Source: a virus (lineage: Duplodnaviria > Heunggongvirae > Uroviricota > Caudoviricetes). From it: a stretch of 64,000 nucleotides of DNA. Position numbers and translations under genes: made by a program. Positions within the stretch are counted from its first letter, which is position 1. Each line of letters starts with the position of its first letter. Of this stretch, positions 1 to 64,000 are shown piece after piece. Location: IMG/VR virus record IMGVR_UViG_2687453623_000004; one strand, given 5' to 3'. Below the pieces are notes generated by a model, which saw nothing but the letters and a program-made list of their open reading frames with translations, did not search any database and had not been told where the DNA came from.

Positions 1-1
1 C

Positions 2-91
2 TGGTCTTATGCTCCGGGGGCAGCATACCGTCCCGACCTGGCCCGCTATCAGGGTACGCTTCAGCCACTGGCACAACAGGAACTGAGAGGA
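2..91 (+). CDS. 3' end of an upstream phage head-morphogenesis gene (partial, start outside window)
   Basis: Open frame from the window edge to TAA at 89-91, directly upstream of the RBS and start of the next gene; identity not determinable. Confidence 0.25.
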
Positions 92-96
92 TAACA

Positions 97-555
97 ATGG
101 CTTCCGATAACCTGGTCAGTATCACCATTAACGATAAGTCCCTGCGCCGGAGCCTCCGTGCGCTGGATCTTGCTGCCACAGACCTGGAGCCCGCGATGCG
201 CAAAATCGCCGGAACCCTGCTGGCGGAAACACAGTTTAACTTTCTTGATGAGGGGCGTCCGGGGTGGATGCCCTCGCTGGCAGCGGAAGAACGTGACGGG
301 CAGACACTGCAGGATACCGGGCGTCTGATGGGGTCAGTATCAACCGACCATGACGACCGGCAGGCTGTTGTGGGGACCAACGTTGTTTACGGTGCCATTC
401 ACCAGTTCGGGGGTAAAACGGGGCGTAATGAGTCTGTTGAACTTCCGGCCCGCCCGTTCCTGCCGGTGACGGGGGATGGAGAACTACAGCCTGAAGTGGT
501 AATCCCCATCCTCGATACCATTGTCCGCCATCTTGAATCAGCGGCCCGTCGCTGA
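97..555 (+). CDS. phage virion morphogenesis protein (Mu gpG-like)
   Basis: 152-aa ORF with purine-rich RBS (gagagga) upstream of the ATG; sequence recalls the Mu G family; lies just before protease/scaffold and major head genes in Mu order G-I-T. Confidence 0.65.
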   Translation: MASDNLVSITINDKSLRRSLRALDLAATDLEPAMRKIAGTLLAETQFNFLDEGRPGWMPSLAAEERDGQTLQDTGRLMGSVSTDHDDRQAVVGTNVVYGAIHQFGGKTGRNESVELPARPFLPVTGDGELQPEVVIPILDTIVRHLESAARR

Positions 556-769
556 GTTTTCTCTCTTCAGGCGGGTGATTTATCATTGCCAGCGAATGAG
601 GGGCTGTATTACCTTTATAAAGGCTTTACAGCCTCTGTTTTATAACCGCCTCCGGTTCACCGCATTGCTTTCCCTGTCCTTCTCCCCTGATGTTTTCTAA
701 AGCAGATTAAAATCGCCGGGCCTGCATTTCTCACAAACTGTCTCCGACAACATAACGCGGGACAGCAAA

Positions 770-1885
770 ATGTCAGCCATTCACATTTTTAAAGCCGGTA
801 CTCATACCGATATGCACGGCAAAAAACTGCCGTTCACGCCAGACGATCTTGCCGCCTGCGTGAAAGCCTATGACCCGTCCGTCCATGAAGCACCACTCGT
901 GATTGGTCATCCCAGAACGGAAGACCCGGCGTGGGGCTGGGTGAAAGCCCTGTCGCTCAGCGGCGTCGATCTGATGGCAGAGCCTGCCCAGCTGGACCCG
1001 CAGTTTGCTGAGATGGTCACCGACGGACGATTCAAAAAAGTGTCCGCCTCTTTCTACCTCCCGGATTCACCGTCCAATCCGAAGCCCGGCGTGCTCTACC
1101 TTCGCCATGTGGGCTTTCTCGGGGCACAGCCACCTTCCGTCAAGGGGCTGAAACAGGTGTCCTTCAGTGAGCAGGAAGAAGGTGTGGTGGAGTTCGCCGA
1201 CTGGCAGGCCATCACGAATGCCTCCCTGTGGGGAAAGCTGCGCGATTTTCTGATCGCCCGCTTCAGTCTGGACGAGGCAGAAAAAGTCCTGCCGGAATGG
1301 CAGCTCAACAGTCTGCGCGAAGAGGCGTACCGCGACACACTGTCGCAGGATGCAGCAGGTGCACAATTCAGTGAGACAGGCCCGGGGCCGTCTTCCGCAA
1401 GTAACGAGGAATCATCGATGACAAAAGAAGAGATTGAAGCCCTTCAGGAGGAGAACCGCCGCCTGAAGCAGCAGGCTGCTGATCGCGATGCGCGTGATGC
1501 ACAGGTCAGACAGGAGCAACTGCATAAGGACAATGTGGCCTTTGCAGAAAAACTGGTCGCAGAGGGCCGTCTGGCTCCCCGCGCCTCCTCCGTGGTGGTT
1601 GCCCTGCTGGATGCCGTCGCCGGTGGCGACAAGCCGGTGGAGTTTGCTGAGGGGGAAAGCCGCACACCGCTGGCCACCGCCTTTCGTTCATTGCTCTCCG
1701 ACGGGGAGCCGGTGATGAATTTCGCCGAACAGGCCACAAAAGAGCGTGTCGGCGACACGGTGAAGGTGGATGTGGCAGAGTTTGCGGAAGCCGATCCTGA
1801 GCGTCTGGCCCTGCATCAGAAAGCAGTGGCCCTGTCCAAAAAAGAAGGCATCAGCTATGAGGCTGCTGTCGCACGCTGCCTGTAA
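770..1885 (+). CDS. Mu-like prophage protease/scaffold protein (gpI-like)
   Basis: 371-aa ORF; N-terminal region typical of the Mu I protein family with a coiled-coil-like, charged C-terminal half (scaffold); immediately upstream of the major head gene. Confidence 0.65.
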   Translation: MSAIHIFKAGTHTDMHGKKLPFTPDDLAACVKAYDPSVHEAPLVIGHPRTEDPAWGWVKALSLSGVDLMAEPAQLDPQFAEMVTDGRFKKVSASFYLPDSPSNPKPGVLYLRHVGFLGAQPPSVKGLKQVSFSEQEEGVVEFADWQAITNASLWGKLRDFLIARFSLDEAEKVLPEWQLNSLREEAYRDTLSQDAAGAQFSETGPGPSSASNEESSMTKEEIEALQEENRRLKQQAADRDARDAQVRQEQLHKDNVAFAEKLVAEGRLAPRASSVVVALLDAVAGGDKPVEFAEGESRTPLATAFRSLLSDGEPVMNFAEQATKERVGDTVKVDVAEFAEADPERLALHQKAVALSKKEGISYEAAVARCL

Positions 1886-1899
1886 TTTAAGGAGAGAGC

Positions 1900-2853
1900 A
1901 TGTCTGATTACTTAAAAGGTAAACGTGTCGTTGATCCGGTACTGACCAGTATCGCCCGTGGCTATAAAAATGCCGCATTCATCGGCGAACGTATTTTCCC
2001 CGTCGTGCTGACGGACAAGGAAGGCGTGCGTGTACCGACCTTCGGGAAAACCGCCTTTGTGGAATATGACACCGAGCGTGCCGTCGGGGCGGACAGCAAT
2101 GTTCTGGTCCGTGAAAAAACAGGCACGCTGGACCTGGTGCTGGGTGAACACGATCTGGCTGCGCCGGTGGACTATCGCGAGCAGGCGGAGTCCATGTTTA
2201 ACGAAGAGAGCAAGGCCATCCGTCGCGCCACGAATGGCGTGAACCTGCGCCGTGAACTTATCGCTGCCCGTCTGGCTCAGGATGAAAAGGTCTACCGTAC
2301 CGGGCACGTCAAAAAACTGACAGCCAGTGATCGCTGGGCCGGTGGTAAGGGGGACCCCATCGGGGTGATTGAAGCCGGTATGGAAGCGGTCCGTACGGCC
2401 ACGGGGCTGCGTCCTAACCTGATGACCATGGGGGCCGGCGTGATGGCGCTGCTGAAGTTCCACCCGGCGATTCAGGCCGCCATCGGAGCCAACGAACGCA
2501 AGCGCATCACCACAGAAATCCTGCAGGACCTCTTTCAGATCGAAGAGATCGTCATCGGTGCCCCAGTCTCCCTGCCGTCCATGAAAGCGGCAATGGATAA
2601 GAACAGCGTGCCGGCGGATATCTGGGGAGACAATCTGATGCTGCACTATGTCGGCAAACCGCAGCCGGGGGCGGACAGCGCGGACGAGAACGAGCCGTCC
2701 TTCGGCTACACCCTGCGTCGTAAGGGGATGCCTGTTGCCGACAAATACGACGGAGCCGGTGGCAAGGTGAAGTACTGCCGTTATACCGATATCTACAAAG
2801 TCGCCGTGGTTGGTGGCGATGCCGGGTATCTCATTACCGGTATCAGTAAATAA
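1900..2853 (+). CDS. major head subunit (Mu gpT-like)
   Basis: 317-aa ORF with RBS aaggagaga upstream; size and position match the Mu T capsid protein. Confidence 0.7.
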   Translation: MSDYLKGKRVVDPVLTSIARGYKNAAFIGERIFPVVLTDKEGVRVPTFGKTAFVEYDTERAVGADSNVLVREKTGTLDLVLGEHDLAAPVDYREQAESMFNEESKAIRRATNGVNLRRELIAARLAQDEKVYRTGHVKKLTASDRWAGGKGDPIGVIEAGMEAVRTATGLRPNLMTMGAGVMALLKFHPAIQAAIGANERKRITTEILQDLFQIEEIVIGAPVSLPSMKAAMDKNSVPADIWGDNLMLHYVGKPQPGADSADENEPSFGYTLRRKGMPVADKYDGAGGKVKYCRYTDIYKVAVVGGDAGYLITGISK

Positions 2854-2862
2854 GGAGGCGTT

Positions 2863-3201
2863 ATGGGAACCACTCAGCAGGTCATTCTGATCACAACCGT
2901 AACGGCAGGGGCAGCACTGGCACAGCAGCGTTTTGTCGGGGCAGATAATACCCCCTGTAAAGCCGGTGCCGCAGCGCTCGGGGTTGCCGAAGTGGATGCT
3001 GTTACCGGCGACAGCACGCCGGTGAGCGTTCTGGGCATTATTGCTGTCGAGGCCGGGGCCGCTGTCAGCCGTGGTGTGGCTGTTCAGTCAGATGCTCAGG
3101 CCAGAGCCGTGCCGCAGTCCGGCGACGGTAAATCCTGTGGTATTGCACTTGATGAAGCCGGGGGTGAAGGCGACGTCATTCGTATCCTGCGCGGGGTGTG
3201 A
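2863..3201 (+). CDS. hypothetical head-associated protein (Ala/Gly/Val-rich)
   Basis: 112-aa ORF with strong RBS (taaggagg) 6 nt upstream; tightly packed between capsid gene and gp36-like gene. Confidence 0.45.
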   Translation: MGTTQQVILITTVTAGAALAQQRFVGADNTPCKAGAAALGVAEVDAVTGDSTPVSVLGIIAVEAGAAVSRGVAVQSDAQARAVPQSGDGKSCGIALDEAGGEGDVIRILRGV

Positions 3202-3202
3202 C

Positions 3203-3649
3203 ATGTACTGCACCCTGGAGGATTTGCTTGCGCAGGTGCCGGAGCGGACGCTTATCGAGCTCACCAGTGAAGAGATGGACTTCGACTCACCTGCAACAGT
3301 GAATACCCGTGTGGTGGACAGCTGTATCCGCTATGCCGACGAGCTGATTGATGCCCATCTGCGCGGACGCTATATCCTGCCACTGGCAGAGATACCGACT
3401 GTTCTGCGGGACATTGCCATCACGCTGGTCCGTTACCGGCTCTACGCCCGCCGCCCGGAAGGTGACCTCCCGGATACGGTGAAGGATGACCACAAAGAAG
3501 CGCTGCGGCAACTCAGGGAGTTACGTGATAACAGGCTCACGCTGGGGCTGCCGTCCACTCAGAAAGATGTGCCTGAGCCTGGCGAGTTTCGTGTACGCAG
3601 TCGCCCGGCCACTTTCGGCGGTCGTGACGGTTTACTGGAGAAATACTGA
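3203..3649 (+). CDS. Mu gp36-like protein (DUF1320-type)
   Basis: In-frame ATG at 3203 two bases after the previous stop (the listed 3041 start overlaps the upstream gene); 148 aa; position and size match Mu gp36 (J). Confidence 0.5.
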   Translation: MYCTLEDLLAQVPERTLIELTSEEMDFDSPATVNTRVVDSCIRYADELIDAHLRGRYILPLAEIPTVLRDIAITLVRYRLYARRPEGDLPDTVKDDHKEALRQLRELRDNRLTLGLPSTQKDVPEPGEFRVRSRPATFGGRDGLLEKY

Positions 3650-4113
3650 TGAACGTTCTGCCCGTCCTTGATGCGGTACTGGCCCGGTTACGCGAGAAGC
3701 TGCCGCAACTGCAGGTGGAGTACTTCCCGGAGAAACCGGCTGAATATCGCCTGAACCATCCGGTTGGCGCGTTGCTGTTGAGCTATGCCGGTTCGCGCTT
3801 TGACAGGCCGGATGATACCGGTGCGGTGATCCAGTCTCAGACTATCCAGCTCTGCGTCACGGTGGTCTTCCGCCAGCTCAACGGTAAAAAAGGGGCGATT
3901 AATGTCCTGGATGCTGTCCGCCGCATTCTCGGTGGCCACACCCCGCCCGGCTGCCGCCGCCGTATCTGGCTGACCCGCGAGGTGTTTATCGGTGAAGTCA
4001 GGGGGCTGTGGCAGTACGCCCTCGACTTCGCGACTGAAAGCGTCTTTATCGAAGACAGCGATTTACCGTCCGGCCCGCTGTTAACCGAAGTGAACTATGA
4101 GGAAAGCGAGTGA
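3649..4113 (+). CDS. Mu gp37-like protein (DUF1834-type)
   Basis: 154-aa ORF whose ATG overlaps the preceding stop (ATGA coupling); size and position match Mu gp37 (K). Confidence 0.5.
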   Translation: MNVLPVLDAVLARLREKLPQLQVEYFPEKPAEYRLNHPVGALLLSYAGSRFDRPDDTGAVIQSQTIQLCVTVVFRQLNGKKGAINVLDAVRRILGGHTPPGCRRRIWLTREVFIGEVRGLWQYALDFATESVFIEDSDLPSGPLLTEVNYEESE

Positions 4114-4364
4114 TGAAAGAATACCGCTATTCCGGCCCGGCCAGCGGCGTCACGCTGTCGGACGGAACCGAAATCCTGCTCTGGCCGGGGAAGACGGTTT
4201 CCCTGCCGGAGGAGCATGACTACGTGAAGGTACTGGTGGCGCTGAAACATCTGACGCCGGTACCTGAAGAGACTAAACCCGCCGGCACACCGGCTGTGCA
4301 GTCACCAAAGCGCAGAAGCAGCAGTGACAGCGAAGTGAAAACGGAGGACACCCATGGCAGCTAA
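4110..4364 (+). CDS. small hypothetical phage protein (Mu gp38 position)
   Basis: 84-aa ORF, start overlaps the upstream stop and its end overlaps the sheath gene start; typical operon packing. Confidence 0.35.
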   Translation: MMKEYRYSGPASGVTLSDGTEILLWPGKTVSLPEEHDYVKVLVALKHLTPVPEETKPAGTPAVQSPKRRSSSDSEVKTEDTHGS

Positions 4365-5781
4365 CTATCTGCATGGTCCCGAAACCATTGAGGTGGAAAA
4401 CGGTGCCCGCCCGGTTAAAACGGTGAAATCTGCCGTTATTGGCCTGATTGGTACCGCCCCGATGGGGGATGTCAATACGCTGGTACAGTGCCTGTCTGAG
4501 AAAGACGCAGCGGCATTTGGCAGCCAGTTCACCGGCTTTACCATTCCGCAGGCGCTGGATGCGATTTATGACCATGGTGCAGGCACCGTTCTGGTCATTA
4601 ACGTCCTCGACCCGGCGAAACATAAAACGGCGATCGAGGATGAGGTGGTTACCTTTGACAAATCGACAGGGCAGGCCAGACTGGCGCATCCGGTTGTCGC
4701 TAATGTGGTGGTGAAAAACAGTGAAGGCAGCACCACCCACACGGCGAACACGGACTACCGTGTTGATGCGCAGGCGGGTGTGCTCACGAACCTGGGCAAG
4801 GCTATTGAGGCCGGTGGCAGCGTGAAGGTGAGCTATGAGTACGCGGACCCGTCGAAGGTGACTGCGGCGGACATCATCGGCGGGGTGAACAGCGCCGGAA
4901 ACCGAACCGGCATGAAGCTGCTTAACGACAGCTTCAACCTGTACGGCTATTTCGCCAAAATTCTGATTGCGCCGGTGTTCTGCACCCAGAAGAGTGTCGC
5001 AGTTGAGCTTATCGCCATGGCAGAGAAGCTGGGCGCGGTAACCTACATTGATGCGCCTGTCGGTACCACCTTTGCACAGGCTCTGGCAGGTCGTGGCCCG
5101 GAAGGCACCATCAACTTCAATACCAGCTCCGACCGCGTCCGTCTGTGCTATCCGCATGTGAAGGTATATGACCCGGTGACAAACACAGAGCGTCTGGAGC
5201 CGCTCAGCCAGCGTGCAGCAGGTCTGCGTGCCAGAGTCGATCTGGACAAGGGCTACTGGTGGTCATCCTCCAATCAGGAGATTCTGGGGATCACCGGCGT
5301 GGAGCGCCAGCTGTCCGCGATGATTGATGACCCGCAGAGTGAGGTGAACCTGCTTAACGAACAGGGGATCACCACGGTATTCAGCAGTTACGGCAGCGGC
5401 CTTCGTCTGTGGGGTAACCGGACGGCAGCATGGCCAACGGTCACCCATATGCGTAACTTTGAGAACGTTCGCCGCACCGGTGATGTGATCAACGAGTCCA
5501 TTCGTTATTTCAGCCAGCAGTACATCGACATGCCGATTACTCAGGCGCTGATTGATGCACTGACGGAGTCGGTCAACGCCTACGGTCGCAAAATGACTGG
5601 TGATGGTGCGGTACTGGGCTTCCGTTGCTGGTTTGATCCGGCCCGCAATCCGGAGACGGAGCTGGCCGCCGGGCACCTGTTGCTGAGCTACAAATATACG
5701 CCACCACCGCCGCTGGAGCGACTGACGTTTGAGACTGAGATCACCTCGGAATACCTGTTAACCCTGAAAGGGGGCAACTGA
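4354..5781 (+). CDS. contractile tail sheath protein (Mu gpL-like)
   Basis: 475-aa ORF; size, position upstream of the tube gene and sequence character match myovirus sheath proteins. Confidence 0.8.
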   Translation: MAANYLHGPETIEVENGARPVKTVKSAVIGLIGTAPMGDVNTLVQCLSEKDAAAFGSQFTGFTIPQALDAIYDHGAGTVLVINVLDPAKHKTAIEDEVVTFDKSTGQARLAHPVVANVVVKNSEGSTTHTANTDYRVDAQAGVLTNLGKAIEAGGSVKVSYEYADPSKVTAADIIGGVNSAGNRTGMKLLNDSFNLYGYFAKILIAPVFCTQKSVAVELIAMAEKLGAVTYIDAPVGTTFAQALAGRGPEGTINFNTSSDRVRLCYPHVKVYDPVTNTERLEPLSQRAAGLRARVDLDKGYWWSSSNQEILGITGVERQLSAMIDDPQSEVNLLNEQGITTVFSSYGSGLRLWGNRTAAWPTVTHMRNFENVRRTGDVINESIRYFSQQYIDMPITQALIDALTESVNAYGRKMTGDGAVLGFRCWFDPARNPETELAAGHLLLSYKYTPPPPLERLTFETEITSEYLLTLKGGN

Positions 5782-6302
5782 TGTCAAAGATTGAGATAAA
5801 CCGCATCACGAATGCCAACATCTATCTGGATGGTACTAACCTGCTGGGACGGGCTGAGGAAGTTAAACTCCCCGATGTCTCCATGATTATGCAGGAACAC
5901 AAGGCGCTGGGGATGGTGGGTAAGGTGGAACTCCCGGCTGGTTTTGACAAACTGGAAGGCGAAATCAAATGGAACAGCTTTTACCGCGATGCGATGCTGT
6001 CTGCCGCGAACCCGTACAGGTCGCTGGCACTGCAGTGTCGTTCCAGCGTCCAGCGCTACAGCTCGCAGGGGCTGATTGACGAAATCCCGCTGGTCACCTT
6101 CCTGACGATTATGTTCAAGAAGAACCCGCTGGGGACGTTCAAACAGCACGAGAACGCCGAGTTCTCCAGTAGCTTCACCTGCACGTATATCAGACAGGTA
6201 CTGGATGGTGAAGAGCTGCTGCAACTGGACTATCTGGCCAACATCTTCCGGGTCGGCGGTGTTGATCAACTGACTGACTACCGTATCAATATCGGGGGCT
6301 GA
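5781..6302 (+). CDS. tail tube protein (Mu gpM-like)
   Basis: 173-aa ORF whose start overlaps the sheath stop; sheath-tube gene pair. Confidence 0.65.
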   Translation: MSKIEINRITNANIYLDGTNLLGRAEEVKLPDVSMIMQEHKALGMVGKVELPAGFDKLEGEIKWNSFYRDAMLSAANPYRSLALQCRSSVQRYSSQGLIDEIPLVTFLTIMFKKNPLGTFKQHENAEFSSSFTCTYIRQVLDGEELLQLDYLANIFRVGGVDQLTDYRINIGG

Positions 6303-6304
6303 CG

Positions 6305-6586
6305 GTGAGTGTTGAACTGACGGATAAAGGAGGACGATGTGCGGCACTGGGCATGTCAAATGGTACGTGGTTTACCCTCCTTGATATTCCGGGGGTGGAA
6401 ACCCTTTTTAATACCCGTAAAACCAATGACCCGATTGACTGCACACGTTCAAAGGCCCGCAAACTGGCGGATTTGATTGAAGCATGGGAGCCTCCCGACC
6501 ACTGGTTCTCCGGCATCGGCAAATCTGAGGGAAAGACGCTTCTCATCGCTTTCCTGCGTAACTGCAAGGGGTTTCGCACTTGCTGA
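6305..6586 (+). CDS. hypothetical protein (possibly shorter, from ATG 6353)
   Basis: 93-aa ORF beginning with GTG at 6305 (G-run 6 nt upstream) or an internal ATG at 6353; no recognisable family. Confidence 0.25.
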   Translation: MSVELTDKGGRCAALGMSNGTWFTLLDIPGVETLFNTRKTNDPIDCTRSKARKLADLIEAWEPPDHWFSGIGKSEGKTLLIAFLRNCKGFRTC

Positions 6587-6683
6587 CATCACAGGGGCTC
6601 CGGCCCCTTCTTCTTAATCTCCTTTAATATCCGTCACGCGCTTCTCCCGACATACTGCCCTGAACTTACACAGGAGCACAATC

Positions 6684-7019
6684 ATGTCACAGACCCCATC
6701 CGATACTTTTAAATTGTCTTATCCCTTCACCACTGCTGCAGGCACCAGAATTGAGCTGGTTGAACTGAAACGCCTGACGGTAAAAGACCTGAAGCAGGTG
6801 CGCAAAATCAGCAAAAACCCGGCAGACTGGGACGAACCGCTGATTGCCCGCAGTACTGGTCTTCTCCCGGAGGATCTCGACAATATGGATCTGGCTGATT
6901 ACCTGCAGTTACAGAAACGATTTCAGCTCATCACGGGGATGGGTGAGAGCAACCAGGGCGCTGACGCAGGCGCAGGGGCTGCTGGCGAGATGGTTCCGGT
7001 TTCAGCCGGGGGAGATTGA
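6684..7019 (+). CDS. tail assembly chaperone (Mu gp41 / P2 gpE analogue)
   Basis: 111-aa acidic ORF immediately upstream of the tape measure gene; RBS caggagca upstream; overlapped at its 3' end by a second frame (see frameshift product). Confidence 0.6.
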   Translation: MSQTPSDTFKLSYPFTTAAGTRIELVELKRLTVKDLKQVRKISKNPADWDEPLIARSTGLLPEDLDNMDLADYLQLQKRFQLITGMGESNQGADAGAGAAGEMVPVSAGGD

Positions 7020-7101
7020 TGCCCTCGATACTGACGATCTGGAGATGTGGCTGGAGCAGGCTGAAGAGCAAATCAAAAGCGAGTACGGCGACAAATCATA
7101 G
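6684..7101 (+). other. putative programmed-frameshift product of the tail assembly chaperone (shift to the +1 frame, equivalent to -2)
   Basis: Second frame 6844..7101 has no plausible start of its own, overlaps the last third of the chaperone gene and adds ~28 aa (…RFQPGEIDALDTDDLEMWLEQAEEQIKSEYGDKS); a G5 run at 7008-7012 lies in the overlap. Confidence 0.4.
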
Positions 7102-7176
7102 TACAGACAGCCGCCAGTAGCGGCTGTTCTGCGTTATCCCCTCACGTCTTTTCACCTTCCCCGGAGGTTAACCACT

Positions 7177-10128
7177 ATGTCGGGACAGTTTTCAGTCGGC
7201 GTTGTTATCGGCGGGATGATTGGCAGCACATTCCGTTCTGCAATGAGCGGTACCCGCCGTGCGCTTGATTCCCTGAGCGATACCTCACGCCGCCTGCAGG
7301 AACGTCAGAACGCTTTAACCCGTGCAACAGAACGTTATGGTCAACTGGGTTCTTCCCGGATGCAGCATCTCAACAGCGAGCTGCTGCGGGTAAGCCGCAC
7401 CATGGAGCAAATTGAGCGCCAGCAGCGCCGTCTGTCAGCGGCATCCGCTACCAGTGATGCGCTGAAAGCTAACCGCATGGCGCTGTATGGTCAGGGGATT
7501 GAAGCGTATGGCATGGCACAGACTGTTTATCATACGGTTTCCCCTGCCGTTCAGCAGTCCATGTCTTTTCAGGACAAAATGATTGATATGTCGATCACCG
7601 CAAAATATGACAATAAAACGCGGGATGCACTTGCCGGACAGATAAAAGGCTGGGCGCTTAAATACAATCAGTATCAGGATGAGCTGCAGGAGGCGATGGG
7701 TTCACTCATCAGCGACAATATTGATAATGTGTCAGATATCGGTTTTCTGATGCCGGATATTGCCCGCGCGGCAACGGCAACACGCACGTCTGCTCAGGAC
7801 TGGGCAAAAGTGGCCGCAGTCTGGCAAAACTCCCTGAAAGGCGCGGCCAGAGATTTTGGTGCCGTTCAGAATATTATGGCTTATGCCGGTGACCAGGGGT
7901 CATTTGAAATCCCGGATCAGGTCAAGTGGATGCAGTCCCTGGCCCCAATGATGGCGGGTATTGCCAGTGGAAAAGAGGCTGTTGCTGAAATCGGGGCCAG
8001 TCTCCAGATAGCAAAAATCGGTGCAGGTTCCACCGACGAAGCAGCCAATAATTTTAAAAACTTTCTTACCAAAATTTTTGCCCGCGATACTCAGAAACAG
8101 TTTGCTGATCTGGGTATTGATTTGCAGGGATCTATTGCGAGTTATAAAGCTGCGGGGATCTCTCCGATTGAAGGGATGTTGAGTGTTATAGAACGTTACC
8201 TCAATGCCAAAAGCCCCGAAGCGCTGGCCGGCTTCAAATCAGCCATGAAAATAAAGAATGATACGGCAAGAGATGAGGCACTTCAGGCTCTGGCGAAAAA
8301 CTTTGGTCTGGGCGATATGTTCGCGGATATGCAGGTCATGGCATTTATCCGCCCGATGCTGGCCAACATGGACAGATATCGAGAGATCCGTGCCGGTGCT
8401 CTCAGGGCTGCGGATAACGATTTGCTTGCCAGTGCTTATGATCAGCGGCTGAAATCTCCCCTTGAAGCCACTAAAACACTTATGGTCAGCAGTCGCGATC
8501 TGGCAATTACGCTGGGCGATCAATTAGCTCCATCTTTTATTTCTCTGACTCAGGACTTGCTCCCACTCATTCAGGGGACAAAACACTGGGTGGCGACTCA
8601 CCCGCAATTTGTCAGTGGGGCTTTTAAGCTCATCAGTGCGCTCCTTGCGATTAAGATAGCGACTGTTGGTCTCAAACTGGGGCTGAATCTCCTTATTTCC
8701 CCCTTTGTGAACGTCTGGAAAACTGCTGTTTTACTCCGGACCAACTGGCATCGACTGACTACCGCACTCGGAGAAGGTGGCAAATTACGCTGGCTTGTCA
8801 CTGGATTCAGCCGACTGACCAGCGGAGGACTGAAACTCAGCAAAGTTCTGGCGGGCAGCCTCGTTCGCGGTTTTATGAGCGCTGCACGTGCCGTTCTCTG
8901 GATTGGGCGAGCGCTGATGATGAATCCCATCGGTCTCGTTATCACCGCTGTCGCGGCAGCAGCTTACCTTATCTACCGCAACTGGGGGGCAGTCAGTGGC
9001 TGGTTTAAACAGCGCTGGGCTGACATTCAGGAAGCCTTTAACGGCGGTATCGCGGGAACTGGTAAGCTGCTGATTAACTGGTCGCCGGCAGGCCTGCTCT
9101 ATAAAGCCTTTGCGGCTGCGCTGAAATATTTCGGCGTTACTCTGCCGGCAAAGTTCACCGACTTCGGTGGCCATCTTATCGACGGTTTGATTAACGGTAT
9201 CAAAAACAAATGGGGGTCGCTCAAATCCAGTGTAACCGGAATGGGTGACAGCATCAGTAGCTGGTTTAAACAATGCTGGGCTGACATTCAGGAAGCCTTT
9301 AACGGCGGTATCGCGGGAACTGGTAAGCTGCTGATTAACTGGTCGCCGGCAGGTCTGCTCTATAAAGCCTTTGCAGCTGCGCTGAAATATCTTGGTGTTG
9401 ATCTGCCGGCAAAGTTTACCGACTTCGGTGGCCATCTTGTCGATGGTCTGATTAACGGTATCAAAAACAAATGGGAGTCGCTCAAATCCAGTGTAACCGG
9501 AATGGGCGACAGCATCAGTGGCTGGTTCAGCGAAAAGCTGGGCATTCATTCGCCGAGCCGCGTGTTTATGGGCTTTGGTGACAATATCGCGCAGGGGGCC
9601 GCCATTGGCCTGCAGCGGACCACTCCGCTTGCAGCTCTGGCCGGGCAGCGAATGGCCAGTGAACTGCTCCCCAGAATGCCCGTGAGCATTCAGGGGCCAG
9701 AAATACGGGATAACACTTCAGGTGTTCGCTTCAGTATGCCGTTGCCCGATATCAATGGGTTTATGTCGTCTGCTAAAAATGCGATCGGAGCCGTAATCAA
9801 TAGTTTGTCTTCCATGCCCGCTATTCCGCTCTCCACCCGGGCATCGATTTTACCAGGGCAACGTCTGGCAAATGAGATGACACCGGATGTTCCCCGTATC
9901 CCCTCGCCTGAAATCCTGGCTGCCGGATATTCAGGCCGTGGTGCAGCTGCAACCGGCGGTGGAACGTCTGGTGGTATCCAGGTCAGCTTTAATCCTCAGT
10001 TTTTCCTCAATGGCAGGGAAACCACAGCGCCTGCAGGACTGACTGGTGCCCTGAATATGAGTCTGCATGAGCTGGAAAAAATGCTGGAGCGTCTGCTGGC
10101 TCAGAAACAACGTAAGGAGTACCGCTGA
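7177..10128 (+). CDS. tail tape measure protein
   Basis: 983-aa ORF after the chaperone pair; RBS ccggaggt upstream; helical N-terminal region, hydrophobic central segments, internal tandem duplication. Confidence 0.85.
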   Translation: MSGQFSVGVVIGGMIGSTFRSAMSGTRRALDSLSDTSRRLQERQNALTRATERYGQLGSSRMQHLNSELLRVSRTMEQIERQQRRLSAASATSDALKANRMALYGQGIEAYGMAQTVYHTVSPAVQQSMSFQDKMIDMSITAKYDNKTRDALAGQIKGWALKYNQYQDELQEAMGSLISDNIDNVSDIGFLMPDIARAATATRTSAQDWAKVAAVWQNSLKGAARDFGAVQNIMAYAGDQGSFEIPDQVKWMQSLAPMMAGIASGKEAVAEIGASLQIAKIGAGSTDEAANNFKNFLTKIFARDTQKQFADLGIDLQGSIASYKAAGISPIEGMLSVIERYLNAKSPEALAGFKSAMKIKNDTARDEALQALAKNFGLGDMFADMQVMAFIRPMLANMDRYREIRAGALRAADNDLLASAYDQRLKSPLEATKTLMVSSRDLAITLGDQLAPSFISLTQDLLPLIQGTKHWVATHPQFVSGAFKLISALLAIKIATVGLKLGLNLLISPFVNVWKTAVLLRTNWHRLTTALGEGGKLRWLVTGFSRLTSGGLKLSKVLAGSLVRGFMSAARAVLWIGRALMMNPIGLVITAVAAAAYLIYRNWGAVSGWFKQRWADIQEAFNGGIAGTGKLLINWSPAGLLYKAFAAALKYFGVTLPAKFTDFGGHLIDGLINGIKNKWGSLKSSVTGMGDSISSWFKQCWADIQEAFNGGIAGTGKLLINWSPAGLLYKAFAAALKYLGVDLPAKFTDFGGHLVDGLINGIKNKWESLKSSVTGMGDSISGWFSEKLGIHSPSRVFMGFGDNIAQGAAIGLQRTTPLAALAGQRMASELLPRMPVSIQGPEIRDNTSGVRFSMPLPDINGFMSSAKNAIGAVINSLSSMPAIPLSTRASILPGQRLANEMTPDVPRIPSPEILAAGYSGRGAAATGGGTSGGIQVSFNPQFFLNGRETTAPAGLTGALNMSLHELEKMLERLLAQKQRKEYR
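8988..9530. repeat. intragenic tandem duplication (two ~261-bp units plus a partial third) inside the tape measure gene
   Basis: Unit beginning tggtttaaacagcgctgggctgacattcagg recurs 261 bp later with few substitutions; the protein shows the ~87-aa block WFKQ…GMGDSIS twice in frame. Confidence 0.85.
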
Positions 10129-11012
10129 TGTTTGCCGTACTGGGTGATATTGAGTTTGAGCTGATTACCTACTGGGACGGCTTCGAGGCCACGTTCGGCG
10201 TCGATTATGCGGAGCATGCCCGCATCGGGGGTAAGCCTGGTCTGCAGTTCGTCGGCGACAGGCTGGACGAAATCCAGATAACTCTGGTTTTCCATCAGCA
10301 TTATTGTGTACCCGATGTGGAGCTGGCGAGACTGCGAACAGCCATGAAAGCCCATCAGGCACTGGCGCTGGTCTTCGGCAACGGTGACTATCGCGGCTGG
10401 TTCGTGATCACCGATGTGACTGCAACCAGCGAGCAGACTGACAGTACCGGCAACGTGCTGGCTGTCAGTGCCACCGTGTCTCTCCGGGAATACACCGGTG
10501 ACCCGAAAAATCCTCTGCAACCACCGGCAATACGCACGAAGCTCCCGGGTGTCGGGGCGGTCTCCGGTGCCATACCTTCACCTTCAGGGGTGGCGCAGTT
10601 CATCCGCAACGGCGTCAACTATGCGAAACAGGCGCAGTCTGTACTCCAGACCACTATCAGCGCCGTTCGGGTGACACAGAAAATGAAGGATAACCCCGTT
10701 GTCGCACTGACCCGTGTGCCGGGGCTGATGAGCGGACTGGGTAATATCTCCGGGGCTCTGGGGAAAAGTGTTCCGGCGTTTAACGCACTCTCTGAATCCA
10801 TGCCCGATGCCATCAGTCTGGCCAGAACAGCCAGCGAAGCAGCCACGTATGTACAGCAGGCACAGTCTGCGCTGAGTGGTGTGGACAAAAGAAATATTGC
10901 AGGTGCTCTGGATACCGTTTCCGGGCAGCTTAACGCCGTCGGCACAGCATTCAACCGCATGTCTCCGGGATTAAGTGCAATGGCCGCCAGAATACTGACG
11001 AGGAGTGTGTGA
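10128..11012 (+). CDS. tail protein with P2 gpU-like N-terminal region (Mu gp43 position)
   Basis: 294-aa ORF with start overlapping the tape measure stop; N-terminus MFAVLGDIEFE… resembles the P2 gpU family seen at 29387..29866. Confidence 0.5.
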   Translation: MFAVLGDIEFELITYWDGFEATFGVDYAEHARIGGKPGLQFVGDRLDEIQITLVFHQHYCVPDVELARLRTAMKAHQALALVFGNGDYRGWFVITDVTATSEQTDSTGNVLAVSATVSLREYTGDPKNPLQPPAIRTKLPGVGAVSGAIPSPSGVAQFIRNGVNYAKQAQSVLQTTISAVRVTQKMKDNPVVALTRVPGLMSGLGNISGALGKSVPAFNALSESMPDAISLARTASEAATYVQQAQSALSGVDKRNIAGALDTVSGQLNAVGTAFNRMSPGLSAMAARILTRSV

Positions 11013-11224
11013 TGTTTCTTGAACATGTTACCCGTGACGGAGAGCGCTGGGATTCGCTGGCATGGCAGTACTACGGTGACCCGCTGGGCTATCCCCGGAT
11101 TATTGCCGCCAATCCGCACGTGGCCATCACGCCGGTGCTGCCCTCCGGGCTGTTGTTACTGATCCCGGTGATTGAGGCTGAAGAAGCCCGTACAGAAGAG
11201 GATATTGCCCCATGGCTGAGATAA
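11009..11224 (+). CDS. tail protein X-like (LysM-like)
   Basis: 71-aa ORF; pattern …DSLAWQYYGDP…AANPHV… parallels P2 gpX (…DAICVRYYGRT…AANPGL…) found at 47519..47722. Confidence 0.5.
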   Translation: MMFLEHVTRDGERWDSLAWQYYGDPLGYPRIIAANPHVAITPVLPSGLLLLIPVIEAEEARTEEDIAPWLR

Positions 11225-12366
11225 ACAGCACTGCGCAAGTCACATCAGCGTTAACCGGCGTCAGCGATGTGCTGACACCGGTGTTCACTCTGTGGTATCT
11301 GCAGAAAAACATCACCTCTGATATCGCGCCTTATGTCACCCGTGTGACCTGGAGCGATAACATCAAAAATGAGTCCGATACCATTGAGGTGGAGCTGGAC
11401 GACACCGATGGCCGCTGGCTGGATAAATGGTATCCGGGCAAGGGTGACACGCTGACGCTGAAAATGGGCTATCAGGGCGAGAAGCTGCTGTCCTGCGGTA
11501 CGTTCTCTATAGACGAGATCGAAGTGAGTTCGCCCGCTTCCGTTGTTTCTATCCGTGGGGTGGCCACCTCGGTTAACAGTGCCCTGCGGACTAAAACCAG
11601 TCGTGGTTTTGAGAACACCACGCTGGCAGCTGTTGCGGGGCGGATTGCCAGAAAGCACCGGCTGAAACTGGTGGGCAGCATTGAGTCCATCAGAATCGAC
11701 CGGGTGACCCAGTATGCTGAAACCGACGTGGGTTTTCTGCGCCGGCTGGCCAGCGAGTATGGTTATGCAGTGAAAGTGGTCAGTGACCAGCTGATTTTTT
11801 CTCATCTGGCCACACTGCGCAGTCAGGAGCCGGTCAGGCAGTTAAAACCGCAGGATGTGGCCCGCTTTTCCCTGCGTGACACCATCAACCGGGTCTATAA
11901 ATCTGCAAAGGTAAAACACCAGAAAAGCAGCAGTAAAAAACTGATCGTCTACGAAGCTGATGGTGGTACCCGTGAAAGCGACAAAAAGCTCAAAGGTGGT
12001 AAGGTTACCAGCGCTGACTCACTTAAAGTTAACAGCCGCGTCAGCGACCCGGACAGTGCCCGGATTAAAGCGGATTCAGCACTGGCCAGACATAACGAAT
12101 ACCAGCAGAACGGCTCCCTGACGCTGACGGGAACACCTCAACTGACAGCAGGCAACAAAATTGAACTGGTGAGTTTTGGGCAGTTATCCGGGCCATGGCT
12201 CATAACCACTGCCCGCCATGCGTTTGACCGTAACAGCGGCTACACCACAGAGCTGGAAGTGGCACGGGGGCCAGTCACAAGAGGGAAAAAACAAAAAACT
12301 CAGAAACTCACGGTTTATCACCCGGATGGCAGTACATCGACGGTGATTAAGGAGAAGAAAAAATGA
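11212..12366 (+). CDS. baseplate hub / late-control gpD-like tail protein (Mu gp44-like)
   Basis: 384-aa ORF with architecture similar to P2 gpD including a lysine-rich C-terminal region. Confidence 0.6.
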   Translation: MAEINSTAQVTSALTGVSDVLTPVFTLWYLQKNITSDIAPYVTRVTWSDNIKNESDTIEVELDDTDGRWLDKWYPGKGDTLTLKMGYQGEKLLSCGTFSIDEIEVSSPASVVSIRGVATSVNSALRTKTSRGFENTTLAAVAGRIARKHRLKLVGSIESIRIDRVTQYAETDVGFLRRLASEYGYAVKVVSDQLIFSHLATLRSQEPVRQLKPQDVARFSLRDTINRVYKSAKVKHQKSSSKKLIVYEADGGTRESDKKLKGGKVTSADSLKVNSRVSDPDSARIKADSALARHNEYQQNGSLTLTGTPQLTAGNKIELVSFGQLSGPWLITTARHAFDRNSGYTTELEVARGPVTRGKKQKTQKLTVYHPDGSTSTVIKEKKK

Positions 12367-12959
12367 CTGGTGTCACTCGTCAGGTCGGTACGGTCAGTGC
12401 CGTTGATGCCGACAGGGTTCAGGCCCGCGTTCGTCTGCCTGAATGCGATAACCTGCGCACAAACTGGCTTAACGTGCTGCAGCGCAATACCCAGGATAAC
12501 AAAGATTACTGGCTCCCTGACGTGGGGGAGCAGGTTGAGGTGCTGCTCGATGCCAACGGCGAGGATGGTGTTATTCTGGGCGCGGTGTATTCAGACGTCG
12601 ATAAACCACCGTTCAGTGACAAAAATATCCGGGGAACCCGGTTTGCTGATGGTGCAGAGTACAGCTACAACCGGAAGACGCACACTCTGATCATCCGGGG
12701 CGGCATTGAGCATATTGTCATTGAGTGTGGTGCTGATGTGGTATTGAAAACACAGAAAGCCACGATTGACGCACCGGAAACCGAACTTACCGGAGATCTG
12801 CGTGTCAGGGGTAAGCTGATTTACGAAGGAGGCATGGCGGGTTCTGGTGGTGAAGGTGTTACCGCGACCATCCATGGCAATATCGAGATTAAAGGGAATG
12901 TCCATGCCACGGGCAGTATGTTGTCTGATGGCGAAAACTCCAGCCACCACTCCCACTGA
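12363..12959 (+). CDS. baseplate spike protein (P2 gpV-like / Mu gp45-like)
   Basis: 198-aa ORF; compares with P2 V at 44162..44797 in size and spike-like C-terminal region; histidine-rich C-terminus. Confidence 0.6.
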   Translation: MTGVTRQVGTVSAVDADRVQARVRLPECDNLRTNWLNVLQRNTQDNKDYWLPDVGEQVEVLLDANGEDGVILGAVYSDVDKPPFSDKNIRGTRFADGAEYSYNRKTHTLIIRGGIEHIVIECGADVVLKTQKATIDAPETELTGDLRVRGKLIYEGGMAGSGGEGVTATIHGNIEIKGNVHATGSMLSDGENSSHHSH

Positions 12960-13013
12960 GCTTTTTAAACGCCTTTAATATCAGCGTTCCCGCACGGGGG
13001 CAATACTGCCCCC

Positions 13014-13361
13014 ATGAAAACAACCTCAGTATTCTGGCAACCAGCCCTGCAGGCTCCCGGCGAAATTGTCCGGGGGCTGGATGATATCCGGCAGGCGATT
13101 CAAATTATCCTGCGGACTCCCCGCGGCAGCGACCCGCATCGCCCGGAGTTCGGCAGCAATCTGCATCTTTATATCGACTGGCCTGTAGACCGGGCCATTC
13201 CGCATGTGGTGCGCGAATCCGTCGATGCCATCCGGCGCTGGGAGCCCCGCTGCCAGCTTATGTCAGTTAAACCCGCCGTCGACGGCGAACATCTTACGCT
13301 CCGGGTGAGCTGGAAAGGCTCAGACGGACAGACCCGGACTCAGGAGCTGCTATGGCGCTGA
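13014..13361 (+). CDS. baseplate wedge protein (gpW / gp25-like)
   Basis: 115-aa ORF, same length as P2 gpW at 43818..44165, conserved position before the J-like gene. Confidence 0.6.
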   Translation: MKTTSVFWQPALQAPGEIVRGLDDIRQAIQIILRTPRGSDPHRPEFGSNLHLYIDWPVDRAIPHVVRESVDAIRRWEPRCQLMSVKPAVDGEHLTLRVSWKGSDGQTRTQELLWR

Positions 13362-14455
13362 CAGAACCCGATTTTATTGAACGCGATGCCGACAAAATCA
13401 CGGCAGAAATGATTGCGAAGTATGAAGCGGATACCGGCAAAACGCTGTACCCGGCACAGGCAGAACGTCTGCTGATTGATCTGTGGGCCTATCGCGAAAT
13501 GCTGGTCAGGGTTGCGGTACAGGAGGCAGCAAAGCAGAATCTGGTCGCCTTTGCCCGTGAGCCGATGATTGATTACCTCGGTGAACTGGTCGGTGTATAC
13601 CGTCTTGCCGCGCAGCCTGCCACCACCACGCTCCAGTTCTCCGTAGATGAGGCACTGGCCATTGATGTGCTGATCCCGGCAGGCACCCGCGTCAGCGCTT
13701 CCGACAGCGTTATTTTTGCCACCGATACAGATGTGGTACTGAAGGCCGGATTGCTGCTGGTCAATGTCACGGCCACCTGTACCGAACCCGGTACCGCTGG
13801 TAACGGCTGGCAACCTGCGCAGGTCAGTCAGTTACTCGATGAGATTGATAACGTTAACCTGCTGGTGAGCAATCTGATGGCCAGTTCCGGCGGTTCAGAA
13901 CAGGAAGACGATGACAGGCTCCGGGAGCGTATCAGGCTGGCCCCGGAGTCATTCACCAATGCCGGAAGCCGTGGCGCATACCGCTTTCATGCCATGCAGG
14001 CCCATCCCAACATTGTCGATGTTGCTGTGCTTTCCCCGGTTCCCGGGACCGTAGATCTGTATCCGCTGCTCAGTACCGGTCTGCCGGACGGCGGTGTTCT
14101 CACGCTGGTAGAGAGTTTCTGCTCTGATGAGAAAGTCAGGCCACTCACTGATACAGTGCGGGCTAAAACACCAGTGAAGGTGGATTACACCATTGAAGCC
14201 AGGATTACGATCTATCGTGATCAGGATGCCAGGTCTGTAAAAGATGCCGCTAACAGCGCCATACAGAACTGGGTGGCATCACGTGCCGCCACGCTGGGGC
14301 GCGATATTGTCCCCAGCCAGATTATCAGTGCATTGTCCGTTTCCGGGGTGTACCAGGTTGAACTGGTGACACCGGCACTGCGGGTGGTGGCAGAAAACGA
14401 ATGGGCAAACTGTACGGCAATCACTCTTAACATGACTGGAGTGTCTGATGACTGA
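13352..14455 (+). CDS. baseplate J-like protein (Mu gp47-like)
   Basis: 367-aa ORF overlapping the W-like stop; corresponds to P2 gpJ (42905..43813) in gene order. Confidence 0.65.
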   Translation: MALTEPDFIERDADKITAEMIAKYEADTGKTLYPAQAERLLIDLWAYREMLVRVAVQEAAKQNLVAFAREPMIDYLGELVGVYRLAAQPATTTLQFSVDEALAIDVLIPAGTRVSASDSVIFATDTDVVLKAGLLLVNVTATCTEPGTAGNGWQPAQVSQLLDEIDNVNLLVSNLMASSGGSEQEDDDRLRERIRLAPESFTNAGSRGAYRFHAMQAHPNIVDVAVLSPVPGTVDLYPLLSTGLPDGGVLTLVESFCSDEKVRPLTDTVRAKTPVKVDYTIEARITIYRDQDARSVKDAANSAIQNWVASRAATLGRDIVPSQIISALSVSGVYQVELVTPALRVVAENEWANCTAITLNMTGVSDD

Positions 14456-15026
14456 GCCATTACAACTCCCGCCACCGCTTGAGGGTGATATCAGTCTCAG
14501 GACGCTGGGAAGACTGGCAGGACGGCTGGATAACATCGACCTGAGCGTACTGATGGTCTTTCTCGTCGATATCGTCGACAGTTCCGCGCTGCCATGGCTG
14601 GGCGAGCAGTTCTCACTGTCTGGCGATGGCTGGGAGCTGGCGGAATCGGACGATGTTCGCCGCATGCTTATAAAAGCAGCCATCGAACTGCACCGGTATA
14701 AAGGGACGCCGTGGTCAATCCGGGAAGTTATCCGCCGTTTTGGCTTTGGTGAAGTGGATCTGATTGAAGGCACAGGTCGTCTCAGTTACGACGGCAATCG
14801 CAGCTATAACGGACTGTTTGTTCATGGAGATGCAGCCGCCTGGGCAGTTTATCGCGTTATTCTGAAACAGCCCATTACTAACGATCAGGCCGCGATGCTG
14901 CGTCAGACGCTGGCTGCATTTGCACCGGCCCGCTGCCATCTGGCCAGCCTGGAGTATCAGTCTGTGGCCATTCGCTATAACAATACCGCCATCCATGATG
15001 GCAGTTATAACCACGGGAGCAGTTGA
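14448..15026 (+). CDS. tail protein I-like (Mu gp48-like)
   Basis: 192-aa ORF overlapping J-like stop and fibre start; position equals P2 gpI. Confidence 0.55.
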   Translation: MTEPLQLPPPLEGDISLRTLGRLAGRLDNIDLSVLMVFLVDIVDSSALPWLGEQFSLSGDGWELAESDDVRRMLIKAAIELHRYKGTPWSIREVIRRFGFGEVDLIEGTGRLSYDGNRSYNGLFVHGDAAAWAVYRVILKQPITNDQAAMLRQTLAAFAPARCHLASLEYQSVAIRYNNTAIHDGSYNHGSS

Positions 15027-16276
15027 TTATGGGAAACCTGAATGAAACAGAAAAGTGGGAAGAAAATATCTATCAACTGGAGACATCAGATCCGGTTCTG
15101 GGTGGTGCAGACGGGATATCAAATCGAGCCCCCCGGCAACTGGCAAACAGGACGAAATGGCTGAAGAAGAAAACGGAGGAAGCCGCACAGTCACTGGCTG
15201 AACACGTACGTTCCCGTAACCACCCGGACGCGACACTGACAGCTAAGGGGTTCACCCAACTGAGCAGTGCCACCAACAGCACCTCTGAAACGCTGGCCGC
15301 CACACCAAAAGCGGTCAAGGCTGCATACGACCTGGCAGCCGGCAAGGCGCCTGCCAGCCACACTCACCCGTGGAGTCAGATAACGGGAGTGCCTGCGGCT
15401 TCACTGACGGCAAAAGGCACCGTACAACTGAGCAGCGCCACGGACAGTCAATCAGAAACTGAGGCTGCCACGCCGAAGGCGGTCAAGGCTGCATACGACC
15501 TTGCAGCCGGCAAGGCGCCCGTCAGCCACACTCACCCGTGGAGTCAGATAACGGGAGTGCCTGCTGCCTCGCTGACGGCAAAAGGCACCGTACAATTGAG
15601 CAGTGCCATCAACAGCACGTCTGAAATACTGGCCGCCACACCGAAAGCGGTCAAGGCTGCATACGATCTGGCAAACGGAAAACAACCGGCAGATGCCACG
15701 CTCACTGCTCTGGCAGGACTTGCCACTGCAGCAGATCGGTTGCCTTATTTTACCGGAGCAGACCGCGCAGAGCTGGCAACCCTTACAGCTATTGGTCGCG
15801 CTATTATCGCTAAGGGCAGTATAAAAGATGTCCTCAATTACCTTGGTTTGGGGGAAGGCTCGGCGCTGCCCGTTGGTGTACCTGTTCCGTGGCCCACTGC
15901 CACACCGCCAGCAGGCTGGTTAAAGTGCGACGGGCGCGCCTTTACAAAAGAACAATATCCTGTTCTGGCCAGAGTCTACCCGACCCTCCGTCTTCCCGAT
16001 TTACGCGGTGAGTTTATCCGTGGATGGGACGACGGGCGAAAAGTGGATACAGGGCGCGATCTGCTTTCACGGCAGGATGGTACAAGTTTTTCTCATTACG
16101 CAGGTAATTTTGACATTGGGTCTGGTCATTCAATCAATAACTATGACCAAATCGTTGACAACCAACCTGGATTCTCCCGTTTTTCATTTGCAGGTCCTTC
16201 GCGAGGCGATGGGGTTAATTATGTGACCATTCGTCCCCGTAACATTGCGTTTAATTACATCGTAAGGGCGGCATAG
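15023..16276 (+). CDS. tail fibre protein (constant region fused to variable cassette 1)
   Basis: 417-aa ORF; N-terminal collar motif ([23 protein letters not shown]…PKAVKAAYD) shared with P2 H at 39747..42371; three tandem ~56-aa repeats; C-terminus ends [11 protein letters not shown]. Confidence 0.8.
   Translation: MIMGNLNETEKWEENIYQLETSDPVLGGADGISNRAPRQLANRTKWLKKKTEEAAQSLAEHVRSRNHPDATLTAKGFTQLSSATNSTSETLAATPKAVKAAYDLAAGKAPASHTHPWSQITGVPAASLTAKGTVQLSSATDSQSETEAATPKAVKAAYDLAAGKAPVSHTHPWSQITGVPAASLTAKGTVQLSSAINSTSEILAATPKAVKAAYDLANGKQPADATLTALAGLATAADRLPYFTGADRAELATLTAIGRAIIAKGSIKDVLNYLGLGEGSALPVGVPVPWPTATPPAGWLKCDGRAFTKEQYPVLARVYPTLRLPDLRGEFIRGWDDGRKVDTGRDLLSRQDGTSFSHYAGNFDIGSGHSINNYDQIVDNQPGFSRFSFAGPSRGDGVNYVTIRPRNIAFNYIVRAA
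15236..15700. repeat. three tandem ~168-bp coding repeats inside the tail fibre gene
   Basis: Protein block LTAKG(F/T)(T/V)QLSSA…[12 protein letters not shown](A/N)GK… occurs three times consecutively; DNA copies start near 15236, 15404 and 15572. Confidence 0.8.
15831..15856. other. putative invertase crossover site 1 (gix/hix-like), at the constant/variable junction of the fibre gene
   Basis: Sequence …caattaccTTGGTTTgggggaagg…; homology with the inverted copy at 17874-17899 begins exactly here; central ACCTTGGTTT resembles the AAACCAAGGT core of hix-type sites as I recall them. Confidence 0.4.
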
Positions 16277-16294
16277 AAACGTTGGTTTGGGGGA
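16269..16294. other. putative invertase crossover site 2 (direct orientation)
   Basis: …tagaaacgTTGGTTTgggggaagg… immediately after the fibre stop codon; near-reverse-complement of site 3. Confidence 0.35.
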
Positions 16295-16748
16295 AGGCTC
16301 TGCATTGCCTGTTGGTGTACCGGTTCCATGGCCCACCGCCACACCGCCAGCAGGCTGGTTACAGTGCAACGGAGCTACGTTCACCAAAGAACAATATCCT
16401 GTTCTGGTCAGAGTCTACCCGACCCTCCGTCTTCCCGATTTGCGCGGTGAGTTTATCCGTGGATGGGACGGTGGTCGCAAGGTTGATACCGGGCGTGCGC
16501 TACTTTCATTTCAGGAAGGGACTATCGTATCCGGTTTTGATGATAATGATACCGGAGATATCAGTTCGCTCGGCTCTACACAATACGGATTTGGTGACGC
16601 TTTAACCTCTAATCAACTGGGGGTCTTAAATGGCAAAAAGTGGATATTTGATGCATCCTCTAAAGGTGCACAAAGATATGACTGGTGGGCTTATGTATCA
16701 GCTCGCCCCCGCAATATCGCATTTAACTATATCGTGAGGGCGGCGTGA
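16287..16748 (+). CDS. silent alternative tail-fibre C-terminal cassette (variable cassette 2; no ATG, no RBS)
   Basis: 153-aa frame starting at TTG; encodes (L)GEGSALPVGVPVPWPTATPPAGW…[11 protein letters not shown], a paralogue of the C-terminal ~140 aa of the expressed fibre. Confidence 0.5.
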   Translation: MGEGSALPVGVPVPWPTATPPAGWLQCNGATFTKEQYPVLVRVYPTLRLPDLRGEFIRGWDGGRKVDTGRALLSFQEGTIVSGFDDNDTGDISSLGSTQYGFGDALTSNQLGVLNGKKWIFDASSKGAQRYDWWAYVSARPRNIAFNYIVRAA

Positions 16749-16754
16749 TACCGT

Positions 16755-17369
16755 TCAGCCGGCAAGCGCCAGTGGCGCTTCCGGCCAGCTGATTTCAGGT
16801 GCCTTGCTGATATCCAGTGCGTTCAGCTCGTCGATATAATCCAGCACGGCGTTCAGTTTTGCCGTTTCTTCTGGTTTCAGACTGCGACCAGCACGCAGTT
16901 TGAGGTTGATAAGATCGACGGACGCCATCGCCTGTTTCACCCGTTGCTGGCGTTGCTGTCTGGCAACCTCCAGTTCTGCGGCTCGCTGCCGTTCAGTATC
17001 GGTTACCCACGCCTCACCGTTCCAGGTATCCCATGGCGTGGCTGGCTGTTTTGTGGTGGTGTCCGCCGGGTAATCACCCGGTTGGGTAATCAGAACGGGG
17101 TTACCGTTCTCCGTGCTGTATACCGTCTCGCCGCGGTGATCAGGCACATGCTCCCACCCGTTCAGCGTGGCAGTCCGGCAAACCACGTAACCCGAAATTG
17201 CTTCCGGCGGTGCATCGGCGCACGAATGTGCCGGAGTACCCACCCCAAGGGCGAGATACTCCACAGAGGATGAGGTGTATTCCCGGGTTTCCTCGTCATA
17301 GTGATATACAGTGATATCGCCCGCTACAGTGGCGATACCGTTTTCATCCAGAACTGCAGTGTTACTCAT
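16755..17369 (-). CDS. tail fibre assembly protein (Tfa, Mu U'-like)
   Basis: 204-aa ORF; C-terminus …ELNALDISKAPEISWPEAPLALAG typical of Tfa chaperones; start overlaps the stop of inverted cassette 3. Confidence 0.75.
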   Translation of the reverse strand: MSNTAVLDENGIATVAGDITVYHYDEETREYTSSSVEYLALGVGTPAHSCADAPPEAISGYVVCRTATLNGWEHVPDHRGETVYSTENGNPVLITQPGDYPADTTTKQPATPWDTWNGEAWVTDTERQRAAELEVARQQRQQRVKQAMASVDLINLKLRAGRSLKPEETAKLNAVLDYIDELNALDISKAPEISWPEAPLALAG

Positions 17370-17851
17370 TAAACTGCCCTCACAATGTAATTAAGTGCAA
17401 TGCTACGGGGTCTGACAGTGATACCCTTCGCATACCCGCTTCTGATAGAGGTCAGAATAGTAGCCTGCATACCATTGTCTGACATTGCCACGACAGGATC
17501 GCTGAATGTTGTCCCGTCCGGCATTTTAAAGCTGCCCTCACGAAGGTCTGTAATGGAATCTTCATTGTTGAATCCCATGCCGACTATCCCCGAGGTTCCC
17601 GTAGTGTCCTGGTTATAATAATCCAGCATTGCTGTTCTTAACAGCGTTGCCCCTTGTGCGGACAGCAACTTACGTCCTGTATCAACTTTGCGCCCGTCGT
17701 CCCATCCACGGATAAACTCACCGCGTAAATCGGGAAGACGGAGGGTCGGGTAGACTCTGGCCAGAACAGGATATTGTTCTTTTGTAAAGGCGCGCCCGTC
17801 GCACTTTAACCAGCCTGCTGGCGGTGTGGCGGTGGGCCACGGAACAGGCAC
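17369..17851 (-). CDS. alternative tail-fibre C-terminal cassette 3 (inverted, promoterless; Mu Sv'-like)
   Basis: 160-aa frame on minus strand with GTG as first codon; first ~64 aa nearly identical to cassette 1; upstream frame closed by TGA just beyond the crossover site. Confidence 0.6.
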   Translation of the reverse strand: MPVPWPTATPPAGWLKCDGRAFTKEQYPVLARVYPTLRLPDLRGEFIRGWDDGRKVDTGRKLLSAQGATLLRTAMLDYYNQDTTGTSGIVGMGFNNEDSITDLREGSFKMPDGTTFSDPVVAMSDNGMQATILTSIRSGYAKGITVRPRSIALNYIVRAV

Positions 17852-17886
17852 ACCAACGGGTAGCGCCGAGCCTTCTCCTAAACCAA
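17693..17886. repeat. inverted repeat (~194 bp) matching 15844-16037
   Basis: Reverse complement of 17693-17886 is almost identical to 15844-16037; delimits an invertible segment of ~2.0 kb. Confidence 0.85.
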
Positions 17887-17899
17887 CGTTTATCTCTCA
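17874..17899. other. putative invertase crossover site 3 (inverted orientation)
   Basis: …ccttctcctAAACCAAcgtttatctc…; boundary of the inverted repeat, ~55 bp upstream of the invertase gene. Confidence 0.4.
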
Positions 17900-17952
17900 A
17901 ATCCTCCCCACATTATCTCAGTACTTTAACCACTCAAAAGGGAGTATTTTTA

Positions 17953-18525
17953 ATGCTGATTGGCTACATACGTGTGTCAACAAATGACCAAAACACAGAT
18001 TTGCAACGCAATGCATTAATGTGCGCAGGATGTGAACAGATTTTTGAGGACAAAATGAGCGGAACCAAGTCGGAACGACCAGGCCTGAAACGCGCTTTAA
18101 AGTGCCTTAAAAGAGGGGATACATTGGTGGTCTGGAAGCTGGATCGGTTGGGTAGAAGAATGAAACACCTCATTGCTCTCACAGAAGAGCTACGCGCAAA
18201 AGGTGTCAATTTTCGCAGTCTGACGGATTCAATCGATACCAGCACTCCGATGGGAAGGTTCTTTTTTCATATGATGGGTGCACTGGCAGAAATGGAGCGT
18301 GAACTGATAGTTGAGCGCACGCTGGCTGGACTGGCTGCTGCGCGAGCACAAGGAAGAGTTGGAGGACGTCGCCCGAAACTGACGAAGGAGCAGCATGAGC
18401 AGATCGCAAGATTGCTCCAGAAAGGGTATGACAGAAAGCGGCTGGCAATTATCTATGATATTGGACTGTCAACGATCTACCGCTATCACCCTGTTGGGAC
18501 TGTCATAACGCAACCTGAAATGTAA
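17953..18525 (+). CDS. serine DNA invertase, Gin/Pin/Hin family
   Basis: 190 aa from ATG 17953 with RBS aaagggag upstream; MLIGYIRVSTNDQNTDLQRNAL… and C-terminal HTH (…YDIGLSTIYRYHP) closely match recalled Gin/Pin sequences. Confidence 0.85.
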   Translation: MLIGYIRVSTNDQNTDLQRNALMCAGCEQIFEDKMSGTKSERPGLKRALKCLKRGDTLVVWKLDRLGRRMKHLIALTEELRAKGVNFRSLTDSIDTSTPMGRFFFHMMGALAEMERELIVERTLAGLAAARAQGRVGGRRPKLTKEQHEQIARLLQKGYDRKRLAIIYDIGLSTIYRYHPVGTVITQPEM

Positions 18526-18529
18526 TTCT

Positions 18530-18610
18530 TTTTCAAATAATGAAACGCCGCGTGGATGCCATTTATCGCACAAGATAGAGTGCATTTATCGCGCGGCGCA
18601 TCATTCTTCA
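18530..18610. mobile_element. Mu-like right terminus (putative transposase-binding repeats ending …TTCA)
   Basis: Two copies of CATTTATCGC(A/G)C within 40 bp, then …gcgcggcgcatcattcttca; recalled Mu right end contains CGATAAATGCG and ends …GCGCCGCTTCA; homology to phage genes stops here. Confidence 0.45.
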
Positions 18611-18780
18611 TGTGAATCATCCGTTGATTAATTATATATAAACATTATGTATCAACAAGTTACATTGATAATTAACGCTACCATTAATAAAAATACCCCA
18701 CAAGGTCCGAAAAAAAACGCCGGCAATGTGCCGACGTCTTTGAAAAGAAAGGATTGTCTATGTTATCGCCCGTTATTCAT

Positions 18781-20064
18781 TCAGCCGGGTTGACTTATCC
18801 GCGCCAATTGCTCGAAATAGTCTGGAAAAGTTTTAGCGGTACATTTTGGATCAAGAATCGTCACAGGCGTATCTGATAATGCGACCAGCGAGAAACACAT
18901 CGCCATCCGGTGATCATTATAAGTGGCGATCTCAGCAAATTTCAGTTTTTCCGGTGGCGTAATGCGAATGAAATCATGCCCCTCTTCGACTTCCGCACCG
19001 ACTTTACGCAGTTCTGTTGCCATCGCAAACAGGCGATCGGTCTCTTTAACACGCCAGTTATAGATATTGCGCAGCGTGGTGGTGCCTTTTGCAAATAACG
19101 CCGCGGTGGCAATGGTCATCGCCGCATCGGGAATATGGTTCATATCCATATCAATGGCGTTCAGTTCACCACGCGTGCAGGAAATATAATCATCGCCCCA
19201 GCAAATGGTCGCGCCCATTTTTTCCAGAACATCAGCAAAGCGAATATCACCCTGCATACTGTTGCGTCCAATGCCGGTCACTTTTACAGTGCCGCCTCTG
19301 ATTGCTGCTGCTGCCAGGAAATAAGAAGCCGAAGATGCATCGCCTTCAACCAAATAAGTGCCCGGAGACTGGTAAGACTGCCCCCCTTTTACGACAAATT
19401 GTTGATAGTGCTGATTTTCAATTTCAACACCAAACGTCTTCATCAGATTGAGGGTGATATCGATATAAGGTTTAGAAACCAGATCGCCTTTAATACGAAT
19501 CACCGTATCTTCCGGCGCAAGAGGCGCAGTCATTAACAGTGCGGTGAGGAACTGGCTGGAAACGGAGCCATCAACATCAACGTTGCCGCCAGTAAAGCCG
19601 CCCTGTAAACGCAATGGCGGATAATTTTCTTGTTCCAGGTAAGTGATCTTCGCCCCGCCCTGGCGCAGCGCATCCACCAGATGACCAATCGGGCGTTCTT
19701 TCATTCGCGGTTCACCGCTCAGTACAATATCATTGCTACCCAGGCAAAGTGCTGCCGCCAGCGGACGCATTGCCGTTCCGGCGTTACCGAGGAACAACTC
19801 CCGGGCACTTTCTGCGTGTAATGGACCACCGTTACCGATAATTTCGCAACGCGTACGATCGGCTGAAAGCGTATAGCTTACCCCTAACGCTGTTAATGCA
19901 TTCAGCATATGGCGCACGTCATCGCTATCCAGCAGATTGGTTAATACTGTTTTGCCGTGTGCTAATGCCGCCAGCAATAAAGCGCGGTTAGAAACGCTCT
20001 TGGAACCGGGCAGATTAATAGTGCCATCGACACGAGCGATGGGTTGTAACGTTAGGGATTCCAT
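18781..20064 (-). CDS. aroA: 3-phosphoshikimate 1-carboxyvinyltransferase (EPSP synthase)
   Basis: 427-aa [38 protein letters not shown]… matching E. coli AroA along its length with a few substitutions relative to my recollection of K-12. Confidence 0.95.
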
Positions 20065-20086
20065 GAACTCAACTCTCTACAACAGA

Positions 20087-20112
20087 AATAAAAACCCCAC
20101 AGGCTGGCTGTG
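20087..20112 (-). terminator. putative intrinsic terminator/attenuator between serC and aroA
   Basis: Minus strand reads ccccacagccagcctgtgggg followed by tttttattt; lies 25-45 nt after the serC stop. Confidence 0.45.
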
Positions 20113-20134
20113 GGGATTATGCAAAATTTCGACA

Positions 20135-21223
20135 TTAGCCGTGACGACGTTCGAACTCAACCATGAAGTCTGTCAGTGCTTTAACACCTTCCAGCGGCAT
20201 GGCGTTATAAATAGACGCACGCATTCCGCCGACCACTCGGTGACCTTTCAGCGCATGTAAGCCCGCAGCGAAAGACTCTTCGAGGAACAATTTATCAAGC
20301 GCGCTATCCGCCAACTGGAACGGCACGTTCATCCGCGAACGGTTAGCTTTCGCCACATCATTGCGGTAGAAATCGCTGTTATCAATCACCCCATACAGCA
20401 GTTCTGCTTTTTGCTGATTGATCTTATCCATTGCAGCCACACCGCCGTTCGCTTTCAGCCATTTGAAGACCAGGCCAGATAAGTACCAGGCAAATGTCGG
20501 CGGCGTGTTGAACATGGAATCGTTATCGTTGAGGATGGAGTAATCCAGAATCGATGGGCAGGCGATATTCGCTTTGCCCAGCAAATCTTCACGAACGATG
20601 ACGATTGTCAGGCCAGCCGGGCCGATATTTTTCTGCGCGCCAGCGTAAATTACACCATAACGGCTGACATCAATCGGACGGGAAAGAATGGTTGAAGAGA
20701 AGTCAGCGGCGACCACCACGTCTTTACCGAAGTCTGGTGTTTCATCGATAGCGATACCATCGATGGTTTCGTTCGGGCAGTAATGCATATAAGCAGCATT
20801 ATCAGAGAGTTGCCATTCACTCATTGGCTTAACTGCGCGAAGACCATCAACGGTCACTTTCGCATCAAACACATTTGGTGTGCAGTATTTTTTCGCTTCT
20901 TTGATAGCACTTGCTGCCCAGTAACCCGCATCAACATAATCTGCAGTGGTTTTATCACCAAGAATATTCAACGGTACTGCAGCAAATTGACCGCGACCAC
21001 CGCCATGGCAGAACAATACTTTGTAGTTGGAGGGGACGTTAAGAAGATCGCGAAAATCCTTCTCGGCTTCCTCTGCAACCTGAATGAACTCTTTGCCACG
21101 GTGACTCACTTCCATCACCGACGTACCAAGACCGTTCCAGTCGCGCAGTTCCTGTTGAGCCTGTTTAAGCACCTCTGCCGGTAGCATTGCCGGACCAGAA
21201 CTAAAATTGAAGATTTGAGCCAT
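20135..21223 (-). CDS. serC: phosphoserine aminotransferase
   Basis: 362-aa [49 protein letters not shown]… matching E. coli SerC; upstream of aroA as in the serC-aroA operon. Confidence 0.95.
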
Positions 21224-21421
21224 TTCCCCTCACCACGTTGCGTTGCTATTAACCCGCGGTCAATCGATTGCGACCACAGGTAATACATTATTCCAGTGGC
21301 TATCGGTTTTATCATTCAGTGACACACATCGCAATGAGTAAAACCGTTGAGGGCAAAAATGTGGCTTGCATCACACAAAAGAATCTCTCGGATTATTAGC
21401 AAAAAGCCGATGTTTTTGCTG

Positions 21422-22114
21422 TCAGGTCACCCGTTTAGCTCGACTTGCCTTCGTCCATTCTGGATTTGCACAGCGCGGACATAATTGTTTTTCCCCCGCG
21501 TTCATATGAATGATTTCACTGCAACGGATGCAGGCATAGTCCGCCGACTCCGGCACCACTTTGTAACGCTGAGTACAGTCACTGGGTAAAATAAGTAACC
21601 CCGGTTTCACCTTGTCATCTTCAAAGAAATAAACACTGATTTGCCCGTTGGTTTCGAGAATCGCCAGACGTACCTGCCCCAACTGCTCTACACCGCGCAA
21701 TCGTAGCTCCATAAAGAACTCAAATTCCGTCATGTTGGAGTTATTGAGTTTCGACCAGGCCAGCTCGCCGTCTTCAATAATGACAACCGGCTTGCCTTCC
21801 AGAAGATCTTCCAGTTTTTCACTGTGCGCCATCAACCACATTACCAGGCGGTATAACAACGCCAGAGTAATAAAGACGATAAGTACCGGGACCATCGGCA
21901 CATCATCATAAAACGCCACATCTCCCGCCGCTGAACCCAGTGTCAGAATGATTAACACTTCAAACAGCGACATCTGCCGCACACCGCGTCTTCCGGTCAT
22001 TTTGAGGAACAAAAAAACCAGTACAAAGGTATAAAGACTACGTAGTGCAACTTCGCCAAGGAAATCAAAAGGCACTTTATCAAATGCCATACGGTGGAGA
22101 TCGAACGCCTTCAT
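21422..22114 (-). CDS. ycaP: inner-membrane protein YcaP (DUF421 family)
   Basis: 230-aa ORF with hydrophobic N-terminal half and Cys-rich C-terminus; position between serC and ycaO as in E. coli. Confidence 0.8.
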   Translation of the reverse strand: MKAFDLHRMAFDKVPFDFLGEVALRSLYTFVLVFLFLKMTGRRGVRQMSLFEVLIILTLGSAAGDVAFYDDVPMVPVLIVFITLALLYRLVMWLMAHSEKLEDLLEGKPVVIIEDGELAWSKLNNSNMTEFEFFMELRLRGVEQLGQVRLAILETNGQISVYFFEDDKVKPGLLILPSDCTQRYKVVPESADYACIRCSEIIHMNAGEKQLCPRCANPEWTKASRAKRVT

Positions 22115-22243
22115 TTTTATGCTCTTATCGTGGTTTATCCGCTAAAAGCATAGCCAACAGTTCATCGGCATGGCGGCGGTGATAGCGCCTTTGAGATAAA
22201 ACCCGTATTATTGCGCGCTTTCCGTACGACTAAAGTGATTTTC

Positions 22244-24004
22244 ATGACGCAAACATTTATCCCCGGCAAAGATGCCGCTCTGGAAGATTCCATCGCTCGC
22301 TTCCAGCAAAAACTTTCAGACCTCGGTTTTCAGATTGAAGAGGCCTCCTGGCTGAATCCCGTGCCTAATGTCTGGTCTGTACATATTCGCGACAAAGAGT
22401 GCGCACTGTGTTTTACCAACGGTAAAGGCGCAACCAAAAAAGCGGCGCTGGCTTCTGCCCTCGGTGAATATTTCGAGCGTCTCTCAACCAACTACTTTTT
22501 TGCGGACTTCTGGCTGGGCGAAACCATCGCCAACGGCCCATTCGTGCATTATCCCAACGAAAAATGGTTCCCACTGACCGAAAATGACGATGTACCAGAA
22601 GGGCTGCTCGATGACCGTCTGCGCGCATTTTACGATCCGGAGAATGAACTGACCGGTAGTATGCTGATTGACCTGCAATCCGGTAACGAAGATCGTGGTA
22701 TTTGCGGTCTACCGTTTACGCGCCAGTCCGACAATCAGACCATTTATATTCCGATGAATATCATTGGTAACTTGTACGTTTCTAACGGTATGTCTGCTGG
22801 CAATACCCGTAACGAAGCACGCGTTCAGGGGTTATCCGAAGTTTTCGAACGTTACGTGAAAAACCGCATTATTGCTGAAAGCATCAGCTTGCCGGAAATC
22901 CCGGCAGACGTGCTGGCACGTTATCCAGCAGTAGTTGAAGCGATCGAAACGCTGGAAGCGGAAGGTTTCCCGATCTTCGCTTATGACGGTTCGCTTGGCG
23001 GCCAGTATCCGGTGATTTGCGTGGTACTGTTCAATCCTGCTAACGGTACCTGCTTTGCCTCATTCGGTGCGCATCCTGATTTTGGCGTTGCACTGGAACG
23101 TACCGTGACCGAGTTGCTGCAAGGTCGTGGCCTGAAAGATCTGGATGTGTTTACTCCACCAACCTTCGATGATGAAGAAGTCGCTGAACATACCAACCTC
23201 GAAACGCACTTTATCGATTCCAGCGGTTTAATCTCCTGGGACCTGTTCAAGCAGGATGCCGATTATCCGTTTGTTGACTGGAGCTTCTCCGGCACCACGG
23301 AAGAAGAGTTCGCCACGCTGATGGCTATCTTCAAAAAGGAAGATAAAGAAGTTTATATTGCCGATTACGAGCATCTGGGTGTCTACTCTTGCCGTATTAT
23401 CGTACCTGGCATGTCCGATATTTATCCGGCTGAAGATCTGTGGTTGGCGAATAACAGTATGGGCAGCCATTTACGTGAAACGATTCTGTCACTGCCCGGT
23501 AGCGAGTGGGAAAAGGAAGATTACCTGAACCTCATCGAGCAACTGGATGAAGAAGGTTTTGATGACTTTACCCGCGTGCGTGAACTGTTGGGCCTGGCGA
23601 CCGGGTCGGATAACGGCTGGTACACTCTGCGTATCGGTGAATTAAAAGCCATGCTGGCGCTGGCTGGTGGCGATCTGGAACAGGCTCTGGTCTGGACCGA
23701 ATGGACGATGGAGTTTAACTCATCAGTATTCAGCCCGGAACGCGCCAATTATTATCGCTGCCTGCAAACATTGTTATTACTGGCGCAGGAAGAAGATCGC
23801 CAGCCGCTGCAATATCTGAATGCGTTTGTTCGCATGTACGGCGCAGATGCCGTGGAAGCCGCCAGTGCAGCAATGAGCGGCGAAGCGGCGTTTTATGGCT
23901 TGCAACCAGTAGATAGCGATCTGCACGCGTTTGCTGCACATCAGTCGTTGTTGAAGGCCTACGAAAAGCTGCAACGCGCCAAAGCAGCATTCTGGGCAAA
24001 ATAA
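22244..24004 (+). CDS. ycaO: YcaO-domain protein (ribosomal protein S12 methylthiotransferase accessory factor)
   Basis: 586 aa from ATG 22244 (MTQTFIPGKDAALEDSIARFQQKLSDLGF…), matching E. coli YcaO; the listed 22211 start is an upstream TTG. Confidence 0.9.
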   Translation: MTQTFIPGKDAALEDSIARFQQKLSDLGFQIEEASWLNPVPNVWSVHIRDKECALCFTNGKGATKKAALASALGEYFERLSTNYFFADFWLGETIANGPFVHYPNEKWFPLTENDDVPEGLLDDRLRAFYDPENELTGSMLIDLQSGNEDRGICGLPFTRQSDNQTIYIPMNIIGNLYVSNGMSAGNTRNEARVQGLSEVFERYVKNRIIAESISLPEIPADVLARYPAVVEAIETLEAEGFPIFAYDGSLGGQYPVICVVLFNPANGTCFASFGAHPDFGVALERTVTELLQGRGLKDLDVFTPPTFDDEEVAEHTNLETHFIDSSGLISWDLFKQDADYPFVDWSFSGTTEEEFATLMAIFKKEDKEVYIADYEHLGVYSCRIIVPGMSDIYPAEDLWLANNSMGSHLRETILSLPGSEWEKEDYLNLIEQLDEEGFDDFTRVRELLGLATGSDNGWYTLRIGELKAMLALAGGDLEQALVWTEWTMEFNSSVFSPERANYYRCLQTLLLLAQEEDRQPLQYLNAFVRMYGADAVEAASAAMSGEAAFYGLQPVDSDLHAFAAHQSLLKAYEKLQRAKAAFWAK

Positions 24005-24055
24005 AATCAAATAGCCTACGCAATGTAGGCTTAATGATTCGTCTGAGTTATATTA

Positions 24056-24086
24056 CGGGGCGTTTTTTTAATGCCCCGCTTTACAT
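24056..24086 (+). terminator. putative terminator hairpin after ycaO
   Basis: cggggcgtttttttaatgccccg hairpin with T-run; a second perfect 7-bp stem hairpin (agcctac gcaat gtaggct) at 24013-24031. Confidence 0.3.
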
Positions 24087-24335
24087 ATATTTGCATTAAT
24101 AAAATAATTGTAATTATAAGGTTAAATATCGGTAATTCGTATTTAATAAATACGATCGATATTGTTACTTTATTCGCCAGGTGCTCCCTTTTAATTAACT
24201 GTTTTAGCGGAGGATGCGGAAAAAATTCAACTCATTTGTTAATTTTTAAAATTTATTTTTATTTGGATAATCAAATATTTACTCCGTATTTGCATAAAAA
24301 CCATGCGAGTTACGGGCCTATAAGCCAGGCGAGAT

Positions 24336-24349
24336 ATGATCTATATCAA
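24336..24349. promoter_or_regulatory. putative FNR box (TTGAT-N4-ATCAA-like) with downstream -10 in the focA-pflB promoter region
   Basis: aTGATctatATCAA at 24336-24349, then tataat at ~24357-24362, about 50 nt upstream of the focA GTG start; the operon is anaerobically FNR-activated. Confidence 0.4.
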
Positions 24350-24409
24350 TTTCTCATCTATAATGCTTTGTTAGTATCTCGTCGCCGACTTAATAAAGAG
24401 AGAGTTAGT

Positions 24410-25267
24410 GTGAAAGCTGACAACCCTTTTGATCTTTTACTTCCTGCTGCAATGGCCAAAGTGGCCGAAGAGGCAGGTGTCTATAAAGCAACGAAACATC
24501 CGCTTAAGACTTTCTATCTGGCGATTACCGCCGGTGTTTTCATCTCAATCGCATTCGTCTTCTATATCACAGCAACCACTGGCACAGGTACAATGCCCTT
24601 CGGCATGGCAAAACTGATTGGCGGCATTTGCTTCTCTCTGGGGTTGATTCTTTGTGTTGTCTGCGGAGCCGATCTCTTTACTTCCACAGTGTTGATTGTT
24701 GTTGCCAAGGCGAGTGGGCGCATCACCTGGGGTCAGTTGGCGAAAAACTGGCTAAATGTTTATTTTGGCAACCTGGTCGGCGCACTGCTGTTTGTACTTT
24801 TAATGTGGCTTTCCGGCGAGTATATGACCGCAAATGGTCAATGGGGACTAAACGTCCTACAAACCGCCGACCACAAAGTGCACCATACTTTTATTGAGGC
24901 CGTCTGTCTTGGTATCCTGGCAAACCTGATGGTATGTCTGGCAGTATGGATGAGTTATTCTGGCCGCAGCCTGATGGACAAAGCGTTCATTATGGTGCTG
25001 CCGGTCGCGATGTTTGTTGCCAGCGGTTTTGAGCACAGTATCGCAAACATGTTTATGATCCCGATGGGTATTGTAATCCGCGACTTCGCATCTCCGGAAT
25101 TCTGGACCGCTGTCGGTTCTGCACCGGAAAATTTTTCTCACCTGACCGTGATGAACTTCATCACTGATAACCTGATTCCGGTTACGATCGGTAATATTAT
25201 CGGCGGTGGTTTGTTGGTTGGGTTGACATACTGGGTCATTTACCTGCGTGAAAACGATCACCATTAA
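24410..25267 (+). CDS. focA: formate channel FocA
   Basis: 285 aa from GTG 24410 ((V)KADNPFDLLLPAAMAKVAEEAGVYKATKHPLKTFYLAITAGV…); matches E. coli FocA; the long upstream extension in the ORF track is AT-rich leader. Confidence 0.9.
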   Translation: MKADNPFDLLLPAAMAKVAEEAGVYKATKHPLKTFYLAITAGVFISIAFVFYITATTGTGTMPFGMAKLIGGICFSLGLILCVVCGADLFTSTVLIVVAKASGRITWGQLAKNWLNVYFGNLVGALLFVLLMWLSGEYMTANGQWGLNVLQTADHKVHHTFIEAVCLGILANLMVCLAVWMSYSGRSLMDKAFIMVLPVAMFVASGFEHSIANMFMIPMGIVIRDFASPEFWTAVGSAPENFSHLTVMNFITDNLIPVTIGNIIGGGLLVGLTYWVIYLRENDHH

Positions 25268-25321
25268 TGGTTGTCGAAGTACGCAGTAAATAAAAAATCC
25301 ACTTAAGAAGGTAGGTGTTAC

Positions 25322-27604
25322 ATGTCCGAGCTTAATGAAAAGTTAGCCACAGCCTGGGAAGGTTTTACCAAAGGTGACTGGCAGAATGAAGTAAACGTCC
25401 GTGACTTCATTCAGAAAAACTACACTCCGTACGAGGGTGACGAGTCCTTCCTGGCTGGCGCTACTGAAGCGACCACCACCCTGTGGGACAAAGTAATGGA
25501 AGGCGTTAAACTGGAAAACCGCACTCACGCGCCAGTTGACTTTGACACCGCTGTTGCTTCCACCATCACCTCTCACGACGCTGGTTACATCAACAAGCAG
25601 CTTGAGAAAATCGTTGGTCTGCAGACTGAAGCTCCGCTGAAACGTGCTCTTATCCCGTTCGGTGGTATCAAAATGATCGAAGGTTCCTGCAAAGCGTACA
25701 ACCGCGAACTGGACCCGATGATCAAAAAAATCTTCACTGAATACCGTAAAACTCACAACCAGGGCGTGTTCGACGTTTACACTCCGGACATCCTGCGTTG
25801 CCGTAAATCCGGTGTTCTGACCGGTCTGCCAGATGCTTATGGCCGTGGTCGTATCATCGGTGACTACCGTCGCGTTGCACTGTACGGTATCGACTACCTG
25901 ATGAAAGACAAACTTGCACAGTTCACCTCTCTGCAGGCTGATCTGGAAAACGGCGTAAACCTGGAACAGACTATCCGTCTGCGCGAAGAAATCGCTGAAC
26001 AGCACCGCGCTCTGGGTCAGATGAAAGAAATGGCTGCGAAATACGGCTACGACATCTCTGGTCCGGCTACTAACGCTCAGGAAGCTATCCAGTGGACTTA
26101 CTTCGGCTACCTGGCTGCTGTTAAGTCTCAGAACGGTGCTGCAATGTCCTTCGGTCGTACCTCCACCTTCCTGGATGTGTACATCGAACGTGACCTGAAA
26201 GCTGGCAAGATCACCGAACAAGAAGCGCAGGAAATGGTTGACCACCTGGTCATGAAACTGCGTATGGTTCGCTTCCTGCGTACTCCGGAATACGATGAAC
26301 TGTTCTCTGGCGACCCGATCTGGGCAACCGAATCTATCGGTGGTATGGGCCTCGACGGTCGTACCCTGGTTACCAAAAACAGCTTCCGTTTCCTGAACAC
26401 CCTGTACACCATGGGTCCGTCTCCGGAACCGAACATGACCATTCTGTGGTCTGAAAAACTGCCGCTGAACTTCAAGAAATTCGCCGCTAAAGTGTCCATC
26501 GACACCTCTTCTCTGCAGTATGAGAACGATGACCTGATGCGTCCGGACTTCAACAACGATGACTACGCTATTGCTTGCTGCGTAAGCCCGATGATCGTTG
26601 GTAAACAAATGCAGTTCTTCGGTGCGCGTGCAAACCTGGCGAAAACCATGCTGTACGCAATCAACGGTGGCGTTGACGAAAAACTGAAAATGCAGGTTGG
26701 TCCGAAATCTGAGCCGATCAAAGGCGATGTCCTGAACTATGATGAAGTGATGGAGCGCATGGATCACTTCATGGACTGGCTGGCTAAACAGTACATCACT
26801 GCACTGAACATCATCCACTACATGCACGACAAGTACAGCTACGAAGCCTCTCTGATGGCGCTGCACGACCGTGACGTTATCCGCACCATGGCGTGTGGTA
26901 TCGCTGGTCTGTCCGTTGCTGCTGACTCCCTGTCTGCAATCAAATATGCGAAAGTTAAACCGATTCGTGATGAAGACGGTCTGGCTATCGACTTCGAAAT
27001 CGAAGGCGAATACCCGCAGTTTGGTAACAACGATCCGCGTGTAGATGACCTGGCTGTTGACCTGGTAGAACGTTTCATGAAGAAAATTCAGAAACTGCAC
27101 ACCTACCGTGACGCTATCCCGACTCAGTCTGTTCTGACCATCACTTCTAACGTTGTGTATGGTAAGAAAACTGGTAACACCCCAGACGGTCGTCGTGCTG
27201 GCGCGCCGTTCGGACCGGGTGCTAACCCGATGCACGGTCGTGACCAGAAAGGTGCTGTAGCGTCTCTGACTTCCGTTGCTAAACTGCCGTTTGCTTACGC
27301 TAAAGATGGTATCTCCTACACCTTCTCTATCGTTCCGAACGCACTGGGTAAAGACGACGAAGTTCGTAAGACCAACCTGGCTGGTCTGATGGATGGTTAC
27401 TTCCACCACGAAGCATCCATCGAAGGTGGTCAGCACCTGAACGTTAACGTGATGAACCGTGAAATGCTGCTCGACGCGATGGAAAACCCGGAAAAATATC
27501 CGCAGCTGACCATCCGTGTATCTGGCTACGCAGTACGTTTCAACTCGCTGACTAAAGAACAGCAGCAGGACGTTATTACTCGTACCTTCACTCAATCTAT
27601 GTAA
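25322..27604 (+). CDS. pflB: pyruvate formate-lyase 1
   Basis: 760-aa [64 protein letters not shown]… to the glycyl-radical C-terminus; RBS aaggtagg upstream. Confidence 0.97.
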
Positions 27605-27645
27605 TTAGATTTGACTGAAATCGTACAGTAAAAAGCGTACAATAA

Positions 27646-27671
27646 AGGCTCCACGAAAGTGGGGCCTTTTT
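27646..27671 (+). terminator. intrinsic terminator after pflB
   Basis: ggctccac gaaa gtggggcc followed by tttttt, ~40 nt after the pflB stop. Confidence 0.6.
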
Positions 27672-27795
27672 TAGCACGAGAGCCTTTTTTGTCAGCTATC
27701 TATACTTTAAGGTGACTGCCAAAACAGACTCGACGTAGCCTTCGAGCTGCGCACCAACACGGCCTCAGATGGGCCACATCTGGAGAAACACCGCA

Positions 27796-27822
27796 ATGTC
27801 AGTTATTGGTGACATTTTTTGA
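27796..27822 (+). pseudogene. pflA: 5' remnant of pflA (PFL-activating enzyme) truncated at the prophage junction
   Basis: RBS ggag then ATG TCA GTT ATT GGT (MSVIG, the recalled PflA N-terminus), followed by GAC ATT TTT TGA instead of the continuation RIHSFES…; divergence begins at 27811. Confidence 0.55.
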
Positions 27823-27883
27823 TATCTAATCACATGAAATAAAAGGATTTATTTCTGGTCACGTCCACACATTGACCACATCG

Positions 27884-27910
27884 ACAAAAAAAGCCCCTCG
27901 ACTGAGGGGC
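27884..27910 (-). terminator. intrinsic terminator after ogr (minus strand)
   Basis: Minus strand: gcccctc agtc gaggggc followed by ttttttt, ~15 nt downstream of the ogr stop. Confidence 0.6.
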
Positions 27911-27923
27911 TTTCCATTTGTAA

Positions 27924-28142
27924 TTACATCCACATAATTTGCTGCCCTGACGGCAACGGGTGCGGCCTTACGGCGTGGACTTCTCCCGGCTTCACGATGT
28001 ATCGCTGTACCGACTCATAGGTGATGAACGTGGCGCTGCAATTCACGTTCTGACACTGGTGATAACGCTCTTTTGTCGTGTCAGTGATATAGCGGCTTGT
28101 ACGCGCATGTGCGGCATGCTGGCATAAAGGACAATGAAACAT
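27924..28142 (-). CDS. ogr: late gene transcriptional activator Ogr (zinc finger)
   Basis: 72 aa from ATG 28142: MFHCPLCQHAAHARTSRYITDTTKERYHQCQNVNCSATFITYESVQRYIVKPGEVHAVRPHPLPSGQQIMWM; Cys4 motif. Confidence 0.9.
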   Translation of the reverse strand: MFHCPLCQHAAHARTSRYITDTTKERYHQCQNVNCSATFITYESVQRYIVKPGEVHAVRPHPLPSGQQIMWM

Positions 28143-28223
28143 CGCGAGCACCTCTTCCGGTTTTGTTGACGGTGCCATTTTAGTTAATTTATCCTTACAA
28201 AACAAACAGATAAATAAAACACA

Positions 28224-29387
28224 TCACTCATCACCTTCTGTTTCGTACTCCACATCAGAAAGCCTGACCTCAAGCTCTAAGGACGTCGTGAAGCCGCTAT
28301 TATTCAGAAAATGTGTCACCTTAGTGATTGTCCAGTCCTGCTCGTCTATGACGCGCTTAAAGCCTGACACTTTGACCGGCGTTTCCGTGTAAATATCTGC
28401 CCGACCGGTAGCCAGACTGATGGAGAACTCCGCAACGCCCCGTTGCAGTTTATCCCACTTCGCCTGAGCGGCACGCATGGCCTGCGCTTTCGTGGCATAT
28501 ACCGTGGTCAGGGCAAAAACGTTGTCAGCCTCACCGGCCATGTATTCACCTTCACGCGCTTCCGGTACTTTAGGCGCTTTCTTCTGCCTGACCGGTTTCG
28601 CTTTCGGGTGCTCCAGTGCGCGCAGGTGTTTCTCTTTCTTTTTGCGTTTCAGTTTTACCTTCTGCTTTTGCGGTTTCGGGTCTTTGGTGTGTAACCACTT
28701 TGCCGTTACGCCTGTATAGGCTCCGCGGTCAGCAATCGCAAAATGATGACGGTCGCCGTCGCTGCGGGTGATGGTAATCTGCGGGATTTTTTTACCGCTG
28801 GCCGTCACCCCCTGCCCCGCTTTGAGAAACAGCAGTTTTCCCATTTTTACCGACACCTCACCGCCGTTGCGTTCAGCAAGACGGGTCAGGAATTTCGCAT
28901 CAGACTCCTGCGACTGGTCGATGTGCGGGATTTTAATTCCTGCCAGTGACGGCGCGACACTGGCTTCCAGCCTGTTACGGGAGGCTATCGCCTCAACAAT
29001 CGCACCGAGCGTGGTGTCATGCCATGAGCCTTCACGGCGGGAATTGAGCGTCCCGCGAAAATCTGCACTCCGGGCGCGGATGGTGACCACATCCGGTGCG
29101 CCCCGGTGTTCAACCTCATCAACGGTGAATTTCCCTTTGCATACCAGGGCAAAACCTTTCCAGCCGATATACACCGTCAGGACAGCGCCACGAACCGGCA
29201 GCTCGACCTGCCCGTCGGCATCGTTCAGTTCAATATCAAGCTGGTCAGCCTCAAAGCCCCGGTTATCCGTCAGGGTCATGCTCATCAGACGGTCGCTGAT
29301 ATTGCCGGTAATATCCCTGCTGTCGAGCACCAGCATGTAATCCGGCGTCAGCGTACTGCCTGCATCAAATGTCAGTGCATCCAGCAT
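28224..29387 (-). CDS. D: tail protein D (late control gene D)
   Basis: 387-aa ORF MLDALTFDAGSTLTPDYMLVLDSRDITGNISDRLMSMTLTDNRGFEADQLDIELND… matching P2 gpD. Confidence 0.9.
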   Translation of the reverse strand: MLDALTFDAGSTLTPDYMLVLDSRDITGNISDRLMSMTLTDNRGFEADQLDIELNDADGQVELPVRGAVLTVYIGWKGFALVCKGKFTVDEVEHRGAPDVVTIRARSADFRGTLNSRREGSWHDTTLGAIVEAIASRNRLEASVAPSLAGIKIPHIDQSQESDAKFLTRLAERNGGEVSVKMGKLLFLKAGQGVTASGKKIPQITITRSDGDRHHFAIADRGAYTGVTAKWLHTKDPKPQKQKVKLKRKKKEKHLRALEHPKAKPVRQKKAPKVPEAREGEYMAGEADNVFALTTVYATKAQAMRAAQAKWDKLQRGVAEFSISLATGRADIYTETPVKVSGFKRVIDEQDWTITKVTHFLNNSGFTTSLELEVRLSDVEYETEGDE

Positions 29388-29866
29388 TATCCCGCCCCCG
29401 TCATACCCGTGAATTTAGTCGCCATACTGCCAGCCTTACCGATGAGCGATTCCGCCTGTTTACCGATATCGCCATAAAGCGCGGCCAGTGATTCATCAAC
29501 GCGGGTGAGCGACAGCGTAAAATCAATTTTCCGGGGTGTGCCGTCTGCAAAGAAAATACTCCCTGTTTCACTCACCTTGCTGATGACATACATGCCGTAA
29601 ATCATGCCGGTGCCATCCAGCAACGGCCACGCCCGCCCCTCCTCTGCCATCAGCCTGAGCGTGGTCATCGTCAGCTTGCCGCCGGTCAGTTCGGGATAAA
29701 GCACACCGGCAAGCGTCATGTTTTCCTCACCCACACCGAGAAACTGGTAGGCATCCCGTTTACCGATACGGGAATTTGACGGCCAGCGATAATCTGATTC
29801 ACGCTGCATGGTCTGGTGTGGCAGCGTCTGGCGCATAAAAACAAACATACCTAACGCGAGCATCAT
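29387..29866 (-). CDS. U: tail protein U
   Basis: 159-aa ORF MMLALGMFVFMRQTLPHQTMQRESDYRWPSNSRIGKRDAYQF… matching P2 gpU. Confidence 0.9.
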   Translation of the reverse strand: MMLALGMFVFMRQTLPHQTMQRESDYRWPSNSRIGKRDAYQFLGVGEENMTLAGVLYPELTGGKLTMTTLRLMAEEGRAWPLLDGTGMIYGMYVISKVSETGSIFFADGTPRKIDFTLSLTRVDESLAALYGDIGKQAESLIGKAGSMATKFTGMTGAG

Positions 29867-29880
29867 TTTTCGTCACCTCC

Positions 29881-32327
29881 TTAACCGTCATGCATCATGC
29901 TGGCACGGGCGCGCGCTCGTTTATCCCGCTCGTATTTTTCGAGCGCATCCTGTAACTGGCGGTCGAGCTGTGTCCCCGGCGCAGTACCACCCGTCAGGCT
30001 GATGTGATATTCGTTTTTACTCTGGTCTACATAAGAGCGGCCAGCCGGTGCCGTGACCGGCTGATAAGCCTGATAACCTGCATAAGAGCTGGTCGCCGGA
30101 ATATAACCACCGCTGCCATACGTGGCGGCTTGAGTTCTGGCGGCGGTCTGGTCAAGTGTGTCTGACTCTTTGTTGATAACACCGAGTTTTTCCAGTACCC
30201 AGTCAATACCACTGCGCAGTTTGTTGAACGCATTAAGCGGCAGCATCAGCGCGTCAGCCAGTGCCTGCCCGAACATGACGCCCGTGTCACGGCAACGGTT
30301 CAGGGTGTCCTGGGTGGCTTTGACCGGGGCAATCAGGTTTTTAAACCACTGCCACGCGGCCTGTAACTTTTCACCCAGCCAGTCAAACACCGGTTTAAGT
30401 GGCGTGAACAGTTCCCCCACCGGCGTAAATGCCGCTTTCAGCCCTTCCACCACACCGCCAAAGAATGCGCTGACAGGCTCCCAGTATTTACGGATAAGCA
30501 ACGCCCCGGCGACAATGGCGGCCACCACGGCCACAACCGGCCAGCTAATCGCCCCGATGGCGGTCATAACAGCACTGCCAACCGTCGTGAAGATTGCCCC
30601 CATTGCGCCTGCTGCCGCGATGATGGCATTGATGCCGGTGATAACCGGCCAGGCTACGAGGCCAATGGCACCGATGACACCAATCAGTGCCAGTGCACCA
30701 CCGACAATGATGCCGATGGTTGACGCCAGTGATTTGTTTTTCTGGATCCAGCCGTCGAGTTTTAACACATACTTTGTGGCCGTCTGCGTGAGATTACGCA
30801 GTGCGCCTTCCTGCTGGTCAAACAGGTCAGTCCCCACCGCCTCATAAGCGGACTGAAACTCCTTAAAGTCACCGCCGAGGTTATCCTGCATGATTTTAAC
30901 CAGCTCTTCCGTTTTACCGTCCGAGGCTTTCAGCGTGGCGGTCAGCTTATCCAGTTTTCCGCTTGCTGCCGCTGCCAGTAAAACGTTCGCTGATTTCAGG
31001 GCTTCCTCACCAAAAATGGTTTTAAGGTATTCCCCCTTCTGAGACGTTCCCAGCTTGTGTTTATCAAAGCTGGCCTGAATCTCTTTCAGAATGGTGAACA
31101 ACGGACGCATATTTCCCTTTTTGTCCGAGGTTTTAACGCCAAGCTCTTTGAGTGCATCCCATGCTTTTCCAGTCGGTGCCTGTAATCGGGTGACAACGGC
31201 ACTACTACCCGTACCCGCCATTGACCCCCTGATGTTATTGTCATGCAGCACACCTGTCATGGCCGCTGCCTGCTCAAGACTTACGCCTGCCGTCCTCGCA
31301 ACCGGCCCGAGGTAAGTCAGTGCATCACTGAGTCCCTGAAAATCAGCGCCGACTTATTCATCGTTGCAGACAACACGTCGCCCACATGGCTGACATCATC
31401 ATTTGACAGTTGAAAGGATGCCTTAGTCCCCAGCAACAGTTGCGCGTTTTCTTCCATCGACCGCTGATTCGCCAGTGCCATATTCAGCGTGACCGGCGTT
31501 GCCGCCTGAATAGCCGCAGCATCTCCACCCGCTTTCGCAATGATAATCTGCGCACCGGCCGCATCATCCGCCGAGGCGGCTGTGTTGTCACCGAGCTGGC
31601 GCGCCTGTTTGCGGAGTGCGGTCATTTCGGCGGAGTCTTTTGCCACTCCGAGCACGGCCTGCAATTCTGAGTTTTTCTGCGCAAACTCATAACCGGGCAT
31701 CAGCAGCTTAACTCCGGCCATCGTTCCCGCAGCAGCAATCCCCGCACCGGCAGCGCCCACTGAGGCCATATTTCCGGCCAGTTCCTTTCCTGCCTGATAA
31801 CGCTGTTTGACTGCGTTAAGTTTTGCCTGTTGTACACTGACACGCGCCAGCGCGTCACGCTGACGGTTAAGCTGTGCGGTGGTTTCACTGATACGGTTTT
31901 TCAGTCCCTGCTCATCATGTGCAAGATTGCGGGTATTAATTCCCACAGCGGCCAGTTCTCGCTGCTGGCGTTTAACGGAATCTGTCAGGCGGTTATATTT
32001 CGCCTGTAAGTCCTCCGCCGCACGCTTTGCGGATTCCAGCACTTTCGCCTGAGCACGGGTCGGACGTTCGGTGTTTTTAAACTGTGTGGCAAGGGCTTCG
32101 GCTTCCTGTCGAGCCTTTTCAAATGCATGACCAGTCACGGCGAGCTGTGCACTGGTCTTGCGGAATCCCTCAATACGGGATGCGTGACCGTTCAGCTCGC
32201 GCAGTGATTTTTGTGTTTCCCGGATATCCCCCGACAGCGACTTGCTCGCTGTACGGATGGATTTAAACGGGCGGGATGCCTGGTCAACAGCCCTGAGCAA
32301 TACCTGTAATTTTACATTGTTACTCAT
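29881..32327 (-). pseudogene. T: tail tape measure gene T, interrupted by a frameshift (two ORFs: 31317..32327 and 29881..31353)
   Basis: N-terminal 336-aa ORF ends with TGA at 31317-31319 while the C-terminal frame is open from 31353 down; the two frames overlap by ~35 nt; combined length ~810 aa fits P2 gpT. Confidence 0.6.
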
Positions 32328-32747
32328 TCGTGTTTCCGCTTCGCCGGAGCGCCTTTTCGCGCCATGTGATGAGTTCGGTCAGGCTCATGGGATACAGTTC
32401 TGATGGCGGCCAGTGAAATATCACTGCCACATCCGCCATCAGGTCATCGACCGAGAGATTTTTCGGAAACGTTACTGCACCGAGTTCGGCGACAAAAAAC
32501 CGACCACCTTACCGGCCAGCGCCACAAGGTCAGGCAGCTCCAGCGCGGCGACCTCCTGCTCAGTCAGCATCGGTGCCGTCATGCGCGGCAGCACTTTAAT
32601 CAGTGCATCGACTTCGGAGTTCGCGACCGCAGCCAGACTGACACCGCGCAGCGTCCCGGCATTGGGTTTCATCAGCGTGACCTGTTCGATAACCTGCTCA
32701 CCACGCTTGACCGGATTGTCCAGGGTAATCACATTTTCTTTGTTCAT
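32320..32747 (-). other. E': E+E' -1 programmed frameshift product (slippery T-TTT-TTG at 32493-32499, minus strand)
   Basis: In the E frame the codons GGT TTT TTG contain the heptamer TTTTTTG; the -1 frame then stays open for ~55 codons (VAELGAVTFPKNLSVDDLMADVAVIFHWPPSELYPMSLTELITWREKALRRSGNTNE) to TAA at 32320-32322, overlapping the T start. Confidence 0.65.
32472..32747 (-). CDS. E: tail assembly chaperone E
   Basis: 91-aa ORF MNKENVITLDNPVKRGEQVIEQVTLMKPNAGTLRGVSLAAVANSEVDALIKVLPRMTAPMLTEQEVAALELPDLVALAGKVVGFLSPNSVQ. Confidence 0.85.
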   Translation of the reverse strand: MNKENVITLDNPVKRGEQVIEQVTLMKPNAGTLRGVSLAAVANSEVDALIKVLPRMTAPMLTEQEVAALELPDLVALAGKVVGFLSPNSVQ

Positions 32748-32803
32748 GGTTTTCTCACTTCTGAATCAGGGTTAACCGGTCAGCCTGGCTGACCGGATGA
32801 AAA

Positions 32804-33322
32804 TCACAGGCCGATATTGCGGCGGTGTTGCTCCAGCCGGTCGACGCCGTTCACCTTCTCAATCATGTTGATGGTGTCGATTTCGACCAGCTCCTTACCG
32901 TCCATCGTCAGCCGGAAATAGGTGCAGACCACGGAGATTTTCGACTCGGTGTCTTCTCCCTGTTTACCCTCTCCGGTGTCGATTTCTTTCTGACGTCCAC
33001 GCATGACCACTTCGACGGCCACCGTTTCGCCGGTATCGTCACGCTGGTAAGAGCCTGCAAAACGAATCGGCACGGCATCCACGCCGGTTGCGGCGTAAAG
33101 CTCCCAGATAACCGAATCCGGGAAGCCCCCGAGCGACCACTCCATTGACAGCGCATCGTCATCAAGGCCGAGGTCTACCGGTGCGCTGCCGTTCATCCCC
33201 GCACCGCGATAGTTTTCGAGCTTACGGGTCAGTTTTGGCAGCGTGACGGACTTTGCAACGCCCTGATAGCTGTAGCCGTTCAGAAAGACGTTCATTAACT
33301 TGAGTTTGCGCGGCATTGCCAT
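32804..33322 (-). CDS. FII: tail tube protein FII
   Basis: 172-aa ORF MAMPRKLKLMNVFLNGYSYQGVAKSVTLPKLTRKLENYRGAGMNGSAPVDLGLDDDALSMEW… matching P2 FII. Confidence 0.9.
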   Translation of the reverse strand: MAMPRKLKLMNVFLNGYSYQGVAKSVTLPKLTRKLENYRGAGMNGSAPVDLGLDDDALSMEWSLGGFPDSVIWELYAATGVDAVPIRFAGSYQRDDTGETVAVEVVMRGRQKEIDTGEGKQGEDTESKISVVCTYFRLTMDGKELVEIDTINMIEKVNGVDRLEQHRRNIGL

Positions 33323-33334
33323 CGGTCAGGCTCC

Positions 33335-34525
33335 TTAATTGCTGTTAACCGAGGTGACCAGATTTGCCAGGTATTTATCGGTAATACGCTGGCGCAGGGT
33401 CAGGTTTTCAAGAGGAGGCACCGGTGTATAGTCGTAGTCGATATACAGTTTTCCGGCCTTGAGGGTTTCCGCATCGTTGGATTCTTCGCTGAACCAGCAG
33501 GTCGCATCCACGATATAGCCGTTTGTTTTCAGCTCACGGAATTTGGCATTGATGCCGTCAACGATGTCGCGAATCAGCGTTGCGGTGATGGGCTTGTCCA
33601 CCGCCCACATGTGCGCCTCAGCCATCGTGTCGGCAAGCACCTGCGCGGTGCGGGTGTAGTTTTCAAAGAGGAACAGCGGGTCATCAGAGCAGGTACGGTT
33701 ACCCCAGAAGCGGAAACCGTCACGGCGAATCAGCGTTGTGACGCCTGACTCGTTAAGCAGGTCAGCATCGGTACCGGACTCCTGCAAATCCCAGAATACA
33801 GAGGCGCTGATGCCGGTAACACCGCTTACCCCGACGTTGGACAGCGTTTTATGCCAGCCCTGCTCCTGGTCGATTTTAGCACGCAGGCCCAGTGCACGAG
33901 CGGTGGCATACGCGGTGGCGGTGGTACTGGCGACCGTATCCCATGCGAGGAAATCCGGCCAGATGACCATCAGCTCACGCTGGCTGAAATTCTGGCGGTA
34001 GGCTTTCACCTCGGAAATGGTCTTACAGCCCCATGCGCTGATATACCCGAAAGCGCGCAGCTTCTGACAGACTGATGCCAGTGCGACGGCAACCTCTTTG
34101 GTGTCCAGTCCCGGCACACCAAGAATACGCGGTTTAACACCGGTTACCGACTCCGCCGCCAGCAGGGCTTTCAGTCCGGTGTACTGACCGTTTTCGTCGG
34201 TGGTGCCGATGATATTGGAAATGGTCTGCGCAAGTTTCGTTTCTTCGTCGTCGCCGGTGCCGTCTTCCACACGCACGACAACGGTGACCGGTTTTGACTG
34301 GTCGGCGATGGCCTGCAACGATGCCGCCAGCGTGCCTTTTTTACCGGCCTTTGCAATTGCGCTCTGCACATTGGTTATCAGCACCGGTTTATTGAGGGGG
34401 AAGGTTTCCGCATCCGCATCGCTGGCCGTGCAGACCATGCCGACAATGGCCGTGGATACGGTGGAAATGACGCGGGTGCCGTCGTTAATCTCCAGCACCT
34501 GCACGCCGTGATGATAGTCACTCAT
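33335..34525 (-). CDS. FI: tail sheath protein FI
   Basis: 396-aa ORF MSDYHHGVQVLEINDGTRVISTVSTAIVGMVCTASDADAETFPLNKPVLITN… matching P2 FI. Confidence 0.9.
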   Translation of the reverse strand: MSDYHHGVQVLEINDGTRVISTVSTAIVGMVCTASDADAETFPLNKPVLITNVQSAIAKAGKKGTLAASLQAIADQSKPVTVVVRVEDGTGDDEETKLAQTISNIIGTTDENGQYTGLKALLAAESVTGVKPRILGVPGLDTKEVAVALASVCQKLRAFGYISAWGCKTISEVKAYRQNFSQRELMVIWPDFLAWDTVASTTATAYATARALGLRAKIDQEQGWHKTLSNVGVSGVTGISASVFWDLQESGTDADLLNESGVTTLIRRDGFRFWGNRTCSDDPLFLFENYTRTAQVLADTMAEAHMWAVDKPITATLIRDIVDGINAKFRELKTNGYIVDATCWFSEESNDAETLKAGKLYIDYDYTPVPPLENLTLRQRITDKYLANLVTSVNSN

Positions 34526-34620
34526 CCGTTTAACTCCGTGGTTAATGGGTGCAACTATTTTCTGTTGTGCAGAGCATGAGACGCTATTTGACCTGGCTGG
34601 CCAGTGGATGAAACAACAAA
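34526..34620 (-). promoter_or_regulatory. probable Ogr-dependent late promoter region upstream of FI
   Basis: Placement inferred from P2 organisation; dyad-like TGCAC…GTGCA elements present; exact Ogr site not resolved. Confidence 0.3.
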
Positions 34621-34621
34621 T

Positions 34622-34650
34622 AAAGAAAAGGCGGGCAATCAGCCCGCCTG
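34622..34650 (-). terminator. intrinsic terminator downstream of the Z/fun-position cargo gene (minus strand)
   Basis: Minus strand: ggcaggcgggc tgatt gcccgcc followed by ttttcttta. Confidence 0.55.
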
Positions 34651-34836
34651 CCTTGATTTGTTCTCACTCAGCTTCCAACTGACAAGTTACATAATCAAAA
34701 CGCTATTAAATCTGACAGTCTGCTTTGAGCGATGAACGGACATAACGACTCACTAATGACTAATTTGCTAACCGCTTCCGACCCAAAACTGTCGGTTGCA
34801 TGATAATTAATCCAGCAAGCAAATTCATAGTCATTG

Positions 34837-35313
34837 CTATATGTTACTGGGATTATTAAAAGGGATAATACTGGCCAATCCGTCATCAACATCAAGACCA
34901 TAGGTAACCGCTATTTCTGCCAGAGAGTTACCACACTTTTGTCGCAGTTTAAAAAGGGCTCGCTCAAGTATGGATATTTGAACAGGATGATCAAGTTGGA
35001 TAAAGTGAGGGGAGCCAACGCTGTCACAGAATTCTTGGCATGCTTTTCTCATTTTCCTTAATTGTTTTGCTAAATGTGAATCGCTCGGCAAACCTTGTAG
35101 GACTTTAGTCAATTCAGATCTAATGTTGATAACACTCGAAGTGCAATGACTAGCACCCTCCATGTCGACAGGATTGAAAAGAACGCGCTTGTCCTCAAGA
35201 AAAATGACGATCTTCTTCGCTTCGTCAGTTTCTATTATTGGAGCATTCCACTGAATCCCGAATATGGGACAGCTAAGGCCAGTAATATTTTTATAGATTT
35301 GTTCAAATTTCAA
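34837..35313 (-). CDS. hypothetical protein, accessory cargo at the P2 Z/fun position (no family recognised)
   Basis: 158-aa ORF MKFEQIYKNITGLSCPIFGIQWNAPIIETDEAKKIVIFLEDKRVLFNPVDMEGASHCTSS… in a visibly AT-rich block unlike the surrounding phage genes; own terminator downstream. Confidence 0.55.
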   Translation of the reverse strand: MKFEQIYKNITGLSCPIFGIQWNAPIIETDEAKKIVIFLEDKRVLFNPVDMEGASHCTSSVINIRSELTKVLQGLPSDSHLAKQLRKMRKACQEFCDSVGSPHFIQLDHPVQISILERALFKLRQKCGNSLAEIAVTYGLDVDDGLASIIPFNNPSNI

Positions 35314-35571
35314 AAGTCACTCCTTGGATGGACTCTGAGCATATAAAACGCCATACTGATAAACGGACTCGGTTCAAGTAATCTGTTAGATAGCATAACT
35401 CGGAACCACTGTAAAAATAGTTGTTAACATACCTAAAAGTGACAGCGGAGGCAAGATTCCCTCAGCCGGAGCGATAAATTAGGCATAAGTTATACACACA
35501 TTAGTAATAATCACTAAAGATATTCTAATTTTTTATGCCGACTTAATATGATTTCCCGTCAATCAGGTTAG

Positions 35572-35597
35572 CGTCCGCTCCTGGCACAAAGCGGACG
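35572..35597. repeat. hairpin-containing ~26-bp element, copy 1 (cgtccgctcctggcac aaa gcggacg)
   Basis: Perfect 7-bp stem CGTCCGC/GCGGACG; the first 16 nt recur exactly at 36495-36510. Confidence 0.6.
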
Positions 35598-35753
35598 AGG
35601 TAACTGAGCTAAAGGTCCGCTGTGAGCGAAAAGTGGACATTAGAGTTACAAAAGTAAGTTTAAATCATCCAAAATATTACAATATCCTTATCTATCTGAT
35701 ATTGTTATGATAAAAAGTTCCTGAATATAATCGATAGTAGGTGGTTATTTTCC

Positions 35754-36131
35754 ATGAAATCAATTTTAGAGGTTTTTACTCAAGGAAATACTAAAGAAAA
35801 ACTGGCTGTTATCGCTGATCTCACAACCATTGCGGGAATATCGATAGCAACTATTATTGCTGGTTTGTTAACCCTAGTTGCAAAAACAGATAAACTAGAT
35901 GTTGGAAATCTGTTTGGAGTTGTCATAATATCTCTGCTCGGATTGGCTGGTGTTTGCTGTTTTATGGCCCTATTTATTTGGGTTATAACCCAAATGTCTA
36001 AACCATGGGGAACACCTCGGGGGATTCAGTCCTTAGTTAAGTGTGCTATTTCCCTTATCTTTATCTGTATTTTTTTGCTGGCTGTCTTTACATTTTATGA
36101 GGTTATTTCTTCGATGAGAATACTCTATTGA
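35754..36131 (+). CDS. small multi-pass membrane protein, accessory cargo (no family recognised)
   Basis: 125-aa ORF with RBS ggtgg upstream; three or four hydrophobic helices (…IAGISIATIIAGLLTLVA…, …GVVIISLLGLAGVCCFMALFIWVI…, …AISLIFICIFLLAVFTFY…). Confidence 0.55.
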   Translation: MKSILEVFTQGNTKEKLAVIADLTTIAGISIATIIAGLLTLVAKTDKLDVGNLFGVVIISLLGLAGVCCFMALFIWVITQMSKPWGTPRGIQSLVKCAISLIFICIFLLAVFTFYEVISSMRILY

Positions 36132-36494
36132 ATATAAAATCAGCTCTCATAACTTAAAAGAGGCCTTCTATAAGGTCTCTTTTAATTGAATTACCATCCT
36201 ATTAATCCAGAGAATCTTTATCATCACAAAATAACAAACATTGGAGATAATTAATAAACTAATCATCCTCAAGATCATCTTTATCTTTACAAAGCGAGTG
36301 TCAGTATTCATCCTAACATCAAGTGCAGAATGGAGTATTTTATGTATCTTCATGCCGCTTGCACGCTTTATCTCGTTTTTTGTAGGTGGTGTACTATCTC
36401 TAAATGACCATTTATATGGTGTAAGACTACTGACTTTAGAGGGCTATGATCTACATAGTTCTTCTAACCATTATTCTCCAAATAAACTTTACAA

Positions 36495-36520
36495 CGTCCG
36501 CTCCTGGCACGGAACGGACA
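36495..36520. repeat. hairpin-containing ~26-bp element, copy 2 (cgtccgctcctggcac ggaa cggac)
   Basis: Direct repeat of copy 1; together they bracket the membrane-protein gene (~0.9 kb). Confidence 0.6.
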
Positions 36521-36580
36521 GCCTGATTAGGTTTTACTCTGTGCCATAGATGAGTAATCTCATACCAGAGCTAATACGAT

Positions 36581-37105
36581 TTATTGCGGCATTTCTGGCC
36601 ATTCTATATCCGGAGCATTTTCCGGCTGAACGCGATTCAGTAGCACACGGTATTTTTTCCAGTGTGTCAGGCTTAACTTTTCTTCCTCGGTAGCCATATC
36701 TAAATCGACAGCATCCTGCAGAGTGCCAATAATTTCACCGGCATATGCAATCTGCTCTTTCTTCTGAGACTCCGCCGCTCTGACAAGTGCATCATGCTCT
36801 GCATTCTCATCATTCACCCACGCATTTCCGTTCCATTTCTGATAATCCCCATCCGGGGAAATGGCTGTCACGTCTGGAGGTAATGCACCAAGTTCAGAAA
36901 TATAAATGGCTGCTCCCGTTTTCGTTTCGTAGACAGTCTTTCCGCGATGATCTTCCATCAACTCCCATTTCATTTCATCTGCATTGAAAACGGCTGCATA
37001 ACCAGCAGGAATATCAGGTGGTGCAATATCTGTACTGTTTGCAGGCAGACCTGTATGCGGCGGAATATATGCATCACTTTCGCCAATAAACTCATTGGTT
37101 GCGTA
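36581..37105 (-). pseudogene. G: tail fibre assembly gene G, 3' fragment (175 codons, no start codon), separated from its 5' end by an IS element
   Basis: Frame open from TAA at 37106-37108 down to the stop at 36581; encodes …[57 protein letters not shown]…DIEWPEMPQ, the conserved Tfa body. Confidence 0.8.
37093..37099. repeat. 7-bp target-site duplication (CATTGGT), copy flanking the lower-coordinate IS end
   Basis: cattggt immediately precedes the IS terminus tgcgtatt… at 37100; identical heptamer follows the other terminus at 39681-39687. Confidence 0.7.
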
Positions 37106-37184
37106 TTACCGTGAAGGAGATCGGTGAGTAACATCGATGGAGATCGGTTCGTGTCACTTTCACAGAACCGTTTTTAAATTACCT

Positions 37185-37934
37185 TCACTGATCTCCTTCG
37201 GTCAACGGAGATTGTATTTTCCGCATTGATTCTCCTTTAAGTTCGATCTTGATACTGCCATGAACCAGTCGATCTAGGATGGCATCCGCATGTGTGGAGT
37301 CTCCGATCATTTTGTACCAGTTTTCCACCGGCAACTGGCTCACTACGATGATTGAGCCTCGTTGGTACATCAGATCCACTATTTCCAGCAGGTCGCTACG
37401 CTGTTCTGATGAGAGAGGTTCCAGCCCCCAGTCATCCAGAAGCAGCAGATCGCTATTATTCAGCCTGGTCAAAAGTTTGCTGTATCTTCCATCAGCATGC
37501 CCCTGATAGCACTGTTCCATCAGCGCTTTAAGGCGATAATAGTAGACCTTGTATCCCTGTCGGCAGGCATTATGACCAAGTGCACATGCCAGGAACGTTT
37601 TACCGCTGCCGGTGGCCCCGGTCAGTAAAATATTTTGTTTCAGGGTTAACCAGTTTCCCTGACTGAGTGAACGGATGAGGGCCCTGTCCAGCCCTCTATT
37701 GTTACGATAATCCAGCTTTGATAACTCAGCATTAAGTCTGAACCGTGCATGTTTGATCAGACGCTCTGCCTTCCTGTTTTCACGGCAGGTTAGTTCTTCT
37801 GCTGTCAGTAATGACAGGCGTTCTTCGAAGCCCAGCTCCTGGTATGTGCCCGGTTGAGCAAGTTGCTTTTTAAGCGCATCACGGAAGCCGGTGAGTTTAA
37901 GTGCGGTCAGTTGTTCGTAAAGATGATTCATCAT
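37185..37934 (-). CDS. istB: IS21-family transposition helper ATPase IstB
   Basis: 249-aa ORF with Walker A motif (LLTGATGSGKTFLACALG) and Walker B-like LLLLDDWG. Confidence 0.9.
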   Translation of the reverse strand: MMNHLYEQLTALKLTGFRDALKKQLAQPGTYQELGFEERLSLLTAEELTCRENRKAERLIKHARFRLNAELSKLDYRNNRGLDRALIRSLSQGNWLTLKQNILLTGATGSGKTFLACALGHNACRQGYKVYYYRLKALMEQCYQGHADGRYSKLLTRLNNSDLLLLDDWGLEPLSSEQRSDLLEIVDLMYQRGSIIVVSQLPVENWYKMIGDSTHADAILDRLVHGSIKIELKGESMRKIQSPLTEGDQ

Positions 37935-37945
37935 TGGATCCCGTA

Positions 37946-39487
37946 TCAGTGGTAATACTCACTGCCGCGTACGTTTTCGTGTTCCATCGTGGATAACAGA
38001 TCTGGTTTTGGATCCTGAACAGGTTGTTTATCCAGACCTTTTTCCAGGATCGATTTAATACCTGACAGACGCCATACCTTTGTTTTCAGAGCTCTTGCAC
38101 ATGCTGCATTAAGTCTGGCTTTACTGTATTTTTTATGAAGGTTCAGGAGTCCAAGGCAGAAGCGATAGCTTTGTTCCGGATGTGGACGAGAGTTCAGTAT
38201 ATGAAGCACATAACTATGAGTTTCACTGCCTATGTGCCCCGCCCATTCCAGAAGACGCTCTGGCGTCCAGGTGGCATGCTGTCGATGAGCTTCAGGCATG
38301 TGCTCGTTGCGGGTACTGTAGCCATAAGTACGCTTGCGCGGGTGCACAGCAACCTCCTGCCCCTGATTGAAGAGTCTTACCAGTTCTCCGGAGATCCATG
38401 CTTCCAGTTGCTGGCCTAACAGCGAACATGGAACCGAGTAGTAATGTTTGTCGATTTCCACGTGGTAATCGGCATGAACTCTGACTTTCTTCACCAGGGT
38501 GTAACTGTAACTGGCTTCAGGAAGAGGCTTCAGTGCGGGTTTATCAAGCTGGATGAAGAGTTCTGCACGTGAATAACCCAACTTCTGCATTATTTTGTTA
38601 TTCAGTCTTTCCAGCAACTCCCGAATGCGCTGATTAAGCGATGCAAGGCTGTAGAAGATCTCATGCCTGATTCGGGCCATGATCCAGCGTTCAACAACCT
38701 GAACGCCAACTTCAGCTTTGGCTTTATCTTTCGGTTTACGTGGCCGCGCAGGCAAAACTGCGACATTATAATGCTCAAGCATCTGCTGGTAGGTAGGGTT
38801 AACGTCAGGATCATACTTACATGCCCTGGATGTGGCGCTTTTCAGATTGTCCGGAACAACAAGTTCAGGAACGCCACCCAACCACTGGAAGCAGCGAACA
38901 TGACTCATCACCCAGTCTTCAAGCTGCTGAGACCAGGTGGCCTCTGCCCATGTGTAACTTGATGCCCCGAGAACAGCTACGATGACCTGAGCAGTTCTTA
39001 TTTCTCCGGTCTCAGGGTCGGTAACGCCAACGGTAGGTCCACAGTAATCAACGAAAAGTTTTTCGCCAGCTTTATGTACCTGACGCATTGATGGTGAAGT
39101 GGTTTTGAGCCATTCACGGTACATCCGGCAGTAATGGTTATAGCTGTAAAAACCGCCTGGATTACGCTCACAGTATTCTTCCCAGAGTAGCTGCAGCGTC
39201 ACGCATTTATTACGCAGTTCCCGGTGTACTGTAGCCCAGTCAGGCAGAGAGTGCTTCTTCATCTTAACCTGGGTCTGAAGGAACGCATGTTTTAGTTTTG
39301 TATCATCCCATCCTGTAGGTAAGGGCCACTGCTTTATGCCAAGTTGAGCCGCCCGATTAGCATATCTGGATACAACGGAAGGGGAGATTGCAAGACTACG
39401 ACCAATTTGTCGATGGCTGAGTCCAACACCGTATTTAAGCCTAAGAATTTCTTTAAGTTTTCTCATAGAAATTGGAACTGTTGGCAT
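37946..39487 (-). CDS. istA: IS21-family transposase IstA
   Basis: 513-aa ORF with N-terminal HTH (…LSHRQIGRSLAISPSVVSRY…) and DDE-type catalytic core; followed 12 nt later by istB. Confidence 0.9.
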   Translation of the reverse strand: MPTVPISMRKLKEILRLKYGVGLSHRQIGRSLAISPSVVSRYANRAAQLGIKQWPLPTGWDDTKLKHAFLQTQVKMKKHSLPDWATVHRELRNKCVTLQLLWEEYCERNPGGFYSYNHYCRMYREWLKTTSPSMRQVHKAGEKLFVDYCGPTVGVTDPETGEIRTAQVIVAVLGASSYTWAEATWSQQLEDWVMSHVRCFQWLGGVPELVVPDNLKSATSRACKYDPDVNPTYQQMLEHYNVAVLPARPRKPKDKAKAEVGVQVVERWIMARIRHEIFYSLASLNQRIRELLERLNNKIMQKLGYSRAELFIQLDKPALKPLPEASYSYTLVKKVRVHADYHVEIDKHYYSVPCSLLGQQLEAWISGELVRLFNQGQEVAVHPRKRTYGYSTRNEHMPEAHRQHATWTPERLLEWAGHIGSETHSYVLHILNSRPHPEQSYRFCLGLLNLHKKYSKARLNAACARALKTKVWRLSGIKSILEKGLDKQPVQDPKPDLLSTMEHENVRGSEYYH

Positions 39488-39680
39488 AGGTATCCTTTAC
39501 CGGAATGGCAAAAGATACAGATCAACACACCTGTGAAGTTCCAATAACATTGATGGAGATCACTGAATAACAAAATGAGTCAAAAGTGATCTCCATCGAT
39601 GTTATTCAGCGATCTGTTCAAATGTTATTACCCGATCTCGATGGAAGTTATTGAGTGATCTCCTTTCATGAAAATACGCA

Positions 39681-39747
39681 CATTGGTTCCATCAAGTAAA
39701 TTGAAAACGCGGATAGTTTGTGCTTCTGCACTCATTCTGAAAGCCAT
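39681..39747 (-). pseudogene. G: tail fibre assembly gene G, 5' fragment (first 22 codons)
   Basis: ATG at 39747-39745 overlapping the H stop; encodes [22 protein letters not shown], then runs into the IS terminus; joining it to the 3' fragment across the IS restores …[15 protein letters not shown]…. Confidence 0.75.
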
Positions 39748-42371
39748 TATGCAAGCCTCACAATATAGTTAAATGCGATGTTTTTGACGGTGTTTTCTGT
39801 ATTACCTGTAGCATTAACGGTAATAGAGTGCCCGTGTGAGCCAATAGCAACCGTGTGTGAATGTGCACCAATACCAACCGTATGATTATGTGCACCAATA
39901 TCTACCGTGTGGGCATGATTCCCGGCAGCTCCTGATGTGCCATTAAACGATGGGTTGTCAAAGCCTGTTTTACCGGTTTCACCATTAGTATTGGCATTCC
40001 CTCTGTAAATGGTATGTGTATGGTTACCAGTGGTATTAGTGGTTTTTGTTCCGTAGTTAAACGTACTGACTGTCTTCGTCCCGTAATCAAACGAACTGGT
40101 TGTTTTCGTTCCCAAATCCGTATTTGACGCACTGGCACTGTGAGTATGCGATTTAATCCCGTCCTGTTCCTGTGACAATACGGCACGCCCACTGGCGGGT
40201 TTGCCCTTGATTGTCCAGCCGCGCATATCAGGAATAACACCAGAAGGATAGGCTATAGCCAGTTTCGGATATGCTGCCTTATCAAACGTCTGCCCCTGCA
40301 TGATTGCATAGCCTGCAGGTGGTGTATCTGATGGCCACGGCAGCGGAACACCAGGCGGAAACGCTTCAATATTTGCCGAGCCGTCAAATTTTACGCCGTT
40401 AATTGTCCTTGCCGTTTTCAGCTTTGTTGCTGTAGCCGCATTGCCGGACAGTTCACCAGAAAGGCCTGCACTGAATGTCTGTTTTGCCTCCCATGTCTGG
40501 GCTTCGTCGATAATTGGTAGCCGACGAATATTGAAGCTACGCTCCCCAGGATTGCCATATAAGCGGACTGTAAAAAAACGATAGTTGGTTTTGTTTGAAG
40601 TGCTGCGCCATACCTGCATTGAACGGGCGACACCTCCGCCTTCACTGGGGCCAACAGTGATATTTATCAGGTTAGTATCAATGACGCCCCATTCCATCCC
40701 ATCGGGAATATTGGTCATATCTGAAAGCCTGACAGTTATCATGCTGCCCGGTATAAAGTCGTAGGTCTGCCAGTCCAGACTGGATAACCTGTCGGTAACA
40801 CCGCCGACACCTAATTTAGTGAGTAATGATTTTGAGTTGTATACTTCCGCCCATTCCCCCCAGTCAGTTTCACCGCTGGCGCGGGTTCGCTGAAATGTCC
40901 GGTTTTTATAGGCATCCGTTGCTGAAACAGTCGTATATGTCTGGATATACGATTCAATATCACAACGTTTTTTCACCTCAACTATTGAGCCAACAGCAAG
41001 ATCTTTAGAGTCGGTGACAGGTGCATTTGTGGCCTGTTTCGTGACGCTATAAATACCAGGCTTTAAAAGGTCATCAAGATCCCCTGAATAAGTCCATCCC
41101 GTGGACTGATACCCAACAGCAATCCAGTCCTCCCATTGTGGATTTTCTGCATCCCATGAGGCTGTCAGTCCGCGAATGTACATAGTCCCACTACGGGTGG
41201 TATAACGTTGCATCCTCCCATACAGACCGCCTTCAAAGACTTCCAGAATACCCTGTCCAAAACTCCCTTCCTCCGGGAAATGACGGTCAAATGAGGCTAT
41301 TGATGTACTGCTATTGCGCCATATTCCCAGGTGTTCCGCACCACCTAAAGAATTCAGGTCAATTGACGTGCTTAATGGGCGAGTCCCGCTTGTAATAGCT
41401 CTCCATGCACTCCATACAGGACTGACAGGGTTCCATTCTGCATCAAGCATCCGAATGTAAATATTACCGGTTCGGGTGGTGTAGCGTTGTGTGCAGTGAA
41501 AGCGACCAGCATTGAATACTTCCAGAACCCCATTGCCTTTATCTTCAGGGTAACCAGACTCTGGTTTTGCAGTGGATTGTGACGGACATGACCACGTTCC
41601 AAGATATTTTTCTTCTGGGCCATAGGAATCAAGATTGTCAGTGGTTGGAATCATTCCATTGTGTTTCATAAACGTCAGGCTGGTAACGCCAATATTGTCC
41701 AGAAAAGCGCCCTTATCTGGAATATCGCCACCGTTCTGGTCTTTCTGCAGACGTTTCTCAGCATTGTCATAGGCTGCTTTTACTGCCTTTGGCGTTGCTG
41801 CCAGCTTTTCACTGGTGCTGTTTGTTGCACTGCTTAACTGAGTAAAACCTTTTTCTGTCAGCGTGGCGTCAGGATGGCGGCGGGACTGCTCATGCTCTGC
41901 GATTTTGTCATCGACGTAATCCTGCGTCGCCATCACTGTGCTGGCATCAATACTCAGCTCAACAGACGCCACGTTACTGACAATAATGACCATGCGGCAG
42001 GTCTGCGCACGCCCGGAGCCTTCAGCCAGTTCAGGCTTATAGCTTTCTGCCATGTTAGCGACCGCAATCAGTGTTCCGGCATCATCATACAGACCAAGTT
42101 CACGCATCCAGAAGCCGCCCACTTCTGGCGGTACAACCAGTTCAGCCACGATATAGTTTTTATTCTTGTTATCCACGCTGACTTTATTCAGAGCGTGACG
42201 CCAGACCTCATGCACCAGTTTCGTCTGACCGGCATCCGGCACCGGCAATTTGCCATTACCGTCACCCACGGCCATTGCAGACAGGTTTACTTTTTTCCCG
42301 CCGGGGACAGTGGCGGCTGCCAGCTTTGCGGCTCCGGCAGTAGTGATAACGGTTTTAAATTTCGTGCTCAT
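39747..42371 (-). CDS. H: tail fibre protein H
   Basis: 874-aa [66 protein letters not shown]… (P2 H-like N-terminus) with His-rich C-terminal repeats ending [11 protein letters not shown]. Confidence 0.9.
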
Positions 42372-42381
42372 TGTTTCTCAC

Positions 42382-42912
42382 TTATCCGGGATAAACAGTA
42401 ATAACATCACCATCACAGACCACACCGCCTGTATACAGATAGCCGGGAATGTCCTGGATAATGTTCAGACCGATAAGGTGGCGACTTGCGGGTTTGGCAT
42501 CGGCAATCAGCCGTTCCATTTCCAGATACATCTCCTCCGTGATGCCGCTTTCCAGTACGCCGATATCAAGGCGGAAGGTTCCTGGCGGGTCGTTTGTCTC
42601 CCACCATTCCTTTACGTTAATGAGATAGCCGAGCGGCTCCACCACACGCCGGATTGCGCCGACAGTGCCTTTATGACAATGAATGAAATAGGCATCGCGG
42701 ATAACGGCGCGTTTTGTCGCTTCCGGCCACTTTTCATCCCAGCGGTCAACCGAAAATGACCACGCCAGCCACGGCAGTAGATTTGCCGGGCAGGTGTCCG
42801 GGTTCCACAGCTCACGAATACTGACCGGCGTTTTTTCAATTTCCGCACAGGCTTTTGCGGCGGCGACTTCAAGCGGTGATGAGCCAGTCGGCAGCAGTCG
42901 CGAATCACTCAT
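42382..42912 (-). CDS. I: baseplate/tail protein I
   Basis: 176-aa ORF matching P2 gpI. Confidence 0.85.
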   Translation of the reverse strand: MSDSRLLPTGSSPLEVAAAKACAEIEKTPVSIRELWNPDTCPANLLPWLAWSFSVDRWDEKWPEATKRAVIRDAYFIHCHKGTVGAIRRVVEPLGYLINVKEWWETNDPPGTFRLDIGVLESGITEEMYLEMERLIADAKPASRHLIGLNIIQDIPGYLYTGGVVCDGDVITVYPG

Positions 42913-43813
42913 CCGAGCCTCCGGTCACGACGCTGTATTCGGTGCAGAAAGACGCCTGCGTACTGTTGAGCACAATGTCGGCCAGTGGTGCGGCCAGCTC
43001 GACACGCTGCACGCCTTCCACATGCAAAGCGGCATAAATGGCAGACAGACGGATGTCGCGCCCCAGCCGGTGCTGTGCCGTGATGTACGCTTCCAGTTTT
43101 TTCACGGCAGCAGCGCGGATGGGTTCGCTTTCGGGACCAGGGTAAAGGTAAAGCGTGGCGTTTATCTGGTATTCAACAATGGCGGCAGACTGCACGGTCA
43201 CGCGGTCGGCCACCGGCCTGACGTCCTCGCCATTAAGGGCGTTACGCACCACCGCCAGCAGGTCTTCGGATGCCACACCGTTATTTTCACGTGACAGCAC
43301 AGAGATGGTGACGCAGGCCGGAGACGGACTGGTGACAGAGATATCCGCGACACGCCCATCGGCACTGCGACCATGATACTGATAGGCTCCCACCGACCCG
43401 GCGACGCTTAAACCTTCAAACGCCTGCTGAATACGCAGACGATAATCGGTGTCAGACTCCATCACTGCCGGTGTCGGCGGGATGGTCGAATCATCTGCCG
43501 GGGTGATAGTCAGGCGCGTGGTGTTGTAATTGGCACCAATCACATCAAGGTCATTACCGGCTGCACAGGCCAGCATCACCGCCCGTGCAGCCTCATTCAC
43601 ACGCTGACGCCAGATAAGCTCACGATAAGCATTTTCCTCCAGCAGTTTGACGAGAGGCTCAGATTCCAGCGTCAGGGTACGGGCGACCGCCTCCTGCTGG
43701 TCTTCCGGGTAAAGGGAAATCAGTGTCGCCTTGCGTTCAGCGAGAATGGTTTCAAAGTCCAGCTCCTCGACCACATCCGGTGCGGGTAGCTGGTTCAGGT
43801 CGATAATCGGCAT
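42905..43813 (-). CDS. J: baseplate assembly protein J
   Basis: 302-aa ORF matching P2 gpJ. Confidence 0.9.
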   Translation of the reverse strand: MPIIDLNQLPAPDVVEELDFETILAERKATLISLYPEDQQEAVARTLTLESEPLVKLLEENAYRELIWRQRVNEAARAVMLACAAGNDLDVIGANYNTTRLTITPADDSTIPPTPAVMESDTDYRLRIQQAFEGLSVAGSVGAYQYHGRSADGRVADISVTSPSPACVTISVLSRENNGVASEDLLAVVRNALNGEDVRPVADRVTVQSAAIVEYQINATLYLYPGPESEPIRAAAVKKLEAYITAQHRLGRDIRLSAIYAALHVEGVQRVELAAPLADIVLNSTQASFCTEYSVVTGGSDE

Positions 43814-43817
43814 GGTT

Positions 43818-44165
43818 TCAACTCACAGGGATGGTTAACGAAAGTGGCTGGCCGGTGTCGTTGTGCTGGCCGGTTAACGTGACCGTCATTCGCCCGTCAA
43901 AACTGCGCGCCGTAGTGACGGATGACAGGGTGACGCGGGGTTCCCATTTCAGCACGGCCATGTAACAGGCGACCTTAATCTGCAACTCAAGCGCCGGGGT
44001 CTGCGGCTGGTCAATCATTGACGCCAGCAACGAGCCGTAATCACGACGCATCACCCGTGAGCCGACCGGTGTGCGCAGGATATCGCCGATACTCTGGCTG
44101 ATATGCTCAAGGTCAGTGACAGTCAGGCCATCACTGCGATTCATTCCGAGATAACGCGCTGTCAT
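43818..44165 (-). CDS. W: baseplate wedge protein W
   Basis: 115-aa ORF matching P2 gpW. Confidence 0.9.
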   Translation of the reverse strand: MTARYLGMNRSDGLTVTDLEHISQSIGDILRTPVGSRVMRRDYGSLLASMIDQPQTPALELQIKVACYMAVLKWEPRVTLSSVTTARSFDGRMTVTLTGQHNDTGQPLSLTIPVS

Positions 44166-44797
44166 AGAGGACTCCCGGTTGTGCCGCCGCTGTCGCCGGG
44201 GTGTTTATGGGTATGCAGTACCTTACCGTTTGATGAGAGTTCACCGCCGGTGTGTTCAATGTTGCCGCGCATCGTCCCGCCCTTCTGCACTTTCAGCGTG
44301 CCGGTAATCAGCCTGTTGGTGCAGACCACCTCCGGTGTGTCCAGGGTGATGCGGGTTGATGCTTTCACCATGACCACCGGCACCGTGGCAGTAACAGAAT
44401 CAGAAGCCGTCACGCTGGCCGTTTTAATTCCGCTTACCGTGAGTGCACTGGTTTCGGGTTCATACTCAATCACCGCCCCGTCAGGGAAACGGATATGCAG
44501 GGCATCAGCCGACGCAGACGGCGCGGGGTTATCGCCGGAATAAATCCCCGGCAGAACAAACGCCGTGTCAAGTTCACCACCCACGGCCAGAATCAGCACC
44601 TGTTCCCCCACGGAAGGTGCCCACCATGTGCGCGAACGTCCTGCGCGATGGGTCAGCCACTGAAGCCAGTCGGTGCACATGCCGCCGGTCTGCACACGGC
44701 AGCGACCGGCGTTAAGGTCGGTTTCGACGATAATGCCGGTGCGGATCATGTTGCGCAGTGCGCGCGCGAGTTCCTGAATATTTGCGAGAGTGTTCAT
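44162..44797 (-). CDS. V: baseplate spike protein V
   Basis: 211-aa ORF MNTLANIQELARALRNMIRTGIIVETDLNAGRCRVQTGGMCTDW… matching P2 gpV. Confidence 0.9.
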   Translation of the reverse strand: MNTLANIQELARALRNMIRTGIIVETDLNAGRCRVQTGGMCTDWLQWLTHRAGRSRTWWAPSVGEQVLILAVGGELDTAFVLPGIYSGDNPAPSASADALHIRFPDGAVIEYEPETSALTVSGIKTASVTASDSVTATVPVVMVKASTRITLDTPEVVCTNRLITGTLKVQKGGTMRGNIEHTGGELSSNGKVLHTHKHPGDSGGTTGSPL

Positions 44798-44863
44798 AAC
44801 GGGAAGGATGCCGCCGGGTCATACCGGCGGCAATGTGACGATGAGGTGTCGGGAATGGCACAA
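44798..44863 (-). promoter_or_regulatory. probable late promoter region upstream of V
   Basis: Position inferred from P2 operon structure; motif not resolved. Confidence 0.25.
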
Positions 44864-45316
44864 CTAACGGTCGAGGTGAGCCAGAATAATCTCTTCAATC
44901 ATCTGCACATCCTCACCGGTAAAGCCGAGCAGAGGACGCGCCGGATAATCAATTTTCTTACCGTCTTTCCGGGTTTCTTCCGACAGACCGAACTGATGCA
45001 CACTGGCGATTTTCGGCGACTTCCCGCCGTAAAATTCCATTGATGCCTGTTCCGGGCTGGCGCGGATATGCAAAAAACGACTGGTGATAAGTTTCGCAAA
45101 CATTTTTCGCTTAACACGACCGGTCTTTTTTCTGGCGCTCTGCTGCTGGCGTGGCGCGTAGGGTGTGCCGTCCGGGGCTTTCTGTGCCATCACCCGACGC
45201 TGCTGACTCTGCCGCAGACGCTTCGCCAGCTCTGCACTCAGCCGCCGACGCCCTGACGGTGACAGCGACTCAATCAGTCCGGTCAGCCGGTCTTCAAAAC
45301 GCTTAAACTCATTCAT
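44864..45316 (-). CDS. S: tail completion protein S
   Basis: 150-aa ORF MNEFKRFEDRLTGLIESLSPSGRRRLSAELAKRLRQSQQRRV… matching P2 gpS. Confidence 0.9.
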   Translation of the reverse strand: MNEFKRFEDRLTGLIESLSPSGRRRLSAELAKRLRQSQQRRVMAQKAPDGTPYAPRQQQSARKKTGRVKRKMFAKLITSRFLHIRASPEQASMEFYGGKSPKIASVHQFGLSEETRKDGKKIDYPARPLLGFTGEDVQMIEEIILAHLDR

Positions 45317-45779
45317 CCCACTTGCTCACCAGTTCGCCATTGATATAAAGCTCCATCGGGCGGGTGACCGGCTCCGGCGGCGGGGGTTCCGGGATATTCT
45401 TCACATGCAGTGCGCCGTCCACCTCACTGACCAGCGTTCGCTCGGTCAGCATCAGGCTGATGCTGATATCAAAACTGCTGTCATTGTTGATGTCTGCATA
45501 AAACGTGAAGCCCTTTTTCTGGCCTGCGTCGGTGGTCATGATGTCGGGCTGATTTTCCCGCAGCCACGCCAGCACCGGCACGATGAGCAGGTCAAAATCA
45601 CCGGTAAAGTCGGTCACAATGACATTGAGCGTGTAACGCTTTTCGAATGACAGCGACGTCGCCAGTGTGGAGGCAATACTCCCGTTATCCACGAATATCC
45701 GCAGCATATCGGGGTTAGTTTTCAGCACCGTGACGGCATCAGTCAGCGCCCTGCGCAGGCTGTCGGGTTTGAGCATCAT
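45309..45779 (-). CDS. R: tail completion protein R
   Basis: 156-aa ORF matching P2 gpR. Confidence 0.85.
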   Translation of the reverse strand: MMLKPDSLRRALTDAVTVLKTNPDMLRIFVDNGSIASTLATSLSFEKRYTLNVIVTDFTGDFDLLIVPVLAWLRENQPDIMTTDAGQKKGFTFYADINNDSSFDISISLMLTERTLVSEVDGALHVKNIPEPPPPEPVTRPMELYINGELVSKWDE

Positions 45780-46029
45780 TTTCGTCCTGACAGTGTTTAA
45801 TCATTTTTATCTGGCTGGCACACCGTGCCAGCGCGTTCTCAAGCTGCCGGATATCGGCACTTAAATCGCCGTTCGTCTGCGGGTCACTGCCCGGCATCGG
45901 GCAAAGGCTCACTTTCGGGCAGGCGTTGGGGACAATCACTGGCGTCAGTGCAGGCGGGGCGCTGGTGCAACCGGCGCACAGCATCAGGCAGGTCAGCACC
46001 GTACCAGTGGCGAAAATCTTCGTTTTCAT
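45739..46029 (-). CDS. lysC: outer-membrane lipoprotein spanin LysC (Rz1-like), embedded out of frame in lysB
   Basis: 96 aa from ATG 46029: MKTKIFATGTVLTCLMLCAGC… with lipobox L-C-A-G-C; the longer listed ORF start is an upstream extension. Confidence 0.7.
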   Translation of the reverse strand: MKTKIFATGTVLTCLMLCAGCTSAPPALTPVIVPNACPKVSLCPMPGSDPQTNGDLSADIRQLENALARCASQIKMIKHCQDENDAQTRQPAQGAD

Positions 46030-46309
46030 TGAGTAACCTCGTAATGGTTTTCTCGCGCTGTGCTTCACGCTTCGCGGCGTTCTCCAGTTCCTGACGCAGT
46101 ACCACCTGCGCCAGCTCGTTTTTGTCTGCCCTGGAGAGGGCAACATGAAGCTGATTTTTCAGCATGGAGATAGTCGCCTGCTGTTCACTGGCGACGTTGT
46201 TCGCCCTGTCCAGTGAGGCGCGCAGTCTGGCGTTTTTATGCTTCGCCAGAAACAGCCCCGCCACCGCCAGCGATAACAACACGACCAGCACAATCATCAG
46301 CTTTGACAT
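45884..46309 (-). CDS. lysB: inner-membrane spanin LysB (Rz-like)
   Basis: 141-aa ORF with N-terminal TM helix (MSKLMIVLVVLLSLAVAGLFLA) and coiled-coil body. Confidence 0.8.
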   Translation of the reverse strand: MSKLMIVLVVLLSLAVAGLFLAKHKNARLRASLDRANNVASEQQATISMLKNQLHVALSRADKNELAQVVLRQELENAAKREAQREKTITRLLNENEDFRHWYGADLPDAVRRLHQRPACTDASDCPQRLPESEPLPDAGQ

Positions 46310-46722
46310 AATTCTCGCCCCTCAAGACGCTGACGACAGGCTTTACGTATCAGCCGGAAAAACACCGACGCCACAAGGTAAATCAGCGCAGTAAAAATCC
46401 ACCCGGCAGCGACCAGCGAGATAAACGTCGCCACCATCACCACCAGAGCCGCCGCCCGTCTGCGCCACGGCACCGGCTGCAAAAACAGCGACGTGACAAT
46501 CTTCACGGCCAGCGATTCAGGCGGCAGCTCCCGCCCGTAGCGTTCCAGCACATACTCAGTGGCATACACGCCGACACCACCGGCAACCACACAGATAACC
46601 GTCGCCAGAATCGCCCAGGTAGCGACAAAACTGACGGCCACGCTCTGCGGGTAAATCAGGGACAGTGCCAGCATCAGCGCCAGCGACACGTTCAGCATCA
46701 GTGAAAGGGATAATTTCTTCAT
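46297..46722 (-). CDS. lysA: lysis timing membrane protein LysA
   Basis: 141-aa hydrophobic ORF between K and lysB, as in P2. Confidence 0.8.
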   Translation of the reverse strand: MKKLSLSLMLNVSLALMLALSLIYPQSVAVSFVATWAILATVICVVAGGVGVYATEYVLERYGRELPPESLAVKIVTSLFLQPVPWRRRAAALVVMVATFISLVAAGWIFTALIYLVASVFFRLIRKACRQRLEGRELCQS

Positions 46723-46736
46723 GGTGTTTACTCCGT

Positions 46737-47234
46737 TTAAGCCGGTACGCCGCCAGCGGTACGCCAGACGGTGACCAGTTTTTCCAGTGAATGCTCACGC
46801 TGACCGTAACCGGCACCCGGCAGGGACGCCCAGATATTGCGACAGCGTGAAATGGCGCGCTCAATGCGTCCCGCCCGGATGTCATCCAGTGCACCGCGTT
46901 CGCGGATCAACTGAATGGCGAGTCTGTCCTGTGACAACGAACTGAAATCCGGCAGGGCAAGCTGTTTGCGGTAGTGCGGCCAGAACAGATAAAGCTGCTG
47001 ATAGCGACCGGAGGCCGTGGATTTTTCACCGCGACGGTTAAACACCTTCGCCGGTCGGCCATGTGCGAACGGGTGGTCACTGTAGTCGGTGAAAATTTCC
47101 GGCTTTCCGTCCAGTCCGGTGACTATCACGTCATAGCCCCGGTTTTTCGTCAGCGGATGGTTCGCCGTCCCTTCGGACACGGCCAGCATGTCGAGAAAGG
47201 CGGCGATATTCTGATGCGTGTTAATTACCGGCAT
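46737..47234 (-). CDS. K: endolysin K (lysozyme)
   Basis: 165-aa ORF MPVINTHQNIAAFLDMLAVSEGTANHPLTKNRGYDVIVTG… matching P2 gpK. Confidence 0.9.
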   Translation of the reverse strand: MPVINTHQNIAAFLDMLAVSEGTANHPLTKNRGYDVIVTGLDGKPEIFTDYSDHPFAHGRPAKVFNRRGEKSTASGRYQQLYLFWPHYRKQLALPDFSSLSQDRLAIQLIRERGALDDIRAGRIERAISRCRNIWASLPGAGYGQREHSLEKLVTVWRTAGGVPA

Positions 47235-47515
47235 TACTGTTTCCCCCTGCCCTTAAAGCGGCGCTGAATGGCAATCTCAATCACCTGATAACCGGCGATA
47301 CCCAGCATGGAGCCGATGCCGCACACCGCAGGCAGTGACAGGTCAGGAAACTGCACCAGAACAACACCGGCAACCATCGAGACAAAACCACCGAGCAACA
47401 TGCGCCCGATAAACAGACGCGGGGTGATGGGTTCACCACCGGCAAGCACCTTGCCGACAACAATCAGCACCCCAATCATGAAAAGCGACAGGACGCTTTT
47501 TTCTTCTGCTGTCAT
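47234..47515 (-). CDS. Y: holin Y
   Basis: 93-aa ORF with hydrophobic helices and charged C-terminus, matching P2 gpY. Confidence 0.85.
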   Translation of the reverse strand: MTAEEKSVLSLFMIGVLIVVGKVLAGGEPITPRLFIGRMLLGGFVSMVAGVVLVQFPDLSLPAVCGIGSMLGIAGYQVIEIAIQRRFKGRGKQ

Positions 47516-47518
47516 GCG

Positions 47519-47722
47519 TTACTCCCACAGATTGACAGTTTCAGCCACGGGCGCGGTCTGAACGTCGGGCAGTTCGACGGCGGTGCCGTGTGGCAGCACC
47601 GCACCCAGTTCAGCCAGTCCCGGATTTGCGGCGAGCACGGCTTCAACCACGCCCTCAGTGCGCCCGTAATACCGGACACAAATGGCGTCGAGCGTGTCGC
47701 CCTGTAGCGCAAAGGTCTTCAT
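47519..47722 (-). CDS. X: tail protein X
   Basis: 67 aa from ATG 47722: MKTFALQGDTLDAICVRYYGRTEGVVEAVLAANPGLAELGAVLPHGTAVELPDVQTAPVAETVNLWE. Confidence 0.85.
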   Translation of the reverse strand: MKTFALQGDTLDAICVRYYGRTEGVVEAVLAANPGLAELGAVLPHGTAVELPDVQTAPVAETVNLWE

Positions 47723-48231
47723 CAGATTTGACTCACGATGCAGCGCGGCTTGTCCTGGATACGCGCCACCGCCCAGCGCATATCCCGCCACAGTTCATCA
47801 ATGGTGCTGTCAATGCTGTCGGCCTTCTTGTCGCCTTTCGCACTGGCATCCACGCCGCGATAACGCTCATAAAGCGACGCGGTCGCCATCGCACACACGG
47901 CGCGCTCGTAGTAAAAAACTTTGATGCTTTCACCGTCGATGTCGTCCGCCGGGACGTCCGCCAGACGCGTAAAACCGGCAGCAATTTTCTGTTCGCGGTA
48001 CTCGTACAGCTCCGCATTCGTTTCAGCCATGCCTGACTTGATGGCCTCACGCAGACGGGCGGGGGCGACGGTCTGCTCAAGGCGCATACGTTCCCGGACG
48101 CGCTTCGGGTCGATATCGGGAAAAAAGAACGTGTTTTTAATCACCGGCTCGTCGCCTGCCGGTTGCGGGATGACCACCGTACCCTCACCGGATACAGGAG
48201 CCTCCTTTCGCGGAATAATCAGCGTCATCAT
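47722..48231 (-). CDS. L: head completion/stabilisation protein L
   Basis: 169 aa from ATG 48231 (MMTLIIPRKEAPVSGEGTVVIPQ…); the listed 48291 start is an upstream extension. Confidence 0.85.
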   Translation of the reverse strand: MMTLIIPRKEAPVSGEGTVVIPQPAGDEPVIKNTFFFPDIDPKRVRERMRLEQTVAPARLREAIKSGMAETNAELYEYREQKIAAGFTRLADVPADDIDGESIKVFYYERAVCAMATASLYERYRGVDASAKGDKKADSIDSTIDELWRDMRWAVARIQDKPRCIVSQI

Positions 48232-48330
48232 GACTACCTCTGAAAAGTCGGGCGGTGGACGCCGGTGCAGTGTCAGGTGATTCACCGTCACTGACCGGCG
48301 TGCCGCCCTGGCGCGGGGCGCATTCGGTTG

Positions 48331-49074
48331 TTAACTGGCTTTCTTTTTCGGGCGTCCACGTTTTGCCGGGGTCACGCTCCGGGTCTTACGCGGGGCGCGG
48401 GTGACCGCTTTTGGCTGCGGCTCCGGCTTCGGTTTCAGCTCCCGCTCCAGTCGTTCAATCTCTTTTTTGACGCCTGCCTGACAGTCGAGCTGTGTCGCAC
48501 GTTGCAGGTGCGCCAGCGCACCTCCGGCATCACCAGCGTCACGCAGAAACAGACCGGTGATTTTGTGCAGCTTTGCGCGCACTTCATCAGGCATGTCAGC
48601 CGTGGCGGTCAGTTCGAGGGTGTCCGTCAGCAGGCGGGTGTCCACAGACTCACCGGCAGCGTGAGCGCGCATGGCCGCAAGTGCCACCTCCTCGGTGAAC
48701 ATGTACGGCGGGGTGCGGCGGTGTTTACCCGGCATGGTCAGACCGTACTTCAGGGCATAACGGGCAATCTCCAGCGCACCGGCAATATCGCCGGTATCCA
48801 GACGCCACAGCATGACCGTCATCAGAATGTCATCCTGTGCACCTTTGCCCTGCTCCAGCACGCCGTTCACCCACGGCAACCAGAACGGCAGCAGTTCGCG
48901 CTTTTTCGCGGCCTTCAGCTCTTTTGAATAAATCGCTTTCAGTGTGCGCTGGTCTGCGGCCAGCTTGACCAGCATCTGCTCATAGACAGTTGCATGTCGC
49001 AGCGGGGCGGCTTCCCGCTGCGCGGTCATCGCTGCCGAGACCCGCATCATGTGGCGCTGTGCGGGACTCGTCAT
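48331..49074 (-). CDS. M: terminase small (endonuclease) subunit M
   Basis: 247-aa ORF matching P2 gpM. Confidence 0.85.
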   Translation of the reverse strand: MTSPAQRHMMRVSAAMTAQREAAPLRHATVYEQMLVKLAADQRTLKAIYSKELKAAKKRELLPFWLPWVNGVLEQGKGAQDDILMTVMLWRLDTGDIAGALEIARYALKYGLTMPGKHRRTPPYMFTEEVALAAMRAHAAGESVDTRLLTDTLELTATADMPDEVRAKLHKITGLFLRDAGDAGGALAHLQRATQLDCQAGVKKEIERLERELKPKPEPQPKAVTRAPRKTRSVTPAKRGRPKKKAS

Positions 49075-49077
49075 CGG

Positions 49078-50151
49078 TTACGCTCCCGGCTCTGCGGTCG
49101 CCTTAGCCGGTGTGGAGAAATCACCGACCTTAATTTTTTCCACCAGACAACCGGCGGCGTAGTCTTCCACCACGTAATCAATGTTCATTGACTCGTAGTT
49201 CTCCACGCGGTCGAGTTTCGGGTTTTCCACAATCACGCGGCGATGGCTGTCATCCATGTAGTAGATGGACAGGTTTTCCAGCTTCGTGATGAGCATCGCA
49301 TCCGCCGGGAAATACGGGACGCGTACCGCCGGCAGGTTACCGATGCGTTTCTGGCTGATGATGACGTCAGCGGCCAGCATTTCGCTGTTGTCCTGCTCCT
49401 TGTTAACGATGGGGAAATACTTGTCCGCCAGTAGCTGACGTCCCACAATCACCACAAGGTCAGGGTCTTCCTGATACCACGGTTCAATCAGGTTGTTGGT
49501 CGCATCCATCACCAGTGCATCAAGGCTGGCATAATCGCCGCCCTTACCCACGCGGATAACCTCAGAGGTGGTGCGCCCTTCCTCGTCAGTGACCTTGCTC
49601 ATCACGCGCGCCGGGGCTTCATTGCGGTATTTCTGCAACCAGCCGACCGCCACATCCTGCAACATCGGATTGCTGCTGCGGTCAGAAGTTTCGGCACGCT
49701 TCACGCCGTTAAAACCGGCCATGATTAAATCAAGGGACTGGCGTTTGATAATGGCGTTACGGACACGGAGCTGGAAATCCTGATAACGCGCCCACAGGTC
49801 AAGCGTTTTGTAGCGGATATAAAAATCGAAGTTAATCTGGTCGCATTCGTACTTGTTTGACACCAGCTTCGAGAAGTCCTTTGGCTGACGCTCGGTGCCA
49901 CCGGCGGTGTCGGTGGTGCTGGCGATGGAGCCGGTGACACCGATACCAATTTTTTCCCCTTTCATTTCGCTGACCGGCACAATATTGATGCGGGTCAGAA
50001 AATCAGAGGACTCCTGCATGGTGTTCATCAGGGTCTGGGTGACCGACGGTTCAACGGTGAACTTTTTCGACACATCACCGGCGTCGATGCCGTTCAGTTC
50101 GGCAACACGGGACAGGTAGGCATTAAATTTAAAGCGGGTTTCCTGGCGCAT
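49078..50151 (-). CDS. N: major capsid protein N
   Basis: 357-aa ORF MRQETRFKFNAYLSRVAELNGIDAGDVSKKFTVEPSVTQTLMNTMQESSDFLTRINIVPV… matching P2 gpN. Confidence 0.9.
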   Translation of the reverse strand: MRQETRFKFNAYLSRVAELNGIDAGDVSKKFTVEPSVTQTLMNTMQESSDFLTRINIVPVSEMKGEKIGIGVTGSIASTTDTAGGTERQPKDFSKLVSNKYECDQINFDFYIRYKTLDLWARYQDFQLRVRNAIIKRQSLDLIMAGFNGVKRAETSDRSSNPMLQDVAVGWLQKYRNEAPARVMSKVTDEEGRTTSEVIRVGKGGDYASLDALVMDATNNLIEPWYQEDPDLVVIVGRQLLADKYFPIVNKEQDNSEMLAADVIISQKRIGNLPAVRVPYFPADAMLITKLENLSIYYMDDSHRRVIVENPKLDRVENYESMNIDYVVEDYAAGCLVEKIKVGDFSTPAKATAEPGA

Positions 50152-50209
50152 ATTTTTTCCTGAAATTAAGGGTTAATCGTGAAGGTTTTCCCGGACTGAC
50201 TGACGCCGG

Positions 50210-51064
50210 TCAGCAGTTCGTCATCAGGGCGTCACCGCCACCGCCGGTGGCTTTGCTGCGGCGCTGCTGGGTCAGACTTTCGGTGCTGTCGAGACTGTTT
50301 TTCAGGCGGGTGAATGCCTGGCTGGTTTCATCCGCCCTGTCAGTCACTTCCTGCTTAAGTGCAGAAAAGGCGGTTTCCATCTCTGCGAGGCGCTGCTCAG
50401 TGGCGCTCAGTTTTTCCTGCACATGTTCAGCGACAGCGGTCACCGCTTCATGCACGTCATTCAGACGGGCGTCATCGCTGGCCTGTTTGCGGCCAAAAAT
50501 GGATTTCACCTTTTCGGTCAGGGCGGTGAACACGGTTTCAGGCAGGTCTTCAAATTCCAGCTCAACAGGCGTTGCCACTGAAATCAGATTTTCAGGGCTT
50601 AATTTGAAGCGGTTCAGGGGGTTGTGTTTTGCCGTGCGGCAGAATTCCAGGTATTCCGTGCCGAGGCTTGCCGGGTCATCGGTGACGGCCAGCCCCACCA
50701 GATAACATTTGCCGGTGTTGGCAAAGTTCGGCTGAATTTCCATTGAGGTGTAGACCTTCTGCGCGGCCTTGTTCATCGCGATAAGGTCATCGGTCGGGGT
50801 GATTTTCGCAAACAGCGCCCATTTGCCTTTCAGCGCCGAATCATCGTCAATCTTTTCGGCCTTCAGTTCGGCCACATCGCCATAACGCTTAAAAATACCG
50901 TCAGGCAGGATGCCGCGCAGATGTTCCAGGTTAATGCGGCAACCATAGACTCGCGGGTCAAAGGTTTCGGCCATTTCCTGAATATCCTGCGCACTGATGA
51001 CACGCCCGTCACAGGTGTCACCCTCAACGCCGATACGAAAGAATTTTGAGACTTTTTTTGCCAT
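50210..51064 (-). CDS. O: capsid scaffolding protein O
   Basis: 284 aa from ATG 51064 (MAKKVSKFFRIGVEGDTCDGRVISAQDIQEMAETFDPRVYGCRINLEHLRG…). Confidence 0.9.
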   Translation of the reverse strand: MAKKVSKFFRIGVEGDTCDGRVISAQDIQEMAETFDPRVYGCRINLEHLRGILPDGIFKRYGDVAELKAEKIDDDSALKGKWALFAKITPTDDLIAMNKAAQKVYTSMEIQPNFANTGKCYLVGLAVTDDPASLGTEYLEFCRTAKHNPLNRFKLSPENLISVATPVELEFEDLPETVFTALTEKVKSIFGRKQASDDARLNDVHEAVTAVAEHVQEKLSATEQRLAEMETAFSALKQEVTDRADETSQAFTRLKNSLDSTESLTQQRRSKATGGGGDALMTNC

Positions 51065-51237
51065 TGTCAGGAGTCCTGAATAGTGATTAGAGGAGTCACA
51101 TGTCGGCATCAGTTTCCCGACGATACGCATCCTCCGCCATCAGTCCCGGATGGCTTATCACTGACACAACAGCACCTTAGCGAATCGCGGGGCGCGACTC
51201 AGTAGCCTTGCCGTGTATTCATCACGGCGAGGTATTC
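51065..51237. promoter_or_regulatory. divergent late promoter region between O and P
   Basis: Intergenic region between divergent capsid and terminase/portal operons; contains inverted repeat gccgtg-tattca-tcacggc at ~51199-51220. Confidence 0.35.
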
Positions 51238-53010
51238 ATGACCATCACCACAGACACCACTCTTTTACACGACCCGCGTCGTCAGGCGGCGCTGCTGTAC
51301 TGGCAGGGGTTTTCCGTGCCGCAGATTGCCGCCATGTTGCAGATGAAACGCCCGACGGTGCAGAGCTGGAAACAGCGCGACGGCTGGGACAGCGTTGCCC
51401 CCATCAGCCGTGTCGAAATGAGTCTGGAAGCGCGGCTGACCCAGCTCATCATCAAACCGCAGAAAACCGGCGGTGACTTCAAGGAAATTGACCTGCTGGG
51501 ACGTCAGATTGAACGACTGGCACGGGTCAACCGTTACAGTCAGACCGGCAACGAGGCAGACCTTAATCCGAACGTCGCTAACCGCAACAAAGGCGGGCGG
51601 CGCAAACCGAAAAAGAATTTTTTCAGTGACGAGGCCATCGAAAAGCTGGAGCAGATTTTCTTTGAGCAGTCTTTCGACTATCAGTTGCACTGGTATCGCG
51701 CCGGGCTTGAGCACCGCATCCGCGATATCCTGAAATCCCGCCAGATTGGCGCAACGTTTTATTTTTCCCGCGAGGCGCTGCTGCGCGCCCTGAAAACCGG
51801 TCATAACCAGATTTTTCTGTCGGCCAGTAAAACGCAGGCGTATGTGTTCCGCGAATACATCATCGCCTTTGCCCGTCTGGTTGACGTTGACCTGACCGGT
51901 GACCCGATTGTCCTGGGCAATAACGGCGCAAAACTGATTTTTCTCGGCACCAACTCCAACACCGCGCAGAGCCATAACGGCGACCTGTACGTCGACGAGA
52001 TTTTCTGGATCCCGAATTTTCAGGTACTGCGTAAGGTGGCATCAGGTATGGCCTCACAGAGCCACCTGCGCTCGACCTATTTCTCCACCCCGTCCACGCT
52101 GGCGCACGACGCCTACCCGTTCTGGTCGGGTGAACTGTTCAACCGGGGACGCGCCAGCGCCGCCGAACGCGTGGAAATCGACGTCAGTCATAACGCCCTT
52201 GCCGGAGGTCTTCTCTGTGCGGACGGCCAGTGGCGGCAGATTGTCACCATTGAGGACGCGCTGAAAGGCGGCTGCACGCTGTTCGACATTGAGCAGCTCA
52301 AACGCGAAAACAGCGCCGACGATTTTAAAAACCTGTTCATGTGTGAATTTGTTGACGACAAGGCGTCGGTGTTCCCGTTCGAGGAGCTGCAACGCTGCAT
52401 GGTCGACACTCTGGAAGAATGGGAAGACTACGCGCCGTTTGCCGCAAATCCGTTCGGCTCCCGCCCGGTATGGATTGGTTACGACCCGTCACACCGTGGC
52501 GACAGCGCCGGATGCGTGGTGCTGGCACCGCCGGTGGTGGCCGGTGGCAAATTCAGGATACTTGAGCGTCACCAGTGGAAAGGCATGGACTTTGCCACCC
52601 AGGCTGAATCCATCCGCAAACTCACCGAAAAATACAACGTCGAATACATCGGTATTGATGCCACCGGCCTTGGTGTCGGCGTGTTCCAGCTCGTGCGCTC
52701 GTTCTATCCCGCCGCGCGCGACATCCGCTACACGCCGGAAATGAAAACCGCAATGGTGCTCAAGGCAAAAGACGTCATCCGCCGTGGCTGTCTGGAATAT
52801 GACGTCAGCGCCACCGACATCACCAGCTCGTTTATGGCTATCCGCAAGACCATGACCAGCAGCGGACGCAGCGCCACCTATGAGGCCAGCCGCAGCGAGG
52901 AAGCCAGCCACGCCGACCTCGCCTGGGCGACCATGCACGCTCTGTTAAATGAGCCACTCACCGCCGGTATCAGCACTCCGCTGACATCCACCATTCTGGA
53001 GTTTTACTGA
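51238..53010 (+). CDS. P: terminase large (ATPase) subunit P
   Basis: 590 aa from ATG 51238 (MTITTDTTLLHDPRRQAALLYWQGFSVPQIAAMLQMKRPTVQSWKQRDGWD…). Confidence 0.9.
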   Translation: MTITTDTTLLHDPRRQAALLYWQGFSVPQIAAMLQMKRPTVQSWKQRDGWDSVAPISRVEMSLEARLTQLIIKPQKTGGDFKEIDLLGRQIERLARVNRYSQTGNEADLNPNVANRNKGGRRKPKKNFFSDEAIEKLEQIFFEQSFDYQLHWYRAGLEHRIRDILKSRQIGATFYFSREALLRALKTGHNQIFLSASKTQAYVFREYIIAFARLVDVDLTGDPIVLGNNGAKLIFLGTNSNTAQSHNGDLYVDEIFWIPNFQVLRKVASGMASQSHLRSTYFSTPSTLAHDAYPFWSGELFNRGRASAAERVEIDVSHNALAGGLLCADGQWRQIVTIEDALKGGCTLFDIEQLKRENSADDFKNLFMCEFVDDKASVFPFEELQRCMVDTLEEWEDYAPFAANPFGSRPVWIGYDPSHRGDSAGCVVLAPPVVAGGKFRILERHQWKGMDFATQAESIRKLTEKYNVEYIGIDATGLGVGVFQLVRSFYPAARDIRYTPEMKTAMVLKAKDVIRRGCLEYDVSATDITSSFMAIRKTMTSSGRSATYEASRSEEASHADLAWATMHALLNEPLTAGISTPLTSTILEFY

Positions 53011-54044
53011 TGAGCAAGAAAAAAGGGAAAACACCGCAACCTGCGGCAAAAAAAATGACCGCCAGCGCCCCGAAAATGGAGGCATTCACCTTTGGTGATC
53101 CGGTGCCGGTACTCGACCGCCGTGACATTCTGGATTATGTCGAATGTATCAGTAACGGCAGATGGTATGAACCCCCGGTCAGCTTTACCGGTCTGGCAAA
53201 AAGCCTGCGTGCTGCCGTGCATCACAGCTCACCGATTTACGTCAAACGTAATATTCTGGCTTCAACGTTTATCCCGCACCCGTGGCTTTCCCAGCAGGAT
53301 TTCAGCCGCTTTGTGCTGGATTTTCTGGTGTTCGGTAATGCGTTTCTGGAAAAGCGTTACAGCACTACCGGTAAGGTCATCAGACTGGAAACCTCACCGG
53401 CAAAATATACCCGCCGTGGCGTGGAGGAGGATGTTTACTGGTGGGTGCCGTCCTTCAACGAGCCGGCACCTTTCGCGCCCGGCTCCGTGTTTCATCTGCT
53501 GGAGCCGGATATTAATCAGGAGCTGTACGGCCTGCCGGAATATCTCAGCGGCCTTAACTCTGCCTGGCTGAATGAGTCGGCCACGCTGTTCCGCCGCAAG
53601 TATTACGAAAACGGCGCACATGCCGGATACATCATGTACGTCACCGATGCCGTGCAGGATCGCAACGATATCGAAATGCTTCGCGAAAACATGGTGAAGT
53701 CGAAAGGCCGCAACAACTTTAAAAACCTGTTTCTCTATGCCCCACAGGGAAAAGCCGACGGCATTAAAATTATCCCGCTCAGTGAAGTGGCGACGAAGGA
53801 CGATTTTTTTAATATCAAAAAAGCCAGCGCCGCTGACCTGCTGGACGCGCACCGCATCCCCTTTCAGTTGATGGGCGGCAAGCCGGAGAACGTCGGGTCG
53901 CTGGGTGATATTGAGAAAGTGGCTAAGGTCTTTGTCCGCAATGAGCTTATCCCGCTACAGGACAGGATCCGCGAGATAAACGGCTGGCTCGGTCAGGAGG
54001 TCATCCGCTTTAAAAACTACTCACTGGACACTGACAACGGCTGA
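53010..54044 (+). CDS. Q: portal (capsid vertex) protein Q
   Basis: 344-aa ORF MSKKKGKTPQPAAKKMTASAPKMEAFTFGDPVPVLDRRDILDYVECISNGRWYEPPVSFTG… matching P2 gpQ; ATGA coupling with P. Confidence 0.9.
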   Translation: MSKKKGKTPQPAAKKMTASAPKMEAFTFGDPVPVLDRRDILDYVECISNGRWYEPPVSFTGLAKSLRAAVHHSSPIYVKRNILASTFIPHPWLSQQDFSRFVLDFLVFGNAFLEKRYSTTGKVIRLETSPAKYTRRGVEEDVYWWVPSFNEPAPFAPGSVFHLLEPDINQELYGLPEYLSGLNSAWLNESATLFRRKYYENGAHAGYIMYVTDAVQDRNDIEMLRENMVKSKGRNNFKNLFLYAPQGKADGIKIIPLSEVATKDDFFNIKKASAADLLDAHRIPFQLMGGKPENVGSLGDIEKVAKVFVRNELIPLQDRIREINGWLGQEVIRFKNYSLDTDNG

Positions 54045-54213
54045 ACATCGCCGCCTGCGGGCGGCTTTTTTACATCCCGTCATCACGCCCTCACACGCTC
54101 ACCACCGCACAAAACACCCCGCAGACACACCAACGCCCCGGCGCACAATCTAAACGCCATCACGACGCGCTCAGACGCTGAAAAAATAAAATCAGCACCA
54201 CCGCCAGCGCGCA

Positions 54214-54232
54214 GTGCTTTCCCCGCCTCGCC
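54214..54232. other. cos: cos cohesive-end sequence (P2-type 19-mer)
   Basis: gtgctttccccgcctcgcc is the reverse complement of GGCGAGGCGGGGAAAGCAC, which I recall as the P2 19-nt cohesive end; ~170 bp beyond Q. Confidence 0.7.
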
Positions 54233-54336
54233 CGCCCGCTTCATGGGGCGGTTTTAATGCAGATGTATGAATCCGTCAAAACCATGCCGACACTGACGGC
54301 ACTCGAATATGAAAATAACGAATGAGGCATGCAAAC

Positions 54337-54363
54337 TAATGCATCTAATGCATCTAATGCATG
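54337..54363. repeat. three tandem copies of a 9-mer (TAATGCATC/TAATGCATC/TAATGCATG)
   Basis: Directly visible in the sequence, just 3' (minus strand) of the 139-aa cargo gene. Confidence 0.8.
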
Positions 54364-54369
54364 CAAGAT

Positions 54370-54789
54370 TTAATCATGCTCTAAAGGAGGAATATCAATG
54401 TCACTTAGTTGCAGAACCTTGCGGTAAGCCTCAAAAATTATTTGATGTATATTTTTTAAGTCAGCAAGCATTCTCTGCCTTCCTTCTGGAGTGAATTTAC
54501 CATCAGCATGTTTGCGATAAAACTCATGTGCCAAGTAGTTTCTGGCTTTAAGAGCATCTGACACATGCTCCAGTGTATCAGCATCCCCCACCATCCTTGA
54601 CTTCAGTGCGTAATTCAGTTTACCCAGCGTGTACTTATCCATTTCTAGAAACTGTTTTTTCAACGACGCTATATCCCCCCCTTGCTTCATATCATACTCA
54701 GTGAGGGCATTTATTAATTCAGTCTCCAATAATTGGGCAGCTTCCGATGCATAACCAAACTTCCAATACACAGTATCAAGCGTCACCAT
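54370..54789 (-). CDS. hypothetical protein, tin/old-position cargo (no family recognised)
   Basis: 139-aa ORF MVTLDTVYWKFGYASEAAQLLETELINALTEYDMKQGGDIASLKKQFLEMDKYTLGKLNYALKSRM… with RBS ggagaa ~8 nt upstream; AT-rich context. Confidence 0.5.
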   Translation of the reverse strand: MVTLDTVYWKFGYASEAAQLLETELINALTEYDMKQGGDIASLKKQFLEMDKYTLGKLNYALKSRMVGDADTLEHVSDALKARNYLAHEFYRKHADGKFTPEGRQRMLADLKNIHQIIFEAYRKVLQLSDIDIPPLEHD

Positions 54790-55192
54790 ATAACCTATTC
54801 TCCAGATAACAAACTCTATCCGAGATTAAGCCATAATACACAAATAAGTCTAACGCATCGCTGCACTCATTGTTCCCCCCCGCTAACACTAGAAACAAGT
54901 TTCACGGCTAGCGGCGTTCTCTATCATCTGTGTGATGACGGAGCCATTCTGGATGGACTGATATCGTTAAGCAACCCGTAATTCTCCCGGACTAATTGCC
55001 CTCCAACCAACGCATCAAGCATCAGATTTTCGTGCTTCATTATCTGCTGCCGACTGTGAACAAAAGCCATCAGTTTGATACTTTCAGTTGTATTAACTCA
55101 GACACCAACTGATAGGTTACATATCCAGTATTCAATCAGATCTGACAGTTAAGAGGGACGATAACATGACAACCACCGTAACTATTTGAAAG

Positions 55193-55969
55193 CTATTTAA
55201 TACGTATGAAATCTAAAGAGTATTTAATTGATGATTTCGTTGATTGAAACCATTTCAAATGCGACCACTCTGGGCCTGACAATAGAGTCAGTAGCGTTTT
55301 TTTATCTCTTTCCTTCATTCTTAACCCAAAAGCTATAGAATTGACCGCTAAAGGTTCAAATTTCCTTGCTCCAAAATTCTCCACAATCAATCGGCGCTCC
55401 CTTTCATATTTCCAACTTGTGTACTTTGTCGTTAAAATAGAAAGTAAAATATCCCCGCAAATATTATCAAACCCGTTAAGGCATTCATTATCCTCAAAAT
55501 AATGAATACGTTTAACAATATCATCAAAGGGATAATTATCCTGATATTCCACATCTGCTTCCAAAAAAGAAACCCCAGCTTTCTTCAAATACTCCTCTTT
55601 AAAGCCAATGCAAATACCTTTATGTTCATCGGCATAATGTGACCACATCAATTGATTTTTCCTCGCTTTACTAAAGGAACAAATTCCGACTTGCTGCAAT
55701 GACTGTTTAAGATATCTCTCATATTTAATTCTCATATCAAGAGGCAGTGGATAATGTTTCCAAACAGCATCAAGCACATTTGAAAATGAAGAATTTGCTT
55801 CAAAAGGATCATTAAGAGTATCTGGTTTTGCAAACCATAACTCACGATTCAATAACAGCTTCAGATTGTTTTTATCAAACTTACGATACTTAAATAAAAT
55901 TCCTGGCTTTGTTATGTGTATCACATCCTCTCCTGTTAATTCACAATTCTTATTAAAAACAACAAACAC
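55193..55969 (-). CDS. hypothetical protein, possibly DUF2971-like (start may be GTG at 55924)
   Basis: 258-aa frame; segment …ILFKYRKFDKNNLKLLLNRELWFAKPDTLNDPFE… resembles the N-terminal signature I associate with DUF2971; first codon is GTG, and an alternative GTG at 55924 has a better RBS (ggagagg). Confidence 0.45.
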   Translation of the reverse strand: MFVVFNKNCELTGEDVIHITKPGILFKYRKFDKNNLKLLLNRELWFAKPDTLNDPFEANSSFSNVLDAVWKHYPLPLDMRIKYERYLKQSLQQVGICSFSKARKNQLMWSHYADEHKGICIGFKEEYLKKAGVSFLEADVEYQDNYPFDDIVKRIHYFEDNECLNGFDNICGDILLSILTTKYTSWKYERERRLIVENFGARKFEPLAVNSIAFGLRMKERDKKTLLTLLSGPEWSHLKWFQSTKSSIKYSLDFIRIK

Positions 55970-56041
55970 TAAAAAAAATCATGAAAGGGGTGCATTAAAA
56001 ACACCCCTTAAGATCATTAAAACAGCATTAAATGCCGTTCG

Positions 56042-56548
56042 CTATAACTTTTCCTCCAATTCTTTTTCGTTTATTACTGTATACAACCTATTTATAAACG
56101 AGACATTTCTCCAAATAAGAACAATAACGCATGACAGTTGAGTCAGTAATATACTCAAGATATATACACAACTCACACCTTTAATAAGGTGACGATTGTT
56201 CGCATAGAAATCCGTACCGCGGAGAACAGCATTAAATGCGTAAAAAGCAATAATAAAAATTAATACAGTAGCGGACATAATGATAATAAGAATCATACCT
56301 TCTATGCGCTTCGCTTCACTTTTGCTTGCTAAAAAATCCACTTTTTCAGATTTCATCAAACCAGCGATTGCATTTGGATAGAGATAAGCTAGCCAAATAC
56401 CAGCAATTGCAAAAATCATCGCGGACGTATTTTGCAAAACACCAAGAAGATCAACAACATATGAATATTTGACGCTTTCTGAAATGCTAAAACCGCCAAC
56501 AAGCAGAACGAAGGCCATGAGAATCCCAATAAGGATCTTTATTATCAC
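56042..56548 (-). CDS. four-helix integral membrane protein (candidate effector), translationally coupled to the upstream gene
   Basis: 168-aa ORF starting with GTG 2 nt after the upstream TGA, with RBS ggagga inside the upstream gene's last codons; four hydrophobic segments. Confidence 0.6.
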   Translation of the reverse strand: MIIKILIGILMAFVLLVGGFSISESVKYSYVVDLLGVLQNTSAMIFAIAGIWLAYLYPNAIAGLMKSEKVDFLASKSEAKRIEGMILIIIMSATVLIFIIAFYAFNAVLRGTDFYANNRHLIKGVSCVYILSILLTQLSCVIVLIWRNVSFINRLYTVINEKELEEKL

Positions 56549-56549
56549 A

Positions 56550-57710
56550 TCATCCTCCTATAGCGACCTCATTGTTATTTCCCGAAGGTATAACTTGAGT
56601 TTTATCAATCTCATAACCATCGAGACCACTTACGAGTTCTTTTCGTTTATCATTAATTAACTCTGCCAATTTCTCAGCCGAGATATGTGCGTTATCATTT
56701 ACAGTATAAGTAGCATTCAAATAATCACGCATAACATATTCATCTAACCACTTAGTCTGCCCATTCTTACCATCCTGTTTGAAGCCGATATTGTTCCAAG
56801 AAGAGCCGAAAGCATAATCCTCTTCATAAAAATCGAAAAGTTCGTCAATTTGCTTTTCAGTTGGTCTTTCTTCAATAATTAACTCTATCTGTCGTTCTTT
56901 ATGAGTCTTAGGTACTTCATCACGTAATACAGGAAATTTATCAAAAGCCTTTACCCACCAAGCTCTTTTATCTGGAACTTTAGCTCCAATTGTATCTCTT
57001 ATTACAATATGTGTTATAGAGTCACGAATCTTCTTTATATTTATACGCCCAGCTTTTTTCATATACTGCTGCGCTTCAAATAAAAATCTTACTCGTGAAC
57101 TTCCGTCATCACTTTCAAATGTAACAACACTAAACTTTATGTCTTTCCCACCTGGATTTGGTCTGCATACTTCTGCAATTTTACGCCCGGGATATGGCAT
57201 TCTGAAATTAGCATAATCTCTAATATAGCGACTAAAAAGATAAGTGTCTGAGTTTGAGTGAGGGAAACGAATTGCAGCAAATTTATTGAACTCAGGGATG
57301 TACCAGTAATAACATGGCTTACCCCAAATATATTTAACCCCATCAGTCATATCATCCGAAAGCATCTTAACGTCACTAGATGATGAATTTACCTGTGAAT
57401 CTGGCGCAACCCCCTGAAGATTACCATTGCCATCAAGTTCTGATTTCCAAAGCACAAAAAAATAATCGCCTGTCTTTTCATCTTTATGCACACCTCGACA
57501 ATAAACCTTTTTCCGCAGTCTAGAGTCATCAACCAATGGTAGGGTTTCTTCAAAAGAACGAGAACAAACCCAGTTGGACAGGGAGTCTAATATATTTACA
57601 ATATCCGTGCTTTTTTGAACTTCATCCTTAAGATTGTAAAAACCAGCTTTCGTTACATCAAAAAATGTTAAGCGCCCTGCTTCTTCAGCCATGATACTAC
57701 CTTGCAACAT
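56550..57710 (-). CDS. hypothetical soluble protein (~380 aa), first gene of a two-gene cargo operon (no family recognised)
   Basis: 386-aa ORF (likely start at the second ATG, 57692, which has an upstream aagg) MLQGSIMAEEAGRLTFFDVTKAGFYNLKDEVQKSTDIVNILDSLSNWV…; ~390-bp AT-rich upstream intergenic region. Confidence 0.6.
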   Translation of the reverse strand: MLQGSIMAEEAGRLTFFDVTKAGFYNLKDEVQKSTDIVNILDSLSNWVCSRSFEETLPLVDDSRLRKKVYCRGVHKDEKTGDYFFVLWKSELDGNGNLQGVAPDSQVNSSSSDVKMLSDDMTDGVKYIWGKPCYYWYIPEFNKFAAIRFPHSNSDTYLFSRYIRDYANFRMPYPGRKIAEVCRPNPGGKDIKFSVVTFESDDGSSRVRFLFEAQQYMKKAGRINIKKIRDSITHIVIRDTIGAKVPDKRAWWVKAFDKFPVLRDEVPKTHKERQIELIIEERPTEKQIDELFDFYEEDYAFGSSWNNIGFKQDGKNGQTKWLDEYVMRDYLNATYTVNDNAHISAEKLAELINDKRKELVSGLDGYEIDKTQVIPSGNNNEVAIGG

Positions 57711-58105
57711 GTTTAAAATGACTACATTCTATACTTAGCAAGCAAAAGTGCTCACTGGTAATTTAAACAGCAGAAAACAACTGTTTATGCATGCAGTATC
57801 ATAACAAAGTTCCACGTCACAGCGAAAGATAAGCAAACTTAGGCATCTTAATTACATTAGAATCCAACTTAACTTAGATTTCCCTGCTCCATTTTCCCAC
57901 ACATCACATGCTTGTGGGAATGCAGAAGCATAAGACCAGCCATAACTCTTAGGTAGCTGACGTTGGTCAAAATAACCACGTTAAGCTTTGCCCTCAGGCA
58001 TATATGCATACAACTCTCAGAGCGGTTTACGGTTCCCATTCCATACTATAATCTTGGAATCAATCGATGATCTGATTAATCTCAGTAGTATATTCATGTC
58101 AATCA

Positions 58106-60385
58106 TCATTGATAATATGTTGAGAGTCCCGGCCATTCGTCAGCGACCGGATACATGAATTTTTTCCCGTCATAATTTACTGTTGCCCCACGCGCCAGCG
58201 CCTCAAGCTCCCATCGCTGCGGCCTGATACCGTTCTGAGCAAGGTCAACGCGGATACGGGTAATTTGCAATCGTTCCGACCGGCTCAGTCTGGCCGATGG
58301 TGCAATTTCATGTGGTTTTAACGTGCTTCCGTTTCTTTGCTGGCGGTTTGGTCTTCTCAGTCCGTGTTTTAATGCCCCCCTGAGCGCCCTCACGACCTCC
58401 GGGTCACTCCATTCGATGACACCGTCATCAACCAGATTAAGCACTGCTGAGGCGTGTTCAGAAGGCGTGGGAGCCGGTGACGAAGTATCACCACCGGTGA
58501 GCTTTCCACAGTTATTGACAGGACTCCGAGGCGCGGCGATGCCGCTTTTTAAAGTCAAAGGCTCAACGACCGGAACTTTCGGTACAATGCGCCAGTCCGT
58601 CGTTCTGGTGATATGAATATGACGCGCGCCGAGATGCGGCGCGTAAATGCCGACCACTCTCTCGACTTCTTCCTCGTACTCGTTAACGTCATCCGACGGG
58701 CTACGGGCGACCCTGACAGTCTGACAATCGCGCGGGACATTTGCCCCACCCTGCGCGCTGATATACAACGCAAAATCACCACTGTCTGCGGCGGCGCGTG
58801 CAGCCTCGACGCGCTCGTCAAACTCATCAGCAATGCTGACGCCGCGAGGCAATTTGCGTAGTTCACGGTAAGCCCCCATTGTCGGCAGGCCAACCGTTTT
58901 AAATTGCGGAATGCGCCACGTTGACGCCCATGCGGTAACAGCCGCGGCAGTATCTTTCAGCGGTCTGCCGGTATCGTTATCGAGCTGCCCATCCAGTGCA
59001 TAGCCGTCGATATTTTTTGAGATGTATTTCGCGATATACCCCGCAGCACCGCCCCGATTAAGATGTTTTGCCTGAAAACGGTTTCGCGCGGCACCTCTTT
59101 CGTCGCCATCCTCTTTGAGCGCATAGCGACGCATGATTTCGATAATCTGGTTACGCTGGCGTGGATTACAAAAAAGCATCATATGCCAGTGTGGCGTTCC
59201 GTCATGGTGTGGCTCGACGACACGCAAACCGTAGGCCTGTAAATCATTATCCTTGAATGCCGTGCGCATCAGGCTCCAGATACGGCAGAGATAACGCTGC
59301 GCATCCTTTGGATTAAATGCCTCATCGTTCCAGCCGTGATTAAGCTGAACGGTTTTACTTTCGCCTTTTCCGACCTGACGTGTCGGGTGATACTTTGACG
59401 GTGCGGTCAGCGTGATAAACATCCCCACATCACCCTCTGCGGCGGCGTAACGCTCAATACCGGCGATGGTGTTCATCAGCTCCATCCGGCGAATTTCTGG
59501 ATTAGAAATACTGCCCATCACCTTACTGATAAGGTCGATGCGCTCGCCGGTTTCCCTGTTTTCAAGGTCACACGATTTAAGAAATTCCAGATTTGCCTGG
59601 CGGCGTGCACGCACATCACGAATGGCGTGTTTACTGGCATAAGGTGAGCGGTCTTTATTAACCTCCCCGACAGCTATCAGTAACGCTTCATGCCAGCGCA
59701 TACGCTGTCCTTTAAGCTGATGAGTCCACCACTCATCATTAAACAGACGGGCAATGGCAGAATATGCCTGCCTCGTGGTCATCTGTCCTTTACGGTATTT
59801 TTTCCAGTAGAGCGGGGAAATATTGAAAGCACGTGCAGCGCCAGCAACATGACCATACAGATGCGCCTGCGCCTCATCCGTAAACAGCGATTCTTTTTCG
59901 CCATGTGCATCAACCCATGCATCGCAGAGTTCCTCATACATCATGAAAAGCTGCGATGAAATACGGGCGGCAAACTTTTTCAGCTCCTTGTCATTCATCC
60001 CCGGCAGACGCGCATAATGGTCACGCTCTGTCAGAAACAGCAACGACGCGTCGGTGTTCATTTCATGGCGCTGATTAACGCGCTCAATGCGCGGCCATAA
60101 ACGACGCTGAAAAGTGGATGTGAGGAAATAAAACCCGTGCACCGGGCTTTTAGTGCGCCGGATGTAGTCGTAGCGTGAAGTAAACAGCGAGCGCAAAAAA
60201 TAAGGCAGGCGGTTAATCGTGGATAAAACACCTTGCACCTGACGCATCTCGTCACGTGTAAGGGGTCTTTCGCGCCCGACAGCCTCGCGTGGCGCGTTCC
60301 ATGCATAAGCACCGGTAAACGTCTTACCGGTGCCTGCGGCAAATGCTGACGGAGGGACAAAACGCCCGGAGGCTTTAACGGCCAT
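58106..60385 (-). CDS. A: replication initiation protein A (rolling-circle nickase)
   Basis: ~760 aa from ATG 60385 (MAVKASGRFVPPSAFAAGTGKTFTGAYAWNAPREAVGRERPLTRDEMRQVQGVLSTINRLPYF…), matching P2 gpA. Confidence 0.9.
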   Translation of the reverse strand: MAVKASGRFVPPSAFAAGTGKTFTGAYAWNAPREAVGRERPLTRDEMRQVQGVLSTINRLPYFLRSLFTSRYDYIRRTKSPVHGFYFLTSTFQRRLWPRIERVNQRHEMNTDASLLFLTERDHYARLPGMNDKELKKFAARISSQLFMMYEELCDAWVDAHGEKESLFTDEAQAHLYGHVAGAARAFNISPLYWKKYRKGQMTTRQAYSAIARLFNDEWWTHQLKGQRMRWHEALLIAVGEVNKDRSPYASKHAIRDVRARRQANLEFLKSCDLENRETGERIDLISKVMGSISNPEIRRMELMNTIAGIERYAAAEGDVGMFITLTAPSKYHPTRQVGKGESKTVQLNHGWNDEAFNPKDAQRYLCRIWSLMRTAFKDNDLQAYGLRVVEPHHDGTPHWHMMLFCNPRQRNQIIEIMRRYALKEDGDERGAARNRFQAKHLNRGGAAGYIAKYISKNIDGYALDGQLDNDTGRPLKDTAAAVTAWASTWRIPQFKTVGLPTMGAYRELRKLPRGVSIADEFDERVEAARAAADSGDFALYISAQGGANVPRDCQTVRVARSPSDDVNEYEEEVERVVGIYAPHLGARHIHITRTTDWRIVPKVPVVEPLTLKSGIAAPRSPVNNCGKLTGGDTSSPAPTPSEHASAVLNLVDDGVIEWSDPEVVRALRGALKHGLRRPNRQQRNGSTLKPHEIAPSARLSRSERLQITRIRVDLAQNGIRPQRWELEALARGATVNYDGKKFMYPVADEWPGLSTYYQ

Positions 60386-60650
60386 ATGAGCCCAAAGCCT
60401 CTGAACAACGCTTGCTGAGTTGCTCAACCTGCGCGTTTAAATCAGCAAAAGACTTTGCGCTTCCGGTCAGAATATCGTGATGCATCAGGCCGGAAACGAG
60501 CTGGCTTAATTTCGGGTAATAACCAACCACCGCCAACCATTCCTGACCGGCGTTTTTACCGCTTTCCGCTCTCTTTTTCTCGTGGAGAATAAACTGAAAG
60601 CTGTCACTGGTAACGACATAACGTTCGCCAATTTCAATACGAATACTCAT
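60375..60650 (-). CDS. hypothetical protein (P2 orf83 position)
   Basis: 91-aa ORF in the early operon, overlapping the start of A. Confidence 0.5.
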   Translation of the reverse strand: MSIRIEIGERYVVTSDSFQFILHEKKRAESGKNAGQEWLAVVGYYPKLSQLVSGLMHHDILTGSAKSFADLNAQVEQLSKRCSEALGSYGR

Positions 60651-60871
60651 GACGTTCTCCGGTAATGTTTGTTTTTTGCTTCAAAGACTGACTGACAGGA
60701 AACACAACGCGTGGCTGACGGATAAGCCGCACGACGGGCAGCAGGTATTGGCACATCACACTCTTCGCAAACCAGCGCAGAAGCACCGCAATGTTTTACC
60801 CTCGCCGCGTTAATCTGGCGCTCCAGTAATTCAGCCTGTTGTTCCTGAATGAAATCTACGTTGTCCGGCAT
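60647..60871 (-). CDS. TraR/DksA-family C4 zinc-finger protein (P2 orf82 position)
   Basis: 74-aa ORF with CGASALVCEECDVPIP…TRCVSCQ four-cysteine motif. Confidence 0.65.
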   Translation of the reverse strand: MPDNVDFIQEQQAELLERQINAARVKHCGASALVCEECDVPIPAARRAAYPSATRCVSCQSVFEAKNKHYRRTS

Positions 60872-61176
60872 TACCAGTTCCTTTTGTCGTTCAGTTTCTT
60901 AAATTCATCAGCGCAATAGCTGGCGATTTCTGTCGTTAATTTTGTCAGCTCATCCACGGATGAAATTTGCTTGTGAAATACAGCGCGTTTAACAAGTAAA
61001 TTGACCACATCAGACAGGAGGTTTAATTCACTCTGATAAATCGCGATAACAGATTCAGTTATGTCGCACTTCTCTTTATCAAGACCAAGTTGAATAAGAG
61101 ACAAATCACCATTTTTCATAACGGCGATTTTTAAGGCGTTATTCGGTAATACAACCGAACGAGAACAGGACATCAA
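60871..61176 (-). CDS. hypothetical protein (P2 orf81 position)
   Basis: 101-aa ORF, stop/start overlaps with neighbours. Confidence 0.45.
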
Positions 61177-61397
61177 AGCACCTCCCTGCGAGACAATCCG
61201 ATATTGTGAAATTTTTCCGACTCCTGACTGAGCAGCTCGACTATCTCCACGCGGGATAACTCCGCCTTTGTGATGTGGCGAATCATGGCGTCAAGATGAG
61301 AAGAAAAGCGCGTCGCTGCATCGGCCTGTGCTTCGGTTCTGGCCTGTTGCAGCAGTAATGCGTATTTACCGCACTGATTTTCAGAAACTGTATGCAT
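61173..61397 (-). CDS. hypothetical protein (P2 orf80 position)
   Basis: 74-aa ORF in the early operon. Confidence 0.45.
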
Positions 61398-61460
61398 GAC
61401 TTTCTCCAGGCAAAAAGAAGCCCCGCACGATTAAGTGCGTTAAAAACTCTGGTTAATTAC

Positions 61461-61961
61461 TTAATGCAGATATTGCTCTGGTTTTACCGACGTCAGAATT
61501 GTCGGTGCATACTCAAACAGGCTGAATAATTCACGTAATGCACGGAATAAAGCATCACGCCAGTAACATGATTCTTCATTAATTCGCCAGTATGGCTGGT
61601 TGAATTCTTTTTCAGTCAATCCGGCATGCATAAATAAAGTACGACGCTGACTGACTGTTAAAAAACTAATATATGCATACTCACTTGCACCGACCTGACG
61701 GCGTTTTGAGAATGCCCCACGCAATTCATCAATTGCACATACCAGTCGTTCACGTTCGACGTCGTTCATTTCTTCAAAACGCATCGTTGCGTGACGCTGT
61801 TTTAACTGTGCATGGAAGCAAACCGTTAGCCGTTCGCGTTCCATCATCTGATTATAATAATCACATGTCTCCTGCCAGCGAGGGACGGCCAGATGCTTAC
61901 CAATTATCCGGCGCATAGCTGCTGGCTGTTTTTCGACAAGATTAAGTGTCATCACTGTCAT
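61461..61961 (-). CDS. B: replication protein B
   Basis: 166-aa ORF MTVMTLNLVEKQPAAMRRIIGKHLAVPRWQETCDYYNQMMERERLTVCFHAQLKQRHATMRF…; size and sequence match P2 gpB. Confidence 0.8.
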   Translation of the reverse strand: MTVMTLNLVEKQPAAMRRIIGKHLAVPRWQETCDYYNQMMERERLTVCFHAQLKQRHATMRFEEMNDVERERLVCAIDELRGAFSKRRQVGASEYAYISFLTVSQRRTLFMHAGLTEKEFNQPYWRINEESCYWRDALFRALRELFSLFEYAPTILTSVKPEQYLH

Positions 61962-62215
61962 TTCCAGACCCTCCGGCTTTTCAGAAAGGTCAGAGCCCTC
62001 TTTAACGGACTCTGTTTTTTGGTGCGGATAATGATTCCCTTACGCCCCTTACCGTGGGTGATGGTGAAGTCAATCGCCCTGGGGCTTTCGTTACGCAATA
62101 ACTGAGCAATACAACGAGGCTCATTCATCCTTTCCACCTTAAGCCGCACGGCCATGTCTTGATTTGCTATAACTAATGCGATTTTTCCAGTCGTGCCATT
62201 CTGATGGAGCTTCAT
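61958..62215 (-). CDS. hypothetical protein (P2 orf78 position; start uncertain)
   Basis: 85-aa ORF; its 5' end overlaps the 3' end of the cox-like gene in another frame, so the true start is probably an internal ATG. Confidence 0.35.
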   Translation of the reverse strand: MKLHQNGTTGKIALVIANQDMAVRLKVERMNEPRCIAQLLRNESPRAIDFTITHGKGRKGIIIRTKKQSPLKRALTFLKSRRVWK

Positions 62216-62495
62216 CGACTAGCTGTGCTGCGTACTTGTCCCACTCACGACGATTAATCCATAACTCAGCATGACCTCCCGGCTTTAATGGGTCTGCCAT
62301 GTAAAAGGCAGGCAGCTTGCCTGCTTTCGCCATTTCAGCTACAGCGCGAGGCGTCTTACCGATGTAAAGAGCAAAACCCTCTTTCGAGAGTAGATCCGAC
62401 GGTGCGGCAGCGAGCTTGATGTCACATTTTTTACTTTTTGTGAGATCAGATACTTTTTCTCCAACATCGTTATTCATTTCTGATCCAATACTCAT
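62139..62495 (-). CDS. Cox-like excisionase/early regulator (HTH)
   Basis: 118 aa from ATG 62495 (RBS gaggat 6 nt upstream); contains HTH-like …FALYIGKTPRAVAEMAKAGKLP…; divergent from the C repressor gene. Confidence 0.55.
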   Translation of the reverse strand: MSIGSEMNNDVGEKVSDLTKSKKCDIKLAAAPSDLLSKEGFALYIGKTPRAVAEMAKAGKLPAFYMADPLKPGGHAELWINRREWDKYAAQLVDEAPSEWHDWKNRISYSKSRHGRAA

Positions 62496-62599
62496 TTTGA
62501 TATCCTCAACTTTGGTGCCATTCAACCAGAGCTATTTGAAGCCGCTCTGCGTTGTTCTGGCTTGTCGCATGCAACATAAATTACGAGATACGACAATTC
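62496..62599. promoter_or_regulatory. immunity switch region (divergent early and repressor promoters, operators expected)
   Basis: 104-bp intergenic region between divergent cox-like and C genes; placement by analogy with P2 Pe/Pc. Confidence 0.4.
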
Positions 62600-62911
62600 A
62601 TGTCAAATACACAAATCACATCTCAAGCAGAGAAACTCGCACTTATTAGGGAGTCAGAAAGGATGACAAGGAAGCAAGTCGCTGAATTAACTGGGATTAA
62701 CTACAACACCTATGCTGGATATGAGCAGGGAAAAGTAAAGATGTCTTTTGACGCAGGTATGAAATTTTTCAAGCCAGAAAGATTTCGCAAGTACCGTGAC
62801 TGGTTCATGTTTGATGAAACTGATCCCGCTGGCGGACAAATAGCCCCGGCGCTCGCGCACATTGGGCAAGACTCAACAACCTTGCACCACTCAGACCAAA
62901 AGACTGGCTGA
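62600..62911 (+). CDS. C: immunity repressor C
   Basis: 103 aa from ATG 62600 (MSNTQITSQAEKLALIRESERMTRKQVAELTGINYNTYAGYEQGK…GQIAPALAH…), paralleling recalled P2 C. Confidence 0.7.
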   Translation: MSNTQITSQAEKLALIRESERMTRKQVAELTGINYNTYAGYEQGKVKMSFDAGMKFFKPERFRKYRDWFMFDETDPAGGQIAPALAHIGQDSTTLHHSDQKTG

Positions 62912-63004
62912 CGATTTATTCAGCATATGTGTGCAGTAAATGTACGAAAGAAAATTGCATTAATTTTCAAGTAGTAGAAGTAAACAGCGTCATCGGAGGG
63001 CTTT

Positions 63005-64000
63005 ATGTCTATTAAAAAGCTCGATGATGGTCGTTATGAAGTGGACGTCAGACCGCAGGGTGCAGATGGAAAACGTATCAGGCGGAAATTTAAAACTAAA
63101 GGTGAAGCTCAAGCATTCGAACGTCATGTACTGGTTAACTACCACAACAAAGAGTGGTTGGAGAAACCAGCCGACCGCCGAACTCTTACAGAGTTGTTAG
63201 GCAGATGGTGGATATATCACGGAAAATCACATGAGCGTGGAGATATTGAACGGGGGCGTTTAACGACAATAATCGCCAAATTTGCAGAAATGGGAGTGTC
63301 CAGAGCTGACCAGCTAACAAAGAAAACGATAACTGATTATCGCGTTGTAATGATGAACGATGGTCTGAAACCAGCCAGCGTAAATCGACATCTGGCAATA
63401 ATGAGCGGGATGTTCACCAAGTTAATTGACGCCGGTGAATACCACTCTCACAACCCGTTCCGTGAGATTAAACGGTTACGTGAAGCTGTTACGGAAATGG
63501 CTTTTTTGTCCAGTGAAGAGATTACGCGGCTGTTATCCATGCTTGATGGTGATGAATTAAATGCAACTCTGGTCTGCCTTTCTACAGGTGGACGGTGGAG
63601 TGAAGTATCTAATTTAAAAGCTGAACACATCATTAACCAGATGGTTACGTTTATGAAAACTAAAAACGGAAAACGCAGGACAATTCCCGTTTCGCAGGAC
63701 CTGATTAAACGGATCAAGACCAAAAATTCAGGCAGGCTTTTTAATGCCAGTTACTACAAAGTGCGTAACGCTCTCAGGGAAGTAAAACCCGATTTACCTG
63801 ACGGACAAGCAGTACATGTTTTGAGGCATACATTTGCCACACATTTTATAATGAATGGAGGTAACATAATCACATTGCAGCGCATCCTGGGTCATTCTAA
63901 CATTCAGCAAACTATGACCTACGCACACTTTGCACCGGATTTCTTACAAGATGCTGTGACTCTTAACCCGGTGTCAGGAATGTCCATAATGCGTCCATAA
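63005..64000 (+). CDS. int: tyrosine integrase (P2 Int-like)
   Basis: 331-aa ORF MSIKKLDDGRYEVDVRPQGADGKRIRRKFKTKGEAQAFERHVLVNYHNKEWL… with catalytic region …HVLRHTFATHFIMNGGNIITLQRILGHSNIQQTMTYAHF…; stop codon is the last three bases of the window. Confidence 0.9.
   Translation: MSIKKLDDGRYEVDVRPQGADGKRIRRKFKTKGEAQAFERHVLVNYHNKEWLEKPADRRTLTELLGRWWIYHGKSHERGDIERGRLTTIIAKFAEMGVSRADQLTKKTITDYRVVMMNDGLKPASVNRHLAIMSGMFTKLIDAGEYHSHNPFREIKRLREAVTEMAFLSSEEITRLLSMLDGDELNATLVCLSTGGRWSEVSNLKAEHIINQMVTFMKTKNGKRRTIPVSQDLIKRIKTKNSGRLFNASYYKVRNALREVKPDLPDGQAVHVLRHTFATHFIMNGGNIITLQRILGHSNIQQTMTYAHFAPDFLQDAVTLNPVSGMSIMRP

Follow-up and report, generated by a model that had tools for sequence, protein, structure and literature searches.

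The question raised by this locus is how a short tail assembly chaperone gene is joined to the reading frame that overlaps its 3' end. The window, the whole stretch of 64,000 nucleotides that was analysed, includes a BcepMu-like prophage with a P2-like tail module (Pfam FII, GpU, X and GPD); the prophage locus is found in 640 of the 5426 complete E. coli genomes and has relatives across the Proteobacteria. The chaperone gene lies on the plus strand (6684..7019, ATG at 6684, TGA at 7017-7019) and encodes a short 'G'/gpE-like product of 111 aa. Its Shine-Dalgarno-like AGGAG (6672..6676, plus strand) has a duplex energy of -6.6 kcal/mol with the anti-SD, which falls among the values for genuine starts of other genes in the window. 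PF10109, Phage_TAC_7 ('E, or 41 or 14'), matches aa 8-81 with E=5.5e-21, scoring 74.8-79.2 bits on the N-terminal domain against a Pfam gathering cut-off of 25. The protein also matches phrog_166 'tail protein' and is annotated in PhiKM and RefSeq as 'tail protein E' or 'phage tail assembly protein'. Gene order agrees with this assignment: a tail tube gene (5781-6302, PF04985) is followed by one small extra ORF, the chaperone gene and the tape measure protein gene (7177..10128, plus strand; phrog_28, phrog_5690 and related matches, and the PhiKM annotation), the product of which is the expected client of the chaperone.

The overlapping extension ORF is open from 6844 to a TAG at 7099-7101. As 6844 mod 3 is 1 and 6684 mod 3 is 0, the extension lies in the +1 (equivalent to -2) frame of the chaperone gene; the TTG at 6844 just happens to be the earliest potential start following a stop codon, and nothing should be read into it. 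The first-pass annotation had placed the chaperone in frame 0, the extension in frame 1 and a GGGGG run at 7008-7012, and direct reading of the sequence bears out all three. Its conclusion that a shift into the +1 frame is needed also stands, the -1 frame being closed. Its two further suggestions, of the G5 run as a slip site and of a likeness to phage Mu, are not supported by the comparisons described below.

Evidence that the extension is translated came from a comparison with about 180 relatives, on which the placement of the slip site also rests; these loci share a phylogeny, so that the counts given here are not counts of independent events. Variation falls at frame-0 third positions up to ~6917 and at +1-frame third positions from ~6939, the switch taking place at ~6925-6945. 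At 6939, 6951 and 6954 the variation is four-fold, and the +1 frame is the only one in which it is silent. From 6966 onward variation is almost exclusively at +1-frame third positions; read in frame 0, the same changes would alter residues or introduce stops. In every relative the +1 frame stays open from UUU_C as far as its stop. This pattern indicates that the extension is under strong purifying selection. The part of the frame-0 product that overlaps it (aa 81-111, encoded by 6925..7019 on the plus strand) differs in length among relatives, with stops at the equivalents of 6954, 6996 or 7017, and appears to be a largely unconstrained passenger. Annotation or proteomic support for the extension was looked for and not found, as would be expected of an unexpressed remnant or a chance open frame. 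We nevertheless give that explanation scarcely any credence, given the strong third-position pattern, a frame kept open in at least six clades (Gammaproteobacteria, Betaproteobacteria and Geobacter) and the homology of the extension to P2 E'.

This homology was seen by profile methods only; BLASTP of the window protein against P2 gpE gave no alignment. The predicted fusion is a protein of 138 aa (15.85 kDa) in which M1-F80 of the chaperone is followed by SSSRGWVRATRALTQAQGLLARWFRFQPGEIDALDTDDLEMWLEQAEEQIKSEYGDKS, the product of a transframe (+1) coding region at 6925..7101 (plus strand, 58 codons and the TAG at 7099-7101). When 21 fusions were compared with P2 gpE+E' by hhalign, the alignment ran over 122 columns and covered both domains (probability 89%, E=2.1e-6), with F80 aligned at the P2 slip site GFLF. 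The segment resembling GpE', the T-domain, corresponds to aa 100-132 of the fusion (6982..7080, plus strand; PF06528 and hhalign). The match of the extension to PF06528, Phage_P2_GpE, scores 18.4 bits, below the 23-bit cut-off, and spans positions 4-36 of a profile that has 37. Searches of NCBIfam and of PDB sequences gave nothing useful.

Could the extension be a separate protein of 52 aa, made from its own start at GTG 6943 (6943..6945, plus strand) without any frameshift? The 54-aa family phrog_8286 matches aa 34-85 of the ORF and gene callers imply the same start, a GGGGA with an energy of -5.7 kcal/mol precedes the GTG, and BcepMu gp42, phiE255 gp16 and Komp CDS0016 are all annotated as separate ORFs. 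However, the GGGGA stands only 3 nt from the GTG, the codon itself is replaced by GTA or GCA in most relatives, and candidate start positions differ from clade to clade. The first-pass annotation had named an independent start codon with a ribosome-binding site as an observation that would speak against a fused product. No conserved start codon was found: 9 of the 93 unique loci have no ATG, GTG or TTG at all before the conserved core, and in only four of the 93 is there a start with an SD energy of -6 or lower. The +1 frame also holds a conserved Trp codon upstream of the GTG, and the homologous extensions of P2 and Mu are joined to their chaperones by a shown or verified frameshift. A separate protein seems improbable on these grounds, and the GTG was rejected as a conserved mechanism.

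If the two frames are joined, stop codons in the relatives limit where this can happen. In the Ralstonia and Pseudomonas clades the +1 frame has a stop four codons before the TTC and lacks a start codon between the two, and in L137, L141, L151, Bise and L182 frame 0 ends 6-9 codons after the Phe; taken together, these stops confine the shift to 6912-6948. The +1-frame Trp codon at 6940..6942 (plus strand), part of a W-[VLAI]-x motif, sets a closer 3' limit. It is invariant in the enterobacterial relatives, and the corresponding W86 is nearly invariant in the 21 diverse fusions, whereas frame 0 reads NTG GNN over the same bases and specifies variable residues (M/L/V, then G/D/A/V). The invariance of this codon among the enterobacterial relatives narrows the bracket to 6912-6939.

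The G5 run (7008..7012, plus strand) lies well outside this bracket. In frame 0 it is read within GCC GGG GGA GAT TGA and in the +1 frame within CCG GGG GAG ATT GAT, where CCG GGG GAG encodes Pro-Gly-Glu. A Mu-like slip on the run would be either a -2 shift (GGA 7011-7013 to GGG 7009-7011) or a +1 shift (GGG 7008-7010 to 7009-7011), and both re-pairings of tRNA-Gly are chemically possible. The run sits in frame 0 just before the stop in this allele, the verified -2 site of Mu is also a G5 run, and 'fused' variants with G4 in place of G5 occur in databases. The relatives nevertheless argue strongly against it as the slip site. In about half of the close relatives a frame-0 TAG (equivalent to 6996-6998) stands 10 nt upstream of the run while the extension is intact, and the run is missing from L077, L079 and all other clades (Burkholderia, Pseudomonas, Ralstonia and Salmonella, in which Pro-Ser-Glu is encoded). 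Furthermore, the +1 frame is already under selection ~70 nt upstream, and a shift at G5 would remove LLARWFRFQP, the first third of the GpE'-like domain, with loss of the PF06528 match. Since the register also differs from the xGG_GGG of Mu and the protein is not a member of the Gp41_Mu family, we consider a slip on the G5 run very improbable and rejected it as a candidate. The run carries indels in several assemblies. In-frame fusions of 138 aa are present in a set of 5.8 billion proteins and join the frames at varying homopolymers (G5 to G4, an A-run, G4); these come mostly from read-level assemblies and look like indel errors or mutants, and were set aside as a guide to the site. Transcriptional slippage was judged improbable, the T3 and G5 runs being too short. 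Known tracts for such slippage are far longer than either.

Within the bracket, a second candidate is a +1 slip at GGG_A (6936-6939), with tRNA-Gly moving from GGG to GGA to give ...RFQLITG-WVR.... The site is just upstream of the conserved Trp, full re-pairing would be possible with tRNA-Gly(UCC) in this allele, and the frame-0 residues Q-x-I-T-G before it are conserved in the enterobacterial clade. The slippery codon itself, however, is not: most close relatives have GGG_C, Photorhabdus has GGA_U, Lonsdalea GGC_G and Salmonella AGC_A, and BcepMu lacks any Gly codon between the Phe and the Trp. A slip here would also leave the invariance of the TTT and the CGA unexplained, and we regard it as quite improbable.

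The sole conserved slippery element within the bracket is UUU_C (6921-6924), which stands 87 bases upstream of the G-run and about 30 codons before the zero-frame stop. Together with the preceding codon it forms the proposed +1 shift cassette CGA_UUU_C (6918..6924, plus strand), comprising Arg79, Phe80 and the skipped C at 6924. The 8-mer CGATTTCA (6918-6925) shows no variation among 59 unique close relatives. TTT_C is present in 97 of 97 unique viral-contig loci (IMG/VR and the reference set, five clades), in Pseudomonas phage Bise and in 31 of the 36 GTDB species-level loci, which span Enterobacterales, Burkholderiales, Pseudomonas and Geobacter; at this position Azoarcus carries CUU_C, which is just as slippery. 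In four species-level loci from Pseudomonas (L180, L185, L186 and L189) a Leu codon (UUG or CUG) replaces that for Phe and the extension is still intact, suggesting that UUU is not strictly required or that another mechanism operates in this subclade.

Codon choice points to a constraint acting at the nucleotide level. Among the 11 invariant amino-acid columns, only the Phe is encoded by a single codon, TTT, in all six clade representatives, and TTT makes up 17% of the Phe codons in BcepMu genes. Where the residue before it is Arg, the codon is CGA in all 78 such unique sequences of the IMG/VR and reference sets, the lone exception being CGG in Lelliottia L174 of the GTDB set, and CGA accounts for ~5-6% of Arg codons. 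These usages were counted from annotated BcepMu genes and window genes only; a pooled usage from the long open frames of high-GC loci was dropped because non-coding frames had contaminated it. The next residue (Gln or His) partly dictates the C at position 4, and CAG, the codon that frame 0 places in the A site, is not a rare one. The cassette occurs as CGA_UUU_C in the enterobacterial and Ralstonia relatives and as UCC/GCC/GUG_UUU_CGN in Burkholderia and Pseudomonas; Komp has GUG_UUU_CGG, and Pseudomonas siliginis has a variant that reads GUG_UUG_CGG. When the 75 nt after UUU_C were folded for seven clade representatives, Z ranged from -2.25 to +0.31 and no fold was shared, and therefore no structural stimulator is claimed. 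No SD-like element was seen upstream of the UUU in the window or in BcepMu.

We therefore favor a model, with a probability of roughly three in four, in which this is a tail chaperone pair of the lambda G/GT or P2 E/E+E' type and a minority +1 shift at CGA_UUU_C yields the 138-aa fusion. Most ribosomes would read frame 0 to its end and make the 111-aa chaperone. In the minority that shift at 6918-6924, the P-site tRNA-Phe (anticodon GAA) on UUU 6921-6923 would re-pair with UUC 6922-6924, a better pairing because G-C replaces G.U, and decoding would resume at AGC 6925. The GpE'-like C-terminal domain of the fusion would then be its 'T' part. We infer from the comparisons above that the shift is ribosomal and takes place at this exact codon. 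It is most likely +1 rather than the -2 of Mu, as +1 re-pairing at CGA_UUU_C is perfect and -2 re-pairing impossible. The rare CGA, read via I.A wobble, would be in the E site when the tRNA slips and may promote the shift; downstream RNA structure apparently plays no part. The efficiency of frameshifting at UUU_C may be very low.

The predicted fusion is missing from the records examined. No +1 fusion is annotated in the RefSeq E. coli, PhiKM, BcepMu, phiE255, Komp or Bise records, in which annotation is limited to the short chaperone or to a stray small ORF; the fusion, an essential GT-like product, is thus systematically absent. The whole clade could be annotated by a simple rule, a TTT_C where the TAC_7 domain ends. 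Here the slip site would be ~30 codons ahead of the zero-frame stop, a distance at which it is missed by tools that look at the end of the overlap and by reading by eye. The relatives also supply naturally occurring UUU_C +1 sites from bacteria, with varied flanking codons, usable for studying E-site and A-site effects on +1 frameshifting.

Xu, Hendrix and Duda reportedly described in 2004 the G/GT type of tail assembly chaperones with a programmed frameshift. The pair in the window shares the features of this class: it lies between the tube and tape measure genes, its two ORFs overlap in different frames at the 3' end of the first, the second having no conserved start, and the overlap holds a conserved slippery sequence, UUU_C.

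The closest counterpart is the P2 pair gpE/gpE+E', made by a -1 frameshift at GGT_TTT_TTG (annotated in AF063097). As in P2, the pair is part of a P2-type tail module and stands between the tube (FII) and tape measure (T) genes, the predicted fusion has PF10109 followed by a putative PF06528-like domain, and the two junctions coincide in the alignment, each on a UUU codon for Phe. Unlike in P2, the extension is in the +1 and not the -1 frame, the site is UUU_C and not the heptamer U_UUU_UUG, and the frame-0 product continues for 31 codons after the slip site compared with 6. A canonical copy of P2 E/E' is present elsewhere in the window (32320-32747, minus strand).

The -2 frameshift mentioned for Mu by the first-pass annotation is real: the joined gp41/Mu_56 CDS in GenBank AF083977 carries the remark 'verified -2 translational frameshift in PMID 15469818', reviews agree, and the shift occurs at CGG_GGG_CGA with ~2% efficiency. 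Like the pair in the window, that of Mu has its extension in the +1/-2 frame, encodes a tail assembly chaperone upstream of the tape measure gene, matches PF10109 (weakly, in the case of Mu gp41) and has a W-L-R motif directly after the junction (...G|GEWLR in the verified product). The analogy goes little further. The tail module here is P2-like, and the G5 run of Mu is in the register xGG_GGG, 7 codons before the stop, while that of the window reads GGG_GGA. PF23746, Gp41_Mu, has no match in the window protein (Mu itself matches at 8e-34), and the suggested alignment with Mu gp41 gave nothing by BLASTP and a non-significant E=0.05 by hhalign.

BcepMu, the type phage of the genus, has the same locus as gp41, the chaperone, and gp42, the +1-frame ORF (AY539836). 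That record names gp42 the analogue of 'lambda G' and derives gp43 from gp42 by slippage. In our reading, gp41 and gp42 would instead be joined by a +1 shift at UCC_UUU_CGC. gp43 is probably not real, since a gene for a small membrane protein, with conserved counterparts in phiE255 (gp17), Ralstonia YO107_2 and Bise, lies on the strand opposite to it. The annotation of BcepMu is probably wrong on this locus.

Tail chaperones are known to employ -1, -2 or +1 shifts, weak pairing in the E site favors +1 shifting, and UUU_Y sites prone to +1 shifts are known from E. coli (UUU_Ynn), Yersinia YopN-TyeA and influenza A PA-X (UCC_UUU_CGU) (PMC5009743; PMC3498833). The site in the window resembles these in having a zero-frame UUU followed by a pyrimidine, so that the P-site tRNA-Phe can re-pair with UUC, and in having an open +1 frame that encodes a conserved product. 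Neither a stop codon nor any obvious RNA structure is required in either case, and a low efficiency is expected. The UCC_UUU_CGC of BcepMu comes close to the PA-X site, and the Burkholderia and Pseudomonas type is nearly a PA-X cassette. The sites described here differ from the UUU_Y examples in their flanking codons: CGA usually stands on the 5' side, and CAG, CAA or CUG, none of them rare, on the 3' side. One could go further and propose, tentatively and with somewhat less than even odds, that BcepMu-like phages carry a dedicated bacterial +1 cassette in which the E-site CGA or UCC is a selected stimulator. The Pseudomonas subclade without UUU would then suggest a +1 shift independent of re-pairing (Ty3-like) at the same nucleotide, and the orthologous TAC_7 and GpE' pair would have solved one expression problem in three ways, shifting -1 in P2, -2 in Mu and +1 here, at nearly the same codon.

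The tail assembly chaperone gene is an ORF of frame 0 at 6684-7019 (+) encoding a 111-aa protein that matches PF10109 (E=5.5e-21; Pfam title 'Phage tail assembly chaperone proteins, E, or 41 or 14') and phrog_166. As the first-pass annotation had stated, its overlapping extension lies in the +1 frame (6684 mod 3 = 0, 6844 mod 3 = 1), open from 6844 to a TAG at 7099-7101; the -1 frame is closed. The gene belongs to a P2-type tail module with the sheath (4354-5781), tube FII (5781-6302), a small DUF7739-like ORF (6305-6586), the tape measure (7177-10128), gpU, gpX and gpD. The segment 5700-7300, chaperone locus included, matches Escherichia phage PhiKM (genus Bcepmuvirus) at 100% identity, and among 5426 complete E. 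coli genomes the locus (6600-7200) is present in 640.

Several features of the surroundings were recorded. The 93-aa ORF between tube and chaperone (6305-6608 region; phrog_1239, weak DUF7739 match) is absent from the BcepMu, Salmonella and Pseudomonas relatives and has a GC-rich terminator-like hairpin with a T-rich tail at its 3' side (6593-6608). Between the extension stop and the tape measure RBS lies a perfect 8-bp hairpin at 7107-7127 (ACAGCCGC cagta GCGGCTGT), which lacks a T-run and was not among the flagged terminators. Within the tape measure gene, 261 nt (87 aa) are tandemly duplicated in perfect register at 8993-9514, the copies being 94% identical, and the sequencing gap in this gene in the PhiKM record, like its flagging as an incomplete pseudogene in RefSeq strain SK1144, is probably an assembly problem due to the repeat. 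The BcepMu-like tail genes are followed by the host genes aroA, serC, ycaO, focA and pflB (18781-27604), so the prophage ends before ~18.7 kb in the window, and its early and transposition genes do not follow the tail module there.

Column-by-column variation in 59 unique close relatives located the change of reading frame. Up to about 6917 variation falls at third positions of frame 0; from about 6939 it falls at those of the +1 frame, and beyond 6966 at hardly any others. At 6939, 6951 and 6954, all four-fold variable, the changes are silent in the +1 frame (Gly, Ala, Thr) and alter the residue in frame 0, creating a stop there in two relatives (L020, L021). Together these patterns argue that the +1 frame is translated from at least about 6939, and the frame-0 tail beyond about 6966 is, on the same pattern, an unconstrained passenger of variable length. 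The extension nucleotides at 7003-7090 are almost invariant, synonymous sites included, in relatives that share only 66-85% identity over the N-terminal part of the chaperone; recent recombination or a further constraint on the nucleotide sequence could be the cause.

The limits were narrowed by adding distant clades (BcepMu, Salmonella, Ralstonia phage YO107_2, Pseudomonas phages Komp_PAO1_1 and Bise), their IMG/VR relatives and 37 GTDB species-level loci. On the 5' side, the Ralstonia and Pseudomonas clades have a +1-frame stop four codons before a conserved Phe, with no start codon between. On the 3' side, frame 0 stops 6-9 codons past this Phe in L137, L141, L151, Bise and Geobacter L182, and the +1-frame Trp at 6940-6942 is invariant in enterobacterial relatives and nearly invariant across clades, while the same bases read in frame 0 (NTG GNN) give varying residues (M/L/V and G/D/A/V). 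Judged from these sequence comparisons, the shift must take place within about 6912-6939.

The GGGGG run at 7008-7012 is located where the first-pass annotation had placed it and was raised there as a possible slip site. This role did not survive comparison with 79 relatives fetched from IMG/VR (54-100% protein identity). In about half of them frame 0 ends at a TAG at the equivalent of 6996-6998, arising where CGG becomes AGA, a change that keeps Arg in the +1 frame; the G-run thus lies 10 nt past the stop and is never reached by a frame-0 ribosome in those phages, and the extension is nonetheless intact. L077 and L079 have CCGAGTGAG at this position, and the Burkholderia, Pseudomonas, Ralstonia and Salmonella clades encode Pro-Ser-Glu there and have no G-run. 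In the window the run corresponds to the +1-frame codons CCG GGG GAG of the motif FQPGEI, and a product shifted at this point loses its PF06528 match. The upstream frame-0 stops, the clades without the run and the +1 selection already seen 70 nt upstream of it rule out the G-run as a conserved slip site. Several assemblies (L076, L081, L157; proteins P0003-P0009) carry 1-nt deletions in or near the run that either disrupt the extension or join frame 0 straight to ...EIDALD; sequencing error in the homopolymer may account for them, or they may be genuine alleles, defective or phase-variant.

Within 6912-6939, UUU_C (6921-6924) is the only conserved element that would be slippery. The codon of the invariant Phe F80 (6921-6923) is TTT, with C as the next base, in 97 of 97 unique sequences (148 loci, five clades), in Bise and in 31 of 36 +1-type GTDB species-level loci, although these loci are related by descent and the counts overstate independent observations. 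A fairer statistic is the codon contrast: among 11 residues invariant across six clade representatives, Phe is the sole one with a single codon throughout, and TTT makes up only 17% of Phe codons in the BcepMu annotated genes. In the Azoarcus locus this position is taken by CUU_C, the slippery prfB codon. A preceding Arg, where present, is CGA in 78 of 78 unique sequences (IMG/VR and reference sets), about 5-6% of Arg codons in these phages being CGA; the exception is CGG in Lelliottia L174 of the GTDB set. The 8-mer CGATTTCA (6918-6925) is invariant in the window clade. A +1 slip of tRNA-Phe from UUU to UUC would re-pair perfectly; slipping by -2 would put the tRNA on GAU and is implausible. 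The window has one further candidate with full re-pairing, GGG_A (6936-6939), which lacks conservation even within the enterobacterial relatives. The UUU_C site is well-supported but unproven as the predicted site of the shift. The need for recoding into the +1 frame stands, and a -2 shift is probably not its form.

Four species-level Pseudomonas loci (L180, L185, L186 and L189, from Pseudomonas siliginis, P. anatoliensis and two Pseudomonas sp.) have Leu (UUG or CUG) for UUU, followed by CGG GAA AUG, and keep the +1 extension intact; in two of them the +1-frame Trp is Cys. Either another site is used in these loci or the shift occurs without re-pairing, one speculative example being tRNA-Gly reading the +1-frame GGG of C_GGG.

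An extension translated from its own start codon and RBS would dispense with recoding. Candidate +1-frame starts differ in position from clade to clade. Of 93 unique loci, 9 lack one ahead of the conserved core, and in only 4 does a start reach an SD energy of -6 kcal/mol or lower; the window's real gene starts range from -5.8 to -10.7 kcal/mol. The GTG at 6943 of the window (-5.7 kcal/mol, spacing only 3 nt) may permit some independent initiation in this particular allele; it lies downstream of the conserved Trp and is GTA or GCA in most relatives. With starts that shift between clades or are missing, and weak SD pairing, independent initiation was rejected as the conserved mechanism.

A shift at UUU_C would yield a 138-aa protein in which PF10109 covers residues 8-82 and PF06528 (P2 GpE) matches residues 100-132, below threshold but over nearly its full length. 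P2 gpE+E' has the same architecture, as does a Pasteurella phage homologue using the -1 frame. A profile of 21 predicted fusions aligned with P2 gpE+E' over 122 columns (E=2.1e-6, probability 89%), placing F80 at the P2 slip site GFLF. The -2 frameshift that the first-pass annotation mentions for Mu is real, being annotated as verified in AF083977, and its product reads ...QERG and, right after the shift, GEWLR, matching W-[LV]-R a few residues past the junction here. The link to the window protein is weak (hhalign E=0.05, no BLASTP alignment, no Gp41_Mu hit), so the Mu-like character of the prophage does not extend to its chaperone gene. Its tail module is P2-like. A second, P2-like prophage in the window carries, at 32320-32747 (-), a canonical gpE (32472-32747) nearly identical to that of P2, whose E' extension is in the -1 frame and stops at 32320; both -1 and +1 versions of a homologous chaperone pair thus occur in one window. 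The tape measure of this second prophage appears split (ORFs 29881-31260 and 31317-32327).

The +1 fusion is unannotated in the RefSeq E. coli, PhiKM, BcepMu, phiE255, Komp and Bise records, and a wider list of matching phage records, vB_E* Burkholderia phages included, has only short products under the match. In the BcepMu record, slippage on 'gp42' is given as the origin of 'gp43' ('alternative gene42 C-terminus produced by ribosomal slippage'). This gp43 runs antisense to a gene for a small membrane protein, which phiE255 (gp17), Ralstonia YO107_2 and Pseudomonas phage Bise share between chaperone and tape measure (loci compared: L082, BcepMu AY539836, 6978-7364; L156, 1263-1505; L084, 1866-2105; L155, 1182-1472). 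The gp43 call is probably spurious, an artefact caused by high GC. The membrane-protein gene is missing from the window, where there is only a 75-nt spacer.

We propose that tRNA-Phe would slip +1 in the P site from UUU to UUC, possibly aided by the tRNA on CGA, weakly paired in the E site. Downstream of the proposed site no conserved RNA structure was found, and no description of the UUU_C site of this clade was found in the literature. The Pseudomonas-type site is GUG_UUU_CGG; the UUU_CGG dicodon has reportedly been studied by Schwartz & Curran (1997), and CGA is said, after Curran (1995), to be decoded inefficiently via I.A wobble. Tail chaperone genes use -1, -2 or +1 shifts depending on the phage, and +1 shifting in RF2 is favoured by weaker E-site pairing (PMC5009743). 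With its predicted fusion, the window site adds to the programmed +1 shifts already known in tail chaperone genes, of which 350 forward cases have been listed (PMC10274946). The site of BcepMu itself, UCC_UUU_CGC, resembles the UCC_UUU_CGU of influenza PA-X, where the E-site codon contributes (PMC5009743).

Follow-up and report, generated by a model that had tools for sequence, protein, structure and literature searches.

In the 64-kb stretch of DNA analysed here (the window), a Mu-like prophage has a tape measure gene in which an 87-codon unit occurs twice, both times in frame. Taken together, the data make it probable that the pair stems from one old duplication, that both copies have since been kept under purifying selection, and that copy number has changed by unequal recombination between them; the duplication would have started at a short microhomology, and the array may act as a tail-length dial of ~13 nm per unit.

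The tape measure gene and its repeat array

The gene and its nearest landmarks in the tail module are as follows.

6684-7101 (+): overlapping tail assembly chaperone pair, gpE / gpE'-like, directly upstream of the tape measure gene (RefSeq coding sequences mapped from L002; PF10109 Phage_TAC_7; phrog_166)
7177-10128 (+): tail tape measure protein gene, 983 aa (open reading frame; Pfam, TIGR01760, PHROG, RefSeq name)
8629-8973 (+): region directly upstream of the array with hydrophobic, membrane-segment-like stretches, aa 485-519 and 581-599 (Kyte-Doolittle)

The encoded protein matched PF10145 (PhageMin_Tail; E = 1.3e-20, 74.6 bits for a cut-off of 33.2, aa 159-340), TIGR01760 (tape_meas_TP901; E = 2e-16, 59.9 bits, cut-off 28.8) and PHROG tape measure families, and its RefSeq name in EC958 is 'phage tail tape measure protein' (WP_000016538.1). 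The tail module runs sheath, tube, overlapping gpE-like and GpE-family ORFs, tape measure, gpU, gpX, gpD, gpV, gpW, gpJ, gpI and fibre. The gene, the longest of the module, lies after the chaperone pair and before the distal tail and baseplate genes, the gpU/X/D genes following it. Head and packaging genes are of the Mu type (gp27-31 equivalents: DUF3486, DUF935 portal, Mu F and Mu G, as RefSeq annotates them in the EC958 copy of this prophage). These data bear out the preliminary description of a Mu-like tape measure gene. The prophage is BcepMu/Mu-like, belongs to the pandemic clone E. coli ST131 and has a contractile tail module of the P2 type. Escherichia phage PhiKM (PQ738613.1, Bcepmuvirus) shares the gene order and is 99.3% identical in nucleotide sequence across the tape measure gene; its head genes are annotated as Mup27-31. 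Transposase, Gam, GemA and Mor-like C genes are also annotated in PhiKM; for the window's own prophage, these would lie outside the 64 kb.

The repeat array comprises the following features.

8993-9005 (+): left copy of a 13-nt direct repeat, TCAGTGGCTGGTT, encoding S-G-W-F (boundary sequences compared)
8995-9255 (+): repeat unit 1, 'first-type', 87 codons, tape measure aa 607-693 (Tandem Repeats Finder, register and translation, diagnostic sites, clade of first units)
9014-9092, partner 9275-9353 (+): longest run identical in both units, 79 bp (identical-run scan)
9256-9516 (+): repeat unit 2, 'last-type', 87 codons, tape measure aa 694-780 (Tandem Repeats Finder, translation, diagnostic sites, clade)
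9515-9527 (+): right copy of the direct repeat TCAGTGGCTGGTT, opening the degenerate partial unit; the Tandem Repeats Finder array reaches 9527
9517-9612 (+): degenerate partial unit, GWFSEKLGIHSPSRVFMGFGDNIAQGAAIGL, with a unit-like start, then resembling unit positions 46-70

Tandem Repeats Finder reported one tandem array, at 8993-9527, with a period of 261, 2.0 copies, 93% matches, zero indels and a score of 958, which is far beyond chance. As initially proposed, the two 261-bp units stand head to tail and in frame within the open reading frame 7177-10128 (+). The span first given for the array, 8988-9530, does contain it, although its bounds are now drawn in to 8993-9527; the peptide quoted for the units, WFKQ(R/C)WADIQEAFNGG...GMGDSIS, is correct by translation.

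The same description called the duplication 'near-perfect' with 'very few nucleotide differences', which overstates the likeness. Between the units, 16 of 261 nt (93.9% identity) and six of 87 residues (G2S, R7C, F46L, T49D, I62V and G74E) are different, and no identical run is longer than 79 bp. Nine of the nucleotide differences are synonymous and seven non-synonymous (dS 0.168, dN 0.036, dN/dS 0.21); 15 are transitions, the remaining one being a C/A change. The differences are not confined to adenine positions, the transitions being of all kinds, and with nine synonymous changes they do not fit the target of a diversity-generating retroelement. A phase-variable contingency repeat was likewise rejected, as the 261-nt unit is a multiple of three and all one-, two- and three-unit alleles are open. 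An antisense ORF at 8785-9549 (254 aa) was judged a shadow ORF, since only five of the 16 differences are silent there, compared with nine in the tape measure frame. In 8700-9800, predicted promoters and terminators did not exceed the shuffled expectation.

The 13-nt direct repeat brackets the array and also borders the single unit in one-unit alleles, as found by comparing boundary sequences of the window, L003, L010, L004, L007 and L008. The partial unit behind the array looks, by eye, like an older, decayed copy. Self-BLASTP of the protein for older internal repeats gave the trivial self-match only, and the likeness of this downstream segment therefore rests on inspection and on distant tape measure proteins, many of which match unit positions 46-87 once more directly behind a full unit.

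Tail length and the 87-residue module

Engineered deletions and duplications shift tail length in proportion to their size in lambda (gpH; Katsura & Hendrix 1984), T4 (gp29; Abuladze et al. 1994) and TP901-1 (Pedersen 2000; Mahony 2016, PMC5099701). In TP901-1, removal of 347 aa from the tape measure protein shortened the tail from 118 to 65 nm, or 0.153 nm per aa, and a duplication lengthened it (PMC5099701). It is a reasonable inference from these rulers that unit number affects tail length in the present phage as well. At ~0.15 nm per residue, each unit would add or remove ~13 nm, roughly 10% of the tail, and the array would serve as a coarse natural tail-length dial. A tube ring measures ~4 nm by our own estimate; one unit would therefore correspond to a non-integer number of rings.

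Natural repeat units of 11 (or 18) residues with periodic Trp/Phe have been described in tape measure proteins, which vary in length as such repeats are duplicated and lost (Belcaid, Bergeron & Poisson 2011, PMC3271669). Like those known systems, the window's array consists of in-frame tandem repeats whose number varies between related phages, here one, two or three units. Unlike the 11-residue W/F type, the unit spans 87 residues and lacks 11-residue aromatic periodicity; W/F autocorrelation over the repeat-bearing region gave z = 0.7 at lag 11 and z = 0.8 at lag 18. It differs further from the known repeats in that the variation occurs within a single prophage lineage of one clone, with both reciprocal recombination products present.

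Neither Pfam nor NCBIfam gave a match above cut-off for the unit, the array or the flanks, and the complete protein sequence had zero matches in the PDB at E <= 0.01. A single-sequence AlphaFold2 model of aa 561-830 was unusable (mean pLDDT 41.5). The 87-residue unit is nonetheless widespread in tape measure proteins, with 573 representatives. Burkholderia phages phiE255, phiE52237 and phiE094 and Ralstonia phages RSA1 and RSY1, all contractile-tailed temperate myophages of BcepMu-like and P2-like type, carry the same module at 36-54% identity in the annotated tape measure gene, and the P2-type gene order sheath-tube-chaperones-TMP-U-X-D is common to the window. Each of these five records gave a single unit match, whereas the window has two and its relatives up to three. 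In several distant lineages of tape measure proteins, the unit has undergone duplications independent of one another. That the array is a natural, reversible tail-length switch working in ~13 nm steps within one prophage lineage, and the module a previously unrecognised large ruler unit of P2/BcepMu-type tails, is a suggestion for which we see about even chances.

The module could instead act mainly in envelope channel formation or chaperone binding at DNA injection, with copy number tuning infection instead of, or besides, tail length. A part in forming the DNA conduit has been reported for tape measure proteins (PMC8616913, PMC5099701), and the array begins only seven residues past a strongly hydrophobic segment. 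The sequence of both copies is under purifying selection, and the identity retained between BcepMu-like and P2-like phages is more than a pure spacer would need. However, the unit itself is only moderately hydrophobic, its Kyte-Doolittle peak (19-residue window) being 1.21 compared with 1.88 and 1.83 upstream of the array. Moreover, TP901-1 deletions in the repeat region and in the hydrophobic region both altered tail length in proportion to their size (PMC5099701). A principal role in injection is thus doubtful, though a ruler role and an injection role are not mutually exclusive.

Copy-number alleles and recombination between units

Protein clusters of three lengths were found among the relatives: 28 of 896 aa with one unit, 42 of 983 aa with two and 17 of 1070 aa with three. 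Of 633 complete E. coli genomes with a match, 362 carry the two-unit sequence at 99% identity or more. Copy classes were counted by identity bands and in a systematic 60-row sample of complete genomes, and were checked on alleles; the sample held about 41 two-unit, 12 three-unit and five one-unit alleles. An 80% coverage threshold was unfit for class counts in the 633 genomes, as one- and two-unit alleles both reach 100% because the search joins pieces that reuse the same subject DNA.

The unit-1 and unit-2 signatures could be followed through these alleles. In one-unit alleles a unit-1-type 5' part is joined to a unit-2-type 3' part, and the crossover point differs between L003 and L010. The middle unit of the three-unit allele L006 is the reverse chimera, unit-2-type at its 5' end and unit-1-type at its 3' end. 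The single-unit chimera and the L006-type middle unit are the two reciprocal products of unequal crossing-over. Relative to the window, L009 and L010 (IPCEC48 complete genome) show an exact loss of 261 bp and no other difference across 8.7 kb, with zero mismatches in the 3-kb flanks and the remaining gene; this exact deletion allele was found in only three complete genomes (IPCEC48, TUM14759 and AVS0947). Among other strains, EC958 has the window's two-unit allele and EC21GDE043 a three-unit one. The crossover in the ST131 one-unit allele maps to the interval from unit site 19 to unit site 99, within which the 79-bp identical stretch lies.

Tandem gene repeats in bacteria undergo RecA-type unequal crossing-over, a matter of general bacterial genetics. 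The window's array likewise gains and loses whole direct-repeat units of a few hundred bp, and likewise yields chimeric units with junctions inside stretches of identity, consistent with that mechanism. Unequal homologous recombination between the units has repeatedly turned the two-unit allele (983 aa) into one-unit (896 aa) and three-unit (1070 aa) alleles. The preliminary expectation that the repeat would be recombination-prone is borne out by these alleles and their chimeric units. A collapsed short-read assembly would, however, yield the same unit-1/unit-2 chimera as a real deletion, and most one-unit records from draft genomes (P0103, for example, on 435 contigs) are therefore ambiguous.

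The PhiKM record is partial, with a 100-N gap in the repeat that begins at the 79-bp identical stretch, and its tape measure gene is annotated as two fragments. It holds the start of unit 1 and all of unit 2 minus the first 21 nt, and copy number cannot be read from it. This phage record, with its gap inside the repeat, is the only hint that the prophage is inducible. A literature search found no paper on PhiKM or on this prophage's tape measure repeat, which may still be published.

If the prophage were cryptic, tape measure length would have no phenotype and the copy-number variation would be neutral drift in a decaying element. The related locus L003 fits such decay, with a frameshifted gene and an internal stop among its neighbouring tail genes. 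However, annotation shows the whole late region to be intact in both the window and EC958, except for one truncated tail fibre gene beside an invertase, and a sequence 99.3% identical has been deposited as a phage. The reading frame is kept in every copy-number variant, 1070-aa alleles included, and the dN/dS between the copies is 0.21. We consider a cryptic element unlikely.

Age and origin of the duplication

In four two-unit and four three-unit alleles, units grouped by array position and not by genome. Mean differences of 261 sites were 4.9 between first units and 2.7 between last units, compared with 16.6 between first and last. At the 16 sites that separate the window's units, outgroup single-copy alleles match unit 1 at roughly half of them and unit 2 at the others, and each unit therefore carries derived states. 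Since units cluster by position in diverged alleles, a single duplication predates the diversification of the alleles. The tape measure gene is a mosaic, with flanks diverging from the window by 0.3% to 9.5%, so that the duplication can be dated only approximately in relative terms.

These data show that the duplication arose once, in the ancestor of the E. coli prophage allele group, and that unit 1 and unit 2 then diverged under purifying selection. The original event was probably mediated by a direct repeat of 10-13 nt (S/G-W-F codons) that lies on both sides of the unit in single-copy relatives, the 13-nt repeat being its likely microhomology.

The duplication had first been described as recent, and in the extreme case it would be private to this genome or lineage and not yet exposed to selection. 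The window's pair is in fact the youngest duplication of the module seen, with copies 93% identical in protein, compared with at most 74% in those other lineages whose copies are most closely related to one another. Recency nevertheless does not hold up. The copies have diverged at 6.1% of sites (dS 0.17, dN/dS 0.21), each has its own derived states relative to outgroups, and the units cluster by position. The unit-1 and unit-2 signatures are moreover common to two- and three-unit alleles whose flanks are up to 9.5% diverged. A very recent, private duplication is highly improbable; the single old duplication accounts for these patterns.

That the repeat is an assembly artefact, the spurious expansion of a single-copy gene, deserves almost no weight: it does break short-read assemblies, as the 100 Ns in PhiKM illustrate, and some three-unit alleles are mis-annotated as pseudogenes by PGAP, yet the 16 differences between the copies follow a codon-aware pattern, and hundreds of independently finished genomes carry the two-unit sequence. 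As the two-unit allele occurs at 99% identity or more in 362 complete genomes, the collapse or expansion that had been raised as a concern is excluded for it.

In practical terms, the repeat breaks short-read assemblies and may collapse in them, and PGAP calls some intact 1070-aa genes pseudogenes; draft-genome copy-number calls for the tape measure gene are therefore not to be trusted. That tape measure duplication alters tail length is already known in principle, and is textbook knowledge for lambda, T4 and TP901-1; in this respect the locus is a clear but ordinary example. The locus adds a clean natural series of one, two and three units, in which one pair of alleles is isogenic and the products of both reciprocal crossovers are represented; the prophage is Mu-like with a contractile tail, and its host clone is of clinical importance. 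With such a series, the ruler hypothesis can be tested directly in a tail of the P2/BcepMu type, and no engineering is needed.

The duplicated segment and its gene

Tandem Repeats Finder detected one array, at 8993-9527 (period 261, 2.0 copies, 93% matches, zero indels, score 958), and comparing positions 261 nt apart showed the same repeat block. Both units lie within one tape measure (TMP) ORF:

7177-10128, + strand, TMP ORF containing both units, 983 codons
8995-9255, + strand, unit 1, 87 codons, in frame
9256-9516, + strand, unit 2, 87 codons, in frame

The tandem in-frame duplication reported in the preliminary description is thus real, and the repeat peptide quoted there agrees with the translation of the window. 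The copies had also been called near-perfect, which is an overstatement, as the units are 93.9% identical and differ at 16 of 261 nt and 6 of 87 residues (G2S, R7C, F46L, T49D, I62V and G74E); the longest identical run between them is 79 bp. An antisense ORF of 254 codons (8785-9549, minus strand), which spans the repeat and is duplicated with it, was rejected as a shadow ORF; the between-copy substitutions fit the + frame and not the antisense one. After the array, positions 9517-9612 (GWFSEKLGIHSPSRVFMGFGDNIAQGAAIGL) are suspected to be a decayed partial unit, made up of a unit start and then unit positions 46-70. In many distant TMPs a partial match to unit positions 46-87 directly follows a full unit, and together these segments hint at an older round of duplication.

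The possibility that reads would support only one copy had been raised. Of 633 complete E. coli genomes carrying a relative, 362 had the two-unit sequence at ≥99% identity, and the 16 between-copy differences (9 synonymous, 7 non-synonymous) form a codon-aware pattern that assemblers do not make; the two-unit array is therefore not an assembly artefact. The repeat is a hazard for assembly and annotation. In the record of phage PhiKM (PQ738613.1, locus L001), a gap of 100 Ns at 4915-5014 starts within the 79-bp stretch common to both units, the TMP gene is annotated as two fragments, and copy number is unreadable. Some three-unit TMP genes (L005, 685-3897; L006, 703-3915; L015) are intact, yet appear as PGAP/RefSeq pseudogenes ('incomplete; partial in the middle of a contig') or as two fragments. 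Those of L005 and L006 each have 1070 codons with no internal stop; the three-unit gene of L016 is annotated as intact (WP_001529030.1).

The TMP ORF matched Pfam PhageMin_Tail at 74.6 bits (cut-off 33.2), TIGR01760 tape_meas_TP901 and several PHROG tape measure families. Gene order runs from sheath and tube through an overlapping gpE/gpE'-type chaperone pair to the TMP gene, then gpU, gpX, gpD and baseplate genes, and the tail module is of P2 type. The chaperone ORFs, of the P2 gpE/gpE' type, occupy 6684-7019 and 6943-7101 just upstream of the TMP gene, and a programmed −1 frameshift is likely there. Over the 1.3 kb tested, the window is identical to many E. coli ST131 chromosomes including EC958; the EC958 prophage adjoins aroA-serC and has Mu-type head genes. 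PhiKM, 99.3% identical in the TMP gene, is classified as a Bcepmuvirus and has an annotated transposase, Gam, GemA and Mor-like C protein. Given these genes and the TMP family matches, 'Mu-like tape measure gene' was a fair name. At the right end of the prophage (about 16980-18530; 28382-29926 in the EC958 locus, L002), a recombinase-family gene adjoins opposite-strand tail fibre genes, one of them truncated, arranged as in a Gin/Cin-type invertible host-range segment. Next come the chromosomal aroA and serC.

Age and origin of the duplication

Comparison of unit 1 with unit 2 gave dS 0.168, dN 0.036 and dN/dS 0.21 (Nei-Gojobori), and 15 of the 16 differences were transitions. The copies have thus diverged by ordinary mutation, with purifying selection acting on each. 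Of the 16 differing sites, the single-copy outgroups L004, L007 and L008 agreed with unit 1 at about half and with unit 2 at the others; therefore, each copy has gained its own changes. Units from four two-unit alleles, some with a left flank 9.5% different from the window, and four three-unit alleles clustered by array position, not by genome. On average, first units differed from one another at 4.9 sites, last units at 2.7, and first from last units at 16.6, and a neighbour-joining tree contained one 'first-type' and one 'last-type' clade. The positional grouping shows that a single duplication is older than the diversification of the sampled alleles. The duplication had been described as recent, which holds only in a relative sense, in that it is the youngest of this module found anywhere.

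The dating is approximate, because the TMP gene is a mosaic. Among two-unit alleles the left flank differed by up to 9.5%, and the right flank by 0.3-1.5%. By eye, the outgroups L004, L007 and L008 are close to the window ORF (7177-10128) in residues 1-110 and from about residue 470 onwards, and very unlike it in residues 110-470, the PhageMin_Tail domain. The gene also holds a second length polymorphism, a 71-residue (213-nt) segment at about 9661-9873 (residues ~829-899), with a short, diverged direct repeat on either side (GQR[ML]A[SNA]E[LM]). It is present in the window, missing from the 821-residue alleles L007 and L008 and, by span arithmetic, probably also from phage Phi06_2974 B and Klebsiella phage KP12.

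In single-copy alleles a short direct repeat already brackets the unit: close relatives have the 13-nt form TCAGTGGCTGGTT, and L004 has the 10-nt form GCTGGTTTAA. The observed junction is exactly the one expected if the unit was duplicated through this microhomology, by slippage or by illegitimate recombination.

Copy number and recombination between units

Comparison with homologous genes, as the preliminary description had proposed, recovered one-unit TMPs as well as longer forms.

TMP alleles in complete genomes (all open)
One unit: L003, 896 aa; L004, 892 aa; L007 and L008, 821 aa
Two units: 983 aa
Three units: L005, L006, L015 and L016, 1070 aa

The best 120 protein clusters from a large database comprised 28 of 896 aa with one unit, 42 of 983 aa with two and 17 of 1070 aa with three, the remainder being mostly truncated forms. 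None of these 120, ranked by score and headed by the 1070-residue forms, had four full units. Sixty of the 633 genomes, sampled at even spacing, gave about 41 alleles with two units, 12 with three and 5 with one; 4 of the 12 three-unit calls were confirmed by reading the sequence.

One-unit alleles near the window were chimeric, a unit-1-type 5' part being joined to a unit-2-type 3' part, with different crossover points in L003 and in L010 (the complete genome IPCEC48). The middle unit of L006 was the reverse chimera, while that of the other three-unit arrays was almost entirely unit-1-type. The variable sites identify these opposite chimeras as the reciprocal products of unequal crossing-over between misaligned two-unit arrays; two or more independent events of either kind can be seen. 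The cleanest copy-number change is the gene for protein P0103 in L009 and L010. Exactly 261 bp are missing relative to the window, with zero mismatches in 3 kb upstream, 3 kb downstream and the rest of the gene, and the crossover falls between unit sites 19 and 99, with the 79-bp run of identity inside that interval. The exact allele occurs in only three complete genomes; the protein is listed on 435 contigs. One-unit records from draft assemblies were left out as evidence, because a collapsed short-read assembly yields an identical chimera. The exact loss, the reciprocal chimeras and the three array sizes bear out the suggestion that the repeat is prone to recombination.

The module in other phages and tail length

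The 87-residue unit served as the query in a full HMMER scan of 1.84 billion cluster representatives, and 573 proteins matched at E ≤ 0.001. Of 90 listed representatives of at least 700 aa, 23 matched most of the unit (≥55 residues) two to four times, with the matches mostly about 60-120 residues apart. In P0122, P0123, P0133 and P0144 a protein's own copies were nearest relatives (53-74% identity), and less consistently in P0128 and P0129, which indicates independent duplications in several lineages. The module was found in 134 deposited phage records, mostly from Burkholderia and Ralstonia with a few from Pseudomonas; the listed records had a single match each at 36-54% identity. BcepMu-like phiE255 carries it, as do P2-like phages, phiE52237 and RSA1 among them. 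No Pfam or NCBIfam family covers the module, and it lacks the 11-residue Trp/Phe periodicity of described tape measure units (PMC3271669). It is moderately hydrophobic and starts 7 residues past a strongly hydrophobic segment, a layout similar to that of TP901-1, in which the repeat region comes directly after a hydrophobic region (PMC5099701).

Shortening or lengthening the TMP changes tail length proportionally in lambda (gpH), T4 (gp29) and TP901-1. In TP901-1, removal of 347 residues shortened the tail from 118 to 65 nm, or 0.153 nm per residue (PMC5099701). At this rate one 87-residue unit would account for some 13 nm, or about 10% of the tail, and the 896-, 983- and 1070-residue alleles would specify three tail lengths. 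Because its sequence is conserved, the module could also act in binding a chaperone or penetrating the envelope, a second role compatible with that of a ruler. The array adds a new and well-documented case to a known phenomenon. It is a warning of assembly and annotation errors at this TMP gene, and its natural allelic series would allow the ruler to be tested in a contractile tail of the Mu/P2 type.

Follow-up and report, generated by a model that had tools for sequence, protein, structure and literature searches.

The tail-fibre locus in the 64,000-nucleotide stretch of DNA analysed here (the window) is, in all likelihood, a multiple-inversion system of the Din family (Gin/Cin/Pin/Hin-type) in a BcepMu-like prophage of E. 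coli ST131, a reading that includes a single, perhaps shared tail-fibre assembly protein (Tfa) as a subordinate element. We directly observed the anatomy of the module, four exact isomers in natural genomes and an exchange limited to 7-12 bp around a TT core. The locus is that of prophage Phi2 of strain EC958, with the module at the right prophage end, and the invertase gene is the final gene of the prophage, followed by aroA. This is a real switch, but its design and the basic flipping of the locus have already been published, and it is thus a documented example rather than a discovery.

Anatomy of the invertible module

Between positions 15831 and 17898, the window contains three 26-bp crossover sites of the Gin/Hin type, two direct and one inverted (Table 1). 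All three have an asymmetric TT core and half-sites of the form GGTTT(G/A)GG(G/A)GAA, that is, imperfect 12-bp half-sites around a 2-bp core with the recombining partners inverted, as is typical of Din-family systems. In the whole 64 kb there are exactly three copies of the half-site GGTTTRGGRGAA, for an expected number of 0.94. Site 1 is read in frame across the residues ...NYLGLGE... of the fibre. The sites delimit two overlapping invertible segments of ~2042 and ~1603 bp and bring the number of alternative 3' ends of the fibre gene above two, as in other multiple-inversion tail-fibre systems with more than two sites. The flanking inverted repeat is 229 nt long (94% identity). It includes 196 bp, from 15843, with five mismatches, of which 140 bp are perfect.

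Table 1. Features of the tail-fibre module, with positions in the window.
Feature	Position	Strand	Remarks
Tail-fibre ORF (constant part and cassette 1)	15023/15029-16276	+	ORF list
Sc, constant 5' part of the tail-fibre gene	15029..15842	+	ORF, Pfam
Crossover site 1	15831..15856	+	TCCTCAATTACC TT GGTTTGGGGGAA; Phi2 site of Forde 2014, Table 3 (PMC4134206)
Cassette 1 (Sv1), collar domain and 71-aa distal domain	15843..16276	+	Currently expressed
Crossover site 2, internal, direct with site 1	16270..16295	+	GGCATAGAAACG TT GGTTTGGGGGAA
Cassette 2 (Sv2), start-less, intact	16283..16748	+	Fuses in frame to Sc in isomer C
Tfa, sole tail-fibre assembly gene, 204 aa	16755..17369	-	Pfam Caudo_TAP
Cassette 3 (Sv3), inverted	17369..17886	-	Fuses to Sc in isomer B
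Crossover site 3, inverted	17873..17898	-	Reverse complement GAGAGATAAACG TT GGTTTAGGAGAA; Forde 2014, Table 3 (PMC4134206)
Gin-like serine DNA invertase, 190 aa, catalytic Ser9	17953..18525	+	Resolvase and HTH_7

The original prediction, made from the sequence alone, described three cassettes with an inverted Tfa gene and an inverted cassette 3, three gix/hix-like junctions and near-identical inverted repeats of 194 bp. ORF and Pfam analyses placed all these genes where it had located them, the junctions have the half-site architecture of Mu gix, and the repeats are as described to within 2 bp. Its statement that no Tfa gene follows the expressed fibre in the present orientation also holds.

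The constant part Sc starts at ATG 15029, with a mechanical TTG start at 15023, and carries three 168-bp Phage_fiber_2 repeats identified with Pfam. Each of the three cassettes harbours a Collar domain (PF07484). The TAG stop codon of cassette 1 (16274-16276) lies inside crossover site 2. The first 244 nt of cassette 1 recur in cassette 2 with 85% identity. Cassette 2 is devoid of an in-frame ATG, its only start being a mechanical TTG at 16287 that has no Shine-Dalgarno sequence; it is thus the direct paralogue without start codon and ribosome-binding site that had been predicted. The Tfa gene, whose start overlaps the stop codon of cassette 3 (TAATG), has a Shine-Dalgarno sequence of its own, GAGG. 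An NCBIfam search gave no specific family for Tfa or the fibre. When fused to Sc in silico, all three cassettes yield intact, in-frame proteins, of 417 aa for Sv1, 445 aa for Sv3 and 428 aa for Sv2. The exact 415-aa product of the tail-fibre gene is present in public collections, and each of the three fused proteins is found on ~1000 or more public contigs (at least 1000 for Sc-Sv2). PGAP calls the fibre gene and the cassettes pseudogenes or fragments in the majority of the ST131 loci with annotation that we examined.

The invertase has the features of a small Din-family serine recombinase, with an N-terminal resolvase domain (catalytic Ser at ~9-10) and a C-terminal HTH (profile matches: Resolvase, 8e-51; HTH_7, 1e-12), and no tyrosine-recombinase domain was found in it with Pfam. 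Over residues 1-181 it matches the Mu Gin structures 4M6F and 3UJ3 with 314 bits and E values of 1e-92 to 2e-93. It is 75-78% identical to Gin, with conservation of the active-site region and of the MLIGYIRVSTNDQ motif. Its identity to Gin and its position next to the segment suggest that it catalyses the rearrangements. In Din-family systems, a recombinational enhancer (sis) bound by Fis is present in cis in the 5' part of the invertase gene. The first 388 bp of the invertase gene of the window are 75% identical to Mu gin. Other Din invertases of the same genome could also act on the locus in trans, a mode of action for which Forde 2014 argued in the case of Phi4 (PMC4134206).

Four isomers in natural genomes

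We built isomers in silico by cutting at the central TT of each of the three sites, which predicts four arrangements. With X for cassette 1 and Y for the block formed by cassette 2, Tfa' and cassette 3', isomer A (X Y) is that of the window and has Sc fused to cassette 1, as has isomer D (X Y'). Sc is fused to cassette 3 in isomer B (Y' X') and to cassette 2 in isomer C (Y X'), giving fibres of 445 and 428 aa, respectively. The seven loci that we fetched from complete ST131 genomes are identical to predicted isomers over 3601 of 3601 nt each, and all four isomers are represented: A in JJ1886, B in strain 4/1-1, C in AR_0055 and 18044, and D in U13A, U15A and S65EC. The isomer varies within series of isolates, with A in U14A as against D in U13A and U15A, and A in strain 4/4 as against B in strain 4/1-1.

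The exact occurrence of isomers C and D in natural genomes shows that the internal site 2 is used and that cassette 2 becomes fused in frame to Sc. The claim that cassette 2 can be expressed only after rearrangement is supported by the exact Sc|Sv2 fusion in isomer C genomes. The original prediction was to fall if a single configuration existed or if cassette 2 had decayed, and neither is the case, with four isomers in nature and an intact, in-frame cassette 2. The multi-site reading is therefore supported, although it is not novel.

We also searched 5,426 complete E. coli genomes for the junctions, counting a genome if at least 80% of the query was found in one place; all matches listed have 100% identity and 100% coverage. 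The junctions Sc|Sv1, Sc|Sv3 and Sc|Sv2 were present in 156, 327 and 201 genomes, and Sv1-end|Sv3 and Sv1-end|Sv2 in 185 and 204, respectively; Sc|Sv2 and Sv1-end|Sv3 arise only via site 2. These numbers do not correspond to independent events, since ST131 is clonal, and they are inflated by related prophages with the same Sc 3' end and the same Sv3-Tfa pair. The left junctions sum to 684 and the middle junctions to 389, and ~295 genomes have a left junction without an Sv1-containing middle junction. At least a part of these ~295 genomes is accounted for by phage 503046, which has two cassettes and one Tfa, and by P2-like prophages with the same Sc 3' end. Solving the junction counts gives roughly 135, 69, 164 and 21 genomes of 389 for isomers A, B, C and D, respectively, an estimate disturbed by related prophages and inter-prophage rearrangements. 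We dropped exact isomer frequencies, because the search joins pieces across the 439-bp cassette, so that the right-junction query, found in 299 genomes, merges A and C.

In the mechanism that we propose, the serine invertase would recombine any two of the three sites that are in inverted orientation, which would allow the steps A<->B, A<->D, B<->C and C<->D. Sc would be joined in frame to cassette 1 in A and D, to cassette 3 in B or to cassette 2 in C, and one promoter would thus serve three alternative receptor-binding tips. Sites 1 and 2 are direct, and deletion between them would presumably be prevented by the topology of the invertasome, as this topology suppresses deletion between direct sites in the Gin and Hin systems.

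One Tfa gene and three cassettes

Of the four isomers, only B and D have the Tfa gene downstream of the fibre that is expressed, and cassette 2 never acquires it. In isomers A and C, Tfa might come from elsewhere, for instance from a co-resident P2-like prophage with a near-identical Tfa, or might not be needed. A promoter scan inside the segment found no sigma-70-like promoter for Tfa in these two isomers, a weak negative result.

We consider the chances evenly balanced that one Tfa serves all three cassettes through their shared C-terminal motif, RPR(N/S)IA(F/L)NYIVRA. Three P2-like phages have collar cassettes with a 13-residue C-terminal motif, each followed by a Tfa of ~200 aa that is 51-60% identical to that of the window. 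Two of these Tfas are 95% identical, and the distal domains of the corresponding fibres share only their last ~14 residues. Such sequence relationships suggest that the Tfa family may recognize a C-terminal motif common to the three cassettes. Sv1 itself is probably not Tfa-independent, because the closest distal domain of its type in a phage, that of gp22 of 500465-2 (63% identical), has its own Tfa downstream.

The asymmetric single-Tfa design is conserved across BcepMu-like and P2-like prophages. Only tentatively, we propose that this arrangement of one Tfa for three tips reflects either Tfa-free folding or the supply of Tfa and cassettes between prophages from a shared pool. In strain 4/0, an inversion of ~44 kb fuses the fibre gene of a P2-like prophage to cassette 2 of the Phi2-type prophage, which points to inter-prophage supply, and the Tfa of a co-resident P2-like prophage in this strain is identical to that of the window at 200 of 204 positions. 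If cassettes 1 and 2 are functional in the states concerned, folding without a Tfa encoded in cis may be possible for some collar-type tips, or prophages may depend on Tfa, and even on cassettes, from other resident prophages. The invertible modules of the prophages of one cell would then represent a common pool of cassettes and chaperones.

Alternatively, only the Tfa-linked states may be meaningful, with misfolded fibres in isomers A and C; the module would then be an ON/OFF switch of infectivity with a stored spare cassette. The co-orientation of Tfa in B and D only, the lack of a promoter-like site for Tfa in the other orientation and the downstream Tfa of the homologous Sv1-type fibres of phage 500465-2 are in line with this possibility. 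However, a Tfa-less position occupied by one or two intact cassettes has been kept in three diverged modules, those of ST131 Phi2, of the E2348/69 P2-like prophage and of phage 503046, which would be unexpected if these cassettes were never productive, and the P2-like Tfa of strain 4/0 could act in trans. We regard an ON/OFF switch as unlikely.

Homologous recombination dependent on RecA, between the collar-domain repeats of ~230 bp (85-94% identical) instead of the 26-bp sites, is very improbable as the source of the isomers. The repeats are long enough for RecA, and the ~44-kb inter-module inversion of strain 4/0, whose flanks are near-identical, could equally be homologous. Yet every exchange lies within 7-12 bp, an interval set by polymorphisms that lie 5 nt from the core on its right and 1-6 nt on its left, when homologous exchanges would be scattered along the 230 bp. 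By the bases at which the sites differ, the exchange is narrowed down to TTGGTTT between sites 1 and 3 and to AAACGTTGGTTT between sites 2 and 3. The isomers cut at TT match seven independent genomes with zero mismatches over 3601 nt, a Gin homologue adjoins the segment, and switching within an EC958 culture occurs at high frequency (PMC4134206).

A classic two-state switch like the G segment, in which only sites 1 and 3 recombine and cassette 2 and site 2 are dead remnants of a duplication, would agree with the lack of a start codon and ribosome-binding site in cassette 2 and with the 2067-bp outer inversion that alone was given for the locus by Forde 2014 (PMC4134206), but it has practically no probability left, refuted as it is by the Sc|Sv2 and Sv1-end|Sv3 junctions in 201 and 185 complete genomes and by the exact C and D isomers of five genomes, which need site 2, with cassette 2 intact and in frame once fused and the three-site design kept at ~75% DNA identity in E2348/69, where four variants were validated by PCR (PMC4272514).

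The practical value of the multiple-inversion reading lies in annotation and assembly, as the four isomers can pass for strain differences or 'translocations'. For phage biology, the locus offers a natural dataset on a fibre switch with three tips in a pandemic clone, each isomer being carried by hundreds of complete genomes. A single, orientation-dependent Tfa supporting three tips would also bear on the engineering of host range in phages and tailocins.

Comparison with known systems

The same locus was described in EC958 by Forde 2014, who found both orientations of the 2067-bp Phi2 segment in PacBio reads from one culture (PMC4134206), a heterogeneity that, like the four exact isomers, fits inversion with the exchange at the central dinucleotide. 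Phi2 and the window agree in the outer 26-bp sites, in the 227-bp inverted repeats and in the segment of 2067 bp; the EC958 reference is isomer B, whereas the window is isomer A. Forde 2014 presented a two-site, mirror-image switch, and mentioned neither a third, internal site and a middle cassette nor four isomers and a single Tfa (PMC4134206).

The closest layout is that of a P2-like prophage of EPEC E2348/69, where Goldberg 2014 described a locus with three IRs and validated four variants with three C-termini by PCR (PMC4272514). We compared the module at NC_011601.1 1891695-1893703. It has the same layout, in which the constant part with cassette 1 is followed by cassette 2, direct and start-less, then by Tfa and cassette 3, both inverted, and by the invertase. 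It also has three sites of the design NNNNNNNNNACS TT GGTTTGGGGGAA, two direct and one inverted. Its inversions span 2008 and 1576 bp, compared with ~2042 and ~1603 bp here. Cassette 1 and the invertase are both 86% identical to those of the window, and Tfa is 59% identical. In contrast, the distal domains of cassettes 2 and 3 are unrelated to those of the window, overall DNA identity is ~70-76%, and the backbone is P2-like rather than BcepMu-like. Two further candidates were rejected as comparators of architecture, phage 'PhiKM', a broken short-read assembly, and 'Entero_P88...(23)', a fragment from prophage prediction. The corresponding region of the P1-like vB_EcoM-673R5 looks frameshifted.

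In Mu, as in the P1 C segment with Cin and the e14 P segment with Pin, a constant 5' part of the fibre gene is likewise joined to alternative 3' parts. As in the window, the invertase gene of Mu adjoins the segment on its right, at the end of the prophage, and the Mu gix site, TTATCCAAAACC TC GGTTTACAGGAA, has the same half-site architecture over 26 bp with a 2-bp core. However, the G segment switches between two states by means of two sites, and its layout, which we checked, is symmetric (Sv-U / U'-Sv'), with one assembly gene per fibre variant as the original prediction stated. The module described here has three sites, four states, three cassettes and one Tfa, and is thus not a two-site system of the G-segment type.

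The original prediction likened the locus to a multi-site shufflon more than to a two-state switch. The multi-site part stands, given isomers C and D, but the locus is strictly speaking no shufflon. Like the R64 shufflon (Rci, pilV), it swaps C-terminal segments of one adhesin-like gene by multi-site inversion. However, in R64 a tyrosine recombinase, Rci, acts on 19-bp sfx repeats in a gene of the conjugative pilus, whereas a serine invertase acts here on a phage tail-fibre gene. The Min system of p15B has six sites and many more isomers and belongs to a P1-like plasmid prophage. Like the module of the window, it combines a Din-family serine invertase with more than two sites and overlapping segments and shuffles the 3' ends of a tail-fibre gene; this multiple-inversion system of plasmid p15B was reportedly described by Sandmeier et al. 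in 1990 and 1992. The locus is thus analogous to a shufflon without being a member of that group, and it is best compared with p15B Min and with the E2348/69 locus that has three IRs.

Organization of the module and its crossover sites

The tail-fibre module (15023-18525) forms the right end of a Mu/BcepMu-like prophage, downstream of the baseplate genes V, W, J and I and immediately upstream of aroA and serC. The anatomy put forward in the original prediction is present in all its details (cassettes, sites and repeats); the outer inverted repeats, then given as 194 bp, are arms of 196 bp with only five mismatches. The fibre gene joins a constant 5′ part (Sc) to cassette 1 (Sv1), and is followed by cassette 2 (Sv2), the tail-fibre assembly gene (Tfa), cassette 3 (Sv3) and an invertase gene.

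Features of the tail-fibre module and of a second tail module in the same stretch
Feature	Coordinates	Strand or orientation	Details
Tail-fibre ORF	15023/15029-16276		three Phage_fiber_2 repeats and a C-terminal Collar domain
Tandem repeats, constant region	15234-15737		three 168-bp copies encoding the Phage_fiber_2 repeats
Site 1	15831-15856	direct	TCCTCAATTACC TT GGTTTGGGGGAA
Site 2	16270-16295	direct	GGCATAGAAACG TT GGTTTGGGGGAA
Cassette 2 (collar)	16283-16748	+	begins seven bases past the fibre stop codon; no ATG, no Shine-Dalgarno sequence
Tfa (Caudo_TAP)	16755-17369	-	204 aa; overlaps cassette 3 by TAATG
Cassette 3 (collar)	17369-17886	-	
Site 3	17873-17898	inverted	GAGAGATAAACG TT GGTTTAGGAGAA (reverse complement)
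Invertase	17953-18525		190 aa; Resolvase and HTH_7 domains
P2-like tail module	36581-42912	-	gpI, 874-aa collar-type fibre, truncated-looking 130-aa Tfa
IS21-family element	37185-39487		istA-like (513 aa) and IstB (249 aa), between the P2-like fibre gene and its Tfa

Compared with the first tandem repeat, the second shows 83% identity and the third 65%. The constant part is longer in a relative, phage 503046, whose fibre has 545 aa, and thus repeat number varies among relatives.

Every cassette starts with a 26-bp Gin/Hin-type site, whose cassette-side half occurs in exactly three copies in 64 kb (0.94 expected). All three sites share an asymmetric TT core, so that any inverted pair is compatible; differences between the sites lie 1-6 nt left of this core and 5 nt right of it. 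Each site is followed by ~230 bp coding for a collar domain, with 94% identity between cassettes 1 and 3 and 85-86% between cassette 2 and the other two. Residues 1-181 of the invertase, including the catalytic serine motif, align with Mu Gin (PDB 4M6F/3UJ3; E 2e-93), and the first 388 bp (5′) of its gene are 75% identical to gin; the Mu gix site reads TTATCCAAAACC TC GGTTTACAGGAA. By analogy with Gin and Hin, deletion between the direct sites 1 and 2 would be suppressed, and inversion would be expected to depend on Fis and an enhancer.

Four isomers in public genomes

We built isomers in silico by cutting each site at its central TT and allowing inversion between inverted sites only. This defines two blocks, X (15844-16282, cassette 1) and Y (16283-17885, cassette 2 followed by inverted Tfa and cassette 3). 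All three cassettes fuse in frame to Sc.

Predicted isomers (prime, inverted block) and genomes that match them exactly
Isomer	Blocks	Cassette on Sc	Fibre	Tfa downstream of expressed fibre	Exact matches
A (window)	X Y	1	417 aa	no	JJ1886
B	Y' X'	3	445 aa	yes	strain 4/1-1
C	Y X'	2	428 aa	no	AR_0055, 18044
D	X Y'	1	417 aa	yes	U13A, U15A, S65EC

The seven loci fetched showed zero mismatches with the in silico isomers over 3601 nt. We also searched 5,426 complete E. coli genomes with junction-spanning queries, counting a genome when at least 80% of the query was found in one place; the wrong isomer covers <70%. The resulting counts, which represent non-independent events and are partly inflated by related prophages, were 156 genomes for Sc|Sv1, 327 for Sc|Sv3, 201 for Sc|Sv2, 185 for Sv1-end|Sv3 and 204 for Sv1-end|Sv2; solving them, with the same reservation, gives roughly 135 A, 69 B, 164 C and 21 D among ~389 genomes. 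All junction matches listed have 100% identity and 100% coverage. Site 2 is the only possible source of the Sc|Sv2 and Sv1-end|Sv3 junctions, which bears out the multi-site reading originally proposed. The start-less cassette 2 was predicted to be expressible only after rearrangement, and isomer C fuses it in frame to Sc. Each of the three fused proteins occurs with its exact sequence on at least ~1000 public contigs. The isomer varies within isolate series, with A in U14A and D in U13A and U15A; a second series is also mixed (4/4, A; 4/1-1, B; 4/0, D-like).

Homologous exchange along the 230-bp repeats could also invert the blocks. However, the differences near the cores and the exact isomer matches confine exchange to TTGGTTT for sites 1 and 3 and to AAACGTTGGTTT for sites 2 and 3, which argues for site-specific exchange and against the homologous route. 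Mechanistically, the module is a Gin-type three-site multiple-inversion system, yielding four isomers and three fibre tips.

A single Tfa gene and signs of exchange with P2-like prophages

In isomer D, Tfa is reached by read-through of a silent Sv3 fragment and has its own GAGG ribosome-binding site. In A and C it is antisense, and hence Sv2 is never accompanied by Tfa in cis; no sigma-70-like promoter able to drive Tfa was found in these two isomers. Although their distal domains are diverged or mutually unrelated, all three cassettes share the C-terminal end RPR(N/S)IA(F/L)NYIVRA. Tfa reportedly binds the fibre C-terminus through its N-terminal domain. Among three P2-like phages, every collar cassette with this ending precedes a Tfa of ~200 aa that is 51-60% identical to that of the E. 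coli ST131 locus. Between 500465-2 and SKA5, Tfa is 95% identical; the fibres encoded just before it have no more than the final ~14 residues in common past the collar. Judging from these sequences, a single Tfa could suffice for all three cassettes. Gp22 of 500465-2, with an Sv1-type distal domain (63% identity), has its own Tfa downstream, a layout that argues against Tfa-independence of Sv1. In strain 4/0, a co-resident P2-like prophage encodes a Tfa identical at 200/204 positions, making supply in trans conceivable.

In that strain (NZ_CP023849.1; L004, 998496-1007215; L019, 952000-1001900), a ~44-kb chromosomal inversion links the module to the fibre module of the neighbouring P2-like prophage. 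It creates a 570-aa hybrid fibre, whose P2-type N-terminus and constant part are joined at TCCTCAATTACCTTGGTTTGGGGGAA to cassette 2 of the BcepMu-like prophage, and leaves two invertase genes flanking three orphan cassettes and the 200/204-identical Tfa. Given the near-identical flanks, site-specific and homologous exchange are both compatible with this inversion. No crossover-like sites were found in the P2-like tail module of the window. The interest of the locus is modest, and lies mainly in the single-Tfa design and these signs of cassette exchange between prophages.

Published record and related layouts

The module is 100% identical to that of many complete ST131 genomes, including JJ1886 and O25b:H4, and is prophage Phi2 of EC958. 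The window matches JJ1886 at 100% over 1-27810; beyond, the arrangement differs, as a P2-like prophage lies there in reverse orientation, so that the window must come from a strain other than JJ1886. The same outer sites are listed in a table by Forde et al. 2014 (PMC4134206), together with an inverted repeat of 227 bp and an invertible segment of 2067 bp; both orientations were found in PacBio reads from one culture. They treated the locus as a two-site mirror-image switch, with no mention of the internal site. For ST131 'Bone' isolates, a preprint that appeared later describes a 'translocation' that changes the fibre of a Burkho_phiE255-like prophage, probably the same rearrangements. In ST131 RefSeq genomes (L001-L010), PGAP breaks the expressed fibre gene up into two or three fragments or pseudogenes, with the remark 'incomplete; partial in the middle of a contig', and lists each start-less cassette as a separate gene for a 'phage tail protein'. 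These calls shift with the isomer, a systematic artefact for invertible fibre genes.

The design itself is not new, and the ST131 locus is a further member of a described kind. We fetched the three-site locus of a P2-like prophage of EPEC E2348/69 (Goldberg et al. 2014, PMC4272514) by the coordinates in its supplement. Like the ST131 module, it comprises H with cassette 1, a direct start-less cassette, inverted Tfa, an inverted cassette and an invertase gene; its three sites have the ST131 form, and one of them is inverted relative to the other two. Its cassette 1 is 86% identical to Sv1, and its 203-aa Tfa and its invertase are 59% and 86% identical to their ST131 counterparts. Goldberg et al. 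validated four variants of that locus and three C-termini by PCR. Novelty is therefore low, as locus and architecture were both published, though the third site of the ST131 locus was not; what is added here is that this internal site is active in nature.

The P1-like phage vB_EcoM-673R5 (ON470615.2, 60606-71655) has a Min/C-segment-like region with at least four collar cassettes, one 72.5% identical to Sv1, adjoining a Gin-like invertase gene annotated as split (Hin1/Hin2); its cassette structure is uncertain since the sequence looks frameshifted. Phage 503046 (CP025887.1), a two-cassette relative from the same prophage family, also has a single Tfa, in the order Sc-Sv3-Tfa, then one inverted Tfa-less cassette (63% identity to Sv2) and a near-identical invertase. 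The single-Tfa asymmetry is thus not peculiar to the three-cassette version. In contrast, the classic P2-like phages 500465-1, 500465-2 and SKA5 have a symmetric layout with two Tfa genes.

Follow-up and report, generated by a model that had tools for sequence, protein, structure and literature searches.

What kind of boundary closes the phage block beside aroA in this DNA, and by what route did the phage come to lie there? The window analyzed is one strand of 64,000 nucleotides. Its source is E. coli ST131 by sequence match. Bases 1-20911 are identical to strain JJ1886, in which positions 1000000-1020910 (NC_022648.1; L001 1-20911) are the exact reverse complement of window 1-20911. JJ1886 L001 coordinates (L) convert to window coordinates (w) as w = 20912 - L. 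Many E. coli ST131 genomes match the junction region at 100% identity. The phage block in JJ1886 is a 39.6-kb prophage between aroA and ycaL; its late part occupies the start of the window and the remainder lies upstream of it. The layout around the junction is as follows.

1 to 18603, plus strand: late part of the prophage, assigned as a BcepMu-like transposable phage (head, tail, baseplate, tail-fibre and invertase genes), from BcepMu late-protein matches and the JJ1886 annotation.
15840 to 17889, no strand: invertible tail-fibre segment with 229-nt inverted repeats at 15840-16068 and 17661-17889.
17953 to 18525, plus strand: serine DNA invertase of the Gin/Cin type and final phage gene on this side (Pfam Resolvase at 8e-51, plus HTH_7).
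18604 to 18611, minus strand: first 8 nt of host ycaL (ATGAAGAA), placed by alignment to the K-12 empty site and split from the gene body by the 39.6-kb prophage.
18612 to 18780, minus strand: native aroA-ycaL intergenic region, collinear with K-12 along its entire length.
About 18710 to 18737, minus strand: aroA terminator, read by eye from the sequence; a consensus terminator scan did not call it, though a hairpin and T-run are visible.
18781 to 20064, minus strand: host aroA, from the ORF and RefSeq annotation, with serC beyond.

Two copies of CATTTATCGC, and no more, are present in the 64-kb window; they occupy 18560-18569 and 18583-18592 and are spaced 23 bp apart. The phage block ends just beyond these copies, as a preliminary description of this DNA had reported. 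Chance predicts 0.29 copies in the window and at least two arose in 4 of 100 shuffles, which makes the copy number by itself mildly unusual. The weight of the repeats comes from comparisons with other phage ends, not from copy number. The two copies mark two 23-bp imperfect direct repeats.

18558 to 18580, minus strand: inner subterminal repeat of 23 bp, an R2-like putative transposase-binding site (core GATAAAT at 18561-18567; direct repeat at 23-bp spacing).
18581 to 18603, minus strand: outer terminal repeat of 23 bp, an R1-like putative site (core GATAAAT at 18584-18590; terminal CA at 18602-18603).

Each repeat has a G(C/A)GATAwwT core and the end finishes in CA. The right terminus of the phage is 18603 (...GCGCATCA), and the same terminus adjoins five different host sequences plus a sixth in CP025887.1. 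The distance from the terminus to the aroA stop codon is 177 bp, and 78 bp of non-coding DNA separate it from the invertase stop (18525). This interval leaves no room for a com/mom gene, in keeping with the earlier remark that a mom-type gene is missing. A 17-nt imperfect inverted repeat with 82% complementarity pairs 18536-18552 with 18592-18608. Its arms are GAAACGCCGCG just 3' of the invertase stop and the terminal CGCGGCGCATCA, the outer arm being partly host DNA; the pairing may be fortuitous or may mark a third transposase site in inverted orientation.

Both junctions were aligned to the unoccupied site in K-12 (...CACATGAAGAATACTAAA..., with ycaL annotated from its ATG). The empty site reads ...GATTCAC ATG AAG AAT ACT AAA..., where ATG is the annotated ycaL start. 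The aroA-side junction passes from ...CACATGAAGAA into TGATGCGCC..., and the far junction from ...TCTAATCA into GAAGAATACTAAA.... The left end of the phage lies outside the window and was located in JJ1886. The comparison shows a precise empty site, with the phage inserted after nucleotide 8 of ycaL, in codons 2-3. Positions 18609-18611 are the reverse complement of the ycaL ATG. The TTCA at 18610 that had been taken as the last bases of the phage is host DNA, contained in the ATGAA of ycaL (18604-18611). The insertion had also been described as intergenic and about 170 bp beyond the aroA stop. The distance is close to the measured one, but the insertion interrupts ycaL in codon 2-3 rather than occupying a spacer.

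The bases next to the terminus are repeated at the other end of the prophage.

18604 to 18609, no strand: 6-bp target-site duplication, read as TTCTTC here and as GAAGAA in the orientation of ycaL, from the empty-site alignment and comparison of the terminus flanks.

The second copy lies outside the window at JJ1886 L001 41907-41912. From the ycaL site alone the duplicated string can be read as 5 to 7 bp, and independent insertions were therefore gathered from other E. coli genomes. Five insertions were compared (n = 5), namely ycaL in the window and JJ1886 and the following four.

MLI121: insertion inside cbtA, 6-bp duplication GTGAAC.
23AR0806: insertion inside a TonB-dependent receptor gene, 6-bp duplication AATAGC.
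MMC-J-0105: insertion inside prpR, 6-bp duplication CCGACG.
Eco889: insertion inside irp2, 6-bp duplication CTCAGG.

The termini are common to all five insertions to the base and read 5'-TGATGCGCC...(phage)...TCTAATCA-3'. The phage therefore has ends of the form 5'-TGAT...ATCA-3', flanked by exact 6-bp direct repeats in 5/5 insertions. A 7-bp duplication (GAAGAAT at ycaL) is ruled out by the four other insertions together with the shared termini, and a 5-bp, Mu-like duplication gives unequal flanks once the shared termini are applied. The duplication is thus 6 bp only, and the 5-bp duplication expected in the preliminary description does not hold. WS3294A, which has an insertion at aes and a different invertase allele, was excluded from the count; its invertase-side end was not found when up to 4 mismatches were allowed. 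A sixth junction is present in CP025887.1 ('Escherichia phage 503046'), where the same terminus is followed by unrelated DNA. Shared termini with 6-bp duplications at unrelated sites indicate transposition, not site-specific integration or a deletion breakpoint.

A breakpoint would mean that 18603 is where a decayed cryptic prophage was cut by deletion or rearrangement, and some features of the element fit that idea. Nothing close to an inverted copy of the terminal 29-mer is present (no second copy across the JJ1886 prophage at up to 3 mismatches), and an IS66-family insertion and pseudogene-flagged tail-fibre fragments are signs of some decay. A breakpoint does not account for a terminus that is identical to the base in independent insertions, for the exact 6-bp ycaL duplication with its precise empty site, or for the same motif architecture in register at the other end. 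The empty-site and multi-insertion comparisons refute this explanation, which is left extremely improbable.

The genes of the prophage identify the transposition system. JJ1886 encodes a 589-aa DDE protein that scores above the cutoff for Pfam rve (gene outside the window at L001 34955-36724). Immediately downstream, in the position of BcepMu gp08, is the gene for an AAA+ protein (Pfam AAA_22 at 3.6e-20). Gam and Mor are encoded, as judged by their Pfam families, and a GemA-like gp16-family protein is annotated beside Mor. The transposase is 68% identical to BcepMu gp09 over 577 aa and 68% identical to its phiE255 counterpart. Identity is 100% with Escherichia phage PhiKM, placed in Bcepmuvirus by the GenBank taxonomy, and 93% with Klebsiella phage KP12 (clone KP12_2) and Escherichia phage Phi06_2974 B. 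A tblastn search with the transposase matches BcepMu, phiE255 and PhiKM. The late genes agree: 19/19 BcepMu late proteins tested (gp31-gp52) are collinear in window 109..15208 at 29-76% aa identity. The maps of JJ1886, MLI121 and 23AR0806 share the BcepMu layout: the regulators, transposase, ATPase, Gam, GemA and Mor form an early operon directed outward to one end, and the genes for lysis, head and tail are read toward the other.

The ST131 copy shows some decay. RefSeq lists several pseudogene fragments in the tail-fibre region (15023-17889), and the tail-fibre ORF in the window is 417 aa versus 555-666 aa in MLI121 and 23AR0806. ISEc23 (IS66-family; tnpA, tnpB and transposase) lies outside the window at JJ1886 L001 27863-30279, directly upstream of the holin gene, and the gene beside it is truncated to 636 nt versus 729 nt in MLI121. 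In the ST131 copy, ISEc23 probably severely impairs expression of the late operon. With this element upstream of the holin gene, the JJ1886 copy may no longer complete a lytic cycle.

The annotation was also searched for an integrase. None is annotated in the 39.6-kb JJ1886 prophage or in the MLI121 and 23AR0806 copies, and the two junctions of each insertion share only the 6 bp of their own target. The element lacks an integrase/att arrangement, as had been proposed at the outset. This result bears on the idea of a P2-like (Peduoviridae) prophage that a tyrosine integrase placed in an att site beside aroA. Such an origin is suggested by the label 'Entero_P88' on the predicted-prophage record PV468777.1, by the P2 names borne by the tail sheath, tube, baseplate and gpD/gpU/gpX-like genes, and by the invertase, which matches numerous P2-like phages at 72-75% identity in nucleotides. 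The absence of an integrase from the element, the presence of a DDE transposase with an AAA+ partner, and the Mu/BcepMu-like heads and early region all contradict it. Site-specific integration is also incompatible with an element that is found at five or more unrelated sites and is flanked at every one by a separate 6-bp duplication. The missing integrase and the multiple sites refute a P2-like origin and reduce its likelihood to practically nil.

The phage ends were compared by reading each one inward from its terminal TG and scoring in-register identity over 46 nt against 20000 shuffles. The sequences and scores are given below.

Window right end, inward: TGATGCGCCGCGCGATAAATGCACTCTATCTTGTGCGATAAATGGC.
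Other end of the same phage, inward: TGATTAGACTTGAGATAAATGACAGGGAATAAGTGAGATATTTATG.
BcepMu right end, inward: TGAAGCGCGGCGCGATATTTCAGCACGTCGACGCGCGATAAATTCG.
BcepMu left end, inward: TGAAGAGAGGTGAGATATTTCCAAGGGAGAACGCGCGATATTTCCG.
Window end versus BcepMu right end: 28/46, with 0/20000 shuffles as high.
Window end versus its own other end: 24/46 (52%), with 0/20000 shuffles as high.
Window end versus BcepMu left end: 23/46, with 5/20000 shuffles as high.
Window end versus Mu right end: 22/46, with 19/20000 shuffles as high, below the BcepMu right-end match.
Window end versus Mu left end: 17/46, with 931/20000 shuffles as high; not significant and at chance level.

TGA at 1-3 and GATAwwT cores at 14-20 and 37-43 are invariant in six ends, BcepMu left and right included. 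The ends of phiE255 and BcepMu have 23-bp imperfect repeats that are proposed to be recognized by the transposase (PMC2920897), and BcepMu-like prophages have TG...CA termini (PMC2628397). The 23-bp spacing and GATAwwT cores seen here match the published phiE255/BcepMu repeats.

The preliminary description called the element a transposable Mu-like phage. Its transposable nature is borne out by the DDE transposase, AAA+ partner, Gam, Mor and Gin-like invertase, but the type is that of BcepMu and not of Mu/D108. A Mu/D108-type (Muvirus) right end would have MuA-binding R1-R3 sites and a 5-bp duplication, and would have lost mom. The invertase, which is 77% identical to Mu Gin, agrees with such an end, as do the Gam and Mor families and the in-register match to the Mu right end, which has CGATAAATG at the R2 position. 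The transposase does not agree. It has no detectable similarity to MuA (Mu gpA; BLASTP E = 0.48), Pfam finds rve only and no Mu-specific transposase domains, and Mu is absent among the 69 phage records matched by the transposase in tblastn. The duplication is 6 bp in all five insertions, the early operon points the opposite way from that of Mu, and the Mu left end matches no better than chance. The transposase and duplication tests refute Muvirus membership, which we regard as very improbable. The early genes run against the Mu direction, which raised the possibility that the prophage had been inverted internally or had lost its left end; no long terminal inverted repeats were found in the whole JJ1886 prophage. 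Both ideas were rejected since the BcepMu map has the same layout, and the other end of the phage has the same motifs in register.

These results identify 18558-18603 as the right terminus, on the late-gene side, of a transposable myovirus of the BcepMu-like kind (Bcepmuvirus), EC958 Phi2, with a probability of roughly 0.93. The element is a BcepMu-type transposable phage, and not of the Mu/D108 or P2 type that some automated labels imply. Earlier work has described the BcepMu-like family well, including the structure of its ends, and current understanding of transposable phages is unchanged by these results. The exact right end of the ST131 prophage Phi2 is now placed at window 18603, and a 6-bp target duplication is documented for E. 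coli members of the BcepMu-like family. PMC5977238 gives no target-duplication length for BcepMu.

A mechanism for the insertion can be proposed by analogy. From the conservation of the ends and the R1/R2 paradigm of Mu, we infer that the 23-bp repeats bind the rve-type DDE transposase of the phage. The transposase would act with the adjacent AAA+ (ExeA/MuB-like) protein, pair the window end with the imperfectly inverted other end, and nick at the terminal CA. The ends would then be joined to target DNA with a 6-bp stagger, the target here being GAAGAA in ycaL codons 2-3, 177 bp downstream of aroA. Replication by transposition, with headful packaging that leaves host DNA on the ends, would be expected of this phage as well; an indirect pointer is CP025887.1, a record named as a phage genome in which unrelated DNA comes straight after the terminus. 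Fixation of the insertion would have followed in an ancestor shared by much of ST131.

The insertion separates ycaL from its expression signals, with the cut after nucleotide 8 in each ST131 genome that has this junction. The ycaL promoter, ribosome-binding site and ATG were left at about 18609-18700, beside the phage end, and the gene body, deprived of them, lies 39.6 kb away. Upstream of the far junction, just 14 codons of the ycaL frame are open, and no in-frame ATG, GTG or TTG occurs between the last upstream stop and the junction. RefSeq gives the ycaL body an ATT start (WP_029364556.1; JJ1886 L001 41866-41915). A sigma-70-like promoter match at 18671-18644 on the minus strand is presumably the orphaned ycaL promoter, now aimed into the phage end and antisense to the invertase gene. 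YcaL is an M48 lipoprotein protease that functions in outer-membrane-protein quality control at the BAM complex. It is possible, although we consider it doubtful, that much of ST131 is a natural ycaL hypomorph or null, or depends for ycaL expression on read-through out of the early (Mor) operon of the phage, with the orphaned promoter running antisense to the invertase. If this is true, read-through expression of ycaL would be coupled to prophage derepression.

The element is already known as prophage Phi2 of E. coli ST131 strain EC958. According to the EC958 genome paper (PMC4134206), Phi2 has a 2067-bp invertible segment with 227-bp inverted repeats that is actively switching in long reads. 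The window segment (~2.05 kb, 229-nt repeats) matches this invertible segment. In the ST131 methylome paper (PMC4659465), the orphan methyltransferase M.EcoMIV (P423_04965 in JJ1886) is assigned to Phi2, which is described as generally present in ST131 and absent from clade A. The accessible portions of the EC958 Phi2 papers contain no mention of a transposable nature, exact termini, a 6-bp duplication or the ycaL interruption. In literature searches, Mu-like/BcepMu prophages of ST131 turned up in passing mentions only, with Bcepmuvirus noted among ST131 prophages (bioRxiv 10.1101/2022.05.07.487787).

Transposable phages had been expected to insert nearly at random, making this position strain-specific. 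The family does occur at many sites, but the aroA/ycaL junction is present in 359/5426 complete E. coli genomes. The position thus marks a lineage rather than a strain, and the junction is a convenient lineage marker. Strains with the junction include JJ1886, JJ1887, ZH193, MNCRE44, O25b:H4 and others, which we take to be known ST131 strains. The Mor-side phage end was found at 704 places in 640/5426 genomes, with varied neighboring genes; the family is common in E. coli, and its insertions often fall within genes. The yersiniabactin synthetase gene irp2 (HMWP2) is interrupted in at least four genomes of the sampled list. The irp2, prpR and cbtA insertions indicate that the phage is a recurrent insertional mutagen that also strikes virulence-associated genes.

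Traces of the family occur in other records. The P1-like phages vB_EcoM-673R5 (ON470615.2, L004 3060-3142) and vB_EcoM-813R1 carry a relic of about 80 nt of a BcepMu-like right end, just after a hin/cin-type invertase, with both GATAAAT cores and the terminal ...GGCACATCA. Canonical P1 homology (cin/lydC region) restarts ~67 bp past the relic. The relic suggests an old insertion of a BcepMu-like phage into P1 followed by deletion. Two phage records are mis-delimited. PV468777.1 takes in host aroA, and its label after the P2-like phage P88 misassigns the family. CP025887.1, deposited as a 'complete genome', continues past the terminus into unrelated DNA (L003 9704 onward).

Among known systems, EC958 Phi2 (Totsika 2011, Forde 2014/2015) is the same element, with the same chromosomal position, invertible segment and methyltransferase. 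The E. coli phages PhiKM and Phi06_2974 B and Klebsiella phage KP12 are relatives. BcepMu and phiE255 have the same type of rve transposase, an adjacent ExeA-like AAA+ protein, Gam, GemA and Mor. BcepMu shares the early/late gene layout with all 19 late genes collinear, the TG...CA termini and the two 23-bp-spaced G(C/A)GATAwwT repeats in register, whereas in nucleotide sequence the two resemble each other in short terminal motifs alone. In place of the invertible tail-fibre segment and Gin-like invertase of the E. coli phage, BcepMu has an acyltransferase (gp53), and the E. coli phage, unlike BcepMu, has an orphan Dam-like methyltransferase (M.EcoMIV).

Mu/D108 is also a transposable myovirus and has Gam and Mor homologues and TG...CA ends in common with the E. 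coli phage. Mu likewise has a Gin-type invertase and an invertible tail-fibre segment, which here form the last functional module before the right end. This module is the part of the E. coli phage that strictly resembles Mu. The two differ in that Mu has com/mom between gin and the right end, makes a 5-bp rather than a 6-bp duplication, and uses a MuA-type transposase without detectable similarity to the rve/Tn552-type enzyme of the E. coli phage. The Mu genes after the repressor all run left to right, whereas the early operon of the E. coli phage is inverted, and its tail genes are P2-like, unlike those of Mu. Tn552 is a small resistance transposon and not a phage, and is likened to this system by annotation: the BcepMu transposase is annotated as 'Tn552/IS1604 rve transposase' and is paired with an ATP-binding partner. 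Tn552 duplications are 6-7 bp, which fits the 6 bp seen here.
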